A DNA stretch of 64,000 nucleotides from Pseudomonadota bacterium (lineage in GTDB: Bacteria > Pseudomonadota > Gammaproteobacteria > RBG-16-57-12). The first letter of the stretch is position 1. Every line of letters starts with the position of its first letter. This document shows positions 1-64,000 of the stretch, piece after piece. The DNA lies in contig JBFMHP010000031.1 of assembly GCA_040752855.1 (NCBI GenBank), positions 10,340-74,339 on the forward strand, in the 5' to 3' direction. The position numbers were made by a program, and so were the translations under genes. The notes beneath the pieces were generated by a model. The model had not been told where the DNA came from and searched no databases. It saw only the letters and a list, made by a program, of their open reading frames with translations.

Positions 1-2685
1 GAGCAAAAAATCGGTAGCCCATGGAATATCGTGGTCGGTCTTACGTTTGATTCGGCGGGTCGCCTCTACGCATGGGAAAAAGGCGGCACGATCTGGCTGA
101 TTGATGCAAGCGGAGTAAAAGAGGGCGCTCCCTTTGTTGACATCAGTGATGAAGTCGGTGACTGGAGTGATCATGGCTTGCTGGGATTTGCTTTGAGTCC
201 CAATTTTTTCAGCGATGGCTATGTGTACCTTTTTTACGTGGTCGATCGCCATCACCTGCGTCATTGCCATGAAAACGCCTCCGGTGTGGGCGCCCCGGTC
301 TGTGATGCCGCGTATGATCCGGCTGTTGATGAGTATTTCACCGCCACCATCGGCCGCATCACCCGTTACACGGCGCAGCTGCCTGCCGGGGCATCGGACT
401 ATCGGTCTGCGAAAACCGTGGATTATTCCAGCCGCAAGGTGTTGCTGGGGGAGGGTAGCGATCGCGGCTGCCCGGTTCTGTACCCATCGCATGGCGTGGG
501 CACGCTGCTGTTTGCCGGCGATGGCAGTTTGATCGCAACCTGTGGCGATGGCGCCGGTTATTCTTCGATCGATGGCGGCAGTGCGGCCGGAACGTATTTT
601 CAAGATGCGTTGAATGCAGGCATGATCACGGCAAAGGAAAACGTCGGTGCTTTTCGCTCTCAACTGATCGATTCTTTGAGCGGAAAGATCCTGCGCCTCG
701 ATCCACAGACCGGCGACGGCCTTGCAAGCAATCCGTATTTCGATGCGTCGGCGCCACGCGCGGCGCGCTCGCGTGTCTGGGCGCTCGGCCTGCGCAATCC
801 CTATCGCATTGCGCTCAAGCCGGGCACCGGCAGCAGCATCATCAGTGAGGGATCGCCCGGTACGTTCTATCTCGGCGATGTGGGATGGAGTACCTGGGAA
901 GAGCTGAATATCGTCAGCGGACCCAAGCAGAATCTCGGCTGGCCGCTTTATGAAGGCATGACTGCGAACCTCGACTATACGGCGCTCAAGACGGCGAATC
1001 GCGATGCGCCCAATCCTCTCTATGATGGCAGGGCTTGCAAGCAGCAGTATTTGAATTTTCAGGATCTGCTCATCCAGGACACGCAAAATTCGCTTGCCGT
1101 CTGGCCGAACCCATGCAATCAAGCGGTCAATCTGGCGTTGCCGGAAAATCTTTTCATTCACACTCGACCCGTCGCGGATTGGAACCACGCAGCGGACGGC
1201 CCCGCCCGCTGGTCGTCCTACGATCTCGGTGCGCCGGTGTATACGAACATTGGCGCGCCGGCGCCGGACGGAGCACTCGTAACGGGAGCGCAGTTCGGCG
1301 GCAATAGTTCCGTGGGCGGGGCATGGTACACGGGCGGTCAATTTCCGCCGGAGTATGCGAACAACTATTTTCACGCCGATTTTTCCGCTGGTTGGATCAG
1401 ACGCTTCGTATTCGATGTCGCAGACCAACTCGTGGCCGTGAAGGACTTCATCCCCGACGCTGGCGGCGTGATGGATATTGAAGCCCATCCCGGCGACGGC
1501 AGTCTCTACTACATCAGTTGGGGCATAGACATTGTCAAAGTGACCTATTCCAGCGCCAATCTTGCCAGTGATGTGCAGCTCTATCTCCAGACTTGGCCGG
1601 ATTCAATCAACACCGGCGGTCAGTTGATGTATCTTGCCGAGGTGAAAAACGCCGGACCGGCGCCCGCGACCGGAGTCATCGTGACCAGTCAATTGCCGGC
1701 GCCGCTTTATCCCGGCGCCGCGCCCTATGCCGGCCGGGGCAGTTGCACGATCAGCGGGGCGAGTCTGCGCTGTTCGTTGGGGACCGTGGCCGCCGGCGAT
1801 TCTGTCTGGGTGGCGGTTTCTGTTCAGCCCGGTGGTACCGGAGACCTCACTAACACCATGACGGTGCAGGCGACCGAGAGCGACCCCAATCCGGCGGACA
1901 ACAGCCGCAGTGTCACCACTCGAGTGTTATCCGCGCAGGCCGACTTGCAGCTCATACAACGGTCGGGACCCGTGGACGTCAAGACCGGCGATCTGCTGTA
2001 TTTCGTGGCGGAGGTGAAAAATGCCGGGCCGGGCGTTGCGTCCAATGTCACCTTGACCGACGTGGTGCCGGTGCCGCTTCATCCGGCGTATCCGCCTTTT
2101 ACCAATCATGGCAGCTGCGCCGGCACCGGCTCGGGTTTGAATTGCAATTTGGGAACCCTGGCGCCGGGTGCCTCGGCCTGGGTAGTCGTCTATACGAAAC
2201 CCGATCGGAGCGGAAGCGTGACAAATACCATGACGGTCAGCGCCGTCGAGCAGGACCCCAATGCCGCGGATAATTCCAGTTCCGTAACGGTAACGGTGCT
2301 GGCGGCTTCGCCGCAGGCCGATCTGCAACTCACACAGCGGGTTGGGCCGGATGTGGTCAAGGTCGGCGGACTGCTCTACTACTCGGCGGAACTGAAAAAC
2401 GCCGGGCCTGCTACGGCGACCAACGTCACCTTAACCGACTCGCTACCGGTGCCACTCGATCCGACGCGGCCGCCTTACGCCTTTCAAGGCGGATGCGCCG
2501 CCAGCGGCTCAACCCTGAATTGCCAGGTGGGGGACTTGGCGCCGGGGGCGACGACATGGGTGGTAATCTTCACGCAACCGGACCGCGCGGGTATTACAGT
2601 CAACACCATGTCGGTCAGTGCCAAGGAGGCTGACCCGGTGACCGCGAATAATCAGCAAACGACGCAAATTACCGTCAATCCCTGA
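1..2685 (+). CDS. Secreted PQQ-dependent sugar dehydrogenase-like beta-propeller fused to three C-terminal DUF11 repeats; 5' end lies outside the window (the reading frame is open from nt 1)
   Basis: Frame 1 is open from position 1 (EQKIGSPWNIVVGLTFDSAGRLYAWEKGG...), typical of soluble glucose/sorbosone dehydrogenase propellers. The C-terminal ~370 aa are three ~126-aa tandem repeats with the conserved LY(Y/F)xAExKNAGPxxATNVTLTD pattern of the DUF11 conserved repeat domain. Confidence 0.7.
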   Translation, partial: EQKIGSPWNIVVGLTFDSAGRLYAWEKGGTIWLIDASGVKEGAPFVDISDEVGDWSDHGLLGFALSPNFFSDGYVYLFYVVDRHHLRHCHENASGVGAPVCDAAYDPAVDEYFTATIGRITRYTAQLPAGASDYRSAKTVDYSSRKVLLGEGSDRGCPVLYPSHGVGTLLFAGDGSLIATCGDGAGYSSIDGGSAAGTYFQDALNAGMITAKENVGAFRSQLIDSLSGKILRLDPQTGDGLASNPYFDASAPRAARSRVWALGLRNPYRIALKPGTGSSIISEGSPGTFYLGDVGWSTWEELNIVSGPKQNLGWPLYEGMTANLDYTALKTANRDAPNPLYDGRACKQQYLNFQDLLIQDTQNSLAVWPNPCNQAVNLALPENLFIHTRPVADWNHAADGPARWSSYDLGAPVYTNIGAPAPDGALVTGAQFGGNSSVGGAWYTGGQFPPEYANNYFHADFSAGWIRRFVFDVADQLVAVKDFIPDAGGVMDIEAHPGDGSLYYISWGIDIVKVTYSSANLASDVQLYLQTWPDSINTGGQLMYLAEVKNAGPAPATGVIVTSQLPAPLYPGAAPYAGRGSCTISGASLRCSLGTVAAGDSVWVAVSVQPGGTGDLTNTMTVQATESDPNPADNSRSVTTRVLSAQADLQLIQRSGPVDVKTGDLLYFVAEVKNAGPGVASNVTLTDVVPVPLHPAYPPFTNHGSCAGTGSGLNCNLGTLAPGASAWVVVYTKPDRSGSVTNTMTVSAVEQDPNAADNSSSVTVTVLAASPQADLQLTQRVGPDVVKVGGLLYYSAELKNAGPATATNVTLTDSLPVPLDPTRPPYAFQGGCAASGSTLNCQVGDLAPGATTWVVIFTQPDRAGITVNTMSVSAKEADPVTANNQQTTQITVNP
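1561..2685 (+). repeat. Three in-frame tandem ~378-bp coding repeats (DUF11 modules) inside the first CDS
   Basis: Repeat units start near 1567 (SDVQLYLQ), 1939 (ADLQLIQR) and 2317 (ADLQLTQR). The period is 378 nt and protein identity between units is high. Confidence 0.75.
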
Positions 2686-2733
2686 GGGTTGTTGCGATGA
2701 GCGGGCGGCGCGCGATCGGTTATACTCTCCGGC

Positions 2734-3717
2734 ATGATGACCACGCCGACCCTCGAACTCACCTTGTGTATCCCCGATTTTCTGCGCGCCGAACTGGCGC
2801 TGGCGCAGGAATTGCCGCTGTTGCAACGCCTGCTGAGCCGGTCAGATCGCATGGAAGCCCGCACGGAAGGACATGAGCGCGCGCTGTTCGAGTTGTTTTC
2901 CATTGCATTGCCGCCGCAGCAGGAACTGCCGGTGGCCGCACTGACCTATGCCCTGGAGCATGGCGCGTCTGCCGACGGAATACTGTTGCGGGCCGATCCG
3001 GTATATTGCCGGGCCGATCAGCACAAGGTGGTGATGCTGGCCAACGATCTCGATCTCGCGCATGACGAGGCGCAACAGATGATCGCGGAACTGAATCGCC
3101 TCTTCGCCGAGGATGGCTGGGAGTTCAGCGCGCCGACGCCGCAGCATTGGTACCTGCGGCTGCCGCAGGCGATGGAGCTTGCCACCACGCCGGTCTCGCA
3201 GGCGCTGGGCAAGGATATTCGCACGCTGCTGCCACGCAGTGCGCAGGGCGCGATATTGCATCGCGCGCTGACCGAGATGGAGATGTTGCTGCACGCCAGC
3301 CCGACCAATCAGCAACGGCGCGTGGCGGGGAAATTGCCGGTGACCAATCTCTGGCTGTGGGGCGGGGGAGCACTGCCCCACGTCCCGAAGACCGAATGGG
3401 CGCAGGTGTGGAGCGACGACGTGCTGGTCTTGGCGCTGGCCAAGTTCACCCAGGTGCCGCGCTGCGCGGCCCCGGGCAGCGCCGGGCAGTGGCTGGAGCA
3501 GGCGGTGACGACTGGCAAACATTTGATCGTGTTGGCGCCGACGCAGGACGCGGCACACACCGAACGCGAATGGTTTGCAACGCTGGCTGCGGCGCTTAAA
3601 AGCGGCCGACTTAACGCGCTCACCCTGCGCCTCAACAATCATCATCGCTATCACATCACGCGCGGGATGCTACGGCGCTGGTGGCGGCGTGATCGTCCGT
3701 TACGGAGTTTCGTATGA
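2734..3717 (+). CDS. Conserved hypothetical protein (327 aa) translationally coupled to recJ
   Basis: Long ORF with normal codon usage and no recognisable catalytic motif. It contains an NLWLWGGG motif. Its stop overlaps the recJ start (ATGA at 3714-3717). Confidence 0.55.
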   Translation: MMTTPTLELTLCIPDFLRAELALAQELPLLQRLLSRSDRMEARTEGHERALFELFSIALPPQQELPVAALTYALEHGASADGILLRADPVYCRADQHKVVMLANDLDLAHDEAQQMIAELNRLFAEDGWEFSAPTPQHWYLRLPQAMELATTPVSQALGKDIRTLLPRSAQGAILHRALTEMEMLLHASPTNQQRRVAGKLPVTNLWLWGGGALPHVPKTEWAQVWSDDVLVLALAKFTQVPRCAAPGSAGQWLEQAVTTGKHLIVLAPTQDAAHTEREWFATLAAALKSGRLNALTLRLNNHHRYHITRGMLRRWWRRDRPLRSFV

Positions 3718-5444
3718 ATTCTGAAATCATCCGCCGCCGCGTCTCCGCCAGCTATCAGCAGCTTGCCGCCGAACTGCACCCGGTGCTGGCCCGGATCTAT
3801 GCAGCCCGTAATGTCGAGCATGCCGAGGAGGTCGCCTACAGCCTCGATAAACTGCCGCCGTATCACAGTCTGCGGAATATCGAAGCCGCGGCGCGGCTGC
3901 TGCACGACGCGGTCACCCGGCAGCAACGCATCCTGATCGTGGCGGATTTCGACGCCGATGGCGCGACCAGTTGCGCGCTGGCGATCCGCGCGCTGAACAT
4001 GATGGGCGCTAAGCAGGTCGATTTTCTCGTGCCGAATCGTTTTGAATTCGGCTATGGGCTGACGCCGGAGATCGTCGCCATCGCCGCCACGCGCCTGCCC
4101 GAGCTGCTGGTCACGGTGGACAACGGCATCTCCAGCATCGAAGGGGTGGCGGCGGCACGCGCGTTCGGCATGCGCGTGCTGGTGACCGATCATCATCTGC
4201 CCGGCGCGCAACTGCCCGAGGCCGATGCGATCGTAAATCCCAATCTGCCGGGCGATGCATTTCCCAGCAAGGCGCTGGCCGGTGTCGGCGTGATCTTTTA
4301 TGTGATGCTCGCCGTGCGCGCGCAGCTGCGCGCTAGCGGCTGGTTTGCGCAGCAAGAGATACCTGAACCCAATCTCGCCCATCTGCTCGATCTGGTCGCG
4401 CTCGGCACCGTGGCCGATGTGGTGCCGTTGGACTATACCAACCGCATCCTGGTCGCGCAGGGCCTGGCGCGCATCCGCAAGGGCGCATGCTGCGCAGGGA
4501 TCGCGGCGCTGCTGCGCATCGCCGGACGGCGCCTGGAGCGGGTGGCGGCCAGCGATCTCGGTTTTGCCGTGGGGCCGCGCCTCAATGCGGCTGGCCGCCT
4601 GGAAGACATGAGCCTGGGGATCTGCTGTTTGTTGAGTAACGATGCAGAACGCGTCGAGCGCATGGTGCGCGAACTCAATGATCTCAACGCCCAGCGGCGC
4701 GAGATCGAACAGGAGATGCAGCTGCAGGCGCACGAGTTGTTGAACAACATGCGGCTCGATGAAGCGCGCTTGCCGGTGGGACTGTGCTTGTTCGATGAGA
4801 CCTGGCATCAAGGCGTGATCGGCATCCTCGCCTCGCGCATCAAGGACAAGACGCACCGCCCGGTGATCGCCTTCGCGCTCGCCGAGAAGGAAGATGAAGT
4901 CAAAGGCTCGGCGCGCTCGGTGGTCGGTGTGCACATCCGTGATGTGCTCGAAGCGGTGGCCACGGCGCATCCGGGGATGCTGACGCGGTTCGGCGGTCAC
5001 GCCATGGCGGCGGGGCTGAGCCTGCCCAGGGAACATCTGGCCGCATTCATGGACGCCTTCGATCGCGAGGTGCGCCGTCATCTCTCCGAGGACGCGCTGC
5101 GCGGTATGATCCACAGCGATGGCGAATTGCGCCCGCACGAATTTGATCTCGAACTCGCACGCCTGCTGCGCGATGCCGGACCGTGGGGGCAGGGATTTCC
5201 CGAGCCGGTGTTCGAGGGTGTCTTCATGCTCGAGGATCGGCGCATTGTCGGCGAAAAACACCTGAAGCTGCGCCTGCGCTCGAGCGATGCGGCAGCGGTC
5301 GATGCCATTGCCTTCAACACCACGGATGCGGGTTGGCCCCTTGAGGTGCGGCAGGTCAGTGTGGCCTATCAATTGGACGTGAACGAATATAACGGCCGGG
5401 AATCGGTACAGTTGTTGGTGCGGCATATTCATCCGCACGAGTAG
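3714..5444 (+). CDS. recJ: Single-stranded-DNA-specific exonuclease RecJ
   Basis: DHH-family motifs are present (ILIVADFDADGATSCA, VTDHHLPG, GGHAMAAG). Length of 576 aa is typical of RecJ. Confidence 0.92.
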   Translation: MNSEIIRRRVSASYQQLAAELHPVLARIYAARNVEHAEEVAYSLDKLPPYHSLRNIEAAARLLHDAVTRQQRILIVADFDADGATSCALAIRALNMMGAKQVDFLVPNRFEFGYGLTPEIVAIAATRLPELLVTVDNGISSIEGVAAARAFGMRVLVTDHHLPGAQLPEADAIVNPNLPGDAFPSKALAGVGVIFYVMLAVRAQLRASGWFAQQEIPEPNLAHLLDLVALGTVADVVPLDYTNRILVAQGLARIRKGACCAGIAALLRIAGRRLERVAASDLGFAVGPRLNAAGRLEDMSLGICCLLSNDAERVERMVRELNDLNAQRREIEQEMQLQAHELLNNMRLDEARLPVGLCLFDETWHQGVIGILASRIKDKTHRPVIAFALAEKEDEVKGSARSVVGVHIRDVLEAVATAHPGMLTRFGGHAMAAGLSLPREHLAAFMDAFDREVRRHLSEDALRGMIHSDGELRPHEFDLELARLLRDAGPWGQGFPEPVFEGVFMLEDRRIVGEKHLKLRLRSSDAAAVDAIAFNTTDAGWPLEVRQVSVAYQLDVNEYNGRESVQLLVRHIHPHE

Positions 5445-5472
5445 CGCCTGTCCGTGGTATTAACCAGGCGTC

Positions 5473-5620
5473 CAAATATATCTGGTGTTATTCCCTCTCC
5501 CACAGGGAGAGGGCTAGGGTGAGGGGGATTGATTTTACCCCCTCATCCTGTCCTTCTCGACTCGGGTTCCGGACTTCGTTCTACCGACTCCGTCCATGGA
5601 GTCGTCCCTGAGGGAGAAGG
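5473..5620. repeat. REP-like nested palindromic extragenic repeat, family copy 1
   Basis: ccctctcccacagggagagggctagggtgaggggg followed by ccccctcatcc and cttctcgactcgggttccggacttcg. Related copies occur at 50690-50825 and 54095-54160. Confidence 0.7.
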
Positions 5621-5696
5621 AGCATTCTCGAAACATTTTGCAGACATATTTGATCGCTGAGTTATAGCCATATACGAATTGCGATAGGAGTGTGCA

Positions 5697-6053
5697 ATGT
5701 ACGCCTGGCTGGCGGACCTGGTGGTCCTGATCCATTTTGCCTTCATCCTGTTCGTCATCCTCGGTGGCCTAACGGTGTGGCGCTGGCGCTGGATGGTCTG
5801 GCTGCATGTGCCGGCCGCCGTCTGGGGTGCGTTGATCATCCAGTTCGGCTGGCTCTGCCCACTCACGCCATTGGAGAACTGGCTGCGGGTTCAGGCCGGG
5901 GAGGAGGGCTATGCCGGGGGCTTCATCAGCCACTATCTGCTGCCTTTGATCTATCCGGGGGGCTTGACGCCGGAGTTGCGCCTGATCCTCGCGCTGCTCA
6001 CGGTGGCCGTTAATCTGCTGATTTATGGGCTCCTCTGGCGTCGCCGGCGCTGA
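5697..6053 (+). CDS. DUF2784 family small membrane protein
   Basis: 118 aa with three to four hydrophobic helices (MYAWLADLVVLIHFAFILFVILGGLTVWRWRWMVWLHVPAAVWGALII...). Fits the DUF2784 pattern. Confidence 0.6.
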   Translation: MYAWLADLVVLIHFAFILFVILGGLTVWRWRWMVWLHVPAAVWGALIIQFGWLCPLTPLENWLRVQAGEEGYAGGFISHYLLPLIYPGGLTPELRLILALLTVAVNLLIYGLLWRRRR

Positions 6054-6145
6054 AGCCACTGACCGGAAATTCCCGGTGGCGCCGTTCACCCCCATGGCCG
6101 GTTGTAGTATCATGTGCGCTTCTTTTCGCCGATGCTGATAAAACC

Positions 6146-7244
6146 ATGCTGGAAGTCAATCCCGTCTACCGTCGTATCGAAGACATGCAAGCGCGTTCCC
6201 ATGCGCTGAGGGGGTATCTTTGACTACGATACCAAGAGCGAACGTCTCACCGAGGTCGAGCGCGAACTAGCCGATCCCAAGATCTGGGACGATCCCAAGC
6301 GCGCCCAGGAATTAGGGCGCGAGCGTTCCGCGCTGGAAAATGTGGTCAATACGCTGCGCCGTCTCGACCAAGGCCTGGGCGATGCCCGCGAGCTGCTGGA
6401 GCTGACCCAGGAGGAGAACGACGAGAACGGCTTCAACGAAGTGGTCCGCGACCTCGACAAGCTGGATACAGAGCTGCAGGGCCTGGAATTCCGCCGCATG
6501 TTCTCCGGCGAGATGGACCCCAACAACGCCTTCCTCGACATCCAGGCCGGCTCCGGGGGCACCGAGGCGCAGGACTGGGCCAATATGCTGTTGCGCATGT
6601 ATCTGCGCTGGGGCGAGCGCCAGGGTTTCAAGACCGAGTTGATGGAAGCTTCCGCGGGTGAAGTGGCCGGCATCAAGAGCGCCACCATCCGGTTCGAGGG
6701 TCCGTACGCCTACGGCTGGCTGCGCACCGAGACCGGCGTGCACCGCCTCGTGCGCAAATCGCCCTTCGATTCGGGCAATCGGCGGCATACTTCGTTTGCC
6801 TCGGTGTTCGTCTCCCCCGAGGTCGATGATGACATCGACATCGAGATCAATCCGGCCGATCTGCGTATCGATACCTACCGCGCCTCGGGTGCTGGTGGTC
6901 AGCACGTCAACCGCACCGAATCGGCGATTCGTATCACGCACATCCCGACCAACACCGTGGTGGCCTGTCAGAGCGACCGCTCGCAGCACAAGAACCGCGA
7001 CTCGGCGATGAAACAGCTCAAGGCCAAGCTCTATGAGCTGGAGATGCAAAAGCGTAACGCCGCCAAGCAGGCACTGGAAGACACCAAATCGGATATCGGT
7101 TGGGGTAGCCAGATCCGCTCCTATGTGCTCGATCAGTCGCGCATCAAGGATCTGCGCACCGGCGTGGAAACCGGCAACACCCAGGCGGTGCTCGATGGTG
7201 ATTTGAATGACTTCATCGAGGCCAGCCTGAAGAGTGGCTTGTAA
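6146..7244 (+). CDS. prfB: Peptide chain release factor 2, expressed through a programmed +1 ribosomal frameshift at CTT TGA C (6218-6224)
   Basis: A 25-codon upstream frame ([25 protein letters not shown]) ends at the in-frame TGA at 6221. It is preceded by the SD-like AGGGGG and the CUU-UGA-C shift site. The +1 frame continues as DYDTKSERL... into the 300-aa ORF listed at 6342, which carries the GGQ motif ([19 protein letters not shown]). Confidence 0.9.
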
Positions 7245-7425
7245 TGGTGTGTACGTAAGCGTACATGTAGGGTGGGTTAGCGGTTTCTGCGTAACCCACC
7301 AAGCGTGCCCAAAGCGCTTCGCGGGGCAGGCTCTTGCGAAGCAACACAACGCCGCGCCAATGCGTGCTTGGCGGCACTCTCCCAGAGGGAGCTGCTGTTA
7401 ATTTAGTCAAGGTATGAAGAGCAAC

Positions 7426-8940
7426 ATGAGCGAAGACCAGCAAAACGAACCACAACTCGACGAACACAAGCTGATTGCGCAGCGCCGCAGCAAATTGGCG
7501 GAATTGCGCGAGGCCGGTCTGGCGTTTCCCAACGACTTCCGCCGCAACGTGATGGCCGGCGAGCTCCACGCCGAGTACGGCGCGATGAGCACCGAGGCGC
7601 TGGAGGCCGAGCCTAAGCGCGTGCGCCTGGCCGGGCGCATGATGGCCCGCCGGGTGATGGGCAAGGCGAGCTTTGCCAGCATCCAGGACATGTCGGGACG
7701 CATCCAGTTGTTCGTGCAACGCGATAGTCTGCCGGAAGGTGTGTACGAGGAATTCAAGAAGTGGGACATCGGTGACATCGTCGGCGCCGAGGGTGTGATG
7801 TTCCGTACCAAGACCGGCGAACTGTCGGTCAAGGTCGACACGATCCGCCTGCTGACCAAGAGCCTGCGCCCGCTGCCGGATAAATTCCACGGGCTGGAGG
7901 ATCAGGAGACGCGCTATCGTCAGCGCTATCTCGATCTGATCATGAACGAGGTCTCGCGCGAGACCTTCCGCATGCGCAGCCGCATCGTCAGTTTCATCCG
8001 CCGTTATCTGGAGGAGCGCAACTTCCTCGAAGTCGAAACCCCGATGATGCAGAGCATCCCGGGCGGGGCCACGGCCAAGCCGTTCACCACGTATCACAAT
8101 GCGCTCGACATGGATCTGTTCCTGCGTATCGCCCCGGAGCTCTATTTGAAGCGCCTTGTCGTCGGCGGTTTCGAGCGCGTCTTCGAGATCAACCGCAATT
8201 TCCGCAACGAAGGGCTCTCGACGCGGCATAATCCCGAATTCACCATGCTCGAATTCTACGAGGCCTATGCCGACTATCACGATTTGATGGACCTCACCGA
8301 AGACATGCTGCGCCGCCTGGCCCAACACGTGCTCGGCACGACCGTGGTCAAATACCAGGGCGAAGAATACGACTTCGGCCGGCCGTTCCAGCGCCTGACG
8401 GTCAAAGAATCTATCCTGCATTACAACTTGCAGATCAAGCCGGAGCAGTTGGAGAGTCTGGAAGCCGCGCGCGCATTGGCGCGGAGCCTGGAGATCCCGC
8501 TCAAGGACAGCTATGGCCTGGGCAAGGTGCAGATCGAGATCTTCGAGAAGACGGTGGAGTCGCGCCTGATGCAGCCGACCTTCATCACCGCCTATCCCAC
8601 CGAGGTTTCGCCCTTGGCGCGGCGCAACGATCATGATCACTTCGTCACCGACCGCTTCGAATTTTTCGTCGGTGGCCGCGAAATCGCCAACGGTTTTTCC
8701 GAGCTTAATGACGCTGAGGATCAGGCCGAACGCTTCCGCAAGCAGGTGGCGGAAAAGGAGGCCGGGGATGAGGAAGCGATGCACTTCGACGAGGACTACA
8801 TCACCGCGCTGGAACACGGCATGCCGCCGACGGCGGGCGAGGGGATCGGCATCGATCGGCTGGTGATGTTGTTTACGGATTCACCTTCGATCCGGGATGT
8901 GTTGTTGTTCCCGCATATGCGTCCGATGCGGGCGGAGTGA
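7426..8940 (+). CDS. lysS: Lysyl-tRNA synthetase (class II)
   Basis: [31 protein letters not shown] aligns with the LysS N-terminus. It lies directly downstream of prfB, as in the E. coli prfB-lysS operon. The ATG at 7426 is preferred over the ORF-track start at 7414 because its SD spacing is better. Confidence 0.9.
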
Positions 8941-8951
8941 TTCCACCCATG

Positions 8952-8981
8952 AAAAAACGCGCCGGTCAGGCGCGTTTTTTT
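8952..8981. terminator. Bidirectional rho-independent terminator between lysS and the convergent HDOD gene
   Basis: aaaaaacgcgcc-ggtca-ggcgcgttttttt forms a GC stem flanked by an A-tract and a T-tract. Confidence 0.8.
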
Positions 8982-9819
8982 ATGCCTTGAGCAGGCGCAT
9001 GATCTCTTTGATCTCGTCTCCGGCGTTTTTCAGCGACTTGAGGCTTTCCTCGGGCGTCAGGCCCAGCGTTTGGAACGCGGGTATCTCGGTCCAGGATGTC
9101 TTGGGTCGGGGCCCGGAGGCGGAGACGGTGCTGTGCAAATTCGCCACGATCACCACATCGACCAGCTCGGGCAGCAGTTCCGACTTGTGACTTAGATCTT
9201 CGTGCTTGGCGGCCACGTCAATGAACGATTGCGGGAAGGACCAGGAGGCGAGGATCATCTTGCCGACCAAGGGATGGGCCTTGCGCAGCACGGCGTTCAA
9301 CACCGGCTCGTTGTTGATCAGCTCGGGATAGTCGGCGGCGTACTCCAAGAGCGGCAGGATGCCGATGTCGTGCAGCAGCCCGGCCAGCATCGCTTCATCG
9401 GGACGCAAGGAAGTGTAATTGCGCGCCAGCACGTAGCTCAGCGCCGCCACCTGGGTGTTGTGTTTCCAGAGCTTGGAGATGCGGTCCTGGATCAGGGGCG
9501 ATTTGGCCTGGTGGCTTTCCTCCACCAGCATCACGGTGACGATGCTGCGCACCATGGAATTCCCCAGGCGCATCACCGCGGTCTGCAAATCCTCGATCGG
9601 ATTGCGGCCGCGAAACAGCGGGCTGTTGGCGATCTGGATCAGGCGCGCCGAGATGGCCGCATCCAGGCTGATGACCTTGACCACGTCAGTGATGTTGCTT
9701 CTGGGGTTGTCCAGAAGCGCGTGCACCTTCATGGCGACATCAGGCAGGATCGGCAGCTTGATGGCGTTGTTTTTGATGTCTTCAACGACTTTTTTGTACA
9801 GTTCCTCGGCGCTTGACAC
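8980..9819 (-). CDS. HDOD domain signal-transduction protein
   Basis: 279 aa with the HD-related motif (GLLHDIGILPL) and overall HDOD architecture. Confidence 0.75.
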   Translation of the reverse strand: MSSAEELYKKVVEDIKNNAIKLPILPDVAMKVHALLDNPRSNITDVVKVISLDAAISARLIQIANSPLFRGRNPIEDLQTAVMRLGNSMVRSIVTVMLVEESHQAKSPLIQDRISKLWKHNTQVAALSYVLARNYTSLRPDEAMLAGLLHDIGILPLLEYAADYPELINNEPVLNAVLRKAHPLVGKMILASWSFPQSFIDVAAKHEDLSHKSELLPELVDVVIVANLHSTVSASGPRPKTSWTEIPAFQTLGLTPEESLKSLKNAGDEIKEIMRLLKA

Positions 9820-9876
9820 GATTTTTCTTCCTTTTAATGGTCAACGGATCACGAAGTTGCTTCTGGCCGTCGCGTA

Positions 9877-10938
9877 TTAATGATCGGCCCATTGATAAGG
9901 AAGTTTATTAATTTTTATTTCAGGCCCCTGGGCATCGCCCAAGTGCAGCCGGCCGTGCTCGGCGGCATCGATTTGCAATACGGCCAGCAGATCGCAACCG
10001 CCGCTGGGCGTGGGCTGGGCGTCGACGATCTTGCCGACGGCCCCCTCTTCGCCGGTGTGCGCCCCGAAAACGCTTTCACCGGGGCGCGGCAGGGTGTCGG
10101 ACTGGGTATTGCACAGATACATCCGCCGTTTCTGTTTCCCGAGATATTGGGAGCGGGCCACGACCTCCTGTCCGGGATAACAGCCCTTGGTGAAACTCAG
10201 TGCACCGATCTCCTGGAAATTCGCCATTTGCGGGACGAAGGCCTCGCTGGTCGCCGCATAGATGGCTGGAATCCCCGCCCAAATATTGTGCAGCCGCCAG
10301 ATGTGACTGCCCACGGGGGCAGCATGGACATTAAGACGCTCCCAGATCTTCTTGATGTCCTCGAGCTTGCCCAGGATTTCATAGCGCGGATGCAGGCCGG
10401 GGATGTGGAGGAGGGTGAGGTTGTCGTGATGGAGCACATCATTGGGCTTGGCGGGCAGCGCTTGTATCGCCTCTTGGGCGAGTCGGGTGATGTCCGGGCC
10501 GGTGCAGCCGATGCGGATGAAGCTTTCGCTGCTGTCGATGATCTCGACCTTCGCGCGCAACACGTACATCTGTAGCCGTTTCAGTACGGCCTCTTTCTGG
10601 TCGTGCGGCAATTGCAGATAGAAGGTGTCCAGGCGCTTGAAGAGCCGGAAGTTGGCCAGGATACGCCCCTTGGGGTTGACCAGGGCGTTGATCTGGCTCG
10701 AGGTCTCGCCGATGTTGCGCACGTCATTGCAGGTCATGTTCTGCAGGAATGATTGCGCGTCTTCTCCGCGCACGCCGATCAAGCCGAAGTTGGAAAGATC
10801 CATGAGGATGGGGCCGGTCTTGGCCACTTGCAGTTCCTGCTCGGGATTTCCGAAATGGATGACGCTGCCATTTTCAATGACCGCGCCGCAGGTGTGCTCA
10901 AGATATTTTTTCCACTCGTCTTTCATTCGGGTATCCAC
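9877..10938 (-). CDS. ygfZ: Folate-binding tRNA-modification protein YgfZ (CAF17 / aminomethyltransferase-like)
   Basis: Conserved C-terminal KGCYPGQE motif and a GcvT-like N-terminus. It is divergent from sdhC and sits next to sdhE-ygfX, as in the E. coli ygfZ/ygfY/ygfX neighbourhood. Confidence 0.8.
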   Translation of the reverse strand: MDTRMKDEWKKYLEHTCGAVIENGSVIHFGNPEQELQVAKTGPILMDLSNFGLIGVRGEDAQSFLQNMTCNDVRNIGETSSQINALVNPKGRILANFRLFKRLDTFYLQLPHDQKEAVLKRLQMYVLRAKVEIIDSSESFIRIGCTGPDITRLAQEAIQALPAKPNDVLHHDNLTLLHIPGLHPRYEILGKLEDIKKIWERLNVHAAPVGSHIWRLHNIWAGIPAIYAATSEAFVPQMANFQEIGALSFTKGCYPGQEVVARSQYLGKQKRRMYLCNTQSDTLPRPGESVFGAHTGEEGAVGKIVDAQPTPSGGCDLLAVLQIDAAEHGRLHLGDAQGPEIKINKLPYQWADH

Positions 10939-11043
10939 CAGCTGATTTGGGTCGATTAATCGTAGACAATCCTGTTAAGGATGTTAATACTTGTCCGATA
11001 AAGAAACTAAGAAAAACCGAATACTCCATCTAAATATAACCCT

Positions 11044-11427
11044 ATGGGTCTGACTAAAAAACGACCGGTCTTCCTCAATCTGCTGCAAATCCGCCTGCCG
11101 GTGACGGGTGTTGTTTCCATCCTGCACCGGGTCAGCGGCGTGGTGCTGGCTCTCTGCGTCCCGTTGTTGATCTATCTCTTCGATCTGTCGGTGCGCGGTC
11201 CGGAAGGTTACGCGCAAGCGCTGGACATGCTCGCGCATCCCGTGGTCAAGCTGCTCGCCACGTTGGGCCTCTGGATGCTGGGCTATCATGCGCTCAATGG
11301 CGTGCGCGTGTTGCTCATCGATATCGATATCGGCGTGCAAAAACCGGCGGCGCGGCGTTCCGCCTGGTGGGTGCATGGCGGTGCGACGCTGATCTTGTTG
11401 CTGGCCATCGCGGTGCTCTGGCGATGA
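11044..11427 (+). CDS. sdhC: Succinate dehydrogenase cytochrome b556 subunit
   Basis: Starts MGLTKKRPVFLNLLQIRLPVTGVVSILHRVSGV... and is the first gene of an sdhCDAB operon. Confidence 0.88.
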   Translation: MGLTKKRPVFLNLLQIRLPVTGVVSILHRVSGVVLALCVPLLIYLFDLSVRGPEGYAQALDMLAHPVVKLLATLGLWMLGYHALNGVRVLLIDIDIGVQKPAARRSAWWVHGGATLILLLAIAVLWR

Positions 11428-11765
11428 GCGGCGGTCTTGGCGGTTTTCGTCCCTGGTTTTTGCAGCGCGTCAGCGCGGTCTACCTGCTCGCCTATCTGAT
11501 CTTTTTCCTGGCGCAGGTGTTGGTCTGCCCGATCGAGGACTATGCCCGTTGGAAGGCGTGGCTGTCCGCGCCGGTCATCTGGATGGCGACGGCGTTGTTT
11601 TTCCTGGCGCTGTTCATGCACATGTGGGTGGGGCTGCGCGATGTGATCCTGGATTATGTCCATCCGTTCGCGCTGCGCGTGGTGTTGCTCACTGGGTTGG
11701 GTGCATTCCTGGCGGCGCTCTCGCTGTGGATCTTCCGGGCCTTGGTGGCGGTGGTGATGCTATGA
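11424..11765 (+). CDS. sdhD: Succinate dehydrogenase hydrophobic membrane anchor subunit
   Basis: MSGGLGGFRPWFLQRVSAVYLLAYLIFF... The start overlaps the sdhC stop (ATGA). The ORF-track start at 11367 is an upstream over-extension. Confidence 0.85.
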   Translation: MSGGLGGFRPWFLQRVSAVYLLAYLIFFLAQVLVCPIEDYARWKAWLSAPVIWMATALFFLALFMHMWVGLRDVILDYVHPFALRVVLLTGLGAFLAALSLWIFRALVAVVML

Positions 11766-13525
11766 ATATCGCGCGACGTAAATTCGATACCTTGGTGATC
11801 GGTGCCGGTGGCGGCGGCTTGCGCGCGGCCTTGCAGCTCTCGCAGGACGAGGCCGAGGTCGCGGTGGTCTCGAAGGTCTTCCCGACGCGTTCCCACACGG
11901 TGGCGGCGCAGGGCGGGATCAACGCCGCGCTGGCCAATGTCTCGCCGGACAACTGGCTTTGGCACATGTACGACACCATCAAGGGCAGCGATTATCTCGG
12001 TGACCAGGATGCGATTGAATACATGTGCCGCGCGGCCTCGCATCTGGTGATCGAACTCGAACACGCCGGGGTGCCGTTCTCGCGCCTGGATAACGGCAAG
12101 ATCTATCAGCGTCCCTTCGGCGGCCAGAGCCAGAACTTCGGCGGGGCCCAGGCGGCGCGCACCTGCGCGGCGGCCGACCGTACCGGGCACGCCATCCTGC
12201 ATGCCTTGTATCAGCAGAACATCCGCGCCAAGACGCATTTCTTCGATGAGTTTTTCGCCGTCGATCTGATCCGCGATGAGCAAGGCTACGTGCTCGGCGC
12301 GGTGGTGCTCGAGATCGAAACCGGCGAGCCGATGATCATCGAGGCCAAGACCACGCTGCTCGCCACCGGCGGAGCGGGGCAGATCTACCGCACCAACACC
12401 AATGCGCGCATCAATACGGGCGATGGTCTGGGCATGGCGCTGCGCGCCGGGATTCCGCTGCAGGACATGGAGTTCTTCCAATTCCATCCCACCGGCATCG
12501 CCGGCAAGGGCATGTTGATCACCGAAGGCTCGCGCGGCGAGGGCGGATATTTATTGAATAAGGACGGCGAACGTTTCATGGAACGTTACGCCCCGCATGC
12601 CAAAGACTTGGCCAGCCGTGATGTGGTCAGCCGCGCCATCTATACCGAGGTCAAGGAAGGGCGCGGCTGCGGGCCGAAGGCCGATCATGTGCTGCTCAAA
12701 CTCGATCATCTCGGCGCGGAGGTGGTGGAAAAGCGTCTGCCCGGTATCCGCCAGACCGTCAAGACCTTCCTCAATCTCGACCCGGCCTTCGAGCCGATCC
12801 CGATCTATCCCACCGCGCATTACACCATGGGCGGCATCCCGACCAACCGCCACGGCCAGGTGGTGGTGCCTGCTGGCAACAGCCCCGAGGAGGAGATTCC
12901 CGGTCTGTACGCGGCGGGCGAATGCGCCTGTGTCTCGGTGCACGGCGCCAATCGGCTCGGCGGTAATTCATTGCTCGATATCGTGGTGTTCGGCCGCGCC
13001 GCCGGCAATCACATCCTCTCCTATCTCAAGGAAACGCGTTATCACCGGCCAATGGATCAGAACAGCGTTGATCAGGCCTTGGCCCGGATCGCGCGCTGGG
13101 ATCAGAAGGGCGATGGTGAATCCATCGTCGGTCTGCGCGATGAGATGAAGCAGGTGATGGAGTTCTATTGCGGCGTGTTCCGCAACGAAGAGATCATGCG
13201 CGAAGGCGTGCAGAAGATGGTGGCGATCCAGGCGCGGTTGAAGGACGTGCGTTTGAAGGACCACAGCCGGATCTTCAATACTGCGCGCATCGAAGCGCTG
13301 GAGCTGGAAAATCTCGTCGAAGTGGCGCTGGCCACCGTGGTTTCGGCCGAGGCGCGCAAGGAGAGCCGCGGCGCGCATTCGCGCACCGATTTCACCGAAC
13401 GTGATGACGTGAACTGGCTCAAGCATACGCTGTATTTCAAGGAAGACCGGCGCCTTGAATACAAGCCGGTGCGTCTGAAACCGCTGACGGTGGAGTCCTT
13501 CCCGCCCAAGCTGCGCGTGTATTGA
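11762..13525 (+). CDS. sdhA: Succinate dehydrogenase flavoprotein subunit
   Basis: MNIARRKFDTLVIGAGGGGLRAALQL with the FAD-binding GxGxxG motif and the ATHYTMGG motif. The start overlaps the sdhD stop. The ORF-track start at 11549 is an over-extension. Confidence 0.92.
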   Translation: MNIARRKFDTLVIGAGGGGLRAALQLSQDEAEVAVVSKVFPTRSHTVAAQGGINAALANVSPDNWLWHMYDTIKGSDYLGDQDAIEYMCRAASHLVIELEHAGVPFSRLDNGKIYQRPFGGQSQNFGGAQAARTCAAADRTGHAILHALYQQNIRAKTHFFDEFFAVDLIRDEQGYVLGAVVLEIETGEPMIIEAKTTLLATGGAGQIYRTNTNARINTGDGLGMALRAGIPLQDMEFFQFHPTGIAGKGMLITEGSRGEGGYLLNKDGERFMERYAPHAKDLASRDVVSRAIYTEVKEGRGCGPKADHVLLKLDHLGAEVVEKRLPGIRQTVKTFLNLDPAFEPIPIYPTAHYTMGGIPTNRHGQVVVPAGNSPEEEIPGLYAAGECACVSVHGANRLGGNSLLDIVVFGRAAGNHILSYLKETRYHRPMDQNSVDQALARIARWDQKGDGESIVGLRDEMKQVMEFYCGVFRNEEIMREGVQKMVAIQARLKDVRLKDHSRIFNTARIEALELENLVEVALATVVSAEARKESRGAHSRTDFTERDDVNWLKHTLYFKEDRRLEYKPVRLKPLTVESFPPKLRVY

Positions 13526-13534
13526 GGGGGTGCT

Positions 13535-14227
13535 ATGCGTTTTCTGATCTATCGCTACAATCCCGAGACCGACCAGGCGCCTTACATGAAGGAATACGAG
13601 GTGGAGACCACCTCGGGGATGATGCTGCTCGATGCGTTGAAACTCATCAAGGAGATGGACGAGACCTTCGGCTTTCGCTTTTCCTGCGGCGAGGGTGTGT
13701 GCGGCTCGGATGCACTGAGCATCAACGGCCGCAATGGCCTTTCCTGCATCACGCCGCTCACCGAATTGAAAGAGCCGGTGGAGGTGCGCCCGGTGCCGGG
13801 GCTGCCGGTGATCCGCGATCTGATCGTGGACATGACGCAGTTCTATCATCAATACCGCGAGGTCAAACCGTATCTCATGCGCCAGGAGCCCGAGCCGGAG
13901 ACCGAGGTGCTCCAGTCGCCGGAGGATCGGGACAAGCTCGATGGCTTGTACGAGTGCATTCTGTGCGGTTGTTGCACCACCGCCTGTCCCTCGTTCTGGT
14001 GGAATCCCGACAAGTTCCGCGGCCCGGCCGCCTTATTGCAGGCCTGGCGCTTCCTCGCCGACAGCCGCGATCAGGCGACCGAGCAGCGTCTGGCGGAGCT
14101 GGAGGGGCCGTACCGCGTGTTCCGCTGCCACACCATCATGAACTGCGTGGACGTCTGCCCCAAGGGGCTCAATCCCACCGCCGCCATCGGTCACATTAAA
14201 AAGCTGATGCTGAAGAAGAACTCATGA
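13535..14227 (+). CDS. sdhB: Succinate dehydrogenase iron-sulfur subunit
   Basis: 2Fe-2S, 4Fe-4S and 3Fe-4S cysteine clusters are present (CGEGVCGSDALSING, CILCGCCTTACP, CHTIMNCVDVCP). Confidence 0.92.
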   Translation: MRFLIYRYNPETDQAPYMKEYEVETTSGMMLLDALKLIKEMDETFGFRFSCGEGVCGSDALSINGRNGLSCITPLTELKEPVEVRPVPGLPVIRDLIVDMTQFYHQYREVKPYLMRQEPEPETEVLQSPEDRDKLDGLYECILCGCCTTACPSFWWNPDKFRGPAALLQAWRFLADSRDQATEQRLAELEGPYRVFRCHTIMNCVDVCPKGLNPTAAIGHIKKLMLKKNS

Positions 14228-14466
14228 ACGAGCGCACCCGGCTGCAATGGCAGTGTCGGCGCGGCATGCTGGAATTGGATCTGCTGCTCCAGTCCTTTTT
14301 GGATCACGGCTATGACCGGCTCGATGCCGAGGCCAGGCAGGCGTTCGACCAACTGCTGGACTACCCCGATCAATTGCTGCTGGAATATCTGATGGAACTC
14401 TCCCAACCCCTCGATGCAAGGATCGCGCATGTCATCAAGTGTATTCGACAGACCGCTGCGGCTTGA
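14224..14466 (+). CDS. sdhE: FAD assembly factor SdhE (DUF339; YgfY/CptB family)
   Basis: 80 aa with the RGMLELDLLL motif. Its start overlaps the sdhB stop (ATGA). Confidence 0.85.
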   Translation: MNERTRLQWQCRRGMLELDLLLQSFLDHGYDRLDAEARQAFDQLLDYPDQLLLEYLMELSQPLDARIAHVIKCIRQTAAA

Positions 14467-14890
14467 GCTCAAGCCTTCCCGTTATTTGTACCTTCTCATT
14501 CTGATCGGCTACGGCGGCGCGCTGTTGCTGCTCTGGCTGACGCCGTTGTGGTGGCCGGTGAAGCTGTTGTTGACCTTGGCGCTGCTGGGTGATGGGTGGC
14601 GGCAGGTGCGCCGGCATGTCTGGTACCGTCATTGCGCCGCCATCCCGGCATTGATCTGGCACGAGGATGGGCGCTGGGTGGTGCCGGGGGACGGGACGAG
14701 GGAAGACAGCGAACTGACGCTCAAACAGTCCTTTGTCCATCCCTGGTTGGTGGTGCTCAACTTCGCGGCGGGACGCTGGAGAACGAACTCAGTGGTGATC
14801 CTGCCCGATGCCCTGGAGCACGACACCTTCAGGCGCTTGCGTGTGCGTCTCCGGATGGAGGGAGGTAGTTCGGCGGCGCAAGCACCGTAG
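14429..14890 (+). CDS. ygfX: YgfX/CptA-like inner-membrane protein, partner of SdhE
   Basis: Two N-terminal TM helices ([36 protein letters not shown]). It sits immediately downstream of sdhE, overlapping it, as in E. coli ygfY-ygfX. The ATG at 14429 is preferred because it has an AAGGA SD. Confidence 0.65.
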
Positions 14891-16472
14891 GCCGGGGTGT
14901 GTGCCGGGTGTCAGGGGTTGGGTAGTCCAGCGTGTAATGCAGTCCGCGACTTTCTTTGCGCTGCATCGCGCACTCGATGATCAGCGCGGCGACTAAGACC
15001 AGGTTGCGCAGTTCGATCAGGTCGTTGGTGACGCGGAAGTTGCCGTAATACTCATCGATTTCGTTGGTCAACAGCTCGACGCGGCGCTTGGCGCGCTGCA
15101 GGCGTTTATCGGTGCGCACGATCCCGACGTAGTCCCACATGAAGCGGCGCAGTTCATCCCAGTTATGCGAGACCACCACTTCTTCATCCGAATCCGCCAC
15201 CCGGCTCTCATCCCATGCCGGAATCGGCGGCGGCGCGGGCAGCTGCGGCAGACGCGCGATGATGTCTTCCTGTGCCGACTGCGAGAACACCATGCATTCG
15301 AGCAGGGAGTTGCTGGCCATGCGATTGGCCCCGTGCAGTCCGGTGTAAGCCGTTTCCCCGATGGCGTAGAGATTATCGATATCGGTGCGTCCGCGCAGGT
15401 CGGTCTTAACGCCGCCGCAGGTGTAATGCGCCGCCGGCACCACCGGGATGGGCTCACGCGTGATGTCGAAGCCGAATTCCAAGCATTTTTGATACACGTT
15501 CGGGAAATGCTTGATGATGAAGTCCGCTGGCTTGTGGCTGATGTCGAGATACACGAAGTCCGAACCCAGGCGCTTCATTTCATGGTCGATGGCGCGTGCC
15601 ACGATATCGCGCGGTGCGAGTTCCTCCCGGGGGTCGAAACGGTGCATGAAACGGCTGCCGTCGGGCAGGCGCAGCGTGGCCCCTTCGCCGCGCAAGGCCT
15701 CGGTAATGAGGAAGGATTTCGCCTTCGGGTGATACAGGCAGGTCGGATGGAATTGAATGAATTCCATGTTCGCCACCCGGCAGCCCGCGCGCCAAGCCAT
15801 GGCGATGCCATCGCCGGTGGAGACGTCGGGATTGCTGGTATACAGATACACCTTGCTCGCCCCGCCGCTGGCCAGCACCGCCGCGCGGGCGCTGATGGTC
15901 TTGACGCGCCCGGTATCCCGGTCGAAGACATAGGCGCCCACCACCTGATTGCCGGGCAGCCCCAGTTTGCGCGAGGTGACCAGATCAATGGCGATGTGGC
16001 GTTCGTGGATCTTGATGTTGGGGTGTTGCCGTACCTGATCCACCAAGGTGGTCTCGATGGCGCGCCCGGTGGCATCATCGGCATGGATCACGCGGCGATG
16101 GCTGTGCCCGCCTTCCCGGGTGAGGTGGAACTCGCTGCCGCCGGCGTCCTCACCCGAGGCTCGGGTGAATTTGACACCCTGTTCCACCAGCCAATGGACC
16201 TGCTCGGCGCCGTGCTTGACGACATGCCTGACCACCCCTTCGTCGCAGAGACCGGCCCCGGCATCGAGGGTATCCGCCAGGTGCGACTCAATCGAATCCT
16301 GATCGTCCAGCACCGCCGAAATCCCGCCTTGGGCATAGAAGGTGGAGCCCTCCGTGAGGCCTCTTTTGGCAATCACACAGACCTTGGCATGGTCCGCCAG
16401 GCGCAAGGCGAGGCTCAGCCCGGAGACGCCGCTGCCGATGATCAGGATGTCGCAATGGTGGTCAGCATTCAT
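14829..16472 (-). CDS. nadB: L-aspartate oxidase
   Basis: N-terminal FAD dinucleotide-binding motif ([15 protein letters not shown]) and the C-terminal [14 protein letters not shown] motif. Divergent from rpoE, as in E. coli. Confidence 0.9.
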
Positions 16473-16575
16473 GAAAATAAAGTGATATTTTAGTAAAAAC
16501 AGTATGTTATGCTATATAAGACAAGTGCTATTGTGAATTAATTTCATATAATACGCCAGATACGGGCAATTTTAG

Positions 16576-16604
16576 CGAACTATCCTGAAAAGCCTTGGTC
16601 TACT
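16576..16604 (+). promoter_or_regulatory. Candidate sigma-E (ECF) dependent autoregulatory promoter of rpoE
   Basis: cGAACTA-16 nt-TCTAct matches the GGAACTT-N16-TCTGA sigma-E consensus. It lies 50-80 nt upstream of the rpoE ATG. Confidence 0.5.
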
Positions 16605-16654
16605 ATCGATGCGGGCAAGCAGTTTCGCCCGCTGGGGAAAGGAGAAAGGCCCGA

Positions 16655-17233
16655 ATGGGCGAACAGAATTCTGATCGGGAGCTGGTTGAACGAGTTCAGA
16701 AGGGTGATAAAAAGGCATTTGATCTGCTGGTGGTCAAATACCAATACAAAATCATCAAACTGGTCTCCCGTTACATCCACGAGCCGAGCGAGGCCCAGGA
16801 TGTCGCCCAGGATGCCTTTATCAAGGCCTACCGGGCCTTGCCGAGCTTTCGGGGTGAGAGCGCGTTTTATACGTGGTTGTATCGGATTGCGACCAATACC
16901 GCCAAGAACCATTTGGTGGCGCAGCAACGCCGGCAGACCGATGTGGTGATCGATGATGAAGAGGCGCTGCAGCGGGAGAGCAAAATCGGACTCGACGATA
17001 TCGAGACTCCGGACAATGTGCTGATCAGGGACGAGGTGGAGAGAACGGTATTCGAGGCGATCGAGAGCTTGCCGGACGATCTCAAGACAGCGATATCGCT
17101 GCGCGAGCTCGACGGACTGAGCTATGAAGAGATCGCCGAGGCGATGGACTGCCCTGTCGGTACCGTGCGTTCACGGATCTTCCGGGCGCGTGAAACAATA
17201 AGCAACAAGTTACGGGCATTATTGGGCGAATAG
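16655..17233 (+). CDS. rpoE: ECF sigma factor sigma-E (RpoE/AlgU)
   Basis: MGEQNSDRELVERVQKGDKKAFDLLVVKYQ... with sigma-70 regions 2 and 4 and a GGAGAAAGG SD. The ORF-track start at 16595 is an over-extension. Confidence 0.9.
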   Translation: MGEQNSDRELVERVQKGDKKAFDLLVVKYQYKIIKLVSRYIHEPSEAQDVAQDAFIKAYRALPSFRGESAFYTWLYRIATNTAKNHLVAQQRRQTDVVIDDEEALQRESKIGLDDIETPDNVLIRDEVERTVFEAIESLPDDLKTAISLRELDGLSYEEIAEAMDCPVGTVRSRIFRARETISNKLRALLGE

Positions 17234-17250
17234 ATCTTGAGGAATCGGCA

Positions 17251-17844
17251 ATGAGCAATTCGGAGCAAGTGGGGACTCAGGTTTCATCGTTTGTGGATGG
17301 CGAGATGACGCAGGCCGAGGTGGAGCTGTTACTCAAACGCCTGAGCCAGAATGAGGAGTTGCAAAGGCAGTGGCGTTATTCCCATCTGATCAGTGACACC
17401 CTGAAAAACCAGCTTCCCGCTCAGATCGATTCCGGGTTTGCCGCGCGGGTCTCCCTGGCGCTCAGCAGCGAAGCGGCGCATACTCATAATGGGGCGCGCC
17501 GGGCGTCGTTATTCAAGAAGGTGGCCGGCGGGGCGGTGGCCGCCTCGGTTGCCGCCATGGGTGTTGGGGCCGTATTGCTTGTGGCGCAGCAGCAGGGCGG
17601 CATCACGAACCTTGCCAGCATGACAGCGCAAGGGCAGCAGCCCGCCGAGAAGATAGTCTTTGCCGCTTCCGGTCAGCGCGGCGGCAATGAAGCCGTAGTG
17701 CTGGTGGGTGCGAACGAGGCGGCAAACCCGCAGATCGATTCGCGCATGAACAAATATCTGGTCAATCATAGCGAATACGCTGTTGGCGTGAATATGCAAA
17801 GTGTACTGCCGTACGCCAGGATAGTGGGGCAGCCGGTAAAGTAA
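17251..17844 (+). CDS. rseA: Anti-sigma-E factor RseA/MucA
   Basis: N-terminal anti-sigma domain (SSFVDGEMTQAEVELLLKRLSQNEELQRQWRYSHLISD) and a single TM segment. Confidence 0.85.
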   Translation: MSNSEQVGTQVSSFVDGEMTQAEVELLLKRLSQNEELQRQWRYSHLISDTLKNQLPAQIDSGFAARVSLALSSEAAHTHNGARRASLFKKVAGGAVAASVAAMGVGAVLLVAQQQGGITNLASMTAQGQQPAEKIVFAASGQRGGNEAVVLVGANEAANPQIDSRMNKYLVNHSEYAVGVNMQSVLPYARIVGQPVK

Positions 17845-17856
17845 TCGTGGAGTCTT

Positions 17857-18843
17857 ATGCGTGCAGTTCAGTGCTACTGGCTTTTGCTGATCACCGTTTT
17901 TTCCGGGAGCGCATTCGCCGAAAATAACACGCATAACGCCATGGAGTGGCTCGACCGTATGATTTCTGCGCAGCAGAAACTCAATTATCATGGCACCTTC
18001 GTTTATTTTCATGACGGCAACCTCGAATCGATGAAGGTGTTTCACGCCTCCGGTGAGGCCGGGGAGCGAGAGCGGTTGATCCATCTTAACGGCACCGCCC
18101 GTGAGGTGGTGCGCAACAACGACATCGTTACCTGCATTTTTCCGAACGATAAGCTCGTGGTCGTGGACAAGCGCCATGGGCGGCGCGGTTTTTCGCCCTT
18201 GCTCAGCACCAAGAACATCGCGGCCTTCGAGCAGAATTACCGATTGCAGCTTAGTGAAAAAACCGATCGTGTTGCCGGTCAGATGGCGCGCCTGATCGAA
18301 GTCGAGCCCAAAGATGCCTTTCGTTACGGCTACCGGCTCTGGGTGAATGATCAGGGATTGCTGTTGCGCGCGGATCTGGTCGATGAAAACAAGAAGCTCA
18401 TTGAGCAGATCATGTTCACCGAACTCACCGTGGTGAACGACATACCGCATGATGTGCTCATTCCGTCAATCGATTTGACCGGATTTGTCTGGTATCGCCA
18501 GGATCAAATCGTGGATATGGCCAACAATCAAAGTGAAGCCGGTTGGAAGGTCGGGGTGCTGCCCAGGGGGTTTGCGCTCAAGCTCTATCATCAACGCAAG
18601 CCGGAAAAGGCCGGTGAGAACATGCTGGAGCATCTGGTGATCACCGACGGCCTCGCGTCGATCTCGGTTTTCATCGAGCCGACGCCCGCGGATGCCAAGC
18701 AGGAGATCAAGACCTTTCAGATGGGTGCGCTGAATGTGCACACCACCTTCAAGGGTGAATATCAAGTAACAGTGTTGGGCGATGTGCCGTCGGCGACGGT
18801 GCAGAAGATCGCGCAATCCGTCACCAGGGTAAGCAGGAAATGA
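17857..18843 (+). CDS. rseB: Sigma-E regulatory protein RseB/MucB
   Basis: Signal peptide followed by the conserved MucB/RseB domain. Third gene of the operon. Confidence 0.85.
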   Translation: MRAVQCYWLLLITVFSGSAFAENNTHNAMEWLDRMISAQQKLNYHGTFVYFHDGNLESMKVFHASGEAGERERLIHLNGTAREVVRNNDIVTCIFPNDKLVVVDKRHGRRGFSPLLSTKNIAAFEQNYRLQLSEKTDRVAGQMARLIEVEPKDAFRYGYRLWVNDQGLLLRADLVDENKKLIEQIMFTELTVVNDIPHDVLIPSIDLTGFVWYRQDQIVDMANNQSEAGWKVGVLPRGFALKLYHQRKPEKAGENMLEHLVITDGLASISVFIEPTPADAKQEIKTFQMGALNVHTTFKGEYQVTVLGDVPSATVQKIAQSVTRVSRK

Positions 18844-19310
18844 TTGAAGAAACGGCGCGTGTCGTTGCGATTGAGGGAGAATTTGCCTGGGTGGAGACCG
18901 AGCGCAAGTCCACTTGCCAAAGCTGCGCTGCAAACAAAGGCTGCGGTACCGCGGTTTTGAGTCAAACGGTCGGAAAGCGCCTGGCCAGGATGAAGGCCTT
19001 GAACGAGGCAAAGGCGCGCGTGGGCGCGCGGGTTTTGGTCGGTATCGATGAGCAGGCCTTGGTCAGGGGGTCGCTTGCCGTTTACGGCGTGCCGCTTGCC
19101 TGCATGCTGGGTGCGGCCATCGTGATGGATCTCTTGGTGGGCGCGGAGCTCGCCGTTATACTGGGCGGGATGCTGGGGCTGGCGGGCGGATTTTTCTGGC
19201 TCAGGTATTTCGCGGAACGCATCAGCAAGAATGCGAACTATCAAGCCGTTATATTGCGGGAAATCGCGCAAGATCAGCCTACCATTGTCCTGCATTCGGT
19301 GCAGTCTTAA
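18840..19310 (+). CDS. rseC: RseC/MucC family protein
   Basis: CxxC motif (CQSCAANKGCG) and two C-terminal TM helices. Its start overlaps the rseB stop. Confidence 0.8.
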   Translation: MIEETARVVAIEGEFAWVETERKSTCQSCAANKGCGTAVLSQTVGKRLARMKALNEAKARVGARVLVGIDEQALVRGSLAVYGVPLACMLGAAIVMDLLVGAELAVILGGMLGLAGGFFWLRYFAERISKNANYQAVILREIAQDQPTIVLHSVQS

Positions 19311-19326
19311 TCATTCAGGAGTATTT

Positions 19327-20778
19327 ATGCGGGTGCAAAGCAAAATGAGCCTCTTGCGGGGGCGGTCGTGGTTTTTTGTCCTGGCGTTGCTGCTGGGCTT
19401 GCAGCACATGGCGGCCGCGAGGGTGATGCTGCCGGATTTTTCCGAGCTGGTGGACAACTACGGCACCGCGATCGTCAACATCAGTACGACCCAGAAGACT
19501 CAGCATCCAAAAGTTCAGTCTCCCCACAATACCCCGCAGGAAATCCCGGAAGGGCCATTCGGGGATTTGTTCCGGCATTTTTTCGATGATGAGAAGAAGT
19601 TTCGCGAGTTCGAGGAGTTTGATTCCAAGTCATTGGGGTCAGGGTTCATCATTTCCACCGAAGGTTATGTCTTGACCAATCACCATGTGATCAAGGATGC
19701 CAAGGAGGTGGTGGTTCGCCTCTCAGACCGGCGCGAATTGGTGGCGGAAGTCATCGGTTCCGATGAAAAGAGCGACGTCGCGCTGCTCAAGATCGATGCC
19801 AAGGATCTTCCCGTGGTGAAAATGGAGCGTAAAACGCCGGTGAAGGTCGGCGAGTGGGTATTGGCGATCGGTTCGCCCTTCGGGTTCGAACAGACCGTGA
19901 CGGCGGGTATCGTCAGCGCCACCGGGCGCAGTCTGCCGCGCGAGAATTATGTGCCCTTCATCCAGACCGATGTCGCGATCAATCCTGGCAATTCCGGCGG
20001 CCCGCTGTTTGATATGGATGGAAACGTCATCGGGATCAATTCGCAGATTTACAGCCGTACCGGCGGGTTCATGGGGCTGTCGTTTGCCATTCCGATCGAT
20101 GTGGCGCTGTCGGTGGTTGATCAGATCAAGGACAAGGGATATGTCTCGCGCGGCTGGCTGGGTGTGCTGATTCAGGAAGTGACCCGGGAGCTCGCGGAAT
20201 CGATGTCGCTGCCCAAACCCGAAGGGGCTTTGGTGTCGCGCGTGCTGCCCAGCAGCCCGGCCGAAAAGGCGGGTTTGAAGCTTGGCGATGTGATCGTTGA
20301 ATTCAACGGCAAGCCGGTGACCGATTCGGCCAGCCTGCCGCCACTGGTCGGCATGACGGCGGTGGGGGCCAAGGTGAAGGTCAAGCTGATTCGCGATGGC
20401 AAGCCGATGGCGGTCGATGTCAAGATCGGCGAGTTGCCGGGGGATGATGAATTGCGTTTGTCCTCCGCTGGCGAACCGGGGGAGCGGCTCGGCGACCGCA
20501 TAGGTTTGCGCGTGACTGCGCTGGACGACGAACAGCGCGAGCGTTTCGGGATCGAGAAAAACGGCGTATTGGTGACCGAGGTCTTGGAGGGCGCGGCCAA
20601 AAAGGCCGGTGTCCGCCGCGGCGACGTGATCCTGATGCTGAATAACACGGATGTGAAGGATGTGGATCAATTTGCTGATCTGGTTAAGAAATTGCCCGCC
20701 AACAAGAGTATCCGGGTCCTGCTGCAGCGCGGCAGCGGGCCGGTGTTCCTGGCGATGAAGATCACTGACGAAAAGTGA
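19327..20778 (+). CDS. degP: Periplasmic serine endoprotease DegP/MucD with two PDZ domains
   Basis: Signal peptide, catalytic triad context (TNHHV, DVALLK, GNSGGPL) and two PDZ segments. A CAGGAG SD precedes the ATG at 19327. The ORF-track start at 19231 is an over-extension. Confidence 0.88.
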   Translation: MRVQSKMSLLRGRSWFFVLALLLGLQHMAAARVMLPDFSELVDNYGTAIVNISTTQKTQHPKVQSPHNTPQEIPEGPFGDLFRHFFDDEKKFREFEEFDSKSLGSGFIISTEGYVLTNHHVIKDAKEVVVRLSDRRELVAEVIGSDEKSDVALLKIDAKDLPVVKMERKTPVKVGEWVLAIGSPFGFEQTVTAGIVSATGRSLPRENYVPFIQTDVAINPGNSGGPLFDMDGNVIGINSQIYSRTGGFMGLSFAIPIDVALSVVDQIKDKGYVSRGWLGVLIQEVTRELAESMSLPKPEGALVSRVLPSSPAEKAGLKLGDVIVEFNGKPVTDSASLPPLVGMTAVGAKVKVKLIRDGKPMAVDVKIGELPGDDELRLSSAGEPGERLGDRIGLRVTALDDEQRERFGIEKNGVLVTEVLEGAAKKAGVRRGDVILMLNNTDVKDVDQFADLVKKLPANKSIRVLLQRGSGPVFLAMKITDEK

Positions 20779-21032
20779 TTTCGATGCGACTGACGCTGTA
20801 TGGCCATGAGTATTGCCATCTATGCCATGAGATGCTGGAGGCGCTCGCGCCCATGCAGCGTCGGTACCGGTTCGAGGTGAAATGGATCGATATCGAGGGA
20901 TGTGAGGAACTCGAAGCGAGGTTCGGCGAGCGGGTGCCGGTGTTGATGGCGGGGGACGAGGAGATCTGTCACCATGTGCTCGATCCGGCGGCGGTACTCC
21001 AGCGTTTTAACCTGTCTGGAAAAGCTTTATAA
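20775..21032 (+). CDS. Glutaredoxin-like DUF836 protein
   Basis: 85 aa with a CHLC redox motif (LYGHEYCHLCHEM). Its start overlaps the degP stop (ATGA). Confidence 0.6.
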   Translation: MISMRLTLYGHEYCHLCHEMLEALAPMQRRYRFEVKWIDIEGCEELEARFGERVPVLMAGDEEICHHVLDPAAVLQRFNLSGKAL

Positions 21033-21074
21033 TCAGCGCCGGTTCCATGGTGGAAGCCGGGGTTGGTAGCTTAG

Positions 21075-21096
21075 AGGCGCCAAAGTGCGCCTTTTT
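21075..21096 (+). terminator. Rho-independent terminator ending the rpoE-degP-grx transcription unit
   Basis: aggcgc-caaagt-gcgcct followed by tttttt. Confidence 0.7.
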
Positions 21097-21141
21097 TGTT
21101 GAGGCCAGATCATCAGTCAAAAGTTCTTAGAGTGCTAACGA

Positions 21142-22949
<1,808 letters not shown>

Positions 22950-22950
<1 letters not shown>

Positions 22951-23765
22951 TGAATATCAATTTTGAATTGGTCATGGTGGTGGCGCTGGTGGTCTGCCTG
23001 GCGCTGACGCTGCTGGATGTTTACGTGCTCCGTCCCAAGCGTCTGCGTGCGCAGGCGGCGCTGCGCAACGGTCCCGGGCCGGACGATGAGCGTGTTCAGG
23101 CGGCTGGGCGCGAACCGGTGTTGATCGAATATGCCCGGGCGTTCTGGCCGGTGCTGCTGATCGTGCTGGTGCTGCGCTCCTTTGTGATCGAGCCATTTCG
23201 CATCCCGTCCGGCTCGATGATGCCGACCCTGCTGGTCGGTGATTTCATCATGGTGAATAAATACGCCTACGGCCTGCGCCTGCCGGTGGTCAAGACCAAG
23301 ATATTCGACATCGGCGCCCCGGAGCGCGGCGATGTGGTGGTGTTCCGGTACCCGAAGGAGCCGTCTATCGATTACATCAAGCGCGTGGTAGGGGTGCCGG
23401 GGGATGTGATCGGCTATTATGACAAGCAGCTCTATATCAATGGAAAACCTTTAACTCGCGCCGCGGTCGGCCGATATGAAGGGGTGGGGGCCGGAGTCAC
23501 CATGAGCGGCAATGAAGTGTATCAGGAAACCCTGAGCGCGGTGACCCATCAAATCATGATCGACCCCCACAAACCTACGCAGAGCGGCGAAATCACGGTT
23601 CCACCCGGGCATTATTTCGTGATGGGCGACAATCGCGACAACAGCAACGACAGCCGCTTCTGGGGCATGGTCCCGGAGGCGAATCTGGTGGGCAAAGCCT
23701 TCATGATCTGGATGAACTGGGACGATGGGATCGCATTTTCCCGCATCGGCAACATCATTGAATAA
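22950..23765 (+). CDS. lepB: Signal peptidase I
   Basis: SGSMMPTL box with the catalytic Ser, plus the GDNRDNSNDSR box. GTG start overlapping the lepA stop by 1 nt. Confidence 0.9.
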
Positions 23766-23799
23766 CACAACGAGGAGTGTTCAGACGGTGAAGCACGAT

Positions 23800-24168
23800 A
23801 TGCAAAAACAAACTGGGATCACCATGATCGGGATGGCGGTATTACTGGCCATTCTTGCCGTGATCGTGCTGATCGCACTTAAACTGACGCCGATCTATAT
23901 CGATTCCTATAAGATCAATGCCGTCATGAAGGACGTGGTCAATGAAAGGACCGAAGACGGTTCGCGCCTGAGCAAGGAGGATATCCGCAAGCGGTTGGAG
24001 CGGCGCTTCGATATCGAGGACGTCTCGTCGGTATCCGCTGAGGATTTCGACATCAATGCTGACAAAGGAAAGACCTCGGTTTCGGTTCAATATGAAGTGC
24101 GTCGACCCGTGGCGTTTAATATCGACGTGGTGGTGAAGTTCGACAAAAAGGCCGAGGCCGGCAATTGA
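23800..24168 (+). CDS. DUF4845 family membrane-anchored protein
   Basis: Single N-terminal TM helix ([24 protein letters not shown]). Sits between lepB and rnc, as in pseudomonads. The start is either ATG 23800 or GTG 23788. Confidence 0.6.
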
Positions 24169-24845
24169 TGCAGCGCCAACCGGATGGATTGACGCGCAAA
24201 CTCGGTTATCGCTTCAAGGACACCACCCTTCTTGCCACCGCATTGACGCACCGCAGCGCCGGGGGGCTCAATAATGAGCGCCTTGAGTTCCTCGGCGATG
24301 CGATCCTAAACTTTCTCATCGCCGAATATCTCTATCATCGCTTTCCCGCCTACAAGGAGGGTCAGTTGAGCCGGTTGCGCGCCAGCCTGGTCAACGGCGA
24401 GACGTTGGCGGAGTTGGCGCGCGATCTGGAGCTGGGCGAATATTTGATTTTGGGGCCGGGCGAGTTGAAAAGCGGCGGGTTCCGCCGCGACTCCATCCTG
24501 GCCGATGCGCTAGAGGCGGTATTCGGCGCGGTGTATCTTGACGGCGGCATGGCGCCGGCCAAGCAGATCATCATGGCGGTATTCGCGGATGTGTTGGAGC
24601 GCATGTCGCCGGATCTCGTGCTCAAGGATGCGAAGACGCGACTTCAGGAATACCTGCAGGGGCGGCGCCTGCCGCTGCCGGAGTATGAGCTGGTGTCGGT
24701 GGAAGGCGAATCGCATGATCAGCATTTCGTCATCCGCTGCCGCGTCAGCAGCATCGGGCATGAGGAATTTTTAGGTGAAGGGTCAAGCCGCCGCAAGGCC
24801 GAGCAGGCGGCGGCCGAAGCGGTGTTGAAGTTTTTGAGTATATGA
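24165..24845 (+). CDS. rnc: Ribonuclease III
   Basis: RNase III signature ERLEFLGDA and a C-terminal dsRBD. Confidence 0.92.
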
Positions 24846-25753
24846 GTGTGACGGAAGAGAAAGATTTTCGGTGCGGTTTTGTGGCGATCGTGGGGCGCCC
24901 CAACGTCGGTAAGTCGACCCTGCTCAACCAGGTGCTGGGCCAGAAGATCAGCATTACCGCGCGCAAACCGCAGACCACGCGCCATAGCATCCGTGGCATC
25001 AAGACCACCGAGGATGCGCAGATCATCTACGTCGATACCCCCGGCATCCATCTGCACGGCAAGCGGGCGATGAACCGCTATCTCAATCGGACTGCCTCCG
25101 GCAGCATCGAGGATGTGGACGCAGTGGTCTTTGTTGTCGAGGGCGCCAAGTGGACCGAGGAAGATCAGGCGGTGTTCGAGCGGGTGACCCAGTCGGGCCA
25201 TCCCATTGTGCTGGCCATCAACAAGATCGACCAGATCAAGGACAAGACGCAGATCCTGCCCTTGATCGAGAAGTTCCAGAAGATGCACGGGTTCGCCGCC
25301 ATCGTGCCCATCTCTGCGCGCACCGGCAAAAGCGTTGAAAATCTCGAGCAAGAGATCAAGAAGCTGTTGCCGCTTTCGCATCCCTTCTATCCCGAGGAGC
25401 AGATCACCGATCGCAGCGAGCGGTTCCTGGCCGCGGAGATCATCCGCGAGAAATTGTTCCGTAACCTCGGGGATGAGATCCCGTATGCCTTGACGGTGGA
25501 GATCGAAAAATTCGCCGAGGAAGACGGCATGCTGCATATCTGCGGCCTGATCTGGGTGGAGCGCCCGGGCCAGAAGGTCATCGTGATCGGCAAGGACGGC
25601 GAAAAGCTCAAGCTCGTCGGGCAAGAGGCGCGCAAGGACATGAACCGGCTGTTCGATCGTAAGGTGTATCTGCAACTCTGGGTGAAGGTGAAGGAAGGCT
25701 GGTCCGACGACGAGCGGGCGCTGCGCAGCCTCGGCTACAGCGATGAGCTCTGA
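24842..25753 (+). CDS. era: GTPase Era
   Basis: [13 protein letters not shown] and NKID motifs plus a C-terminal KH domain. ATGA overlap with rnc. Confidence 0.92.
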
Positions 25754-26483
25754 GGCCACCCTCCAGCCCGCCTATGTGTTACATGCCCGCGCCTATCGCG
25801 AAACCAGCATCATCGTCGATTTATTTACCCGGGACTTCGGCCGCTTGTCCGCCGTGGCCAAAGGGGTGCGCCGCGCGGGTTCTGCCGAGCGCGTGCTGCT
25901 GCAACCGTTTCGTCCCTTGCTGATTTCCTGGCGCGGGCGCGGTAGCATGCCGACGCTGCGCGGCGTCGAGGCCAACGGTCCCATCTGGCAATTGAATGGC
26001 GCGGCGCTGGCCAGCGCGTTCTACATCAATGAATTGCTGGTGCGCTTGGTGCCTGCCTTTGACCCACATCCTGACATGCTTGGACCCTACGAACGGGTGT
26101 TGGCCGGACTCGCCGAGGCGCCTGTAGAATCGAACAGCGGATTGCCCGCAATCGAGATCCATTTGCGGTGTTTTGAAAAACGCCTGCTGGAGGAGCTGGG
26201 CTATGGGTTGATCCTGGACCATGAAGGTCCCAGCGGCGCGGCGCTGGCGGATGAGGGGTGTTACACCTATCATTTGGATCAAGGCCCGATCGCACAAGCG
26301 GAGCAGGGCCGGCAGTCGGGCGTGCAGATGCACGGGGATGCTTTCAAGGCGCTCCACGCCGAGACCTTTTCGTCCGTGCGTCAGCTCCAGGAGGCCAAGC
26401 AGTTGATGCGGCTGGTGATCAATGCCCATCTCGGCGGCAAGCCGCTGCATAGTCGTGAATTGATGAAGAAAAAAGTTCTCTGA
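25743..26483 (+). CDS. recO: DNA repair protein RecO
   Basis: Position downstream of era and N-terminal OB-fold-like sequence ([20 protein letters not shown]). Confidence 0.85.
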
Positions 26484-26512
26484 TATTCAGAGGATGCATT
26501 GTTGAGGAACAT

Positions 26513-27256
26513 GTGTTGAGCAATTACAAGTCTATCTTGCTGGGCGTGAACATCGATCATGTGGCTACGCTGCGCCAGGCGCGCGGCACCCGCTATCCCG
26601 ATCCGATCCAGGCGGCCATTGATTCCGAACAGGCGGGGGCGGACGCCATCACCTTGCATCTGCGCGAGGATCGCCGTCATATCCAGGAGCGCGACGTGGA
26701 GATGCTGCGGGATATTCTGCTGACGCGCATGAATCTGGAGATGGCCGTCACCGACGAGATGCTGGCCATTGCTGAGCGCATCCGCCCGCAGGAGTGCTGC
26801 CTGGTGCCGGAGCGGCGCGAGGAACTCACCACCGAGGGTGGCCTGGATGTGGCCGGCCAGAAGAGCCGGGTCCGGGATGCCTGCCTGCGCTTGGGCGCCG
26901 CCGGGGTGCGGGTGTCGCTGTTCGTCGACGCCGATCCCGTCCAGATCGAGGCGGCCAAGGAAGTCGGCGCCCCGGTCATCGAGATCCATACCGGCCACTT
27001 TGCCGATGCCGAGACGCCGGCAGAGCAGGTGGCCGAGCTCGAGCGCATCCGGGAAGCGGCGCGCTTCGGTGATGCGCTGGGGCTGCATGTCAACGCCGGT
27101 CATGGCCTGAACTATCAGAATGTATCGGTCATCGCCGCCATCCCGCAGCTGTGCGAATTGAATATTGGTCATGCTATCGTTGCCCGCGCGTTGTTCACGG
27201 GACTGCAGGAGGCGGTACGGGAGATGAAGCGGCTGATGCTGGAGGCGCGCCGGTGA
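26513..27256 (+). CDS. pdxJ: Pyridoxine 5'-phosphate synthase
   Basis: [16 protein letters not shown] and HLREDRRHI motifs. Confidence 0.9.
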
Positions 27257-27645
27257 TCTTCGGGATCGGCACCGATATCGTCAGCGTCGGTCGCATTGCC
27301 GAGGGATTGGAGCGCCACGGCGAGCGCTATGCCCAGCGCATCCTGGGTGACCAGGAATTGGCGGAATTCCAGTCCTCACAGCAACAGGCCCACTTTCTCG
27401 CCAAGCGCTTCGCCGCCAAGGAGGCCTTCGTCAAGGCGCTGGGCACCGGATTCCGCGATGGCATCAGCCTGCGCGAGATCCAGGTGACACACACACCACA
27501 CGGCCGCCCGGGTCTGCTGTGCAGCGGCGAGGCGCAGCGCAAGCTGCTGGAGTTCGGGGTCGGCGAGAGTCATTTGAGTCTCGCCGACGAGAAGGAATTT
27601 GCCATCGCCTTCGTGACTTTGCTCAAGCGGCAGAACGGTTTATAG
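27253..27645 (+). CDS. acpS: Holo-[acyl-carrier-protein] synthase
   Basis: [17 protein letters not shown] is the AcpS N-terminal signature. GTG start overlapping the pdxJ stop. The ORF-track start at 27151 is an over-extension. Confidence 0.85.
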
Positions 27646-27684
27646 CAGCCCCGAAAAAAAGCTGGCGCTCATGTAAAACGGTGG

Positions 27685-27713
27685 TTGTAAGTGCCTGTCC
27701 TTTTTTGTAGAAT
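27685..27713 (+). promoter_or_regulatory. Near-consensus sigma-70 promoter driving tRNA-fMet
   Basis: TTGTAA-17 nt-TAGAAT, with the -10 ending 13 nt before the mature tRNA 5' end. Confidence 0.7.
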
Positions 27714-27726
27714 ACGCTCCACCTGA

Positions 27727-27803
<77 letters not shown>

Positions 27804-27816
27804 AGTTTCGATCTAG

Positions 27817-27838
27817 AAAACCCCGTCAGGGGTTTTTT
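27817..27838 (+). terminator. Rho-independent terminator directly after the tRNA
   Basis: aaaacccc-gtca-ggggtttttt. Confidence 0.8.
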
Positions 27839-27914
27839 GTTACCCAGGAAACTGGGTAGGCGTGCAATATAGCGGGTTTTAGCTATACTTGCGTGTCGTA
27901 GAGATAAGAAGAAG

Positions 27915-27934
27915 TGGGCCGCGGGCCCATTTTT
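27915..27934 (+). terminator. Second intrinsic terminator or attenuator hairpin 16 nt upstream of rimP
   Basis: tgggcc-gcg-ggccca followed by ttttt. Confidence 0.6.
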
Positions 27935-27950
27935 TGTTTGTAAGGCAGGC

Positions 27951-28409
27951 ATGATGCGGCAGGCATCCGGAAAGATCTATGAATTGCTCGCGCCGGTGGT
28001 GACCGGACTCGGTTATGAGCTGGTCGGGATCGAGCATATTTCGCAGGGGAGACATTCCCTGCTGCGCATCTATATCGATGTCGAGCGCGGCGTGACCGTC
28101 GATGACTGCGAAAAGGTCAGTCATCAGGTCAGCGGCGTGCTGGATGTCGAGGACCCCATCAAAGGCGCCTATCATCTGGAGGTCTCCTCGCCGGGGCTCG
28201 ACCGCCCGCTGTTTACCGCCGAGCATTTTGCCCGCTTTGCGGGGCACAAAGCCAAGGTGCAGCTGCGCAGCCCGATCAACGGCCGGCGGAAATTTTCCGG
28301 AGCGATACGGAGTGTCGGCGACGGGGCGGTGCGGCTTGAAATCGAGGAAGGTGAGGTCAGCTTGCCGTTGGATGCAATTGAAAAAGCGAACTTGATACCG
28401 GAATTTTAA
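27951..28409 (+). CDS. rimP: Ribosome maturation factor RimP
   Basis: [20 protein letters not shown]...HSLLRIYID and its position upstream of nusA. Confidence 0.88.
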
Positions 28410-28435
28410 GTGCTGGATGGTGGAGACAAAGAGAG

Positions 28436-29926
28436 ATGAGTAAAGAGATATTGATGGTGGTAGACGCGGTTTCCAATGAGAAAGGCGTGGCGCCAGGGAT
28501 TATCTTCGAAGCTATCGAGTCCGCATTGGCGACGGCGACCAAGAAGCGGTTTGAGGACGATGTCGATGTGCAAGTCACCATCGACCGCCATACCGGGGCC
28601 TATGCGACGGTGCGCCGCTGGGAAGTCGTCGCCGAGGAAGACGACGTTGAATTCCCGGAACGCCAGCTTTCCCTGGAGCAGGCGCGCGCCAGCAAACCCA
28701 ACATTCAAGTGGGCGAATTCATCGAAGAGCCGATGGAGTCGGTCGAGTTCGGCCGTATCGCGGCGCAAACCGCCAAGCAGGTGATCGTGCAGAAGGTGCG
28801 CGATGCTGAACGCGCGCGTGTGGTCGACCAGTACAAGCACCGCATCGGCGAGTTGATCACCGGCGTGGTCAAGCGCGTGGACAAGAACGGCGTGATCATG
28901 GATCTGGGCAACGGCGTCGAGGCCTATATCAGCCGTGATAACATGATTCCGCGCGAGGCCGTGCGTTCGGGCGACCGCATCCGCGGCTATCTGTACGATG
29001 TCCGCGCGGAAAGCCGCGGTCCGCTGCTGCAAGTCAGCCGCACGCATCCCAACCTGCTGATCGAACTGTTCAAACTCGAAGTGCCGGAGGTCGGCGAGGG
29101 CTTAATCGAGATCGTCAGCGCCGCGCGCGATCCGGGTTCGCGCGCCAAGATCGCAGTGAAGACCAACGATGCGCGCATCGATCCGGTCGGCGCGTGCGTG
29201 GGCATGCGCGGCTCGCGCGTGCAATCGGTCTCCAACGAGCTCGGCGGCGAGCGCGTGGACATCATCCTGTGGAACGAAAATCCGGCGCAGTTTGTTATCA
29301 ATGCGATGTCGCCGGCCGAGGTCCAATCCATCGTCATGGATGAAGAGTCGCACAGCATGGATATCGCCGTCGTCGATGAACAGCTTTCACAGGCGATCGG
29401 CCGCAACGGCCAGAACGTCAACCTGGCCAGCGAGCTGACCGGCTGGGAACTCAACGTGATGAGCGAATCACAAGCCCAGAAGAAGAGCGAAGAGGAAAGT
29501 CAGCAGGCGATCAAGTTGTTCATGGCGCAACTGGACGTGGATGAAGAAGTGGCCGCCATCCTGGTACGCGAAGGCTTCAGCACGATCGAGGAAGTGGCCT
29601 ATGTGCCGAACTCCGAGATGCTGGATATCGATGAATTCGACGATGAGATCGTCGAAGAGCTGCGCAACCGCGCCCGTGACGTGCTTGTCACGCAGGCGAT
29701 CGAAGAGGAAGAGAAGCACGGCGAGCCGGCGCAGGATCTGCTGGAGATGGACGGCATGGACTCTGCGCTTGCGCACAAGCTGGCGCAGCGCGGTATCTGC
29801 ACGATGGAAGATCTCGCCGAGCAGTCGATCGATGATCTCATCGATATTGAAGGTATAGACGAGGCCCGTGCCGGTGCCTTGATAATGGCCGCGCGCGCTC
29901 CGTGGTTTGCAAGCGAGCAACAATAA
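28436..29926 (+). CDS. nusA: Transcription termination/antitermination factor NusA
   Basis: S1 domain, two KH domains and C-terminal acidic repeats ([18 protein letters not shown]...). Confidence 0.93.
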
Positions 29927-29946
29927 AAAGCTCGAGAGGTAGGATT

Positions 29947-32451
29947 ATGTCAAGCGTAACGGTTAAACAGTTTGCTGAAACGGTTGGGGTGCCGGTCGAA
30001 CGGCTGATCTCCCAACTCGCCGCGGCGGGCTTGCAGGCGGATGCGCCCGATGCGGTGATTACCGACGATGAAAAAATGGAACTGCTCAAGTATCTGCGCG
30101 GTGATCAGGGCAAAGAAGACTCAGCGCTTGAAACGCCGAAAAAGATCACTCTGAAGCGCAAGACCGCCATTGAGCTCAAACAAAAGACCCCCGAGGGCAA
30201 ATCGAAGACGGTCAACGTCGAGGTGCGCAAAAAACGCACCTATGTCAAACGCACGGTGATCGCGGAAGAGGAAAACGCCAAGCTCGAGGCCGAGCGTCTC
30301 AAGCGCGAAGAGGAAGATGCGATCCTGCGCGCGCAGGAAGAGGCCCGCCGCAAGGCCGAGGAGGAGTCACGCGCCGCCGAAGAAGCCCGACGTGTCGCGG
30401 AAGAGGCGCGTCGCAAAGCGGAAGAAGAGTCGAAGAAAACAGCCGAGAAAGAAGGCGAGCGCCGCCGCCCCGCCGCCGAGCCTGTCAAGAAGGAAGAGGG
30501 CGAGGCTGAGAAAGGCCGCGGCAAGCGCGGCGCCAAGGAGCGTGAGCGCGACTTACGCGAGGAATCCAAGTTTGGGCGCAAGGAACTGCACATCTCCGAG
30601 GATAAATTCGAGCGTCACCGCAAGAAGGGCAAGAAGCCCGGCGAGAGAGAGGCTCTCACGGCCAAGCTGCACGGGTTTGAAAAACCCACCGCGCCGATCG
30701 TGCGCGAGGTCAGTATCCCGGAATCCATTACGGTGGCCGAACTCGCCCAGAAGATGGCGGTGAAGGCCGTGGATGTGATCAAGACCATGATGCAGATGGG
30801 TTCGATGGTGACCATCAATCAGGTGCTCGACCAGGAGACTGCGAGTATCGTGGTGCAGGAAATGGGGCATGTGCCGAAGCTGACGCGCGAAAGCGCGATC
30901 GAGGAAGAGATCGCTGCGGTAATCGACAGCTCCGTGGCAGCGCTGCCCCGCCCCCCGGTGGTGACCATCATGGGCCATGTCGACCACGGCAAGACCTCGC
31001 TGCTCGATTTTATCCGCACCACGCGCGTGGCGGCCGGTGAGGCGGGTGGAATTACCCAACACATCGGTGCCTATCATGTCGATACCGAGCGCGGCACGGT
31101 CACCTTCCTCGATACCCCGGGCCATGAGGCCTTCACGGCGATGCGCGCGCGCGGCGCCAAGGTTACCGATATCGTCATCCTGGTGGTGGCGGCCGATGAC
31201 GGCGTCATGCCGCAGACCAAGGAAGCGATTCAGCACGCCCGCGCCGGTGAGGTGCCGATCATCGTAGCGATCAACAAGATCGATAAACCGGAGGCCAATC
31301 CAGACCGCGTCATGCAAGAGCTGGTTGCCGAAGGCGTCATCCCCGAAGGGTGGGGCGGCGATACCATGTTCGTGCAGGTGTCGGCCAAGACCGGTCAGGG
31401 CATCGATTCGTTGCTCGAGTCGATCCTGCTCCAGGCCGAGGTGCTGGAGTTGACCGCGGTTAAGGACGCCCCGGCCAAGGGTGTCGTGATCGAATCACGC
31501 CTCGACAAAGGCCGCGGCCCGGTGGCAACGCTGCTGATCCAGTCCGGCACCTTGCGCAAGGGTGACATTGTGCTGGCGGGCCTGGAATACGGTCGCGTGC
31601 GCATGATGCTCGATGAGGCGGCCAGGCCGGTGGAAGTCGCCGGTCCGTCGATGCCGGTCGAGGTGCTGGGCTTGTCCGGCACGCCGCGCGCGGGTGATGA
31701 GGCCGTGGTGGTGCTCAATGAGCGCAAGGCGCGTGAAGTCGCCTTGTTCCGCCAAGGCAAGTTCCGCGACGTCAAACTGGCGCGCCAGCAGGCGGCCAAG
31801 CTCGAGAACATGTTCAGCCAGATGGCCGAGGGCGAGGTGCGCACGTTGTCCCTGGTCATCAAGGCCGATGTGCAGGGTTCTGCCGAGGCGCTCACCGATT
31901 CATTGCTCAAGCTTTCCACCAATGAGGTGCGCGTGAAGATTGTGGCCAGTGGCGTCGGTGGTATCAACGAGAGCGATATCAATCTGGCGCTGGCCTCCAA
32001 CGCGGTCATCGTCGGGTTCAACGTGCGCGCGGATGCCTCCGCCAAGCGTCTGGCGGAAGAAGAGGATGTCGATCTGCGCTACTACAGCGTCATCTATGAT
32101 GTGATCGATGAGGTCAAACAGGCGATGACCGGCATGCTTGCGCCCGAATTCAAGGAAGAGATTATCGGCCTGGCCGAGGTGCGCGATGTATTCCGTTCGC
32201 CGAAGTTTGGCGCGGTGGCGGGCTGCATGGTCATCGATGGCGTGGTCAAGCGCAACAATCCGATCCGCGTGCTGCGTGATAACGTGGTGATCTACGAAGG
32301 CGAACTGGAATCGCTGCGTCGCTTCAAGGACGACGTCTCCGAGGTCAAAAACGGCATGGAGTGCGGTATCGGCGTGAAGAACTACAACGACGTGAAGGTC
32401 GGTGACCAGATCGAAGTGTACGAGCGCACCCAGGTGCAGCGTAAGATCTAA
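29947..32451 (+). CDS. infB: Translation initiation factor IF-2
   Basis: Lys/Glu-rich N-terminal region, G-domain motifs ([18 protein letters not shown]) and a GAGAGG SD. The ORF-track start at 29902 is an over-extension. Confidence 0.93.
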
Positions 32452-32453
32452 GC

Positions 32454-32849
32454 ATGCCAGGACATCGCGGATACAATCGGGTCGATCGCATTGCGGATCA
32501 AATGCAGCGCGAACTTGCGGAGCTGATTTCCTATCAGCTCAAGGACCCGCGCTTGGGCATGGTGACGATCACCGGCGTGGAAGTCAGCCGCGAGCTGGAT
32601 CACGCCAAGGTGTTCGTCACCCTGATGACTGACGCAGAGGATGCGAAGCAGCAGGCGGTCGCCATCCTCAACAAGGCCGCCGGGTTCCTGCGCAAGGAAC
32701 TCGGACGCAGTATGCGCCTGCGCACCATTCCGCAATTGCATTTCGCTTATGATACTTCGATCGATCAGGGTGTCAGACTCTCGGCGTTGATCGACGCGGC
32801 GGTCGCCAAGGACAAAAAAGGCCATACCACGGATGAGTCCGAGGGCTGA
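32454..32849 (+). CDS. rbfA: Ribosome-binding factor A
   Basis: RVDRIADQMQRELAELI...VTITGVEVSRELDHAKVFV. Confidence 0.88.
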   Translation: MPGHRGYNRVDRIADQMQRELAELISYQLKDPRLGMVTITGVEVSRELDHAKVFVTLMTDAEDAKQQAVAILNKAAGFLRKELGRSMRLRTIPQLHFAYDTSIDQGVRLSALIDAAVAKDKKGHTTDESEG

Positions 32850-32854
32850 GCCGG

Positions 32855-33769
32855 GTGCGCCGCAAAGAACGGGGCCGCGCTGTCAGCGGCATTCTCTTGT
32901 TGGATAAACCGCTCGGGATCAGCTCCAACGCCGCACTGCAAAAGGTCAAGGGGATCTATCGCGCCCAAAAGGCCGGGCACACGGGAAGTCTCGACCCGCT
33001 GGCGACCGGCATGCTGCCGGTCTGCCTCGGCGAGGCCACCAAGGTTTCCGCCTATCTGCTCGATGCGGACAAGTATTATCTGGCGCGCTGCAAGCTGGGG
33101 GTAACCACCACCACTGGCGACAGCGAGGGCGAGGTCGTGGCGCAGTATCCGGTGGGCGAGATTTCCGAAGAAAGGCTGCAGGCCGTGATCGCATCCTTCA
33201 TCGGCGAGATCGAACAGATCCCGCCCATGCACTCGGCCCTCAAGCGTGATGGGGTTCCACTCTACAAACTGGCGCATCAAGGCATCGAGATCGAGCGCGA
33301 GCCGCGCCAGGTGGTAATCCACGCCCTGACGGCGCGGCGCGTGGAAGAGACGGTGCTGGAACTTTCGGTGCATTGCTCCAAGGGCACCTACATCCGCACC
33401 CTCGCTGAGGATATCGGCAAGGCCTTGGGCTGCGGCGCGCACCTGATCGGACTGCGCCGCGAGTGGGTGGGCGGCTTCGAGCGCCGGCCGATGCATACCC
33501 TGGCCGAGCTGCAGGAGGTTGCGGCGCAAGGCTTGGAGGCGCTGGATCGGTTGCTGCTGCCGATGGACACGCCATTGACTGCGATGCCGACGGTCGAGCT
33601 GACCGATGATGCCGCGTTTTACATCCAGCGCGGCCAATTCGTGTTCGTTCCCCAGGCTCCGGCCGCCGGTCTGGTCAGGCTCTATGCCGGGGAAAAACGC
33701 TTCCTGGGTGTTGGCGAGGTGCGCGATGATGGTAAAATCGCGCCCCGAAGGCTAGTCAATATCCAGTAA
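32855..33769 (+). CDS. truB: tRNA pseudouridine(55) synthase
   Basis: GILLLDKPLGISSN...KAGHTGSLDPLATGMLPVCLGEATK with the catalytic Asp motif. GTG start. Confidence 0.9.
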   Translation: MRRKERGRAVSGILLLDKPLGISSNAALQKVKGIYRAQKAGHTGSLDPLATGMLPVCLGEATKVSAYLLDADKYYLARCKLGVTTTTGDSEGEVVAQYPVGEISEERLQAVIASFIGEIEQIPPMHSALKRDGVPLYKLAHQGIEIEREPRQVVIHALTARRVEETVLELSVHCSKGTYIRTLAEDIGKALGCGAHLIGLRREWVGGFERRPMHTLAELQEVAAQGLEALDRLLLPMDTPLTAMPTVELTDDAAFYIQRGQFVFVPQAPAAGLVRLYAGEKRFLGVGEVRDDGKIAPRRLVNIQ

Positions 33770-33824
33770 TTCAATGTAAAATACCGCCTTTTATATTTAT
33801 GGGACTATTTCAGGAGTAACCCCA

Positions 33825-34094
33825 ATGACCATGACTGCTCAAGACAAACAGAAGATCATCAACGATTACAAGCGCGGCGAGCGCGACACCGGCTCCCCCG
33901 AGGTGCAGGTTGCGCTGCTGACCGCGCGTATCGAAGATCTTTCCAACCACTTCAAAGATCACACCAAGGATCACCATTCACGTCAGGGCCTGCTGCGCCT
34001 GGTCAATCAGCGCCGCAAGCTGCTCGAGTACATCAAGAACAGCGACGTAGCGCGTTACCGCGACCTCGTAAGCCGCCTGGGTCTGCGCAAGTAA
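33825..34094 (+). CDS. rpsO: 30S ribosomal protein S15
   Basis: 89 aa containing [24 protein letters not shown]. Confidence 0.93.
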
Positions 34095-34128
34095 GACTGT
34101 TCTGAACTCATCTTTTAAGGAAACCGAC

Positions 34129-36222
34129 GTGACAACAGCGATAACAAAGACATTCCAGTACGGTAATCACACCGTGAAATTGGTGACGGGTGAGATCGCC
34201 CGTCAGGCAAGCGGCGCAGTAATGGCGAGCATGGGCGATACTACCGTACTGGTTACCGCTGTTGTAATGAAGGAAGCCGATCCTGGGCGCGACTTCTTCC
34301 CACTTACCGTGAACTACCAGGAGCGTACCTACGCTGCCGGTAAGATCCCGGGCGGCTATTTCAAGCGTGAAGGCCGTCCGACAGAAAAGGAAACGCTGAC
34401 CTCGCGTCTGATCGACCGTCCGATCCGTCCGATGTTTCCCGATGAATTCACCAACGAGGTTCAGATCATCGCCACCGTCATGGCGCTCGACCCGCAGATC
34501 GATCCGGATATCCCGTCGATGCTGGGGGCTTCCGCCGCCCTGATGCTCACCGGTTGCCCGTTCAACGGTCCCTTGGGCGCGGCACGCGTGGGCTACAAGA
34601 GTGGCCAGTATCTGCTCAATCCCACGGCCGCGGAGCTGAAGGATTCCGATCTGGATCTGGTCGTCGCCGGCACTGAAAGCGCTGTATTGATGGTTGAATC
34701 CGAAGCGAAAGAGCTGCCGGAAGACGTGATGCTCGGGGCCGTGGTGTATGGCCACGAGCAGATGCAGACCGCCATCCGCGCCATTCGTGAATTGGCCGCC
34801 GAGGCGGGCACCGTCTCCTGGAATTGGACCGCCCCGGCGAAGGATCTTGAGCTGGCCAATGCCGTCGCCCAAGCCGGCAAGGCCGATATCGCTGCGGCCT
34901 ATCAGATCCGCGTGAAGCAGGAGCGCTACGAGCGCCTGAGCGCGATTCGCCAGGCGATCACCGAAAAGCTCTGCCCCGCAGGGGCTGAAGCGCCGAAGTG
35001 GAGCCCGGAAGCTGTGCGCACCGCCATCGAGTCACTGGAAAGTTCCATCGTGCGCAACCAGATCCTCGAAGGTAAGCCGCGTATCGACGGCCGCGACACC
35101 AAATCCATTCGCCCGATCTCGGTCAAGACCGGCATCCTGCCGCGCGTGCATGGCTCAGCCCTGTTCACCCGCGGTGAAACCCAGGCCATCGTCACCATCA
35201 CCCTGGGCACCGAGCGTGATGCGCAAATCATCGACGCCATCGAAGGCGAATACAAAGACCCCTTCATGTTCCATTACAACTTCCCGCCGTATAGCGTCGG
35301 CGAGACCGGCATGGTCGGCAGCCCCAAGCGCCGCGAGATCGGTCACGGCCGCCTGGCCAAGCGCGGCGTGGCCGCCGTGATGCCTGCGTTGGAGAAGTTC
35401 CCGTACTCCGTGCGCACCGTCTCCGAGATCACCGAGTCCAACGGTTCGAGTTCCATGGCCAGCGTATGCGGCAGCAGCTTGGCCCTGATGGACGCCGGCG
35501 TACCGGTCAAGGCGCCGGTGGCGGGCATCGCCATGGGCTTGATCAAGGAGCCGAGCGGCTTTGCCGTATTGAGCGACATCCTGGGTGACGAAGATCACCT
35601 GGGCGACATGGACTTCAAGGTGGCCGGTACCGCCAACGGCGTCACCGCGCTGCAAATGGATATCAAGATTGACGGCATCACCAAGGAAATCATGCAAGTG
35701 GCCCTGGCCCAAGCCAAACAAGGCCGCCTGCACATCCTGGGTGAGATGGCCAAGGCGATCACCGCCCCGCGCGCCGATATCTCCGCCTTCGCCCCGCGCA
35801 TCACCACGATCCACATCAATCCCGAGAAGATCCGCGATGTGATCGGCAAGGGTGGGGCCACCATCCGCGCCATCACTGAGGAAACCGGCACCACCATCGA
35901 CATCACCGATGACGGCACCGTGAAGATCGCCGCCGTCGATGGCAACGCCGCCGCTGCGGCGCGCAAGCGCATCGAAGAGATCACCGCCGATGTGGAAGTC
36001 GGCCAGATCTACGAAGGTCGTGTCGCCAAACTGGCCGACTTCGGGGCGTTTGTCACCATCCTGCCGGGACGTGACGGCCTGGTGCACATCTCCCAAATCT
36101 GCGAAGAGCGTGTCGAGAAGGTCAGCGACAAATTGTCCGAAGGCGACATCGTCAAGGTCAAGGTCCTGGAGATCGACAAGCAAGGCAAGATCCGCCTGAG
36201 CATGAAGGCGGTCAACGCCTGA
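34129..36222 (+). CDS. pnp: Polynucleotide phosphorylase
   Basis: Two RNase PH domains, then KH and S1 domains. GTG start. 697 aa. Confidence 0.93.
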
Positions 36223-36250
36223 TCTCCAAATCACATCTTAATTCACTAAA

Positions 36251-36271
36251 AGGGCCGCAAGGCCCTTTTTT
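36251..36271 (+). terminator. Rho-independent terminator after pnp
   Basis: agggcc-gcaa-ggccct followed by ttttt. Confidence 0.8.
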
Positions 36272-36286
36272 AATATCTTTCTCCAC

Positions 36287-36595
36287 TCAATCTATGCCGC
36301 GCGCTTTATCATAGGCATCGAACAGGATCTGCTCCAAGCTTGGGGTTGCGTCAATCGTTTTTGAATTGATGGCGATAGCCACGACGTAACCGTTGGGGTG
36401 GTGAACGATCAAGGTGCGTAAGCCGGTGTCGTCGAAATAATTCATCACACCGTTTAAATGAAACGCAAAGCTCCCGTTCATGGCGCTCGCTGAGGCCCAA
36501 CCGAGTTGATCATCGATTACCGAGCGATTGGCCGTTATTTGGTATGTACGTGGGGGATGAAAGTTTCGCGGGCGGTCAAGTGGTGGAAAAACCAT
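36287..36595 (-). CDS. Hypothetical small protein (102 aa)
   Basis: ORF only, with a weak SD. It lies at the edge of a lower-GC islet and no family is recognised. Confidence 0.35.
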   Translation of the reverse strand: MVFPPLDRPRNFHPPRTYQITANRSVIDDQLGWASASAMNGSFAFHLNGVMNYFDDTGLRTLIVHHPNGYVVAIAINSKTIDATPSLEQILFDAYDKARGID

Positions 36596-36791
36596 GGCAT
36601 GCTCATGCAGACCTCTATCAATAGGCTCTGAGCGTATTTCTTCGAAAGTTTAGTGCCGGCGGCCAGGATAGCAACCGTCCTGATGCTATGTGTGAACCGC
36701 TCGAATTGCTGTCATTCCAGTGGATGCCGGAATCCAGGAGACTCACCGAAGAGGAAAGCACCGGACTCTGGCATGCGCAGGGATGACGGTG

Positions 36792-36813
36792 TTAAGTAAG
36801 TGCCATTCAGGCC
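36792..36813 (+). other. Copy A of a shared motif, TTAAGTAAGTGCCATTC(A)GGCC
   Basis: 17 of 17 nt identical to 50828-50844 and followed by GGCC in both copies. See the findings. Confidence 0.6.
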
Positions 36814-36890
36814 TGGCTCGGACTAATCCCCCTTAAGACCAGCTCGGAGTCGGTGAGATACGAACTGTATGCTTTGAGTTCTAAGTGTTG

Positions 36891-37868
36891 TCACGGATTG
36901 TTGGAGGCGACCTCAGTTGCTTCTGTTCTGGTCGCAGGAATCCACTGTTTGATGTCGGTCGGCTCGTCTGATCTGTCGCGCGCAGCGGCCGCGCCGCTGT
37001 CCAATGGCGGCGATGCTACGATGAAACACTCATTTTCCGCATTGCAGATGATGCCCTGGTCGTCCCATGGCAATTGCTGATAAAAAGCAGTGCCGTTCAA
37101 GGCGGGATACGGATATTTCAAGATATCGAAGTACGGGGAGGTATCGAAGTCTTTTGGCAGGTACACGGCATTATTGCGATTGTATAGGCGCATATCCCCG
37201 AACTTCTCATGACGCACGATGGGGAGGATCGGATAATGAACCGCGGAAAATGCCGATGCAATCATTGATGAGCAGATCGTCTTGTCCGGGATGCCCAGCG
37301 TGTGCGCGTAGAGACTTGAGTGCCAACGCCGTGGGAGGATGCTAAGAGGTATGACAAAGCGCGCCAAGTCAAACATCTGGCGAAGATTGTAATCAAGCCC
37401 CAGGTGATCGATGACATGGCGGATGATTTTTTGCGCGTCCGTCTGTGTCAGTCCGCGCGGACGGCAGAGCCGCAAATGGTGGTGGCGGTATTTTTTCAGG
37501 GGGGAGATGACGGTGCCCCGGGTCAGCAGCGGTTCAATCAACAGCCGTTCATTTTCTTTAGCGGGGTAAAATTGCAGAATCCGCTCGCGCAGATCGGCGT
37601 CGTGAATATCCTTGAGTCGACCGATGTAGATTGCCGAATGTGACCAGATACTTTGTGTAACAGCCTTGATGAGTTTGCTGGCCCGGCTGTGGCCTTCTAC
37701 CAAGAGGACATCGCAAGGCCGGATCTCGACTAAGAGGCGTTTGAAGTCACACTGGTAACGAGGGATTGGCGTGCTTTCCTTGCTTAACCAGTGCACCAGC
37801 CATTGCCGCAGCATGGATTTTATCTCCATGCCATTCCGAGTTTTATTATTCAATGTTCCCGTTTTCAA
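36891..37868 (-). CDS. YiiX-like permuted papain-fold (NlpC/P60 superfamily, DUF830-like) protein
   Basis: The segment CDVLLVEGHSRASKLIKAVTQSIWSHSAIYIG resembles the YiiX/YebB pattern GDIIF...S..S..I..AT.S.YSH.G. The gene has lower GC than its neighbours, and the C-terminal ~60 aa may be over-extension. Confidence 0.5.
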   Translation of the reverse strand: MKTGTLNNKTRNGMEIKSMLRQWLVHWLSKESTPIPRYQCDFKRLLVEIRPCDVLLVEGHSRASKLIKAVTQSIWSHSAIYIGRLKDIHDADLRERILQFYPAKENERLLIEPLLTRGTVISPLKKYRHHHLRLCRPRGLTQTDAQKIIRHVIDHLGLDYNLRQMFDLARFVIPLSILPRRWHSSLYAHTLGIPDKTICSSMIASAFSAVHYPILPIVRHEKFGDMRLYNRNNAVYLPKDFDTSPYFDILKYPYPALNGTAFYQQLPWDDQGIICNAENECFIVASPPLDSGAAAARDRSDEPTDIKQWIPATRTEATEVASNNP

Positions 37869-38254
37869 TTTTAAGCACCCCAGTCATGAAATATACAGAG
37901 CCGCTTAGATCATTTGGGAAATGTTTCGATCCTGATAACAATAATGTTAGCCGTCAGAGTCATTTTTTCCATACGAAGAAACATATTCACAATTATTGAC
38001 TTTTACCTTCTTGCATCGCGCTGCCGATTTGGTTGGAACTGCGCTATGCGCTACCTAATTCGTCCTGACGTCTGCTCATGACAAGGCGGTGCGAATTTTT
38101 GTACCCGCATTGGTAGATCTTACGGCGGTGGTCTATATATCTAGTTGTCAGGCAAAAAGTATTGCCTATTTATCCTATAAAAATATCGGTATAAAACGAC
38201 ATGACGCAAGACGAGGAATCGCCGAACGAGAGCTTATTGCGCTTGTCACGGAGT

Positions 38255-39841
38255 ATGGACAAGCGCGCTTACATGATTTTTCTCGTGGCGATGCTATTCC
38301 TCACTGTGGTTGTGCTCGGCGCATGCGCTCAGGTGGCATTGCCGCCGCACGCCACGCCAGTTACGGTCGTGCCGCAGCGCGACTGGTCGGACGCGATCCT
38401 GTATTTCGTGTTGATCGACCGCTATGCCGATGGCGACCAGGGCAGCAATTCACGCGTCGATCGGCTCAATCCGGGTGCCTATCATGGCGGCGACCTGTTG
38501 GGGCTTGCGCGACAACTCGACGAGATTGCCGCGCTTGGAGTCACCGCGATCTGGATCAATCCAGTGGTCAAGCAAATCGATTCACCTGTATGGGCCCAGG
38601 GGCCGCCGGGCAGCGGTTGGGAGGGAGGCTTCGAGCATTGGGCTTTTCATGGCTATTGGGCGGAGGACTTCGAGCGTATCGAGCCGCATTTTGGCAGCGA
38701 GGCGCAGCTCAAGGCGTTGGTAGAGGCTGCGCGCGCGCGCGGGCTCAAGGTGTTGCTTGATGTGGTCTACAACCATCCCGGCTACGGTGCGCGTTATCTC
38801 ACTGATCCCGCCACACGTCACTGGCTGCGCGAGAGTCAACCCGATTGCGCGACGGATTCGCTGACCTGTCAAGTCGGCGGACTTCCCGATTTTCGCACCG
38901 AGCTTCCTGAGGTGCGTGAGTATCTGTTTCGCGCCCATCTGGGTCTTGCCCAGCGCATCGGTGTCGACGGCTTTCGTCTCGACACCGTCAAGCATGTCGA
39001 GCATGACTTCTGGCGGGCGCATCGGGCGCGCAGCCGCGCCGAGCTTGGTACTTCGTTCTTCCTGCTCGGCGAGGTGTGGGGCGGCTCGTACGAAGTCCTA
39101 GAGCCTTGGTTTTCCGGTGACGAGCTGGATGCCGGATTTGATTTCACCTTTCGGGGCAGCTGTCAGGGATATGTCGAAGGTAAAGGACGCACGATCGCGT
39201 ACGCGGCGTACTTGAAAAAACGCCACCAGGTGCGCGCGGGTTATCACCTCGCGCACTACCTGTCATCGCACGATGAACCCATGTTTCTGCACGAGCTCGG
39301 CAATGACATCCAGAAGTTCAAATTATGCGCGGCGTTACAGATGACGAGCCTGGGGATTCCGGTGATCTATTACGGCGAGGAGGTGGCGCGGAAGGGCGGC
39401 GCGTGGCCAACCAACCGCGGTGACATGCCGTGGGGTGACCGCGCGATTGCGCCTGGCAACGGAGTGGCGCGCGATGAGAAGCTGCGCGAGTACTACCGTC
39501 AGTTGATCGCGCTGCGCCGCGCCCACCCGGCGCTGTCGCGCGGCGCCTTCCGCGAGCTTGCCACGGACGGCGATCTGCTGGTGTTTGCGCGCGAGGATCA
39601 AGCCTCGAACGACAGTGTGATCGTGGCGGTCAATCGCGGCGAAGCACAGGCCACCGCAACGGTCCCGCCGCCGTCGCGCTGGACCGAGGAAGCGGTGCGC
39701 GAGGCATTGAGCGGCGCACCGGCGGAAATCGATGACGGGCGGCTTGTTATCAAGACGCCGCCGCGCACCGCGCAGGTGTATGTGGTGGAGCGCAGAATAA
39801 CAGGGGCGATCCCATGGCCGACATTCGCTTCAAGCATGTAG
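38255..39841 (+). CDS. GH13 alpha-amylase family lipoprotein
   Basis: Signal peptide with lipobox (LTVVVLGAC) and GH13 regions: DAILYFVLIDRYADGD, GFRLDTVKHV, LLGEVWGG, YLSSHDEP. The ORF-track start at 38201 was trimmed to ATG 38255. Confidence 0.85.
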   Translation: MDKRAYMIFLVAMLFLTVVVLGACAQVALPPHATPVTVVPQRDWSDAILYFVLIDRYADGDQGSNSRVDRLNPGAYHGGDLLGLARQLDEIAALGVTAIWINPVVKQIDSPVWAQGPPGSGWEGGFEHWAFHGYWAEDFERIEPHFGSEAQLKALVEAARARGLKVLLDVVYNHPGYGARYLTDPATRHWLRESQPDCATDSLTCQVGGLPDFRTELPEVREYLFRAHLGLAQRIGVDGFRLDTVKHVEHDFWRAHRARSRAELGTSFFLLGEVWGGSYEVLEPWFSGDELDAGFDFTFRGSCQGYVEGKGRTIAYAAYLKKRHQVRAGYHLAHYLSSHDEPMFLHELGNDIQKFKLCAALQMTSLGIPVIYYGEEVARKGGAWPTNRGDMPWGDRAIAPGNGVARDEKLREYYRQLIALRRAHPALSRGAFRELATDGDLLVFAREDQASNDSVIVAVNRGEAQATATVPPPSRWTEEAVREALSGAPAEIDDGRLVIKTPPRTAQVYVVERRITGAIPWPTFASSM

Positions 39842-40959
39842 CCAAGCGCTTCGGCGAGGTGAGCGTGATCGAGGATCTCAATCTCGAGATCGCCGATCAG
39901 GAATTTATCGTGCTGGTCGGACCCTCCGGCTGCGGCAAGTCGACCATTCTGCGCATGATCGCCGGGCTCGAGTCGCTGAGCGACGGTGAACTCTACATCG
40001 GCGATCGGTTGGTCAACGACGTGGCGCCCAAGGATCGCGACGTGGCCATGGTATTCCAGAGTTACGCGCTCTATCCGCACATGACCGTGCGCGACAACAT
40101 TTCCTTCGGTCTGCGCATCCGCAAGATGCCGCCGCAGGAGATAGATGTTGCGGTCAATGAGGCGGCCGGCATTCTGGGTCTGAATGCGCTGCTCGAACGA
40201 AAACCGAAGGAACTCTCCGGCGGGCAGCGCCAGCGCGTGGCGTTGGGACGTGCCATCGTGCGCAAGCCTGCCGTCTTCCTGTTTGATGAGCCCCTATCCA
40301 ACCTCGACGCCGAACTGCGCGTGCAGATGCGCGCCGAGCTGGGCAAGCTGCAAGATCGTCTCAGGACCACCACGGTATATGTGACGCATGATCAGGTCGA
40401 GGCGATGACCCTCGGCGACCGCATCGCCGTGCTCAAATCCGGCAAGCTCATGCAGGTCGGACGTCCGCTCGAACTCTATGACACCCCGCAGAACATCTTC
40501 GTGGCGCGCTTCATCGGCTCGCCCCCGATGAATATGCTGCGCGTAGAGGTGGCCGACGACGGCCGCAGCTTGCAGCACGCCGTCTTTACCGTCCCGGTGC
40601 CGGAACGGTTACGCCAGGCGGTTGCGCCATACCGCAACAAAACCGTGGCGCTCGGCATCCGCTCGGAGCACATCGGCGAGGCGGGGCGGCAGGATTGGCG
40701 GTTGTCCGTGGAGCTCGATGGAGTCATCGATATCTTCGAACCGCTTGGGCACGAGATCATCGTGCACGTGCGCAGCGGCGAGGAACGCATCCTTGCCAAG
40801 TTCGAGGCGACCCGGCTTCCGGTGATGGGGCAGCAGATCCGGCTGGCGCTGAATGCCGATAAGATTCACCTTTTCGATGCGCAGACTGAACAGCGCTTGA
40901 GCGAAGCATACAGTAACGATGCACACGAGGAGCGTAGCCATGAAACGAAATCCGCTTAA
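39814..40959 (+). CDS. malK: Sugar ABC transporter ATP-binding protein (MalK/UgpC family)
   Basis: Walker A (GPSGCGKST), signature (LSGGQRQRVALGRA), Walker B (FLFDEPLSNLD) and a C-terminal TOBE domain. Confidence 0.88.
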   Translation: MADIRFKHVAKRFGEVSVIEDLNLEIADQEFIVLVGPSGCGKSTILRMIAGLESLSDGELYIGDRLVNDVAPKDRDVAMVFQSYALYPHMTVRDNISFGLRIRKMPPQEIDVAVNEAAGILGLNALLERKPKELSGGQRQRVALGRAIVRKPAVFLFDEPLSNLDAELRVQMRAELGKLQDRLRTTTVYVTHDQVEAMTLGDRIAVLKSGKLMQVGRPLELYDTPQNIFVARFIGSPPMNMLRVEVADDGRSLQHAVFTVPVPERLRQAVAPYRNKTVALGIRSEHIGEAGRQDWRLSVELDGVIDIFEPLGHEIIVHVRSGEERILAKFEATRLPVMGQQIRLALNADKIHLFDAQTEQRLSEAYSNDAHEERSHETKSA

Positions 40960-42175
40960 AGTGTTATTTGGTTCGATGATCGCAGCGGTGTTGCTGGGCG
41001 GTTTCGTTACGCAGGCCGTGGCCGAGACAACCGCGCTCACCATTTGGCATGCCTATCGCGGCGCGGAAAAGGCGGCGTTCGAGCGTGTGATCGCCAGTTA
41101 CAACAAGCGAGCGAAGGGCGTGGAGGTAACCACGCTGGCGGTGCCCTATGATGCCTACGCCGACAAGATCACCGCGGCGGTGCCGCGCGGCAAGGGGCCG
41201 GATGTGTTCATCTTCGCACAGGATCGGCTCGGCGGCTGGATCGAAGGCGGCGCGACCGTCGAGCCGATCGACTTTTATCTCGATGAGCAAACCCGCAATC
41301 AATTCCTGCCGAGCATGCTCTCGGCGATGACCTACCGCGGCACCGTGTACGGCCTGCCGCTCAACTACAAGAGCATCACGCTCATCTACAACAAGAAACT
41401 CGTGCCCACGCCGCCGAAGACATCGGGTGAGCTGGTCAAAATCGCCAAGGGGCTCACCAATGCGGCTGTCGGCAAATTCGGACTCGCGTACGCATACAAC
41501 GACTACTATTATCACGCCGCGCTGCAGAATGCCTTTGGCGGACGCGCATTCGATCCCGGACCGAAGCCGGCGCTCAACGCGCGCGAGAACATTGCCGCGA
41601 TGCAGCTGCTGCTGAAGTGGATGGGCAAGGATGCCATCGTGCCGGCGGAACCATCGACGGCGCTCATCACTTCACTGTTCAATCAAGGCAAAGCGGCCAT
41701 GGTGTTTTCGGGGCCGTGGTTCCTCGGCGAGATCGCGCCCGAGATTGATTATGGGCTTGCGGTGCTGCCGACCATCGACGAGGCCGGCGGCCAGCCGATG
41801 CGCCCCTGGGTCACGATAGAAGGCGTGTATGTGTCGGCCAGTTCCCAACACAAGGAAGTCGCGTATGATCTCGCCAAGTACCTGGTCTCGGAGGAGGCCG
41901 GACTGGTGCTCGCGGTCGAGGGCCGCCAGCTGCCCTCCAACAAGGCCGTGTACACACACAAAGAGGTGTCCGAGGACAAGGTGCTCTCCGCCTTCCGTCG
42001 CCAACTCGACACCGCGATCCCGATGCCAAATTTCGCCGAGATGACGGTAATGTGGTCGCCGGCCACCACCGCGATGAACACCATCGTGCGCGGTGCCGCG
42101 CCCCCCGAGGTTGCGCTGGAGAAGGCCCAGCGCTCGGTTGAGAAAGACATCGCCGCGCTGAGGAAGGGCAGATGA
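40940..42175 (+). CDS. malE: Maltose/maltodextrin-type ABC substrate-binding protein
   Basis: Signal peptide (MKRNPLKVLFGSMIAAVLLGGFVTQAVA) and MalE-like family-1 SBP sequence. GAGGAG SD. Confidence 0.8.
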   Translation: MKRNPLKVLFGSMIAAVLLGGFVTQAVAETTALTIWHAYRGAEKAAFERVIASYNKRAKGVEVTTLAVPYDAYADKITAAVPRGKGPDVFIFAQDRLGGWIEGGATVEPIDFYLDEQTRNQFLPSMLSAMTYRGTVYGLPLNYKSITLIYNKKLVPTPPKTSGELVKIAKGLTNAAVGKFGLAYAYNDYYYHAALQNAFGGRAFDPGPKPALNARENIAAMQLLLKWMGKDAIVPAEPSTALITSLFNQGKAAMVFSGPWFLGEIAPEIDYGLAVLPTIDEAGGQPMRPWVTIEGVYVSASSQHKEVAYDLAKYLVSEEAGLVLAVEGRQLPSNKAVYTHKEVSEDKVLSAFRRQLDTAIPMPNFAEMTVMWSPATTAMNTIVRGAAPPEVALEKAQRSVEKDIAALRKGR

Positions 42176-44142
42176 GACTGCGCGCTCACCTCACACAGCC
42201 GGTCGCCGTGGGCCTGTTGCTGGCGGCGTTGGCCGGTGTGTTGCTGAGCGCATGGTTCCTGGCACAGGCCCAGGACGCGGTGCTCGCCGAGCGCCAAGAG
42301 CGCGAGGTGATGATGCAAGGCATGGCGTTTGCAGAACTGGTGGCGGCGCTGGAAACGGCGGAACCCGACAGCGGCGCAGCGCGTATTGCTGCGCTTACGA
42401 GCGCATGGGCTGCGCGTTTTCCCGAGATCGTGACGCTGCGCGTCGTGCGCAGCGCCGACGCCCGGTTGCTCGCTTCGACCGACGCGCGCGATGCGCCGCC
42501 GTTTCCACGCCGTCTGGCGCGTGAGGAGAAACCGCTCTATGACCTTGGTCAGGAGTTGCGCGCCAACGTCGAGACCAACCTCGCGGAAGGGGTGTTTCGT
42601 AAGAAGCAGATCGATGTCGTCCGCCTCGACCAAACCCATTTGCGCGTGGCGGCGCCGTATTCGGTGGCGGGCAATGTCGTTGGCTTTGTTCAGATCGAAC
42701 AGCGTGTGGCGGCGCCCGTGCCGCCCTCGGCCGCGGGCAAAGCGGCGCTATTGATCGCCATGCCGCTGGCGTTGTTTCTGTTCGGAACCTGGTTTTTGCC
42801 GCGGCGTACGGACGCGGGTCGGCCCTGGGTCCACTATGGCATTGCATTGCTGCTGCTTGGTGTCACGTTGTATGGTCAGGCGCGCATCGGTCTGGGCGAA
42901 CTTGGTACGCGCGAGGAAGGGTACGCAGCGGAACTCGCGCAGCACTATTCTTCGATCCTGCGTGAATTTCAAACCGCCGCCAGCGCGCACGGGATTGCGG
43001 TCGAACCGGTGAGGGAGAACCGCTGGGATGTGGATGAGTATCAACGCCCGCGCCTGCTCATCACCGGCGACGGCAGTCTGGACCGTGCGGTGTTTGCGAA
43101 GGAGACCGGTGCGCGTCACGATCGTTTGCGCAACGCGCTGTGGGGCAATGCCGCGCTCAGCGCGCTGTTGCTCAGCTTCGTGGCGCTCGGCTACGCGCGG
43201 CGCCTGCGCCTGACGCTGATCGAGCACCGGAGCGCCTACGCCTATGTGGCGCCGGCAATCATCGGTATGCTGGTGCTGGTGTTTTACCCGTTCGCCTACG
43301 GTGTGGCCTTGTCGTTCACCGACACCACGCTGTTCAATGAGAATCTGCCGCTGGGCGAGCTGTGGGTCGGTATGAAAAATTACCTCGCGATCCTCGGCGA
43401 CTTCCAGGTGCTGCGCAGCACCGAGGGCGGCTGGGTGGTGAACTACCAGAACTTCTACTGGACGCTCTTCATCACCGTGGCATGGACGGTGTGCAACGTC
43501 ACCATCGGCGTGGGCGTCGGTCTGCTGCTGGCGTTGGCGCTCAACACCAAGGGGCTGCGCTTTACCAACGTCTACCGAGTGTTGCTGATCCTGCCGTGGG
43601 CGATCCCCAATTACATCACCGCGCTCACCTGGCGCGGCATGTTTCACAAACAGTACGGTGTCATCAACCAAATAATCCAGATGTTCGGCGGCGAGCCGGT
43701 ATCGTGGTTCGACGATGTGTTCACCTCGTTTCTGACCGGCATCGCCACCAACGGTTGGCTGAGTTTTCCGTTCATGATGGTGGTGATCCTGGGCGGCTTG
43801 CAGTCGATCCCGCAGGATGCCTACGAGGCCGCGCGCGTCGAGGGCGCCAGCCGCTGGCAGCAGTTCCGCCATATCACGCTGCCGTATCTGCGCCCGACCT
43901 TGATTCCGGCAGTCATCCTCTCGGTGGTGTGGACCTTCAATATGTTCAACATCATCTATCTGGTCTCGGGCGGCGAACCGGCCGGCTCCAACGAGATCCT
44001 CATCACCCAGGCGTACAAGATCGCCTTCGAGAAATATCAGTACGGCTATGCCGCGGCTTATTCGGTGGTGATCTTCATGATCCTGCTGGTGTACGGCGTG
44101 TTCCAGAACCGCGTCACACGCGCGACGGAGGCGATCACATGA
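42172..44142 (+). CDS. malF: MalF-like ABC permease with an N-terminal extension of about 340 aa
   Basis: The C-terminal half is a typical MalF/G-type TMD carrying the EAA-like loop. The N-terminal 340 aa hold three extra TM helices and a ~170-aa predicted periplasmic domain. ATGA overlap with malE. Confidence 0.8.
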   Translation: MRLRAHLTQPVAVGLLLAALAGVLLSAWFLAQAQDAVLAERQEREVMMQGMAFAELVAALETAEPDSGAARIAALTSAWAARFPEIVTLRVVRSADARLLASTDARDAPPFPRRLAREEKPLYDLGQELRANVETNLAEGVFRKKQIDVVRLDQTHLRVAAPYSVAGNVVGFVQIEQRVAAPVPPSAAGKAALLIAMPLALFLFGTWFLPRRTDAGRPWVHYGIALLLLGVTLYGQARIGLGELGTREEGYAAELAQHYSSILREFQTAASAHGIAVEPVRENRWDVDEYQRPRLLITGDGSLDRAVFAKETGARHDRLRNALWGNAALSALLLSFVALGYARRLRLTLIEHRSAYAYVAPAIIGMLVLVFYPFAYGVALSFTDTTLFNENLPLGELWVGMKNYLAILGDFQVLRSTEGGWVVNYQNFYWTLFITVAWTVCNVTIGVGVGLLLALALNTKGLRFTNVYRVLLILPWAIPNYITALTWRGMFHKQYGVINQIIQMFGGEPVSWFDDVFTSFLTGIATNGWLSFPFMMVVILGGLQSIPQDAYEAARVEGASRWQQFRHITLPYLRPTLIPAVILSVVWTFNMFNIIYLVSGGEPAGSNEILITQAYKIAFEKYQYGYAAAYSVVIFMILLVYGVFQNRVTRATEAIT

Positions 44143-45020
44143 AGCGCGCCACCAGCGACCAGAAACAGCACGTGCTGCTCCACCTGGTGCTCATCAGTTT
44201 CACGCTGCTGGCGATCTATCCGATCCTGTGGGTGCTCACGCTGGCGTTCTCCGGCGGGCAGAGTCTGGTAGTCGTCGATCTGCCGGCGGAGCCTGGGTTT
44301 CTCGACCGTGTGCGCAGTGTGCTGCCCTGGCCCGAGACGGTGTCGCTGAAAAACTTCGCCGATGTGTTGATCGACGAACCGTTCGGCCGCTGGCTGTTCA
44401 ACAGCGCGATCGTCGCCGGCGCCACCACCTTGCTCGGCGTATTCCTCGCCTGCACCGCGGCCTATGCATTTTCGCGCTTCCGTTTCCCCGGGCGGCGCAC
44501 CGGCATGATGATGTTTCTGGTCTCGCAGATGTTCCCGGGCACGCTGATGATGGTGCCGCTGTTCATCATCATCGTGAAGTGGCTGCATCTCGGCAACACC
44601 TATCTAGGTCTGGTGCTGGTGTACGCGGTGACTTCGATCCCGTTCTGCGTGTGGATGCTCAAGGGTTACTTCGACACCATCCCGATCGAGATCGAGGAAT
44701 CGGCGATCATGGACGGCGCCTCGCCGGCGACGATCTTCTTTCGCATCATCCTGCCGCTGGCCAAACCGGCGGTTGCCGTCACCGCGCTGTTCTCGTTCAT
44801 GACCGGCTGGAACGAATTCATCCTCGCCTCGATTTTCATGGAGGAGGAGACCGCCTACACCGCACCAGTCGGGCTGCGTTTCTTTGTTGGCGGGTTTTCC
44901 GCGCAGTGGGGCTATTTTGCTGCCGGTTCCATCATTGTTTCACTGCCGGTAGTGGCGCTGTTCTACTACCTGCAAAAGTACCTGATCGCCGGGCTCACCG
45001 CCGGCGGGGTGAAGGGGTAG
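44139..45020 (+). CDS. malG: MalG-like ABC permease
   Basis: MKRATSDQKQHVLLHLVLISFTLLAIYPILWVL... Six TM helices and an EAA motif region. ATGA overlap with the malF stop. The 552-aa ORF listed at 43362 is this gene plus a spurious upstream extension. Confidence 0.85.
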   Translation: MKRATSDQKQHVLLHLVLISFTLLAIYPILWVLTLAFSGGQSLVVVDLPAEPGFLDRVRSVLPWPETVSLKNFADVLIDEPFGRWLFNSAIVAGATTLLGVFLACTAAYAFSRFRFPGRRTGMMMFLVSQMFPGTLMMVPLFIIIVKWLHLGNTYLGLVLVYAVTSIPFCVWMLKGYFDTIPIEIEESAIMDGASPATIFFRIILPLAKPAVAVTALFSFMTGWNEFILASIFMEEETAYTAPVGLRFFVGGFSAQWGYFAAGSIIVSLPVVALFYYLQKYLIAGLTAGGVKG

Positions 45021-45099
45021 TAGTTGGTATAAATATGCGTGGATACTGCAAGGTAATTCCTTTGTTCATCATTAACCAAAGAGAGCCAGGAGGTGGATC

Positions 45100-45912
45100 A
45101 TGTGTAGCAAACGAACGACGTTGTTGGCGGCCGCAGTGGCCGCATTGATGGCGGGGCCGGTGGCCGCGCAGACCGTCACATTCACAGACCCGACCGGCGA
45201 CGATAAGGGGCCGGGCAACTATGCCTATCCCACCGATCCAGTGTATACACCGGGATCGTTTGACTTGACGGAATTGTCGGTTGAAACCAAGGGCGACAAT
45301 GTCACTTTCAATACCAGCGTGGCAACCAAACTGGAAGATCCCTGGGGAATGGGTGTGGGCTTTGCGGTGCAGATGATGTTCATCTTCATCGACACCGACC
45401 GCAAGGAGGGTAGTGGACACACTGAAGGATTGCCAGGTCTCAATATCAAATTCGATCCGAAATTCGCCTGGGACAAGGTGGTGATTCTCTCACCGCAGAA
45501 AAAGGCGCGGGTCGACAGCGAAGTGCGCAGCAAGGCTGAGGCGTTGGCTGCAGATATCGTAGTGCCCGCACGTACCACCGGACGAGGCAAGACCATCAGT
45601 GGCAAGGTGAAGTTGAGTGAACTTGGCGGCGGTGACCCGGCAAGCTGGGCTTACCAGGTTGTGGTGCAGTCCAACGAGGGTTTTCCAGCCAAGACCGATC
45701 TTTTGACTCGCAAGGTCAATGAATATGAGGGCCAGCATCGCTACGGTGGCGGCAACGATGGGGATTGTGATCCCCACGTGATGGATATCCTCGCGGGTAA
45801 GGGCAACGGGGCTACCGAGGAGGTCGAGCTGCAACACCAGCAGCTTAGCTATGAATGCGGTGAAGGCGGTGAGAGCGTGAAGATGGCAACACTCAAGATG
45901 GTTACCAAATAG
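45100..45912 (+). CDS. Secreted protein, paralog A, carrying a conserved DPTGDDxGPGxYxYP domain
   Basis: Signal peptide (MCSKRTTLLAAAVAALMAGPVAAQT). Its N-terminal ~115 aa align with the protein at 48184 and end at a shared AWDKVVILSP / AWEKAVILTP block. Confidence 0.7.
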   Translation: MCSKRTTLLAAAVAALMAGPVAAQTVTFTDPTGDDKGPGNYAYPTDPVYTPGSFDLTELSVETKGDNVTFNTSVATKLEDPWGMGVGFAVQMMFIFIDTDRKEGSGHTEGLPGLNIKFDPKFAWDKVVILSPQKKARVDSEVRSKAEALAADIVVPARTTGRGKTISGKVKLSELGGGDPASWAYQVVVQSNEGFPAKTDLLTRKVNEYEGQHRYGGGNDGDCDPHVMDILAGKGNGATEEVELQHQQLSYECGEGGESVKMATLKMVTK

Positions 45913-46010
45913 TGATGAGGTTGTAGCAAGTGAAGAGTAGTCCACACATTTAACCGCGGGATCGGCTCGACCAACGAGGCAGCACACCCGCAACAGGAGG
46001 ATAGTTCGTC

Positions 46011-48110
46011 ATGTCTAGCAGAATCAGAACAAGCCGCATTGCAGCGGCGGTGGGATCGGCACTCATGCTCCCAAGTCTGGGGAGTGCCGCGGAGATTGGT
46101 GAAATGCGTTGGTCAGGCAGTGTCTATGCCAAGTTTCTGGATGGTAATCGAAGGCTGGAGAACGGTCTTTACGGCAATTCGGAACAAGGTAACGGCGACC
46201 AAGGGCAAGGGATCGAATTTGAGCTGCTATTCGAGAATCAGGTCTCCAAGCAGGTCGAAATCGGCGGCCGGCTCTCGTCTCGTTTCAATAAGAACTACTG
46301 GTCCAACTTTGGTGGTTTCGGGGCCCAGGAGGAAGATGAACTCTCGGCGCAGTATATGAAGATGCGTGGTGCGTGGGCCCGGTTAACACCGGGTTATGAA
46401 TGGCTCGATTCGGCCCATATCGGCTCGCACGACTTCGGTCTGTTCGATGCATTTACCATGGGCAAGTATCGCTATATCGATCGCGATAATGCCTCGGGCA
46501 TCATTCTCCAGGGTTCAGCGCAGGACGATAAACTGCGCTGGGACCTGGCACGCCAATCTTTGCCACGGCTGTTCGCCGGTCCGCGGTTTCGCACGGATAA
46601 CGGAGACTCATTTGCCTTGCAGGCGCAGGATTCTGCCTGGGCCGGCCAGATCAAATATGCCTACACCCCGGAGATGAATCTCGGCGTGATCCTCGAACAT
46701 ATCAGCGACAACGAAGTGGAATCCACCGAAGACGATACCCGTGATGGGCAGAGCACCTCCAATCGCTACAACAACACCGTGCTCGGGCTCAAAGGCGATT
46801 ACAGCGCCGGCGGTCCAGTCGATGTGCGGGCGGCCGTTTATCGTTCCGAGATCAATATCCGCGATAACGTCTGCGATGGCAGCCTCAATGGCAACTGCCG
46901 CTTCAGCCCGACGGTACAGGATGATGCCACTGACACGGCCGTCACCCTTGATCTCGATTTCAACGATACCTTCGCCGAAGGACTGACGTTCAATGTGCAA
47001 CTGTTTCGCATCGGAGCAGACTTCCAATCGGTGCTAGCCACTCGACGCGAAGCCGACGTGCTGCGCACCGAAGGTCGTGAGGGCAGCTGGGGATGGAGTC
47101 GGCCGGACTACAATTTCGGCAACCGTGCCAATGCCAACTCCCAGGCGGGTATCGGCTATGGCGGCTGGAATGGGACGGCACAGCAGGTGGTCTCGCTGAT
47201 GGCCGACAACGACTTCACCGACTTTGACGAGACCATGGCCGAGAGCGTGATCGGCTGGCAGGGCATCACGATCGTGCCGAAGTGGATGCTGGGCGACTGG
47301 GAATGGTCTGCGGAATACAGCTATATCGATTTCGATACCAACTGGCAGGCCTGTGGTAAGGCAACCAAGGCCGAATGTATCTACAATCGCCAGGACGGCA
47401 TCCACAGCTGGGGGTTGGGAGGGGACTTCCGCTCCCCCTACGCACCCTATCAGGAAAAGACCCTGCAGATCTTCGCCCTTCACGCCGCGAAGGCTCTGGA
47501 CATCGGCACTGGTCTCGATGTTAGTGCACGGTTTAAGTATATCCATGATGAAGATGATCGGCTGACGGACAACAGCAAGCTCGCCGATGCCTATGATGGC
47601 TATCCTGATGCGGCCTTTGCGTTGAATCTAGACTGGTTGGCGCTGCCTGGGGCGCAGACGGCGGTAACCAGTGTGAAGGATGATGATCGTGAGGCGGATT
47701 ATTACACGTTGGGCGCCTCAGCGGGTTATCAGGTAACCCGGGATCTTTACGGACGCGTGGTTTACGAGTACCAATATGTTGATTTGGTCGACGGCACGAC
47801 CAACGTGGCGCCGGTTGGGATGGGCTTTGAAGTCAGCAATGACTTCGGCTATGCGGAGTACCTTACCGGTACTCACAGAAAGCACAAGATCGCCTTTCAG
47901 CTCTCATATTTCCTGTCCGGGGTTGAAATCGGTGCCGATATCCAGTGGTTGATTGGCACCTATGATCCGGAGTTCCGCGCGGGTAGCGGTCAGACGGTGC
48001 AGCGTACCGCAGACGGCAGTGCTGTGATTACCCCGCTGGGCAACATCGAGGTGGATGAGGTCGACTTGAAGCACTATCGGATGAAGGCCTTTATGAAGGT
48101 AAAATTCTAG
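46011..48110 (+). CDS. Large outer-membrane beta-barrel protein (699 aa), family unknown
   Basis: Signal peptide (AAAVGSALMLPSLGSAAE), alternating amphipathic beta-strand-like sequence rich in Y/G/D/N, and a C-terminal Phe (KAFMKVKF). Confidence 0.65.
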   Translation: MSSRIRTSRIAAAVGSALMLPSLGSAAEIGEMRWSGSVYAKFLDGNRRLENGLYGNSEQGNGDQGQGIEFELLFENQVSKQVEIGGRLSSRFNKNYWSNFGGFGAQEEDELSAQYMKMRGAWARLTPGYEWLDSAHIGSHDFGLFDAFTMGKYRYIDRDNASGIILQGSAQDDKLRWDLARQSLPRLFAGPRFRTDNGDSFALQAQDSAWAGQIKYAYTPEMNLGVILEHISDNEVESTEDDTRDGQSTSNRYNNTVLGLKGDYSAGGPVDVRAAVYRSEINIRDNVCDGSLNGNCRFSPTVQDDATDTAVTLDLDFNDTFAEGLTFNVQLFRIGADFQSVLATRREADVLRTEGREGSWGWSRPDYNFGNRANANSQAGIGYGGWNGTAQQVVSLMADNDFTDFDETMAESVIGWQGITIVPKWMLGDWEWSAEYSYIDFDTNWQACGKATKAECIYNRQDGIHSWGLGGDFRSPYAPYQEKTLQIFALHAAKALDIGTGLDVSARFKYIHDEDDRLTDNSKLADAYDGYPDAAFALNLDWLALPGAQTAVTSVKDDDREADYYTLGASAGYQVTRDLYGRVVYEYQYVDLVDGTTNVAPVGMGFEVSNDFGYAEYLTGTHRKHKIAFQLSYFLSGVEIGADIQWLIGTYDPEFRAGSGQTVQRTADGSAVITPLGNIEVDEVDLKHYRMKAFMKVKF

Positions 48111-48183
48111 TTCGTAAGAAATGAACGAGGCCGAGTCAGATTCGGCCTCGTTCTTCTCCAAGTCAAAAAGTGGCAGGTAGTGT

Positions 48184-49344
48184 TTGATGCAATTGCTGAG
48201 GCGTGTTGTGCGACCGGGAATATTCATAGGGCTGTTGGTATGTGACGTTTGTCTTGGCGCCACGGGTATAGAGATCGAGGATGTTCGCGGTGATGATGTC
48301 GGTGCTGGCGGCATCGTCTATCCCGATCGTGATGACTTTGCGCCAGGGGATCTGGATCTAGTGTCCTTTGCTGCGGAGCCCGCGACAGACGGTGTGTGGT
48401 TCGAGGCGAGTTTTGCAAACCCCATCCGCTCCCCGCGCGGCCGTGTTGTTGGTCTAGGACCCGAGCCCGTGGATCGATATGCCCGACTCGGGTTCTACAC
48501 CTTTAACCTTGATATTTACATCGACCAAGATGGTATTGTGGGCTCGGGCAACACCGCCACCGTTCCGGGGCGACAAGCGGCAGTGGATACCAGGTATGCT
48601 TGGGAGAAGGCGGTGATACTTACGCCGCGGCCCACCGAGGCCCGTACTTTGCTTGAGGGGTACTTCGAACGCACCCTGGAAGAGCAGAAAAGGGCGGTAG
48701 AGGGCCGGGTGAGTGCCGAAGAACTCGCCGCAATCAGGGCTTCGGTCAAGGCCCGCGTGGGGGATGCCTTCTACTTTCCCAGCGATGTGCGGGTACAGAA
48801 GCAAACGATCCGTTTTTTCGTCCCGGCGAGTTATCTGGGTGCAGGGTTCAATGAATCATGGCGTTACGTTGTCCTCGTCACTGGAGCCGAGATTGAACAA
48901 AACATGCACCTCATCGGAAAATCATCTCAAGGTTTTACGCTGATGATGATGCCGGTCTCAGTTGGAAGGCCACGCGACCGCTTTGGCCTGCAACGCGATG
49001 CCGACGGTGGTCAGCCGCCGATCGTTGATTTGCTCACACCAGAACCCGGGTTGCAGCAGCGGATTCTCTCCAACTACAACATCGTAACCGGACAGTTGGC
49101 AACATTACCTGGCGTGCCTTCAAAGGCTATCAAACCTGAACCTGGGCCAGGCCGCACATTCACGCCTTCACCTAGAGAGTCAGACATTGATGACCTGCTC
49201 AATGCGTCGCCCGTACCGGCGCAACAGTCCTCCGGGCGTAGTATCGCGGAACGGTTACGAAACTTAAACCAGCTCAAAAATGAAGGGCTAGTCAGCGATG
49301 AAGAATATAAACAGCTGCGAGAGAAAATACTCTCGGAGATCTAA
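48184..49344 (+). CDS. Secreted protein, paralog B, with the same N-terminal domain plus a C-terminal SHOCT domain
   Basis: Signal peptide, N-terminal domain homologous to the 45100 protein (GDDVGAGGIVYPD...RYAWEKAVILTPRP), and a C-terminus matching the SHOCT pattern (ERLRNLNQLKNEGLVSDEEYKQLREKILSEI). Confidence 0.65.
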   Translation: MMQLLRRVVRPGIFIGLLVCDVCLGATGIEIEDVRGDDVGAGGIVYPDRDDFAPGDLDLVSFAAEPATDGVWFEASFANPIRSPRGRVVGLGPEPVDRYARLGFYTFNLDIYIDQDGIVGSGNTATVPGRQAAVDTRYAWEKAVILTPRPTEARTLLEGYFERTLEEQKRAVEGRVSAEELAAIRASVKARVGDAFYFPSDVRVQKQTIRFFVPASYLGAGFNESWRYVVLVTGAEIEQNMHLIGKSSQGFTLMMMPVSVGRPRDRFGLQRDADGGQPPIVDLLTPEPGLQQRILSNYNIVTGQLATLPGVPSKAIKPEPGPGRTFTPSPRESDIDDLLNASPVPAQQSSGRSIAERLRNLNQLKNEGLVSDEEYKQLREKILSEI

Positions 49345-49473
49345 AGTAGTTAACTAGCCACGATGGAGCATTGCTGTCACCCACATTGCATGCATTAAGT
49401 GAAATATGGAGAAGAAAAATCGGCTTCTGGCACGCCTTGATGACGTCGGCCTCACTGGAGTACTGAGGTCCAC

Positions 49474-49968
49474 GTGGGTAATCGCACCGTGTCGTTTGTC
49501 CATGCAGCCCAACGCAGTCCGGTGCAAAACGTGGCCAACATTCTCCAGCTAAAACCCCGTGTCATATTCGATAAAACTATCACCATTGTCTTCGGCGTGA
49601 TCCTGGGGTTTATCACGCTGGCGATGATACTGGGCGTGGTTCAGTTGTTTTACAACTTGCTGGAAATCTTCATCAAGCCGGACGCCGCAGCACAGTATCA
49701 TAAGATGATTTCTCATATCCTGACCCTGTTCATCCTGGTCGAGCTGTCGCGCTCACTGGTGGAATATTTCGATACCCACATGATCAAGATCACCTTCATT
49801 ATCGATGCTTCCCTGATCTTCGTGCTGCGGGAGATCATGATCAATCTTTTCGAACAGAAAGTAGGCACAGGAGAGATTTACGCGCTCAGCGGCTTGCTGC
49901 TGGTCATCGGCATTTTGCGCATCGGTGCTGTTTGGGCACAAGTGCATGTGGCCAAACAACCCAGCTAG
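49474..49968 (+). CDS. PsiE-like small membrane protein
   Basis: Four predicted TM helices and a LFILVELSRSLVEYF segment. The gene has lower GC than its neighbours. Confidence 0.4.
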   Translation: MGNRTVSFVHAAQRSPVQNVANILQLKPRVIFDKTITIVFGVILGFITLAMILGVVQLFYNLLEIFIKPDAAAQYHKMISHILTLFILVELSRSLVEYFDTHMIKITFIIDASLIFVLREIMINLFEQKVGTGEIYALSGLLLVIGILRIGAVWAQVHVAKQPS

Positions 49969-50534
49969 TGTTCTGATTGGTTATTTTTTCGGTTAAGGTA
50001 TCGATGCACAAGCCAGACGAGCAGACCTCCCACCCCGATCGCGGCGAACAGCTCTGCTTCGTAGTGCTTCACCTTGCCGATCCATGCCTCGAAGGCCTGA
50101 CCGAATAAGTAACCGAGCAGTCCGACACACATAGCCCAGAGCAAGGCGCCTAAGATGTTGAGCAGGATGAAGCGCAACGTTGGAACTCTGCTCATGCCCA
50201 ACACGAATGGCGTTATCGTGCGCAGGCCATACAAAAAACGGAATCCAAGGATCAGCGCAAATTGATGGCGCTCCATGAGACCGAAGACTGTAGACGCCTT
50301 GGGTTTCCATGCGGAATGACTTTCCAACCAGTGCTGGCCGCGCAAGCGTCCCAGAAAGAAATAGAGCTGATCCCCGCACCAGGTTCCGAGAAAGGCGGCG
50401 AGGATCACGCCCTGCAGATTCAGATACCCAAGATGGGCGGCAAGTCCGCCCAATATGAGAATGGTTTCACCCTCCAGGAAGGTGCCCAGTAATATGGCCA
50501 GATAGCCATAATGTTCTATGAAGGATTGCAGCAT
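49965..50534 (-). CDS. dedA: DedA/SNARE-associated family membrane protein
   Basis: YGYLAILLGTFLEGETILILGG...LGRLRG and the family's G-rich loop motifs. Confidence 0.8.
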   Translation of the reverse strand: MLQSFIEHYGYLAILLGTFLEGETILILGGLAAHLGYLNLQGVILAAFLGTWCGDQLYFFLGRLRGQHWLESHSAWKPKASTVFGLMERHQFALILGFRFLYGLRTITPFVLGMSRVPTLRFILLNILGALLWAMCVGLLGYLFGQAFEAWIGKVKHYEAELFAAIGVGGLLVWLVHRYLNRKNNQSEH

Positions 50535-50689
50535 GTATTCGCTTTATTTGTCTTCAATTGCAGAAGCCGGCGCTCAACGGATTCGCACACTGATACCGAA
50601 ATCGTGTTAAGCGCGGCTTCATGCGTTGAAGACTTTTCAAGGGTTAGCATTGAATGAGTCTTTACTATCGATCGTCTTAGTACTTAAGC

Positions 50690-50825
50690 TCAATATGCAT
50701 GAAATTTCATCCCCTCCCTTGACGGGAGGGCTAGGGGAGGGTGAGAACACTGAAATATCAGTGCGACGCTCACCAGTCCACCCCCACCCTAGCCATCCCC
50801 CATCAAGGGGGATGGGAATCTATCA
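50690..50825. repeat. REP-like nested palindromic repeat, family copy 2, in the mgtA leader region
   Basis: cccctcccttgacgggagggctaggggagggtgag...ccacccccaccctag...ccatcccccatcaagggggatgg. Related to copy 1 at 5473. Confidence 0.7.
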
Positions 50826-50827
50826 CT

Positions 50828-50848
50828 TTAAGTAAGTGCCATTCGGCC
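50828..50848 (+). other. Copy B of the shared TTAAGTAAGTGCCATTC motif, 55 nt upstream of mgtA
   Basis: Exact 17-mer shared with 36792-36808. A TATATA -10 candidate lies about 25 nt downstream. Confidence 0.6.
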
Positions 50849-50903
50849 GGAACTGATATCCGTGTATCCAGGGTATATATAAGTGGAGGTATCCTCGTCC
50901 GCC

Positions 50904-53441
50904 ATGTCCGTTTCAGATGAAAGCTTCTGGCGCCTGCCTTTAACCCAAGTGCTGGCCGAGCTCGATGCCTCGATACAGGGGCTGACTGCTACACAGGCAG
51001 CGGCGCGCCTTGCATCCTGCGGGCCCAATCTCCTGCGTCCTGGCCGCAGGCGCGCCGTGGTCGTGGAGTTTCTCGCGCGGTTTCGCAATCCCTTGGTGAT
51101 CGTGCTGCTTGCGGCGAGCGGTGTTACTGCGCTGATGGGCGATGTTACGGGATTTTTGATCATCGCCGCGATTGTGCTCATGAGCGTCACGCTGGACTTC
51201 GTACAGGAGTACCGGGCGGGGCGTGCTGCGGACAAGCTGCGCCAGTCCGTGGCGGTGCGCGCCACCGTATTGCGTGATCGACACGCGCAGGAAATCCCGC
51301 TGAGCGATGTAGTGCCGGGCGATGTCGTCTTGCTTGCGGCAGGTGATCTGGTTCCAGCCGATGGGCGCATCCTGGAGGCGCGGGACTGCTTCGTCAATCA
51401 GTCGCTGTTGACCGGCGAGTCCTACCCCGTGGAAAAGCGCCCGGGCGAGTTGTCCGCCACGGAACAGGATCTGAGCGCAGCGGATAACGCCGCCTTCATG
51501 GGTACTTCGGTGGTCAGCGGCAGTGCGAAACTGCTGATTTGCAGAACGGGCACGTCCACCGCGGTGGCACAGATCGCGGAAGTGCTGACCGCCAAGGCAC
51601 CGCCGACCGCATTCGAGATTGGCACGCGGCGCTTCGGCATGTTGATCATGCGCCTGACCGTGTTGCTCGTGCTGTCGGTGTTGTTGATCAATGCGCTGTT
51701 TGAACGCCCGTTGTTGGAGTCGTTTCTATTTGCGGTCGCCCTGGCGGTCGGGCTGACCCCGGAGTTGCTGCCGATGGTCATCACCGTCACACTGTCGCGC
51801 GGGGCGCTGCGCATGGCGCGCAAACATGTGATCGTCAAGCGCCTGGCGGCGATACAAAATCTCGGCGGCATGGATGTGCTGTGCACCGACAAGACCGGGA
51901 CGCTCACCGAGGCGCGCATTCGTCTGGAGCGTCATCTCGATCCCCACGGGCGCGACAACGAGCGCGTGCTGCAACTCGCTTATCTCAACAGCTATTTCGA
52001 GACCGGCCTGCGCAGCCCACTGGATGAGGCGATCCTGGAGCACAAAGAAATCGGCGTGGGATCTTGGCGCAAGCTCGATGAAGTGCCTTTCGACTTCGAG
52101 CGGCGACGCGTATCGGTGCTGGTCGATGACGGCCGCGAACGGCTGCTGGTAGTCAAAGGTGCGCCCGAGGATATGCTGCGCCTCTCCACCGCCTACACCG
52201 CGGACGGCATGGAAAGCGCGCAACCGCTCGATGAGCCGATGCGCATACGTCTTCAGGCGCTGCACGACGACTTGGCGCGCGAGGGCTTTCGCGTGCTCGG
52301 CATCGCCTGGCGGCGCGTGGCGTTGGATCATCCGCATGCGGTGGTGGACGATGAAACGGAACTGGTATTCGCAGGCTACGCCGCCTTTCTCGATCCGCCC
52401 AAGGTGAGCGCCGCACCGGCGCTGCACTCCCTGGCCGCCGGCGGTGTGGCCCTCAAGATCGTCACAGGCGACAATGAGCTGGTGACGCGCCATGTGTGTG
52501 CGCAACTCGGTATCGCGGTCACCGGCGTATTGAGTGGTCATGACATACAGCAGCTCGATGATCACGCGCTCCAGGCGCAAGTGGAAAATGTGAATCTCTT
52601 TTGCCGCGTCACGCCGGCGCAAAAAAATCGCATCATACTCGCGTTGAAGGCCCGCGGCCATACCGTCGGCTACCTAGGCGACGGCGTCAACGACGCGCCC
52701 GCGCTGCACTCGGCGGATGTCGGTGTTTCCGTTGACAGCGCCGTGGATGTCGCCAAGGAGGCGGCGGATCTCATTTTGTTGCGGCACGATTTGCATGTGC
52801 TGCACGAGGGCGTGCTCGAGGGCCGGCGCACCTTCGGCAATATTATGAAGTACATCATGATGGGGACCAGCTCGAATTTCGGCAACATGTTCAGCATGGC
52901 CGGCGCGACGTTGTTTCTGCCGTTCTTGCCGATGCTGCCGATGCAGATCCTGCTCAACAATCTGCTCTACGACATCTCCGAGATCGCCATCCCCATGGAC
53001 CGGGTCGAGCGGCGCTTCCTCACGCGCCCGCAACACTGGGACATGAACTTCATCCGCAATTTCATGTGGGTGGTCGGGCCGGTGAGTTCGCTGTTCGACT
53101 TTCTCACCTTTTTCGTCATGCTCAAGATATTCGACGCCGGCGAGGCGCTGTTTCAAACCGGCTGGTTCATCGAGTCCATGGCCACTCAGGTGTTGGTGAT
53201 CTTTGTGATCCGCACCGTCCATAACCCGCTGCGTAGCCGCCCGGCAACGGCGCTCACCGCCACTTCGCTGGCGGTGGTGCTTATCGCCGCGGCGTTGCCG
53301 TTGAGCCCGCTTGCGCCCTACCTTGGTTTCGTAGCACCGCCGCCGGCATTCTACGCGGTGCTGGTGGTCATGGTGTTGTGCTATCTGGCGAGCGTTGAAA
53401 TCGTCAAACGCTATTTTTACCGGCGCTTTGGAAGGCACTGA
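50904..53441 (+). CDS. mgtA: Magnesium-translocating P-type ATPase
   Basis: DKTGTLT phosphorylation site, TGES, GDGVNDAPAL, and MgtA-specific blocks (VPFDFERRRVSV, GRRTFGNIMKYIMMGTSSNFGNMFS, LPFLPMLPMQILLNNLLYD). The ATG at 50904 is preceded by GGAGG. The ORF track extends it to GTG 50883. Confidence 0.85.
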   Translation: MSVSDESFWRLPLTQVLAELDASIQGLTATQAAARLASCGPNLLRPGRRRAVVVEFLARFRNPLVIVLLAASGVTALMGDVTGFLIIAAIVLMSVTLDFVQEYRAGRAADKLRQSVAVRATVLRDRHAQEIPLSDVVPGDVVLLAAGDLVPADGRILEARDCFVNQSLLTGESYPVEKRPGELSATEQDLSAADNAAFMGTSVVSGSAKLLICRTGTSTAVAQIAEVLTAKAPPTAFEIGTRRFGMLIMRLTVLLVLSVLLINALFERPLLESFLFAVALAVGLTPELLPMVITVTLSRGALRMARKHVIVKRLAAIQNLGGMDVLCTDKTGTLTEARIRLERHLDPHGRDNERVLQLAYLNSYFETGLRSPLDEAILEHKEIGVGSWRKLDEVPFDFERRRVSVLVDDGRERLLVVKGAPEDMLRLSTAYTADGMESAQPLDEPMRIRLQALHDDLAREGFRVLGIAWRRVALDHPHAVVDDETELVFAGYAAFLDPPKVSAAPALHSLAAGGVALKIVTGDNELVTRHVCAQLGIAVTGVLSGHDIQQLDDHALQAQVENVNLFCRVTPAQKNRIILALKARGHTVGYLGDGVNDAPALHSADVGVSVDSAVDVAKEAADLILLRHDLHVLHEGVLEGRRTFGNIMKYIMMGTSSNFGNMFSMAGATLFLPFLPMLPMQILLNNLLYDISEIAIPMDRVERRFLTRPQHWDMNFIRNFMWVVGPVSSLFDFLTFFVMLKIFDAGEALFQTGWFIESMATQVLVIFVIRTVHNPLRSRPATALTATSLAVVLIAAALPLSPLAPYLGFVAPPPAFYAVLVVMVLCYLASVEIVKRYFYRRFGRH

Positions 53442-53490
53442 TGCGCGTACTTTTGCGACTTCAATCCGCGGTTTCTTTTGGAACCCTGCA

Positions 53491-53548
53491 TGTAGGAGCC
53501 TGCCCTGCAGGCGAGGACACTCTTTCGCGAGCAGGGCTCGCTCCTACA
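53491..53548. repeat. Pseudomonas-type REP hairpin (TGTAGGAGC...GCTCCTACA)
   Basis: tgtaggagcctgccctgc-22 nt loop-gcagggctcgctcctaca, immediately after the mgtA stop. Confidence 0.75.
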
Positions 53549-53599
53549 CGATTATTTTTATCCGCCATATCAGGAAATCACTCATCTATCAGAGGTTCC

Positions 53600-54022
53600 T
53601 TAGTTATGCATCGCTGGTGCAGGCGTGGCGGTCGCGGCCGGCGCGGGTGCAACAGCGCCGGGAGCAGGCTGCGGCTCATCGACCAGCGTGACTTTGGTCA
53701 CGTAGTAGCGGGTTTCGCCAAAGCAACTGGTGGGCAATCCGACCTTCTGCTCGTAATGCAGCGCCACCCGTTTGCCGATGGAGCGGTTTATGCTCTCGGC
53801 GACTTCGTCATCCCGCACGGTGAAGTAAAACTTTTCCGGCATGCTGCCAGGCATGGCAACCATCGACAGTTCGCCTTCCCATGTTTTGCAGATCCAGCCC
53901 TTGTGCGATATCTTCTGCACCCACCCCGCGCGTTCGCCGACCGAGTAATTCCAATTGAGAAAAATCAAAAAGTAGACCGCCACCAGGGCGGCCAGCGCAG
54001 CGATAGCACCGAAGATACGCAT
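53600..54022 (-). CDS. Hypothetical N-terminally membrane-anchored protein (140 aa) with a Pro/Ala-rich tail
   Basis: N-terminal TM helix (IFGAIAALAALVAVYFLIFL) and a C-terminal PQPAPGAVAPAPAATATPAPA segment. It is embedded in a repeat-rich islet. Confidence 0.4.
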   Translation of the reverse strand: MRIFGAIAALAALVAVYFLIFLNWNYSVGERAGWVQKISHKGWICKTWEGELSMVAMPGSMPEKFYFTVRDDEVAESINRSIGKRVALHYEQKVGLPTSCFGETRYYVTKVTLVDEPQPAPGAVAPAPAATATPAPAMHN

Positions 54023-54094
54023 GATTTGCTCCTTAGCAGATTGCTGGAAACCACCCTGCCTTTAGAGGGTTGGGATGAGGGGGCAACGAGGTGC

Positions 54095-54160
54095 CCGCGC
54101 CTGATTGTATCCCATCCTTCCGATCTTCTCGACTCGGGCTCAGGGCTTCGTCGCGAGAGA
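54095..54160. repeat. Partial copy 3 of the REP-like family
   Basis: tcccatccttccgatcttctcgactcgggctcagggcttcgtcgc matches ccccctcatcctgtccttctcgactcgggttccggacttcgttc from copy 1. Confidence 0.6.
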
Positions 54161-54306
54161 GCGGGGCTGCGATGCATTTTTCAGCGGCTTGTCGAAGCAG
54201 CGGGGGTGGCGGTGCGTCGGACTGTCTTCGCACTGCGCCGCAAGGTATTCGGGTGTTGGTGGTGGGGGGGACGCGCAGACGCGACGAATGTCGCGCCAAA
54301 GATTGA

Positions 54307-54852
54307 TCACCAGCGGCGCACGCGTCCCGTATCGATGTGCACAAAATCAGATTTGGGGTAGTAGCCGACCCCGCCCGCACGCAGCGCCAGGGCCGCGTCG
54401 CGCAGATCTTTCAGCGCGCAGCCGGGGAGCCGGATGTCGATCGCCATTCCCTGCATATGCAGGCTTTTGCTGGCGACGCCGTCGCTGCGAACGGCCAAGG
54501 CGGCATTGCTGGCCGGGGAACGATAGCCGGAGATGATCTCGAAGGGCCGCGTATTCTCGACCCGGCCCTGCAGCGCGAACAGCAGATCGAGCAGGCGGGC
54601 TTCCATAGCGGTCGTTTCGTTGGTGCGGTGATCACGCAGGATGTGGTTGATCTCCGCCAGTGAGTCGGCCAGATACTCGTCCTGCGCCCAGTACACCGTG
54701 CGCAGCGTTTCGCCGGTGTGCGTGTTGTAAAAAGCCAGGGCGCGCTCGGGCAGGGCCAAGCGTGTTTTGGCGAGCGCGAGCGATGGTGCAACGCTGGCGC
54801 CGGCGAGTACCAAGCCCCATTTCAATAGGTTGCGCCGCGTAAGCGTCGGCAT
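54307..54852 (-). CDS. ycbK: YcbK/DUF882 family Tat-secreted peptidase M15-like protein
   Basis: Twin-arginine signal (MPTLTRRNLLKWGLVLAGASVAPSLALA) followed by the DUF882 core. The start was trimmed from the ORF-track 54870 to the Met preceding the Tat motif. Confidence 0.75.
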   Translation of the reverse strand: MPTLTRRNLLKWGLVLAGASVAPSLALAKTRLALPERALAFYNTHTGETLRTVYWAQDEYLADSLAEINHILRDHRTNETTAMEARLLDLLFALQGRVENTRPFEIISGYRSPASNAALAVRSDGVASKSLHMQGMAIDIRLPGCALKDLRDAALALRAGGVGYYPKSDFVHIDTGRVRRW

Positions 54853-54996
54853 GATGCGAATGTCCTCCAAGTCGGCCCGAGCGGTTCGGGGCCTGTCATA
54901 GCTAAATCGGCTGTTTCTTTGGTGAACTAAAATACCTCGCTACGCAGGGCCTGTCTGCCCGCTCTTTCACAAAATTGGACGCGGAAGTGAACCGGG

Positions 54997-55959
54997 CTAG
55001 GGCGGGGGAGATCGAGTCACATCCCGTGCCACGCCTTCCTGGGCGGCGATGACCGCTTCGGCGGCCGGCCAGTCGATGCGCTCGGCCAGTTGATAGGCCT
55101 CGGCAGTGGCGCGCAAGGTTTCCAGAGTGGCCTCGCCCCGGCGGTAAACATCGGGATGAGCCTCGAGGAAAAGGCGCCCGTCATCGCGCAGGGCGAGCAG
55201 GAGTGGCCGGTAGACGATGCGCACCGGCATGCCGATGCGCACCTCGGTAAACAGCGCCTCGATGTCGTCGGGATGCACGCGGATGCAGCCGTGGCTGCGA
55301 AACTGGTAGATGCTCATGGGCGCGATCGTGCTGTGGATGCCGTAACCCGGTCGGCTCAGGCCGAGCCAATATTTGCCCAGCGGATTGTCAGGGCCTGGCG
55401 GTACGCGGGTCCGCACGATCTGGCCTTCGCGACGCATTTCTTCTTGTATGGAGACAGGTACGATCCAGTCCTTGTTGATTTCACGGCTGCGCACCGTGAA
55501 TTCCCCGCTGGGCGTGGGCCAGCTGCGCCGCCCCAGTCCCACGGGATAGACACGCGACAGGTTGCCTTCGCGAAAAAAGAACAGCATGCGCTGTGGCAGG
55601 TTGATCAGGATACCTTCGTTCAGACGCTCGGGCATGATGTGCAGCGCATTGATCTTCAGATGCTGACCGGGAAAAATCAGTCCGTCGTAGTCGATCGCGT
55701 TGTCACGTGCAATGGTGTGGGCGTCAACGCCGTAGCGTGCGCCGATCTTGATCAGAAAATCGTCCGGTTGGACGATATAGTCGAACTCGCTGCCGGTCGT
55801 CGTATCTGAAAGCGGAAGCAGGCTCTCCGCCGAGGCTTTCAGCGGTTGAGCGCACAGCATGATGCACGCAATCACCACAGTAAACTCAATCCGCGCGCGA
55901 GGGGGCGGTGGAGCGGCCTTGCCGGATACTCCACAGTAGCGCAGCAGGCGCTTGAACAT
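54997..55959 (-). CDS. LysM-domain L,D-transpeptidase (YcbB/LdtD-like)
   Basis: LysM segment (DYIVQPDDFLIKIGARYGVDAHTIARDNAIDYDGLIFPGQHLKI) and the YkuD catalytic motif (SHGCIRV). The start was chosen at the Met preceding a signal-like hydrophobic segment. The ORF-track start at 56136 may be an over-extension. Confidence 0.7.
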   Translation of the reverse strand: MFKRLLRYCGVSGKAAPPPPRARIEFTVVIACIMLCAQPLKASAESLLPLSDTTTGSEFDYIVQPDDFLIKIGARYGVDAHTIARDNAIDYDGLIFPGQHLKINALHIMPERLNEGILINLPQRMLFFFREGNLSRVYPVGLGRRSWPTPSGEFTVRSREINKDWIVPVSIQEEMRREGQIVRTRVPPGPDNPLGKYWLGLSRPGYGIHSTIAPMSIYQFRSHGCIRVHPDDIEALFTEVRIGMPVRIVYRPLLLALRDDGRLFLEAHPDVYRRGEATLETLRATAEAYQLAERIDWPAAEAVIAAQEGVARDVTRSPPP

Positions 55960-56348
55960 TCGGTCAATCCGTTTCTGGACCTGTTGATACGTCGACAGCA
56001 TCTCGTCAAAGAACATGGACAAATCTACCTCGAAAGTCGGGAAGAGGGCGTGCTGATCACTCTCGCGCCTCAACCACGCGCACATTTGATTTTGTAAGGA
56101 CTTGTGTCGATTGATTGATGTCATCGCCGAACGCAATCATGAATTGGCATTCTCAACAGCAAAAGTAACGCTCAATCGTTGCATAAATTTATGAGTTCAG
56201 GAACTTTTTGGATCAGCAGGCGGTCTTGGACAAAAAATTATGCAACCGTCGGCTAATATAATAGTAGCGGTTGATCGTGCGGCCATGGTCAGGTTGGCGG
56301 TCGCGAGCAGCACCACTACCTTTGACCTGACATGGACAGGGCATCCAA

Positions 56349-59300
56349 GTGAAATTACCTGAAGATCACTACTGGCACAAAGACGCCATCGTCTATCAGT
56401 TGCATGTGCGCGCCTACTACGACAGCAATGGCGATGGCATCGGCGATTTTGCTGGACTGAGCACCAAGCTCGACTATCTCAAGGACTTGGGTGTCACCGC
56501 GCTGTGGTTGCTGCCGTTCTATCCTTCACCCCTGCGCGATGACGGCTACGACATCGCGGATTATCGCGGTGTGCATCCCGATTACGGCACTCTCGCCGAT
56601 TTCCGCCATTTTCTGCGCGAGGCACACAAGCGCGGCCTCAGGGTCATTACCGAGTTGGTCATCAATCATACCTCTGACCAACACCCGTGGTTTCAGGCGG
56701 CGCGTGCGGCGGCGCCGGGCTCGACCAAACGCGACTACTACGTATGGAGCGAAACGGCCATGCGTTATGAAGGGGCGCGTATCATCTTCACCGATTACGA
56801 GAAATCCAATTGGGCTTGGGACGATACGGCAAAGGCCTATTATTGGCATCGTTTTTTTTCCCACCAACCCGATCTCAATTTTGATAATCCGCATGTGGTA
56901 AGAGCGGTGCTGCGCGCCATGAATTTTTGGTTGGATGTGGGGGTCGATGGGCTACGCTTGGATGCCATTCCCTATCTTATCGAGCGCGAAGGTACCAATT
57001 GCGAGAATCTTCCCGAGACCCACGCCGTGATCAAACATCTGCGCGCCGAACTGGATCGCCGCTACACGGATCGGATCTTTCTTGCCGAGGCCAATCAGTG
57101 GCCGGAAGACGTGCGCGAGTATTTCGGTGACGGCGACGAGTGCCACATGGCCTTCCATTTTCCGCTCATGCCGCGCATCTTCATGGCCATCGCGCAGGAG
57201 GACCGCCACCCCATCACAGAGATTATGGCGCAGACCCCGGAAATACCGGAAAACTGCCAGTGGGCGATCTTTCTGCGCAATCATGACGAACTGACCCTGG
57301 AGATGGTCACCGATCGTGAACGCGATTACATGTACGATGTCTACGCGACCGACCCGCGCGCCCGCCTCAATCTTGGCATCCGGCGCCGGCTGGCGCCGCT
57401 GATGGACAACGACCGGGCCAAGATCGAACTGCTCAACAGCGTGCTACTGTCGATGCCCGGGACACCGATCATTTATTACGGCGATGAAATAGGGATGGGC
57501 GACAACATCTATCTCGGCGATCGCAACGGTGTGCGCACGCCCATGCAATGGGGCCCGGACCGCAATGCGGGTTTCTCGCGGACCGATCCGCAGCGGCTGT
57601 ATCTGCCACCCATTATGGATCCGGTGTTCGGTTATGAGGCACTGAATGTTGAGGCGCAAAGCCGCAATGCCAGTTCATTGCTTAATTGGATGCGGCGCTT
57701 GATCGCCACGCGTGCGGCACACAAGGCCTTCGGGCGCGGCGGCATCACGTTTTTGCGGCCGGGCAATCGCAAGATATTGGCCTATGTGCGCGAGCACCAC
57801 GATGAAGTCATACTCTGCGTGGTCAATCTTTCACGCAGCGCCCAGCCGGTGGAATTGGACTTGGCGGCGTACAAAGGACGGGTGCTGGTGGAGTTGCTGG
57901 GTCGCTCGGTGTTTCCCGCCATCGGCGAACTGCCTTATTTGCTGAGTTTGCCGCGCTATGGGTTTTACTGGTTTCGACTGGCCGCCGATGTGGATGCGCC
58001 GGTTTGGCATGTTGACAAGCTGCCGCGCGAGGAGTTGCCGGTACTGGTGCTGCCCGAGGGGCTGCTGGCGGTGTTCATGGCCAAGGCCGCCGGCGAGGTG
58101 CGCGATGTGCTCGCGCACAAGACTGTCGAGCAATTGAAGAGCGTGGTGCTGCCGGGTTTTCTCACCGCGCAGGGTTGGTTCGCTGGCAAGGGCAGACAGA
58201 TTGCCGGGATAGCGCTGGAGGTGAATCGCGAATGGCGCGGACCGGAGGGACGGGAATGGCTGCCTGTGCTGATCAAGGTTACATTCACGACCGGTGCGAC
58301 ACAGAGTTATTTTCTGCCACTGGGCTTGTTGCTCGATCAGGCCGCTGAGCGACAATACCACCTCCTGTCACCGTGGATGCTGGCCAAGGTCCGACAGCGC
58401 GCCAAGGTGGGCATGCTCTACGACGCGCTGGGCGAGGATGCCTTTTGCAGCCTGCTGCTCGACACCATCGTCCGGTCTGGCCGCCTGCCGTTTGCCGCCG
58501 GAGAGATGGTGTTTATGAGGGCGGCGGCATGTCCCGATTTGCCGGCCGTGTTGCCGGTGGCGCGACCGGGCTTGGAGCAGAGCAATACTTCGCTCGTCTT
58601 CGGCGAGCAAGTCGTTCTCAAGGTCTACCGTCGTGTGCAGGAAGGCATCAATCCTGAATTGGAGATGGGGCGTTTTCTGAGTGAGATCTCGCCTTGCCCC
58701 AACATCGCACCCTTGGCGGGCGCCATGGAATATCACAGTCACGGCACCGTCACCGCCATCGGGGTGATGCACCGTTATATACCCAACCAGGGCAGTGCCT
58801 GGCATTACACGCGCGATTATCTCGATCGCTATTTCACTTTGTGCATCGAGGAGCCTGATCGCGCCCATGAACAGGATGTCCATGCACTCTATCTTGAGCA
58901 GATGGCCACGCTGGGCCGGCGCAGCGGAGAACTGCATCGCGCCCTCGCGGTGAACACCGGCAATCCGGCCTTCGATCCCGAGCCGCTTTCTGCACGAGAT
59001 CTCGCTGTGCAATCTGATCGGATCCGCGAACTCCTCGTCACGGTGTTCGACAAGCTGGAAAAGGAATACCAAAGTTTTCCGGCGCATCTGTATGGCACGT
59101 GCGAGCATCTGCTCGGCGCGCGCGTCCACGCCATGGAGGTGGCGTTGCGGCCGGTGGCCGGCGAGCAGGTACTGTACAAGACGCGCATCCATGGCAATTT
59201 TCATCTCGGCCAGGTGTTGATCACGCACAACGACTTCGTCATCACCGATTTTGAAGGCGATCCCGATCGTCCCCTGGAAGAGCGGCGCGCGAAGTATTCG

Positions 59301-59654
59301 CCCCTTAAGGATGTGGCGGGGCTGCGTTATTCATTGGAGGCTGCAGCGGTGACGGCGTTGCACCGCCATCTTGCCGAGCGTCCCGATCATCGCGACTTGC
59401 TGGAGCCGTTGGCGCGCGCATGGCGAGACGCAGCGCTGGCAGCCTTTTCAGGCGGCTACCGCGCTGCGATGACCGGCTGCGTTTCATTTCCGGTCGAAGC
59501 GGGGCAGGTTCAAGCGGTAACGGAACGACACTTATTGGATAAGGCGCTGGAGGAAGTGGGCGCCGCGCTGGCAGGGCGCGTGAGCGAGTTGGAGACGGCG
59601 CTGCGGATCTTGCTCGACATGCTTGAGATTAGACCGGTTTCTGAATCCCTGTGA
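56349..59654 (+). CDS. treS: Trehalose synthase fused to maltokinase (TreS-Mak/Pep2), 1101 aa
   Basis: N-terminal GH13 TreS signatures ([35 protein letters not shown]) and a C-terminal ~450-aa maltokinase-like domain. Confidence 0.88.
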
Positions 59655-60141
59655 GGCAATGCTATATTTGGCCCGCGAGTGGTTGCCTTAGTGCTGGCCG
59701 GCGGCATGGGCAAGCGCATTTATCCGCTGGCACGATCCAGGCGTGGTACTGGATCGCTACAATGTTACCGAGTCGGGCAGGGGCATCGGCTTTGATCCGG
59801 AAGCGGATCGCCTGTACCGCGTGCTCTGAGAATTCCAGGATGGAATTATTCAGATCTTCCTGAGTATGTCTCGAATCTAGGAATTCGACGCAAAACGGGC
59901 TATACAGAAATACAGACAAAACCACATTCCAGCGCAAGCTCAGCTTGTTATCCGCCGCTGGCGTTACCGAAAAGATTGGCGAGATGAAGCACTTGGCACT
60001 CATTTGAGCAATCGATCCTTCTGCCGCGCAGTCTTACTGAATGCAAATCCGCGGTGGATTGGTCAAGGGGCGTCGGGCGCCTGTTGGTTACACCCATGCT
60101 CATCGCAGTGAATTTCTGAACAGATTCGTGGAGAGATAACG

Positions 60142-61980
60142 GTGGTGAGGACAATACACCGCATGCCCTTCGGCGCGCAGCTTACCGAGAAGAACGAGGT
60201 GCGCTTTCGTCTGTGGGCGCCGTCGGCGCAGCGCGTCATGCTCCTGATCGACAATGACGCGCCGGTGCCGATGCAAGCGTTGCAAGCAGGATGGTATGAG
60301 TGCATAAGCGCGCGGGCGCACCCGGGCAGTCGCTATCGCTATCAGATTGACGAAGGACAGTGGGTGCCCGATCCCGCCTCGCGTTTCAATCCGGATGACG
60401 TCCACGGCGCCAGTCAGGTGATTGACGCCGCATCCTTCGATTGGCAGGACAGCGCATGGCGAGGGCGCCCGTGGGAGGAGGCGGTGATCTATGAGGTCCA
60501 TGTCGGCACGTTCACGCCCCAGGGCACGTTCGCCGCGCTTGAACAACGGCTGGACTATCTTGCGGATCTTGGCATCACCGCCATCGAGCTGATGCCGGTG
60601 GCGGATTTCCCCGGTCGCTGCAATTGGGGCTACGATGGCGCCTTGCTCTTCGCGCCGGACAGCACATACGGCACACCCGATGATCTCAAACGGCTGGTGC
60701 AGAGCGCACACCGCCGCGGTCTGATGATGTTGCTGGACGTGGTGTACAACCATTTTGGGCCGGATGGCAATTACCTTCATCTGTGTGCGCCGCAGTTTTT
60801 CACCGACCATCACCACACGCCTTGGGGTGCGGCGGTCAATTTCGATGACAGGGCCAATCGTCCCGTGCGCGAATTTTACATCCACAATGCACTCTATTGG
60901 CTGGAAGAGTATCACTTCGACGGTCTGCGGCTGGACGCGGTCCATGCGATGCTCGATGACAGCCGGCCACACATCTTGGAAGAGATTGCGCAGACGGTAC
61001 GCGCAACGCTCGGCCAGGATCGTCACATCCATCTCATATTGGAAAATGACCACAACGCTGCTCGCTATCTGGAGCGCAGACGCGACGGCGCTATGGTGTA
61101 CTACGATGCGCAGTGGAATGACGATGCGCACCATGCCCTGCATGTATTGCTTACTGGCGAGCAAGACGGCTATTACGCCGACTACGCTGATCATCCGCTC
61201 GCTCATCTGGGACGATGCCTGACCGAAGGCTTTTCCTATCAAGGCGAGCCATCCGGTTACCGCCGGGGAGAACGGCGCGGTGAATCGAGCGCTCATCTGC
61301 CACCGACGGCGTTCGTGTCATTTTTGCAAAATCACGATCAGGTCGGGAATCGCGCCTTTGGTGAACGCCTTGCCGTGCTTGTAGTGCCGCAGGCTTTGCA
61401 TGCGGCAACCGCCTTGGTGTTGCTCGCGCCATCACCTCCGCTTTTATTCATGGGTGAGGAGTGGGGCGCGCGCGAACCGTTTCTGTTTTTTTGCGACTTC
61501 GGTGCCGATCTAGCCCGAGGTGTGACGGAAGGTCGGCGCAGGGATTTTGCGCGTTTCGAGCGCTTTCGCGATCCAGTGGCGCACGCAGCGATCCCCGATC
61601 CGTGCGCTGCGCAGACCTTTGAACGCTCGCGGCTGGATTGGTCGGCGCAGGAGCGCGTGCCGCACCGCCAGTGGCTGGCGCGGTATCGACACTTGCTGGC
61701 GCTGCGGCAGCGTCTCATCGTGCCGCGACTGCGCGGCGCCAGGGCCGACGGATATCGTGTGCTTGCGTCGCGTGCGCTGTGCGCAGCGTGGCGACTCGGC
61801 GATGGCGCGCGGCTTTCGGTCTATGCCAATCTGAGCGGCGAATCGATTTTGGTGAGCGAGGCGCCGGCATGCTCGCCGGTCTATTGCTGTGCTGAGGAAG
61901 CGGCGACGCAGTTGTGTTCCGGTGTATTGCCCGCATGGTCGGTGATTTGGTTTCTGGAGGGGCACGATGATGCATCTTGA
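60142..61980 (+). CDS. treZ: Malto-oligosyltrehalose trehalohydrolase (TreZ, GH13)
   Basis: N-terminal CBM48-like region (VRFRLWAPSAQRVMLL) and GH13 regions (LDVVYNHFGPDGNYL, GLRLDAVHAM, ENDHNAARYL). The start is either GTG 60142 or ATG 60163. Confidence 0.85.
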   Translation: MVRTIHRMPFGAQLTEKNEVRFRLWAPSAQRVMLLIDNDAPVPMQALQAGWYECISARAHPGSRYRYQIDEGQWVPDPASRFNPDDVHGASQVIDAASFDWQDSAWRGRPWEEAVIYEVHVGTFTPQGTFAALEQRLDYLADLGITAIELMPVADFPGRCNWGYDGALLFAPDSTYGTPDDLKRLVQSAHRRGLMMLLDVVYNHFGPDGNYLHLCAPQFFTDHHHTPWGAAVNFDDRANRPVREFYIHNALYWLEEYHFDGLRLDAVHAMLDDSRPHILEEIAQTVRATLGQDRHIHLILENDHNAARYLERRRDGAMVYYDAQWNDDAHHALHVLLTGEQDGYYADYADHPLAHLGRCLTEGFSYQGEPSGYRRGERRGESSAHLPPTAFVSFLQNHDQVGNRAFGERLAVLVVPQALHAATALVLLAPSPPLLFMGEEWGAREPFLFFCDFGADLARGVTEGRRRDFARFERFRDPVAHAAIPDPCAAQTFERSRLDWSAQERVPHRQWLARYRHLLALRQRLIVPRLRGARADGYRVLASRALCAAWRLGDGARLSVYANLSGESILVSEAPACSPVYCCAEEAATQLCSGVLPAWSVIWFLEGHDDAS

Positions 61981-64000
61981 GCCGCTCGCCAAGTTGGCTG
62001 CACTCGAAGGCATACTGCCGGAATACATCGATAACTGGGGGCGGCGATGCACGACGACATCCCATACTCAGCACGCCTTGCTCAGCGCCATGGGCATCGA
62101 TGCGACCTCGGAGGAGAGGATCGCCTGCGCCATCGAGGAGAGCGAGTCGCGGCCATGGCGCAACGCACTCGAGCCGGTGCGGGTGGTACGGCAGCCCGCG
62201 ACGCTCTGGGTGCGCGTGGTGCTTCAAGATGCGCAGGCCGATGACGAGTTCACGTGGCGCCTGCACCTTGAAGAGGGCGGTGAGCACAGCCGTTCTTTTC
62301 GCCCGTTGCAACTGCCGCGCCTGGAGTCCCGGAAGATTGCAGGCGTGGCATATACCGCCTGCCAACTTGAGTTGCCGATCGAACTTGCGCCGGGCTATCA
62401 CCAATTGGAGCTGTTGCAGGACGGAGTGCTCGTCGCCCGCCAGAGCCTCATCATCGCCCCCGCGCAGTGTTACCAGCCCGCCGCACTGGGCAATACCGGG
62501 CGAATCTGGGGGCCGGCACTGCAACTCTATGCGGTGCGTTCGGAGCGCAATTGGGGCCTGGGCGATTTCACGGATCTGCGCCTGCTGGTCGAACAGTGGG
62601 CGGCGCTGGGAGCGGACATCATCGGTGTCAATCCCTTGCATGCCCTGTTTCCGCATAATCCTGCACACGCCAGTCCCTATAGTCCTTCGAGTCGTCTATT
62701 CCTCAACGTGCTGTATCTCGACGTGGAGGCGATCGCCGATTTCCACGAGAGCGAAGCCGCCCGGGCGATGCTGCTCGATCCGGAATTTCAGATGCGACGG
62801 GAGGCCTTGCGCGCGGCGGAGCTGGTGGATTATCCCGGGGTCGCCGCGCTCAAGCGGCCGATGCTCGAGATGCTCTATAAAAACTTCCGCGAGCGTCACC
62901 TCGCACCGGGCGATGAACGCGCTGCGGCCTTTCGCGCCTTTCGTGAACGCGAAGGCGAGCGGCTCTACCGGCACGCCCTGTTCGAGGCGTTGCAGGAGCA
63001 CTTCCACGCTCGGGACCCGCATGTTTGGGGTTGGCCCGCGTGGCCGGAGGAATATCGGCACCCCGAGGCAAGTGCGGTCACTGAGTTCGCGCGGCAAAAT
63101 CAAGAACGCATCGAGTTCTTTATTTATCTGCAATGGCAGGCGGATTTACAGCTCGGCGCGGTGGGCTGGCGCTCATTGGAGTTGGGATTGGGCGTCGGTG
63201 TTTACTCGGACCTCGCGGTCTCGGTCGACGGCGGCGGTGCGGAGGCTTGGGCCAATCAGGCGCTTTATGCCATCGGTGTGAGCGTGGGTGCGCCGCCGGA
63301 GATCAACAATCAACTCGGACAGGATTGGGGCCTGCCGCCCTTCGTGCCGCGACGGCTGCGCGAAACGGCCTATGCCACATTTATCTCCACGCTGCGGCAC
63401 AACATGCGCCATGCCGGGGCCTTGCGCCTCGATCATGTCATGGGCTTGATGCGGCAATTCTGGGTGCCGGCCGGTGTGCCGCCGGCGCAAGGCGCCTATG
63501 TCAGCTACCCTTTCGAGGATCTGCTGGGCATCCTGGCGCTGGAGAGCCAGCGCAATCGCTGCCTTGTGATCGGCGAGGATCTCGGCACCGTGCCCGAGGA
63601 GGTGCGCGCCGCCCTCGCGGCGATGGACGTGCTTTGTTACCGCGTGCTGATCGATGCCAAGGATGCCGCCGGGAACATTCAATCTCCTGCACAGTATCCA
63701 GTGCAGTCACTCGCGACCGTTGCCACGCATGATATGCCGACCTTGGCGGGTTATTGGGAAGGGCGCGATATTCTGCGGCGCACGGAATTGCGACTGTTTG
63801 GCTCCGAGGAGGCACGCCAAGAGATGGTGGTCAATCGCGCCCGCGAGCGGGCGCAATTGTTGCTCATGCTGGAGCAGGAGGATTTGTTGCCGCAGGGTGT
63901 GACCGTCAATCCGGGTTCACTGCCGGCGGTGACGCCGGAATTCGCGCACGCCGTGCATGTTCATCTCGCCCGCAGCCCGGCCAAGGTGCTGATGGTGCAG
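61967..64000 (+). CDS. malQ: 4-alpha-glucanotransferase (amylomaltase MalQ); 3' end beyond the window
   Basis: Manual translation of frame 2 from ATG 61967 gives MMHLEPLAKLAALEGILPEYIDNWGRR...WGLGDFTDLRLLVEQWAALGADIIGVNPLHALFPHNPAHASPYSPSSRLFLNVLYLDVEA and later EFFIYLQWQADLQ. The frame is open to nt 64000, which is why it is absent from the ORF track. Confidence 0.8.
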   Translation, partial: MMHLEPLAKLAALEGILPEYIDNWGRRCTTTSHTQHALLSAMGIDATSEERIACAIEESESRPWRNALEPVRVVRQPATLWVRVVLQDAQADDEFTWRLHLEEGGEHSRSFRPLQLPRLESRKIAGVAYTACQLELPIELAPGYHQLELLQDGVLVARQSLIIAPAQCYQPAALGNTGRIWGPALQLYAVRSERNWGLGDFTDLRLLVEQWAALGADIIGVNPLHALFPHNPAHASPYSPSSRLFLNVLYLDVEAIADFHESEAARAMLLDPEFQMRREALRAAELVDYPGVAALKRPMLEMLYKNFRERHLAPGDERAAAFRAFREREGERLYRHALFEALQEHFHARDPHVWGWPAWPEEYRHPEASAVTEFARQNQERIEFFIYLQWQADLQLGAVGWRSLELGLGVGVYSDLAVSVDGGGAEAWANQALYAIGVSVGAPPEINNQLGQDWGLPPFVPRRLRETAYATFISTLRHNMRHAGALRLDHVMGLMRQFWVPAGVPPAQGAYVSYPFEDLLGILALESQRNRCLVIGEDLGTVPEEVRAALAAMDVLCYRVLIDAKDAAGNIQSPAQYPVQSLATVATHDMPTLAGYWEGRDILRRTELRLFGSEEARQEMVVNRARERAQLLLMLEQEDLLPQGVTVNPGSLPAVTPEFAHAVHVHLARSPAKVLMVQ

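Follow-up and report, generated by a model that had tools for sequence, protein, structure and literature searches.

In the E. coli maltose regulon (LamB, MalS and MalEFGK2) maltodextrins pass the outer membrane through LamB, an 18-stranded barrel, the alpha-amylase MalS acts on the periplasmic side, and a MalE-type binder serves the MalFGK2 importer. CymA and other specific porins are further known outer-membrane routes. The routes through this membrane listed in a glycoside transporter review of 2026 are confined to TonB-dependent transporters, plus maltoporin in the case of maltodextrins (PMC13543919). Barrels of the TonB-dependent type (SusC/SusD, Caulobacter MalA) have 22 strands, a plug and a TonB box, and in complexes of the MtrCAB or LptDE type a partner protein sits within a large barrel or below it. 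Glucodextran_C (PF09985, domain C of glucodextranase) has been described as a DOMON-like module in five glycoside hydrolase families of alpha-glucan enzymes, GH15, GH57, GH65 and GH49 among them; enzyme kinetics hint at recognition of alpha-glucan chains by this domain, direct binding being undemonstrated for any member (PMC10074034).

The locus described here lies at positions 38255-49344 of the window, the 64,000-nucleotide stretch of gammaproteobacterial DNA that was analysed. Eight genes, all on the + strand, fill this region. They resemble the E. coli maltose regulon in their apparent provision for outer-membrane passage of maltodextrin, a periplasm-side alpha-amylase, a MalE-type binder and a MalFGK2 importer, but differ from it in having all parts in a single cassette without MalT. 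Our preferred reading, which we consider fairly probable, is that the stretch is a self-contained cassette for uptake of maltodextrin or alpha-glucan, and that its last three genes encode an outer-membrane alpha-glucan channel that replaces LamB, is independent of TonB and has an obligate DOMON-like partner. No description of this operon was found in the literature on Glucodextran_C/DOMON proteins and on outer-membrane maltodextrin uptake.

Gene content and conservation of the cassette

The first gene (38255..39841, with the same start in the NCBI gene call) encodes an exported GH13 alpha-amylase, named alpha-amylase family glycosyl hydrolase at NCBI. The protein matched PF00128 (E = 8e-49), and its translation contains conserved regions I-IV (DVVYNH, GFRLDTVKH, EVWG and SHD) with the Asp/Glu/Asp catalytic triad of the family. 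The closest solved structures were the Anoxybacillus/Geobacillus alpha-amylases 5a2a and 4e2o (1e-62); the enzyme may belong to subfamily GH13_36. The N-terminus, ...VVVLGAC followed by AQV, holds a lipobox (L-G-A-C), as do at least 39 of 59 GH13 orthologs. The enzyme is thus a predicted lipoprotein closest to the Anoxybacillus type, unlike MalS.

The next four genes encode an importer of MalEFGK2 type. They specify a MalK-type ABC ATPase (39814..40959) with ABC_tran, OB_MalK and TOBE_2 domains, a MalE-like maltodextrin-binding protein (40919..42175; SBP_bac_1, E = 7e-38), a MalF-type permease (42172..44142; BPD_transp_1 at residues 446-649) and a second BPD_transp_1 permease of MalG type (44139..45020), whose start overlaps the MalF stop and which is 64-81% identical across related loci. 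The solved structures nearest to the family-1 binding protein are maltodextrin binders, the P. furiosus protein 1elj (2e-50) and the T. vulgaris cyclo/maltodextrin-binding protein 2zyk (4e-48). The NCBIfam MalF match is confined to residues 398-651 of the MalF-type permease. About 350 amino acids at the N-terminus of this protein form an extension without a match, which contains predicted transmembrane segments and is conserved in 54 of 72 loci. Since the scores of the MalEFGK2-type proteins were below the NCBIfam equivalog cut-offs, the exact substrate is putative. To judge from sequence, all five upstream gene families point to alpha-1,4-glucan or maltodextrin.

Downstream lie the genes of GdC1 (45100..45912, 270 amino acids), of a 699-residue outer-membrane beta-barrel (46011..48110) and of GdC2 (385 amino acids), which starts at 48187 (ATG, the NCBI call) or 48184 (TTG) and ends at 49344. 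The arrangement of the original prediction, a GH13 lipoprotein and MalK/E/F/G-like genes followed by three genes on the same strand, was confirmed, as was the C-terminal Phe of the barrel, whose translation ends in ...FMKVKF. The gaps of 80, 99 and 74 nucleotides given with it were coordinate differences, each one too large; the true values are 79 (MalG-GdC1), 98 (GdC1-barrel) and 73 (barrel-GdC2, or 76 from the ATG start). A GC-rich hairpin with a 12-bp stem between the barrel and GdC2 genes (48123..48153, + strand) may act as a partial terminator or may stabilise the mRNA. A scan for promoters and terminators was uninformative, with three promoter-like sites against 5.8 expected. The conserved genes flanking the eight (DUF4032/Kdo-kinase-like, Rap1a-like and a second GH13) were considered as parts of the system and rejected as lineage-specific.

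Synteny was counted on a tblastn map of related loci from Gamma- and Alphaproteobacteria, Acidobacteriota, Gemmatimonadota, Eisenbacteria and Syntrophaceae, among which the flanks vary by lineage. A GdC1-type gene was located directly upstream of the barrel gene in 75 of 75 loci, the order GH13-MalK-MalE-MalF-MalG-GdC1 was kept in all 60 of 60, and GdC2 followed the barrel in 69 of 70. GdC2 is missing from Sulfidibacter and from the distant variants described below. Because all examined related loci of sufficient length have the eight genes in this order, the arrangement is not due to chance. At least 327 species-level genomes, from several phyla common in soil and sediment, carry the cassette. 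Cultured carriers include Algicola sagamiensis DSM 14643, Aerophototrophica crusticola MIMtkB3, Acanthopleuribacter pedis KCTC 12899 and Sulfidibacter corallicola M133. The functional tie between the three extra genes and the alpha-glucan genes, proposed in the original prediction, is upheld by this linkage on both sides across phyla and by its persistence in rearranged and fused variants.

An unannotated 22-stranded barrel

The barrel is annotated as 'hypothetical'. It gave no Pfam match at E <= 10 and no NCBIfam match at E <= 1, and the sole result of a search of PDB sequences with a profile of the barrel alignment was meaningless (E = 0.92). The earlier suggestions that the barrel belongs to no characterised family, and that the module is built from parts other than SusC/D and LamB, therefore held. 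The family is small, with 225 representatives among 1.84 billion proteins.

AlphaFold models of the barrel had 22 strands and no plug; the first of these was of low confidence (pLDDT 62). Strand 1 begins in the model about five residues past the predicted signal peptide. Conservation is higher in loops L2, L3 and L7 (0.70-0.82) than in the strands (0.62). Compared with LamB, the barrel has no sequence relation (no match to the Pfam LamB family), 22 rather than 18 strands and a need for a DOMON-like partner. It shares the strand number of the TonB-dependent transporters, but lacks their N-terminal plug, TonB box and TonB_dep_Rec signature, with no match to PF07715 or PF00593.

A large barrel with a protein partner also recalls MtrCAB- and LptDE-type complexes, to which the barrel has no sequence relation. 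Some DOMON domains bind haem, and Met84 and His213 are conserved in GdC1, features that would suit a conduit in which haem-binding GdC proteins and the barrel form an MtrAB-like electron path across the outer membrane. We regard such a conduit as scarcely credible: the barrel has 22 strands, not the 26 of MtrB/PioB, and no PF11854 match, its MtrB score did not stand out from the scores of other barrels (15.0, 14.8) and fell to rank 16 with a better model, Met84 is lost in one natural fusion (P0276), and neither cytochromes or other multihaem partners nor CxxCH motifs are present. No redox genes are conserved near the cassette; the strict linkage is to sugar genes.

The Glucodextran_C partners and their fusions to the barrel

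The two secreted proteins flanking the barrel had been predicted to be paralogs, and this was borne out by BLASTP (29% identity, E = 1e-22) and by a Pfam model common to both. The domain, thought earlier to be of unknown family, turned out to be Glucodextran_C: PF09985 matched GdC1 with 194.7 bits (E = 2e-57) and GdC2 with 117.2 bits (E = 1e-33), the gathering cut-off being 22, and the protein names at NCBI and JGI already reflect this. GdC1 aligned with domain C of glucodextranase 1ug9 (E = 1.6e-19), in agreement with the beta-sandwich fold of that domain. In GH15, GH57, GH65 and GH49 enzymes the domain is an appendage, whereas here it is secreted as a protein of its own or forms part of a barrel fusion. 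A strand near the N-terminus of GdC1 (TVTFTD) was considered as a TonB box; this was rejected, as the strand belongs to the PF09985 fold and occurs in glucodextranase as well. The C-terminal part of GdC1 is an extra, highly conserved segment (QSNEGFP...NExEGQHRFGGG...C-C) that is weakly covered by the glucodextranase match. The tail of GdC2 is of low complexity, and the protein has a SHOCT domain whose match (E = 1e-4) does not reach the Pfam cut-off.

The paralogs are not equivalent. GdC1 is the universal and obligate partner of the barrel and GdC2 is accessory. Median identity of GdC1 across phyla is 61-67%, on a par with the Mal proteins of periplasm and membrane; that of GdC2 is only about 40%, and the barrel and GdC2 together range from about 40 to 50%. 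Two distant representatives, P0257 and P0276, are natural fusions in which a GdC1-type domain is joined to the N-terminus of the barrel by a Pro/Ala-rich linker without an internal signal peptide; the P0257 fusion was modelled from an unpaired alignment with pLDDT 81. A GH13 gene follows one fusion gene, and GH13 and GH15 genes are near the other. In other distant variants GdC1 and the barrel are encoded beside a GH13-like gene or a sugar ABC transporter.

These findings bear on where the GdC proteins reside. The original prediction saw a likeness to Sus-like surface capture. In such a model one or both GdC proteins, possibly exported through the barrel or assembled on it, would catch starch at the cell surface and feed it to the pore, with the GH13 lipoprotein also facing outwards. 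The faster evolution of GdC2 and the barrel relative to GdC1, often seen in surface-exposed proteins, would agree with this, as would the lipoprotein nature of the GH13 enzyme in most lineages, which resembles SusG, and an N-terminal passenger, flexible linker and barrel are the layout of an autotransporter too. SusD, SusE and SusF, however, are lipoproteins, whereas the N-termini of GdC1 (signal peptide ...PVAA, followed by QT) and GdC2 are of the signal peptidase I type without a lipobox, and Pfam detected only PF09985 in both, plus SHOCT in GdC2, with no SusD family. Moreover, the cassette contains no secretion or surface-lipoprotein export genes, the conservation of GdC1 resembles that of a periplasmic protein, and the fusions place the GdC1-type domain at the N-terminal end of the barrel, where an extra domain is usually periplasmic or in the lumen in known barrels (TonB-dependent transporters, LptD, BamA, OmpM). 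Surface capture is thus unsupported, and we consider it unlikely.

The Pfam entry for PF09985 speaks of an SLH-like binding module. The GdC proteins might accordingly bind the cell wall and hold a large general porin to it, as in the SLH-porins OmpM and SlpA, and the linkage to mal genes would then reflect no more than a requirement for a wide pore. A tether of such a general kind would not stay tied to GH13/GH15 and mal genes across all the architectures encountered. GH57 amylopullulanases have archaeal examples too, which would lack peptidoglycan. The domain goes with alpha-glucan enzymes of five families, GH57 amylopullulanases included (PMC10074034), and a role as an envelope tether appears quite improbable.

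The cassette encodes three exported proteins whose final location is putative, and the barrel could in principle be an export device for the amylase and/or the GdC proteins, or for an alpha-glucan polymer, instead of an importer of substrate. Export is a very improbable role in our estimate: the other five genes are those of a set for degradation and import, the neighbourhood of the cassette has no conserved gene for a glucan synthase or glycosyltransferase, and GdC-barrel fusions would permanently tether the supposed cargo.

A possible route for alpha-glucan uptake

In the preferred reading, uptake through a LamB-replacing channel, the plug-less barrel would be the outer-membrane pore, its lumen narrowed by the long and unusually conserved loops. 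GdC1, located at the N-terminal and presumably periplasmic end of the barrel, would bind the incoming alpha-glucan chain and favour its inward movement without TonB. The GH13 amylase, usually lipid-anchored, would trim the chain to maltodextrins, which the MalE-like protein would hand to MalFGK2. GdC2 may be a lineage-specific accessory glucan binder or an assembly factor. The GdC1-barrel-GdC2 trio would thus stand in for LamB, and the GH13 enzyme for periplasmic MalS.

A broader interpretation, which we offer as a tentative one, is that the barrel and GdC1 represent a new class of glycan transporters in the outer membrane, one that would parallel the TonB-dependent and SusCD systems but work without TonB. 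At its N-terminal end a 22-stranded barrel would be served or gated by a DOMON-like domain that binds alpha-glucan and is a separate protein or, in some cases, part of a fusion, and long chains might be pulled into the periplasm and degraded 'selfishly' by the tethered amylase in Acidobacteriota and Proteobacteria of soil and sediment.

The cassette points to a further outer-membrane route, made up of an unannotated barrel family and an obligate DOMON-like partner. As cultured carriers exist, the hypothesis is directly testable. If true, it would extend the known outer-membrane proteins by a new family, with a new architecture of barrel plus partner, and it would give a function to Glucodextran_C domains, the first demonstrated one for stand-alone Glucodextran_C proteins. 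Genes for the turnover of starch and glycogen could also be annotated better in little-studied phyla, e.g. in Thermoanaerobaculia, Holophagae and Steroidobacteraceae.

Gene content and conservation of the cassette

ORF listing and translation revealed eight consecutive + strand genes at 38255-49344 of the window, which comes from a Pseudomonadota MAG. By Pfam, the first encodes a GH13 alpha-amylase (PF00128, E = 8e-49) and the second an ATPase of the MalK type (ABC_tran, OB_MalK, TOBE_2); genes for a solute-binding protein of family 1 and two BPD_transp_1 permeases come next. The last three encode proteins of 270, 699 and 385/386 aa: GdC1 (45100-45912), the predicted outer-membrane barrel (46011-48110), which had no Pfam match, and GdC2 (48184 or, with an ATG start, 48187 to 49344). 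The original prediction of short gaps before these three genes was confirmed, although each had been stated one nucleotide too high (79, 98 and 73 nt), and the proteins flanking the barrel are indeed paralogs (29% identity, E = 1e-22). Unrelated genes lie on both sides (upstream rpsO, pnp and a C92-peptidase-like gene, downstream PsiE, a VTT-domain protein and a P-type ATPase), and no regulator gene was found inside or adjoining the cassette in the window.

The segment between pnp and the cassette (36000-38200) has a low GC content (0.515 vs ~0.60 elsewhere). Its only gene is that of the C92 (YaeF/YiiX-like) peptidase, which runs on the - strand; ahead of the GH13 gene there is a long intergenic region rich in AT. 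Directly past the barrel stop codon and before GdC2 there is a perfect 12-bp GC-rich hairpin (48123-48153, GAACGAGGCCGA...TCGGCCTCGTTC) followed only by TTCTCC. This hairpin may set the barrel:GdC2 ratio, either by terminating transcription in part or by stabilising the mRNA.

A degenerate-pattern scan over one genome per GTDB species detected barrel relatives in 327 stretches. The window proteins were mapped onto the best 80 of these loci and counted. The 80 loci belong to Gammaproteobacteria (Steroidobacteraceae, Algicola, Bermanella and others), Alphaproteobacteria (Azospirillaceae, Aerophototrophica), Acidobacteriota (Holophagae, Thermoanaerobaculia, Sulfidibacter, Acanthopleuribacter), Gemmatimonadota, Eisenbacteria and Syntrophaceae. 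Among them a GdC1-type gene was immediately upstream of the barrel in 75/75 loci, the order and strand GH13-MalK-MalE-MalF-MalG-GdC1 were kept in all 60 loci with enough upstream sequence, and GdC2 followed the barrel in 69/70, Sulfidibacter being the exception. The proposed linkage of the three additional genes to alpha-glucan genes thus held. Since the genes past these eight vary with lineage, the cassette stands as a unit of its own, one that was probably transferred between phyla; the best match of this Pseudomonadota window, for example, is an Azospirillaceae MAG.

In 23 loci, mostly of Acidobacteriota (within L052-L080), a second secreted GH13 gene is located on the opposite strand right after GdC2; the one in locus L061 (12363-14126, - strand, ~587 aa, PF00128 E = 3e-93) encodes a protein with only ~27% identity to the cassette GH13. 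In 33 gammaproteobacterial loci the downstream position is occupied by a DUF4032/Kdo-kinase-like gene.

Proteins linked to alpha-glucans

The cassette GH13 retains the catalytic regions in its translation and is closest to Anoxybacillus/Geobacillus alpha-amylases, then to neopullulanase/cyclomaltodextrinase enzymes. Its N-terminus (...VVVLGAC/AQV) is a lipobox; at least 39 of 59 orthologs have one, the remainder carrying ordinary signal peptides. The MalE-like protein most resembles the maltodextrin-binding protein of P. furiosus and the cyclo/maltodextrin-binding protein of T. vulgaris. By these similarities, the genes upstream of GdC1 point to alpha-1,4 maltodextrins as the substrate. The N-terminal third of MalF is an extension of ~350 aa (42172-43230) with predicted TM segments at residues 11-29, 187-205 and 322-340 and an extracytoplasmic stretch of ~155 aa after the first. 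This extension, which had no match in Pfam or NCBIfam, is conserved in 54/72 related loci and might contact periplasmic or outer-membrane components.

GdC1 and GdC2, whose shared domain had been taken for an unknown family, both match PF09985 Glucodextran_C far over threshold (E = 2e-57 and 1e-33, respectively). GdC1 also aligns with domain C of the glucodextranase from Arthrobacter (1ug9, E = 1.6e-19), and NCBI names both paralogs "glucodextranase DOMON-like domain-containing protein". Glucodextran_C is a member of the DOMON-like superfamily with a CBM9-like beta-sandwich fold, found in glucodextranase (GH15), amylopullulanase (GH57), a dextran debranching enzyme (GH65) and dextranases (GH49); enzyme kinetics suggested that it may recognize alpha-glucan chains (PMC10074034). 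Residues 37-131 of GdC1 (45208-45492) are matched at E = 5e-4 by a chain of 311 aa in the recent PDB entry 9x81; it is named "Alpha-amylase" and may be a solved Glucodextran_C-type module of an amylase. GdC2 ends in a low-complexity stretch and a SHOCT-like short domain (49240-49344, E = 1e-4, under the Pfam cut-off). This tail is lineage-specific, since the Thermoanaerobaculia orthologs end differently (...VVIPGVVPAEQ).

In the window proteins and orthologs alike, GdC1 and GdC2 have signal peptides of the signal-peptidase-I type and no lipobox. The cassette had been viewed as a Sus-like module that captures starch or maltodextrin at the cell surface and imports it. The link to alpha-glucans stands, but surface capture is unlikely: neither GdC protein is a lipoprotein, and export genes are absent from the cassette.

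The barrel family and its fusions

The barrel, which ends in ...FMKVKF, found no match in Pfam or NCBIfam, even at permissive thresholds, and no sequence relative in the PDB, in keeping with the view that it is not a recognised family. Its homologs are without exception unnamed or "hypothetical", as is the window protein itself ("hypothetical protein", MEW5756972.1). The family is compact: among 1.84 billion cluster representatives, searched exhaustively with a profile, no more than 225 relatives came up at E <= 1e-3, and many of these are fragments. Both the AF2 model of the window barrel (pLDDT 62, pTM 0.66) and the better one obtained for a fused homolog (pLDDT 81, pTM 0.74) have 22 long antiparallel strands. 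In the window barrel, strand 1 starts a few residues past the signal peptide, indicating that there is no plug domain.

In a cross-phylum alignment of 76 sequences the long loops L2 (residues 93-115), L3 (140-161) and L7 (335-415) scored 0.70-0.82 vs 0.62 in the membrane strands, and L3 holds an invariant GKxRYIDRDN. Conservation this high is unusual in surface loops. That the loops are more conserved than the strands suggests that they are folded inward into the lumen or make contact with a protein. Conserved Cys pairs at residues 288-296 (46872-46898) and 448-456 (47352-47378), in predicted long loops L6 and L8, suggest disulfide-stabilised loops.

Two distant barrel relatives, P0257 (877 aa) and P0276 (959 aa), are natural single-polypeptide fusions in which an N-terminal Glucodextran_C domain is followed by a Pro/Ala-rich linker and barrel strand 1 (L081 106-2739; L083 2152-5031). 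They are not gene-calling artefacts, because no internal signal peptide separates the two parts. A GH13 gene directly follows P0257, and GH13 and GH15 genes are near P0276. In other distant variants GdC1 immediately precedes the barrel (the two overlap in L086), and what lies downstream is either a MalK-like ATPase with sugar permeases or a 906-aa GH13-like protein. The association with alpha-glucan enzymes was thus kept through all rearrangements observed. As all distant variants examined lack a GdC2-type gene while keeping the other two, GdC1 plus barrel is the universal core, and GdC2 is accessory to the form with eight genes. The fusions suggest that GdC1 and the barrel act together physically.

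The fusion layout resembles OmpM/SlpA, and an SLH-like role of the GdC domains in anchoring the porin to the wall would agree with Pfam's wording. We nevertheless regard such a tether as rather improbable, for it clashes with both the beta-sandwich fold of Glucodextran_C and its strict tie to alpha-glucan enzymes. That the barrel is a secretion device is poorly supported and more improbable still. Least probable, and also poorly supported, is an electron conduit through the barrel with haem-binding DOMON proteins: CxxCH motifs and redox neighbours are absent, the barrel has 22 strands, not 26, and Met84 of GdC1 is not kept in P0276.

A putative outer-membrane route for alpha-glucans

We consider it fairly probable, judging from gene content and conservation, that the cassette is an outer-membrane alpha-glucan uptake module. 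In a specific form, to which we assign about half that probability, the barrel would replace LamB as the outer-membrane alpha-glucan pore and GdC1 would bind the chain at the periplasmic, N-terminal end of the barrel, serving as receiver or gate. The role of MalS would fall to the tethered GH13, and the MalE-like protein and MalFGK2 would finish import. A periplasmic GdC1 is supported by its position at the N-terminus of the barrel in the fusions and by its conservation (61-67% identity), which is similar to that of the Mal proteins, the barrel and GdC2 being at ~40-50%.

The cassette would operate like the LamB/MalS/MalEFGK2 pathway. Its barrel and GdC proteins, however, fall by membership tests outside LamB, TBDT/SusC, SusD and MtrB, even if 22 strands, an additional domain positioned N-terminally and a presumed glycan-binding partner are an architectural echo of TonB-dependent transporters. 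As routes across the outer membrane, a review of glycoside transporters in bacteria from September 2026 lists just TBDTs and maltoporin, and DOMON proteins do not appear in it (PMC13543919). Literature searches found no paper on the eight-gene operon. Comparative genomics gives good support to a maltodextrin utilisation operon whose outer-membrane stage would combine a barrel of an undescribed family with a DOMON-like partner, and this hypothesis is testable in cultured strains.

Follow-up and report, generated by a model that had tools for sequence, protein, structure and literature searches.

Two paralogous Glucodextran_C proteins and an outer-membrane barrel encoded behind a maltodextrin-type importer: a probable entry gate for starch-like sugars

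Background

Domain C of the Arthrobacter globiformis glucodextranase (GH15; 1UG9/1ULV) is the C-terminal appendage of a secreted monoderm enzyme. In E. coli, the mal regulon (LamB, MalM, MalS, MalEFGK2) pairs a channel in the outer membrane with an amylase that is periplasmic or exported and with a MalEFGK-type importer, and next to the porin gene it encodes accessory periplasmic proteins whose role is unclear. The Sus system of Bacteroidota (SusC/D/E/F/G) takes up alpha-glucans and encodes together a GH13 lipoprotein, beta-sandwich proteins that have no catalytic activity, and a barrel of 22 strands. In TonB-dependent transporters (TBDTs), LptD-LptE and MtrB-MtrA, a large barrel has its lumen or periplasmic mouth filled by a globular domain or partner, which in TBDTs is fused N-terminally. 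The SHOCT domain (PF09851) is a short C-terminal two-helix amphipathic module that follows a flexible linker, and published functional ideas about it concern mostly cytoplasmic or membrane-proximal intracellular proteins, including a proposed membrane-anchoring role in cytoplasmic proteins (PMC11237479) and oligomerisation, the test of which was negative (PMC3581485).

The window analysed here, a 64,000-nucleotide stretch from a Pseudomonadota bacterium (GCA_040752855.1 JBFMHP010000031.1:10340-74339), carries a cluster of eight genes in the order GH13 lipoprotein, MalK, MalE, MalF, MalG, protein A, outer-membrane barrel and protein B, with the A-barrel-B trio last. A and B belong to the same family as glucodextranase domain C by HMM, by sequence (A) and by fold (B), and all three have in common the hallmark motifs DPxGDDxGPGxYxYP and AW(D/E)K. 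In contrast to the glucodextranase appendage, A and B are stand-alone exported proteins of diderms whose genes are locked to that of an outer-membrane barrel. A is further distinguished by an invariant C-terminal block, and B by a helical insert and a SHOCT domain, the latter here on a signal-peptide-bearing, non-cytoplasmic protein. The cluster resembles the mal regulon in overall logic, but its MalF differs from that of E. coli in an N-terminal extension, and neither A nor B is related to MalM or matches PF07148 in a Pfam search. The likeness to Sus covers the strand number of the barrel, the beta-sandwich proteins and the GH13 lipoprotein, whereas a TonB plug, a TonB box and a SusD-like protein are absent from the cluster, A and B are not lipoproteins, and the inner-membrane step is an ABC importer. 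TBDTs, LptD-LptE and MtrB-MtrA have no sequence relationship to this barrel, and occupancy of its lumen by A is a proposal; the N-terminal fusion of the filling domain in TBDTs is matched by an A-type domain in two natural fusion proteins described below.

The gene cluster

The positions of the genes and their domains, counted from the first nucleotide of the window, are collected in Table 1. The GH13 enzyme has the lipobox VVLGA-C and probably starts at an internal Met, residue 19 or 25; 24 of 67 orthologues carry a lipobox as judged by a crude regular expression. Its best solved relatives are the Anoxybacillus alpha-amylase 5A2A (E=1e-62), cyclomaltodextrinase and neopullulanase, and the solved chains closest to the MalE-like protein are the maltodextrin and cyclodextrin binding proteins 1ELJ and 2ZYK. 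The MalF-like permease has an N-terminal extension of about 350 aa with extra TM segments and a periplasmic region, which is cluster-specific and conserved, as full-length tblastn matches occur in many loci. Of the eight genes, MalG shows the highest conservation, with a median identity of 72.8%. The importer falls in the MalEFGK2 type (CUT1): MalE, MalF and MalG are the NCBIfam models that match its other components best, and for the ATPase MalK (E=7.5e-125) is second to UgpC (E=2e-144); as the mal matches fall below the NCBIfam equivalog cut-offs, they indicate the family and neither exact orthology nor the exact substrate.

Table 1. Genes, protein domains and other features of the cluster
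Feature	Residues	Position	Strand	Evidence
Exported GH13 alpha-amylase-family enzyme, probable lipoprotein		38201..39841	+	Pfam Alpha-amylase E=8e-49
MalK-like ABC ATPase with MalK OB/TOBE regulatory domains		39814..40959	+	Pfam ABC_tran, OB_MalK, TOBE_2
MalE-like periplasmic maltodextrin-binding protein		40919..42175	+	SBP_bac_1 E=7e-38, NCBIfam MalE E=7e-51
MalF-like permease, 656 aa		42172..44142	+	NCBIfam MalF E=1.3e-50, residues 398-651 only
MalG-like permease		44139..45020	+	NCBIfam MalG E=4.9e-53
Protein A, 270 aa		45100..45912	+	PF09985 match, orthologue alignment
A signal peptide	1-23	45100-45168	+	N-terminus ...AGPVAA-QT
A Glucodextran_C / DOMON-like beta-sandwich domain, single	27-253	45178-45858	+	PF09985
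Outer-membrane beta-barrel, 699 aa, signal peptide		46011..48110	+	AlphaFold2 model
Perfect 12-bp GC-rich hairpin		48123..48153	+	Between barrel gene stop and B start
Protein B, 386 aa		48184..49344	+	PF09985 and PF09851
B signal peptide	1-26		+	Signal-peptide-like N-terminus
B Glucodextran_C domain	30-308	48271-49107	+	PF09985
B helical-hairpin insert	150-195	48631-48768	+	AlphaFold2 model
B disordered Pro/Ala/Gly-rich linker	315-352	49126-49239	+	AlphaFold2 model
B SHOCT two-helix domain	356-383	49249-49332	+	PF09851 and AlphaFold2

Proteins A and B

The first-pass annotation described A and B as paralogous secreted proteins. Both open reading frames are found at the positions it gave, their N-termini are signal-peptide-like, and the motifs that it quoted are read in the translations: TDPTGDDKGPGNYAYPTD in A against RGDDVGAGGIVYPDRD in B, KFAWDKVVILSP against RYAWEKAVILTP, and LKNEGLVSDEEYKQLREKIL at the C-terminus of B. 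Pairwise BLASTP (82.8 bits, E=1e-22, 29% identity over 284 columns) and profile-profile comparison of the two orthologue families (probability 99.7, E=3.9e-27, 226 aligned columns, A 10-235 against B 13-288) agree on paralogy, the sequence similarity being far above chance level. The shared part had been put at about 115 aa followed by complete divergence, which is contradicted by these alignments and by the span of PF09985 in both proteins: the homology covers the whole domain of about 230 residues, and its second half is diverged yet homologous and in B is split by the helical hairpin, one of several inserts relative to A.

Membership of the glucodextranase C-terminal SLH-like family, which the first-pass annotation had suggested, is borne out by PF09985, described in Pfam as 'C-terminal binding-module, SLH-like, of glucodextranase'. 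Both proteins lie far over its gathering threshold of 22 bits, A with 194.7 bits (E=2.1e-57, model positions 3-216 of 228) and B with 117.2 bits (E=1e-33, model positions 3-226 of 228). In a sequence comparison A aligns with domain C of 1UG9/1ULV (residues 779-930 of the chain, E=1.6e-19), and 1UG9 is the sole significant match of the AlphaFold2 model of B (pLDDT 84 overall) in a Foldseek search of the PDB (E=1.3e-12).

A (MEW5756971.1, named 'glucodextranase DOMON-like domain-containing protein') is preceded by the ribosome-binding site AGGAGG, 7 nt 5' of its ATG. Its orthologue alignment has a mean column identity of 71%, with C223 and C253 invariant, and the invariant block QSNEGFP...NExEGQHRxGGG.D.CDP occurs in the A subfamily only. 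Neither a lipid anchor nor a conserved lipobox is present in the sequence of A or its orthologues, and a conserved lipobox Cys was likewise not found among the B orthologues, which have canonical AxA cleavage sites. B is annotated from the ATG at 48187 (385 aa, MEW5756973.1), one codon downstream of the TTG at 48184 used by the open reading frame call.

The SHOCT assignment made for the C-terminus of B is probable. In B itself PF09851 scores 22 bits, short of the gathering score of 27 (E=1.3e-4), over the full model (1-28 of 28), and it is found at E<=0.01 in 39 of 39 aligned orthologues (best 1.4e-8) and as a precomputed match on most B orthologues, the PF09985 plus PF09851 architecture being common to them. 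The model places two helices at 354-366 and 372-384 (pLDDT ~95), a short amphipathic pair of the SHOCT type, at the extreme C-terminus after the disordered linker. As B is absent from the Sulfidibacter locus, it is non-essential to the module. The hairpin ahead of its gene may be a partial terminator or mRNA stabiliser that lowers the dose of B.

The outer-membrane barrel

The barrel (MEW5756972.1, named 'hypothetical protein') is outside every described family. It has no match in Pfam, NCBIfam or PDB sequences, nor do it and 39 orthologues match any family in a Pfam search, and a profile search of 1.84 billion proteins returns just 228 matching representatives. Its AlphaFold2 model (pLDDT 75, pTM 0.79) has about 22 strands and retrieves with Foldseek generic barrels only (TM<=0.36), OmpM1, SlpA, MtrB and BtuB being among the weak matches and maltoporin reaching TM 0.30. 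Unlike E. coli LamB, it is not a LamB (PF02264), OprB (PF04966) or CymA porin, with no HMM or sequence match to these and about 22 strands rather than 18 or 14. A TonB-dependent transporter or SusC would be alike in strand count, yet Plug and TonB_dep_Rec give no match, and the 12-strand autotransporter barrel or 16-strand Omp85 barrel with POTRA that defines type V secretion is at odds with the strand number and with the lack of POTRA, Autotransporter or Omp85 HMM matches. An N-terminal plug is absent, as strand 1 begins at residue 33, straight after the signal peptide, and the C-terminus is ...MKVKF. The N-terminal third is the most conserved part (periplasmic turns T1 0.88 and T2 0.87), and the long, predicted extracellular loops L3 (140-161, GKxRYIDRDN), L7 (335-415) and L8 (442-482) are also unusually conserved, at 0.80-0.84.

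Conservation, synteny and gene fusions

Among 80 species loci, each one that is long enough to show it keeps the eight-gene order; the loci span at least six phyla and belong to Gamma- and Alphaproteobacteria, Acidobacteriota, Myxococcota, Gemmatimonadota, Eisenbacteria and Syntrophaceae; a barrel relative occurs in 369 species. A, the barrel and B have median identities of 61.8%, 49.6% and 40.2%, respectively. The conservation of A is on par with that of MalK and MalE, which is odd for a free binding module and fits a protein with several constrained interfaces.

Adjacency of A and barrel recurs in several cluster types. Divergent barrel relatives have an A-type gene directly upstream and adjoin pullulanase, GH13 or GH57 genes, and no ABC transporter genes are seen beside them; elsewhere A-type genes adjoin pullulanase, GH13, GH57 and GH15 genes. 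Two natural A-barrel fusions, P0377 (877 aa, two contigs) and P0395 (959 aa), consist of a signal peptide, an A-type Glucodextran_C domain, a Pro/Ala-rich linker and the barrel, and their genes adjoin GH13 and GH15 genes. Given these fusions, a possible complex with the barrel at 46011 is the most important point of the first-pass proposals.

Discussion

The trio probably forms an outer-membrane entry gate for starch-like sugars. In its full form, which has moderate confidence, the explanation is that A, the barrel and B make up the outer-membrane end of a complete envelope-spanning alpha-glucan (maltodextrin-type) uptake system. The barrel would be the outer-membrane channel. As the N-termini of outer-membrane barrels face the periplasm, A would be a separate DOMON-like subunit docking at the N-terminal, periplasmic end of the barrel or in its lumen, where it would bind or gate the incoming alpha-glucan chain; it is fusion topology and conservation that point to this docking and sidedness. 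B, an ancient paralogue of A, may act as a second chain-holding module, with the long flexible linker and the basic, amphipathic helix pair of SHOCT keeping it near a membrane or a partner. The GH13 lipoprotein, which would be anchored in the outer membrane, would trim the chains to oligosaccharides, which MalE would pass to MalFGK2. The genomic context, an operon of maltodextrin-type ABC and GH13 genes, supports a link of A and B to glucans. Sugar binding has not been demonstrated for any Glucodextran_C domain, and published kinetics of a GH65 enzyme suggest a role of its domain in recognising alpha-glucan chains (PMC10074034).

An alternative, which is considered unlikely, is that A and/or B lie outside the cell, bind starch-like polymers and feed the channel in the manner of SusD/E/F with SusC, possibly having passed through or alongside the barrel as passengers of autotransporters or two-partner systems do. 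The passenger-linker-barrel layout of P0377 and P0395 is also in keeping with the logic of type Va autotransporters, a GH13 lipoprotein is present as SusG is in Sus, and the conservation of L3, L7 and L8 is expected of a docking or binding site, which could equally be extracellular and to that extent counts against the gate explanation. Surface capture is opposed by the lack of a lipid anchor or conserved lipobox in A and B, by the extreme cross-phylum conservation of A, atypical of surface-exposed proteins, and by a barrel of about 22 strands without POTRA or an Omp85 or autotransporter signature. It is also at odds with the established rule that domains N-terminal to barrels are periplasmic or lumenal, autotransporter passengers excepted; examples are the TBDT plug, POTRA, the LptD jellyroll and the SLH domain of OmpM.

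Next comes the likewise improbable possibility that A and B are structural subunits that bind no glucan, their DOMON-like domains serving as plug or gate of a large channel or as its tether to peptidoglycan, as in OmpM and SlpA, where an N-terminal wall-binding domain precedes the barrel; the connection to alpha-glucans would then be through the cargo only. A plug-less barrel of this size needs sealing, OmpM1 and SlpA appear among its fold matches, and the original structural paper on glucodextranase is said to have proposed domain C as a cell-wall anchor, which the Pfam name reflects. A CBM9/DOMON-like periplasmic sensor of peptidoglycan damage, reportedly described in the bioRxiv preprint 10.1101/2023.05.05.539549, also speaks for such a role. 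However, the long conserved loops of the barrel could themselves form a constriction, and Glucodextran_C is also found in soluble alpha-glucan enzymes (GH15, GH57, GH13_49, GH65, GH49) of monoderms and archaea with quite different walls, a recurrence that suggests glucan as the common factor. That A is a DOMON redox protein with b-type haem, like the cellobiose dehydrogenase cytochromes, EbdC and NxrC, is very improbable: PF09985 falls in the DOMON-like superfamily, NxrC is a weak second fold match of B (probability 0.10) and M84, M92 and H213 are invariant in A, but the Met residues are not retained in the fusion A-type domains, B or glucodextranase, and neither a redox enzyme nor an LPMO occurs in the cluster.

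For the gate explanation, the component domains are known and the combined module appears undescribed. A bolder and rather doubtful extension is that the A-barrel pair, together with B or a different third gene, represents a new TonB-independent class of glycan translocon gated by a DOMON-like subunit that grips the alpha-glucan. If so, the translocon would be a large plug-less barrel of about 22 strands with a separately encoded, occasionally fused gate, and in its MalEFGK-linked form the SHOCT tether of B and the periplasmic extension of MalF may couple it into a conduit that crosses the envelope and carries long or cyclic alpha-glucans.

Proteins A and B are full-length Glucodextran_C paralogues

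The window comes from a 76-kb contig of a Pseudomonadota MAG. Proteins A and B, encoded on either side of the barrel gene (table), carry the same NCBI name, 'glucodextranase DOMON-like domain-containing protein' (MEW5756971.1 and MEW5756973.1). The first-pass annotation had described them as paralogues related over an N-terminal block of about 115 aa, and while the motifs it quoted are all present in the two translations and the similarity is real on pairwise comparison (BLASTP E=1e-22, 29% identity, 284 columns), the relationship is not limited to that block. Profile-profile alignment of the two families, from orthologue alignments of A (n=32) and B (n=39), returns a probability of 99.7 (E=3.9e-27, 226 columns, A 10-235 versus B 13-288), and nearly all 228 positions of Pfam PF09985 are matched by A 27-253 and by B 30-308, so that the homology spans the whole domain; the two E-values rule out chance similarity. 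The first-pass annotation had likened the shared motif to the C-terminal domain of glucodextranase, and this identification was right. By sequence, A matches domain C of the solved Arthrobacter enzyme (1UG9/1ULV, residues 779-930, E=1.6e-19); among PDB folds, the B model has one significant match, again the 1UG9 chain (E=1.3e-12). Sequence searches of the PDB gave no relevant match for B and none for the C-terminal half of A, the homology of which is visible through HMMs only.

Both proteins begin with a signal peptide. A lipoprotein identity was ruled out for either, as a conserved lipobox is absent from both orthologue alignments, and the Cys residues in the signal region of the window B are not conserved. 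Protein A has two cysteines that are invariant among its 32 aligned orthologues, a pair that fits an extracytoplasmic protein, together with long invariant blocks, among them QSNEGFP and NExEGQHRxGGG.D.CDP, which neither B nor glucodextranase has. In the predicted structure of B (mean pLDDT 84), three elements distinguish it from A, namely a hairpin insert, a linker and a C-terminal helix pair. The last of these aligns with all 28 positions of the SHOCT model at 22 bits in the window copy (threshold 27), and a SHOCT match is found in 39 of 39 B orthologues (best E=1.4e-8); since all of them match, the earlier SHOCT assignment is accepted at the family level. SHOCT has no established function; a test of oligomerisation was negative (PMC3581485), and intracellular versions have been suggested to anchor proteins to membranes (PMC11237479).

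Features of the window cluster and of two related loci, with median identity of relatives to each window protein
Feature	Location	Strand	Length (aa)	Median identity	Remarks
GH13 enzyme		+		57.2%	lipoprotein signal VVLGA-C
MalK-type ATPase		+		61.8%	
MalE-type binding protein		+		62.2%	closest to maltodextrin and cyclodextrin binding proteins (1ELJ, 2ZYK)
MalF-type permease		+		51.9%	N-terminal extension of ~350 aa
MalG-type permease		+		72.8%	
Protein A	45100-45912	+	270	61.8%	
Barrel	46011-48110	+	699	49.6%	between A and B; NCBI MEW5756972.1, 'hypothetical protein'
Protein B	48184-49344	+	386	40.2%	385 aa from annotated ATG at 48187
Helical hairpin insert	B residues 150-195				from model
Pro/Ala/Gly-rich disordered linker	B residues 315-352				from model
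Two-helix C-terminal element	B residues 354-384				from model
L092 third gene	8750-10195		481		no Pfam match
L093 third gene	5905-7524		539		no Pfam match

The barrel defines an isolated family

A signal peptide opens the barrel protein, and its C-terminal residues are ...MKVKF. No known family was matched in Pfam (window protein and 39 orthologues), in NCBIfam or by phmmer against the PDB, and one orthologue shows a weak match to MtrB_PioB (E=0.0047). A single medium-confidence model (pLDDT 75, pTM 0.79) predicts about 22 strands and several long loops without an N-terminal plug, and Foldseek relates it to generic barrels only (AlgE, BtuB, maltoporin, MtrB and OmpM, TM<=0.36). The family profile retrieves only 228 representatives among 1.84 billion proteins, and the family is small and isolated. 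Its most conserved part is the N-terminal third, which takes in T1 and T2, two short turns predicted to be periplasmic, and the long predicted extracellular loops L3, L7 and L8 are unusually conserved too. Between the barrel and B genes lies a perfect 12-bp GC-rich hairpin, GAACGAGGCCGA...TCGGCCTCGTTC (48123-48153), 13 nt past the barrel stop codon and 30 nt ahead of the B start, with TTCTCC next on the + strand; it could serve as a partial terminator, or in mRNA stability, and thereby keep B at a lower level.

A maltodextrin-type operon conserved across phyla

Directly 5' of A and on the same strand are five genes for a GH13 enzyme and a maltodextrin-type ABC transporter, with short or overlapping junctions. 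The GH13 enzyme is probably anchored in the outer membrane, as its lipoprotein signal (38201-38330), LTVVVLGA-C, is followed by Ala at +2. Translation of this ORF probably starts downstream of its first ATG, with Met19 or Met25 as the better candidates. Many GH13 orthologues have a lipobox of the LAGC/LAAC type, and some alphaproteobacterial ones have a plain signal peptide. In the 656-aa MalF homologue, the match to E. coli MalF is confined to residues 398-651; the N-terminal extension (42172-43230) comprises an extra TM segment, a predicted periplasmic region of ~150 aa and further TM segments, has no Pfam domain, is kept full-length in many of the 80 loci surveyed, and may be where A, B or MalE docks.

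A profile scan with one genome per species found barrel relatives in 369 species, and the best 80 of these loci come from Gamma- and Alphaproteobacteria, Gemmatimonadota, Eisenbacteria, Syntrophaceae, Acidobacteriota (Holophagae, Thermoanaerobaculia) and Myxococcota (Corallococcus, Citreicoccus). By tblastn, the order GH13-MalK-MalE-MalF-MalG-A-barrel-B is found in every sufficiently long locus among these 80, and the only exceptions for B are Sulfidibacter, which lacks it, and one Corallococcus locus that apparently does so too, absence being called from non-overlapping tblastn assignment and gene calls, as the B query also matches A. In Sulfidibacter corallicola (L001 13697-20675) the barrel is followed by four phage-integrase-family genes; the related contig L002 also lacks B, yet has no integrases, and the loss thus seems lineage-specific. 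With a median identity equal to that of the MalK ATPase, A is as constrained as that subunit, which for a simple binding module would be unusual. In many Acidobacteriota, Myxococcota and Eisenbacteria loci (L057-L084, e.g., L059 13223-14674), B is closely followed by a second GH13 gene on the opposite strand, which is only distantly related to that of the window (25-29% identity).

Upstream of the window cluster, GC content falls to 0.515 at 36001-38200 from ~0.60 in the flanks, across a gene on the minus strand that weakly matches Peptidase_C92 (YaeF/YiiX) and an AT-rich intergenic stretch of ~330 bp 5' of the GH13 gene. This stretch presumably holds the promoter and regulatory region of the operon. 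No regulator gene was seen adjoining the window cluster. The neighbours 3' of B (49474-50534), a PsiE-family (phosphate-starvation-inducible) gene on the + strand (E=1.4e-17) and a minus-strand multi-pass membrane protein that is DedA-like by eye alone, are not kept beside the cluster in other loci.

Adjacency and fusion link A to the barrel

Divergent barrel relatives from the 228-representative search occur in three further contexts. The metagenomic locus L088 (7195-12540) is a version of the eight-gene cluster with a 602-aa barrel variant and three Glucodextran_C genes, one of them A and two B-like, with SHOCT on the last only. In L092 and L093 (barrels of 674 and 723 aa) and L087 (662 aa), an A-type Glucodextran_C gene lies directly 5' of the barrel gene; the L092 pair adjoins pullulanase and GH13 genes and the L093 pair GH13 and GH57 genes, and the L087 contig stops at the A-type gene. 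No ABC genes are in view at L092 or L093, where the third gene, 3' of the pair, differs from B. These third genes are homologous to each other (E=2e-35) and share the motif PMYDDGT(N/H)GD..A.D.(V/I)WT...YKY.W...WTG.EEWPGN.R.LEL; that of L092 shows no detectable relation to the B family (hhalign probability 0.5). The third gene of L087 (2904-3998, 3' of the barrel), likewise tried as a B homologue, instead encodes a 364-aa protein with a T4 gp19 tail-tube domain in its C-terminal 130 aa (PF06841, E=2.8e-28), an odd partner for a putative outer-membrane sugar module.

In the third context, A and the barrel are one protein: P0377 (877 aa, on two independent contigs, L089/L090 106-2739) and P0395 (959 aa, L091 2152-5031) carry, after a signal peptide, an A-type Glucodextran_C domain bearing the motif NEYEGQHRFGGG, which a Pro/Ala-rich linker connects to the barrel, and their genes adjoin GH13 and GH15 genes. 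The Cys pair invariant in free A is replaced in these fusions (CDPH to GDPH or ADPN). Fusion together with invariant adjacency in different cluster types makes a strong comparative case for a physical partnership between A and the barrel, and supports alpha-glucan as their common business.

A proposed outer-membrane end for alpha-glucan uptake

Starting from the observed homology, family membership, synteny, adjacency and fusion, the explanation that we favour, at slightly better than even chances, is that A, the barrel and B form the outer-membrane end of a maltodextrin-type alpha-glucan uptake system, in which sugar binding and location, the part played by SHOCT and the function of the channel are our inferences. 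The barrel would be the channel for maltodextrin-type alpha-glucans, and A would dock at the periplasmic mouth or inside the lumen to grip or gate the chain. B, an old paralogue with a long leash and a basic amphipathic SHOCT pair, would be a second, dispensable module for chain holding or tethering, and the GH13 lipoprotein would trim chains for MalE and MalFGK2.

The side of the membrane on which A would act is addressed by the fusions, where the Glucodextran_C domain is joined to the barrel N-terminus. Outer-membrane barrels have their N-terminal end on the periplasmic side, and domains N-terminal to barrels (the TBDT plug, POTRA, the LptD jellyroll and OmpM SLH) are lumenal or periplasmic, autotransporter passengers excepted. 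Conservation within the barrel speaks for either side, being high in turns T1 and T2 as well as in loops L3, L7 and L8. Glucan capture at the cell surface in the style of Sus is an unlikely alternative. As to sugar binding, Glucodextran_C belongs to the DOMON-like superfamily, is described as CBM9-like and occurs on GH15, GH57, GH65, GH49 and GH13_49 alpha-glucan enzymes (PMC10074034; PMC11239784). It is not a recognised CBM and sugar binding has been demonstrated for none of its members; the kinetics of one GH65 enzyme hint at recognition of the alpha-glucan chain (PMC10074034). A role as a plug or peptidoglycan tether that binds no glycan is improbable, ranking just behind surface capture. 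A haem-binding DOMON reading of A was rejected as extremely improbable, since conservation of the candidate ligand residues stops at the A subfamily.

The favoured alpha-glucan module would work like the outer-membrane sugar uptake devices LamB/MalM/MalS, CymA and SusCDEFG; by HMM search and the barrel model it belongs to none of them. The domains themselves are already known and named by automatic annotation, and at that level the finding is ordinary. No paper on the gene cluster, on the barrel family or on Glucodextran_C proteins that stand alone in diderms came up in literature searches (the cluster; DOMON with maltodextrin; glucodextranase with outer membrane). That the module represents a glycan translocon of a new class, gated by a partner and independent of TonB, is a speculative proposal with a small but real chance of being correct.

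Few designs are understood for the entry of starch chains across the outer membrane (LamB, CymA, SusCD). Hundreds of species of soil, sediment and marine phyla, among them Acidobacteriota, Myxococcota, Gemmatimonadota and Proteobacteria, carry a different, putative design that is strikingly conserved and combines an unclassified barrel with DOMON-like partners. The barrel is a candidate for a new family of outer-membrane transporters, and B would offer a first extracytoplasmic setting for studying SHOCT. Cultured carriers such as Algicola sagamiensis, Corallococcus spp., Aerophototrophica crusticola, Acanthopleuribacter pedis and Sulfidibacter corallicola make the proposal testable, and the system would give a direct route to testing glucan binding by Glucodextran_C, which many alpha-glucan enzymes carry as a so far orphan 'binding module'.
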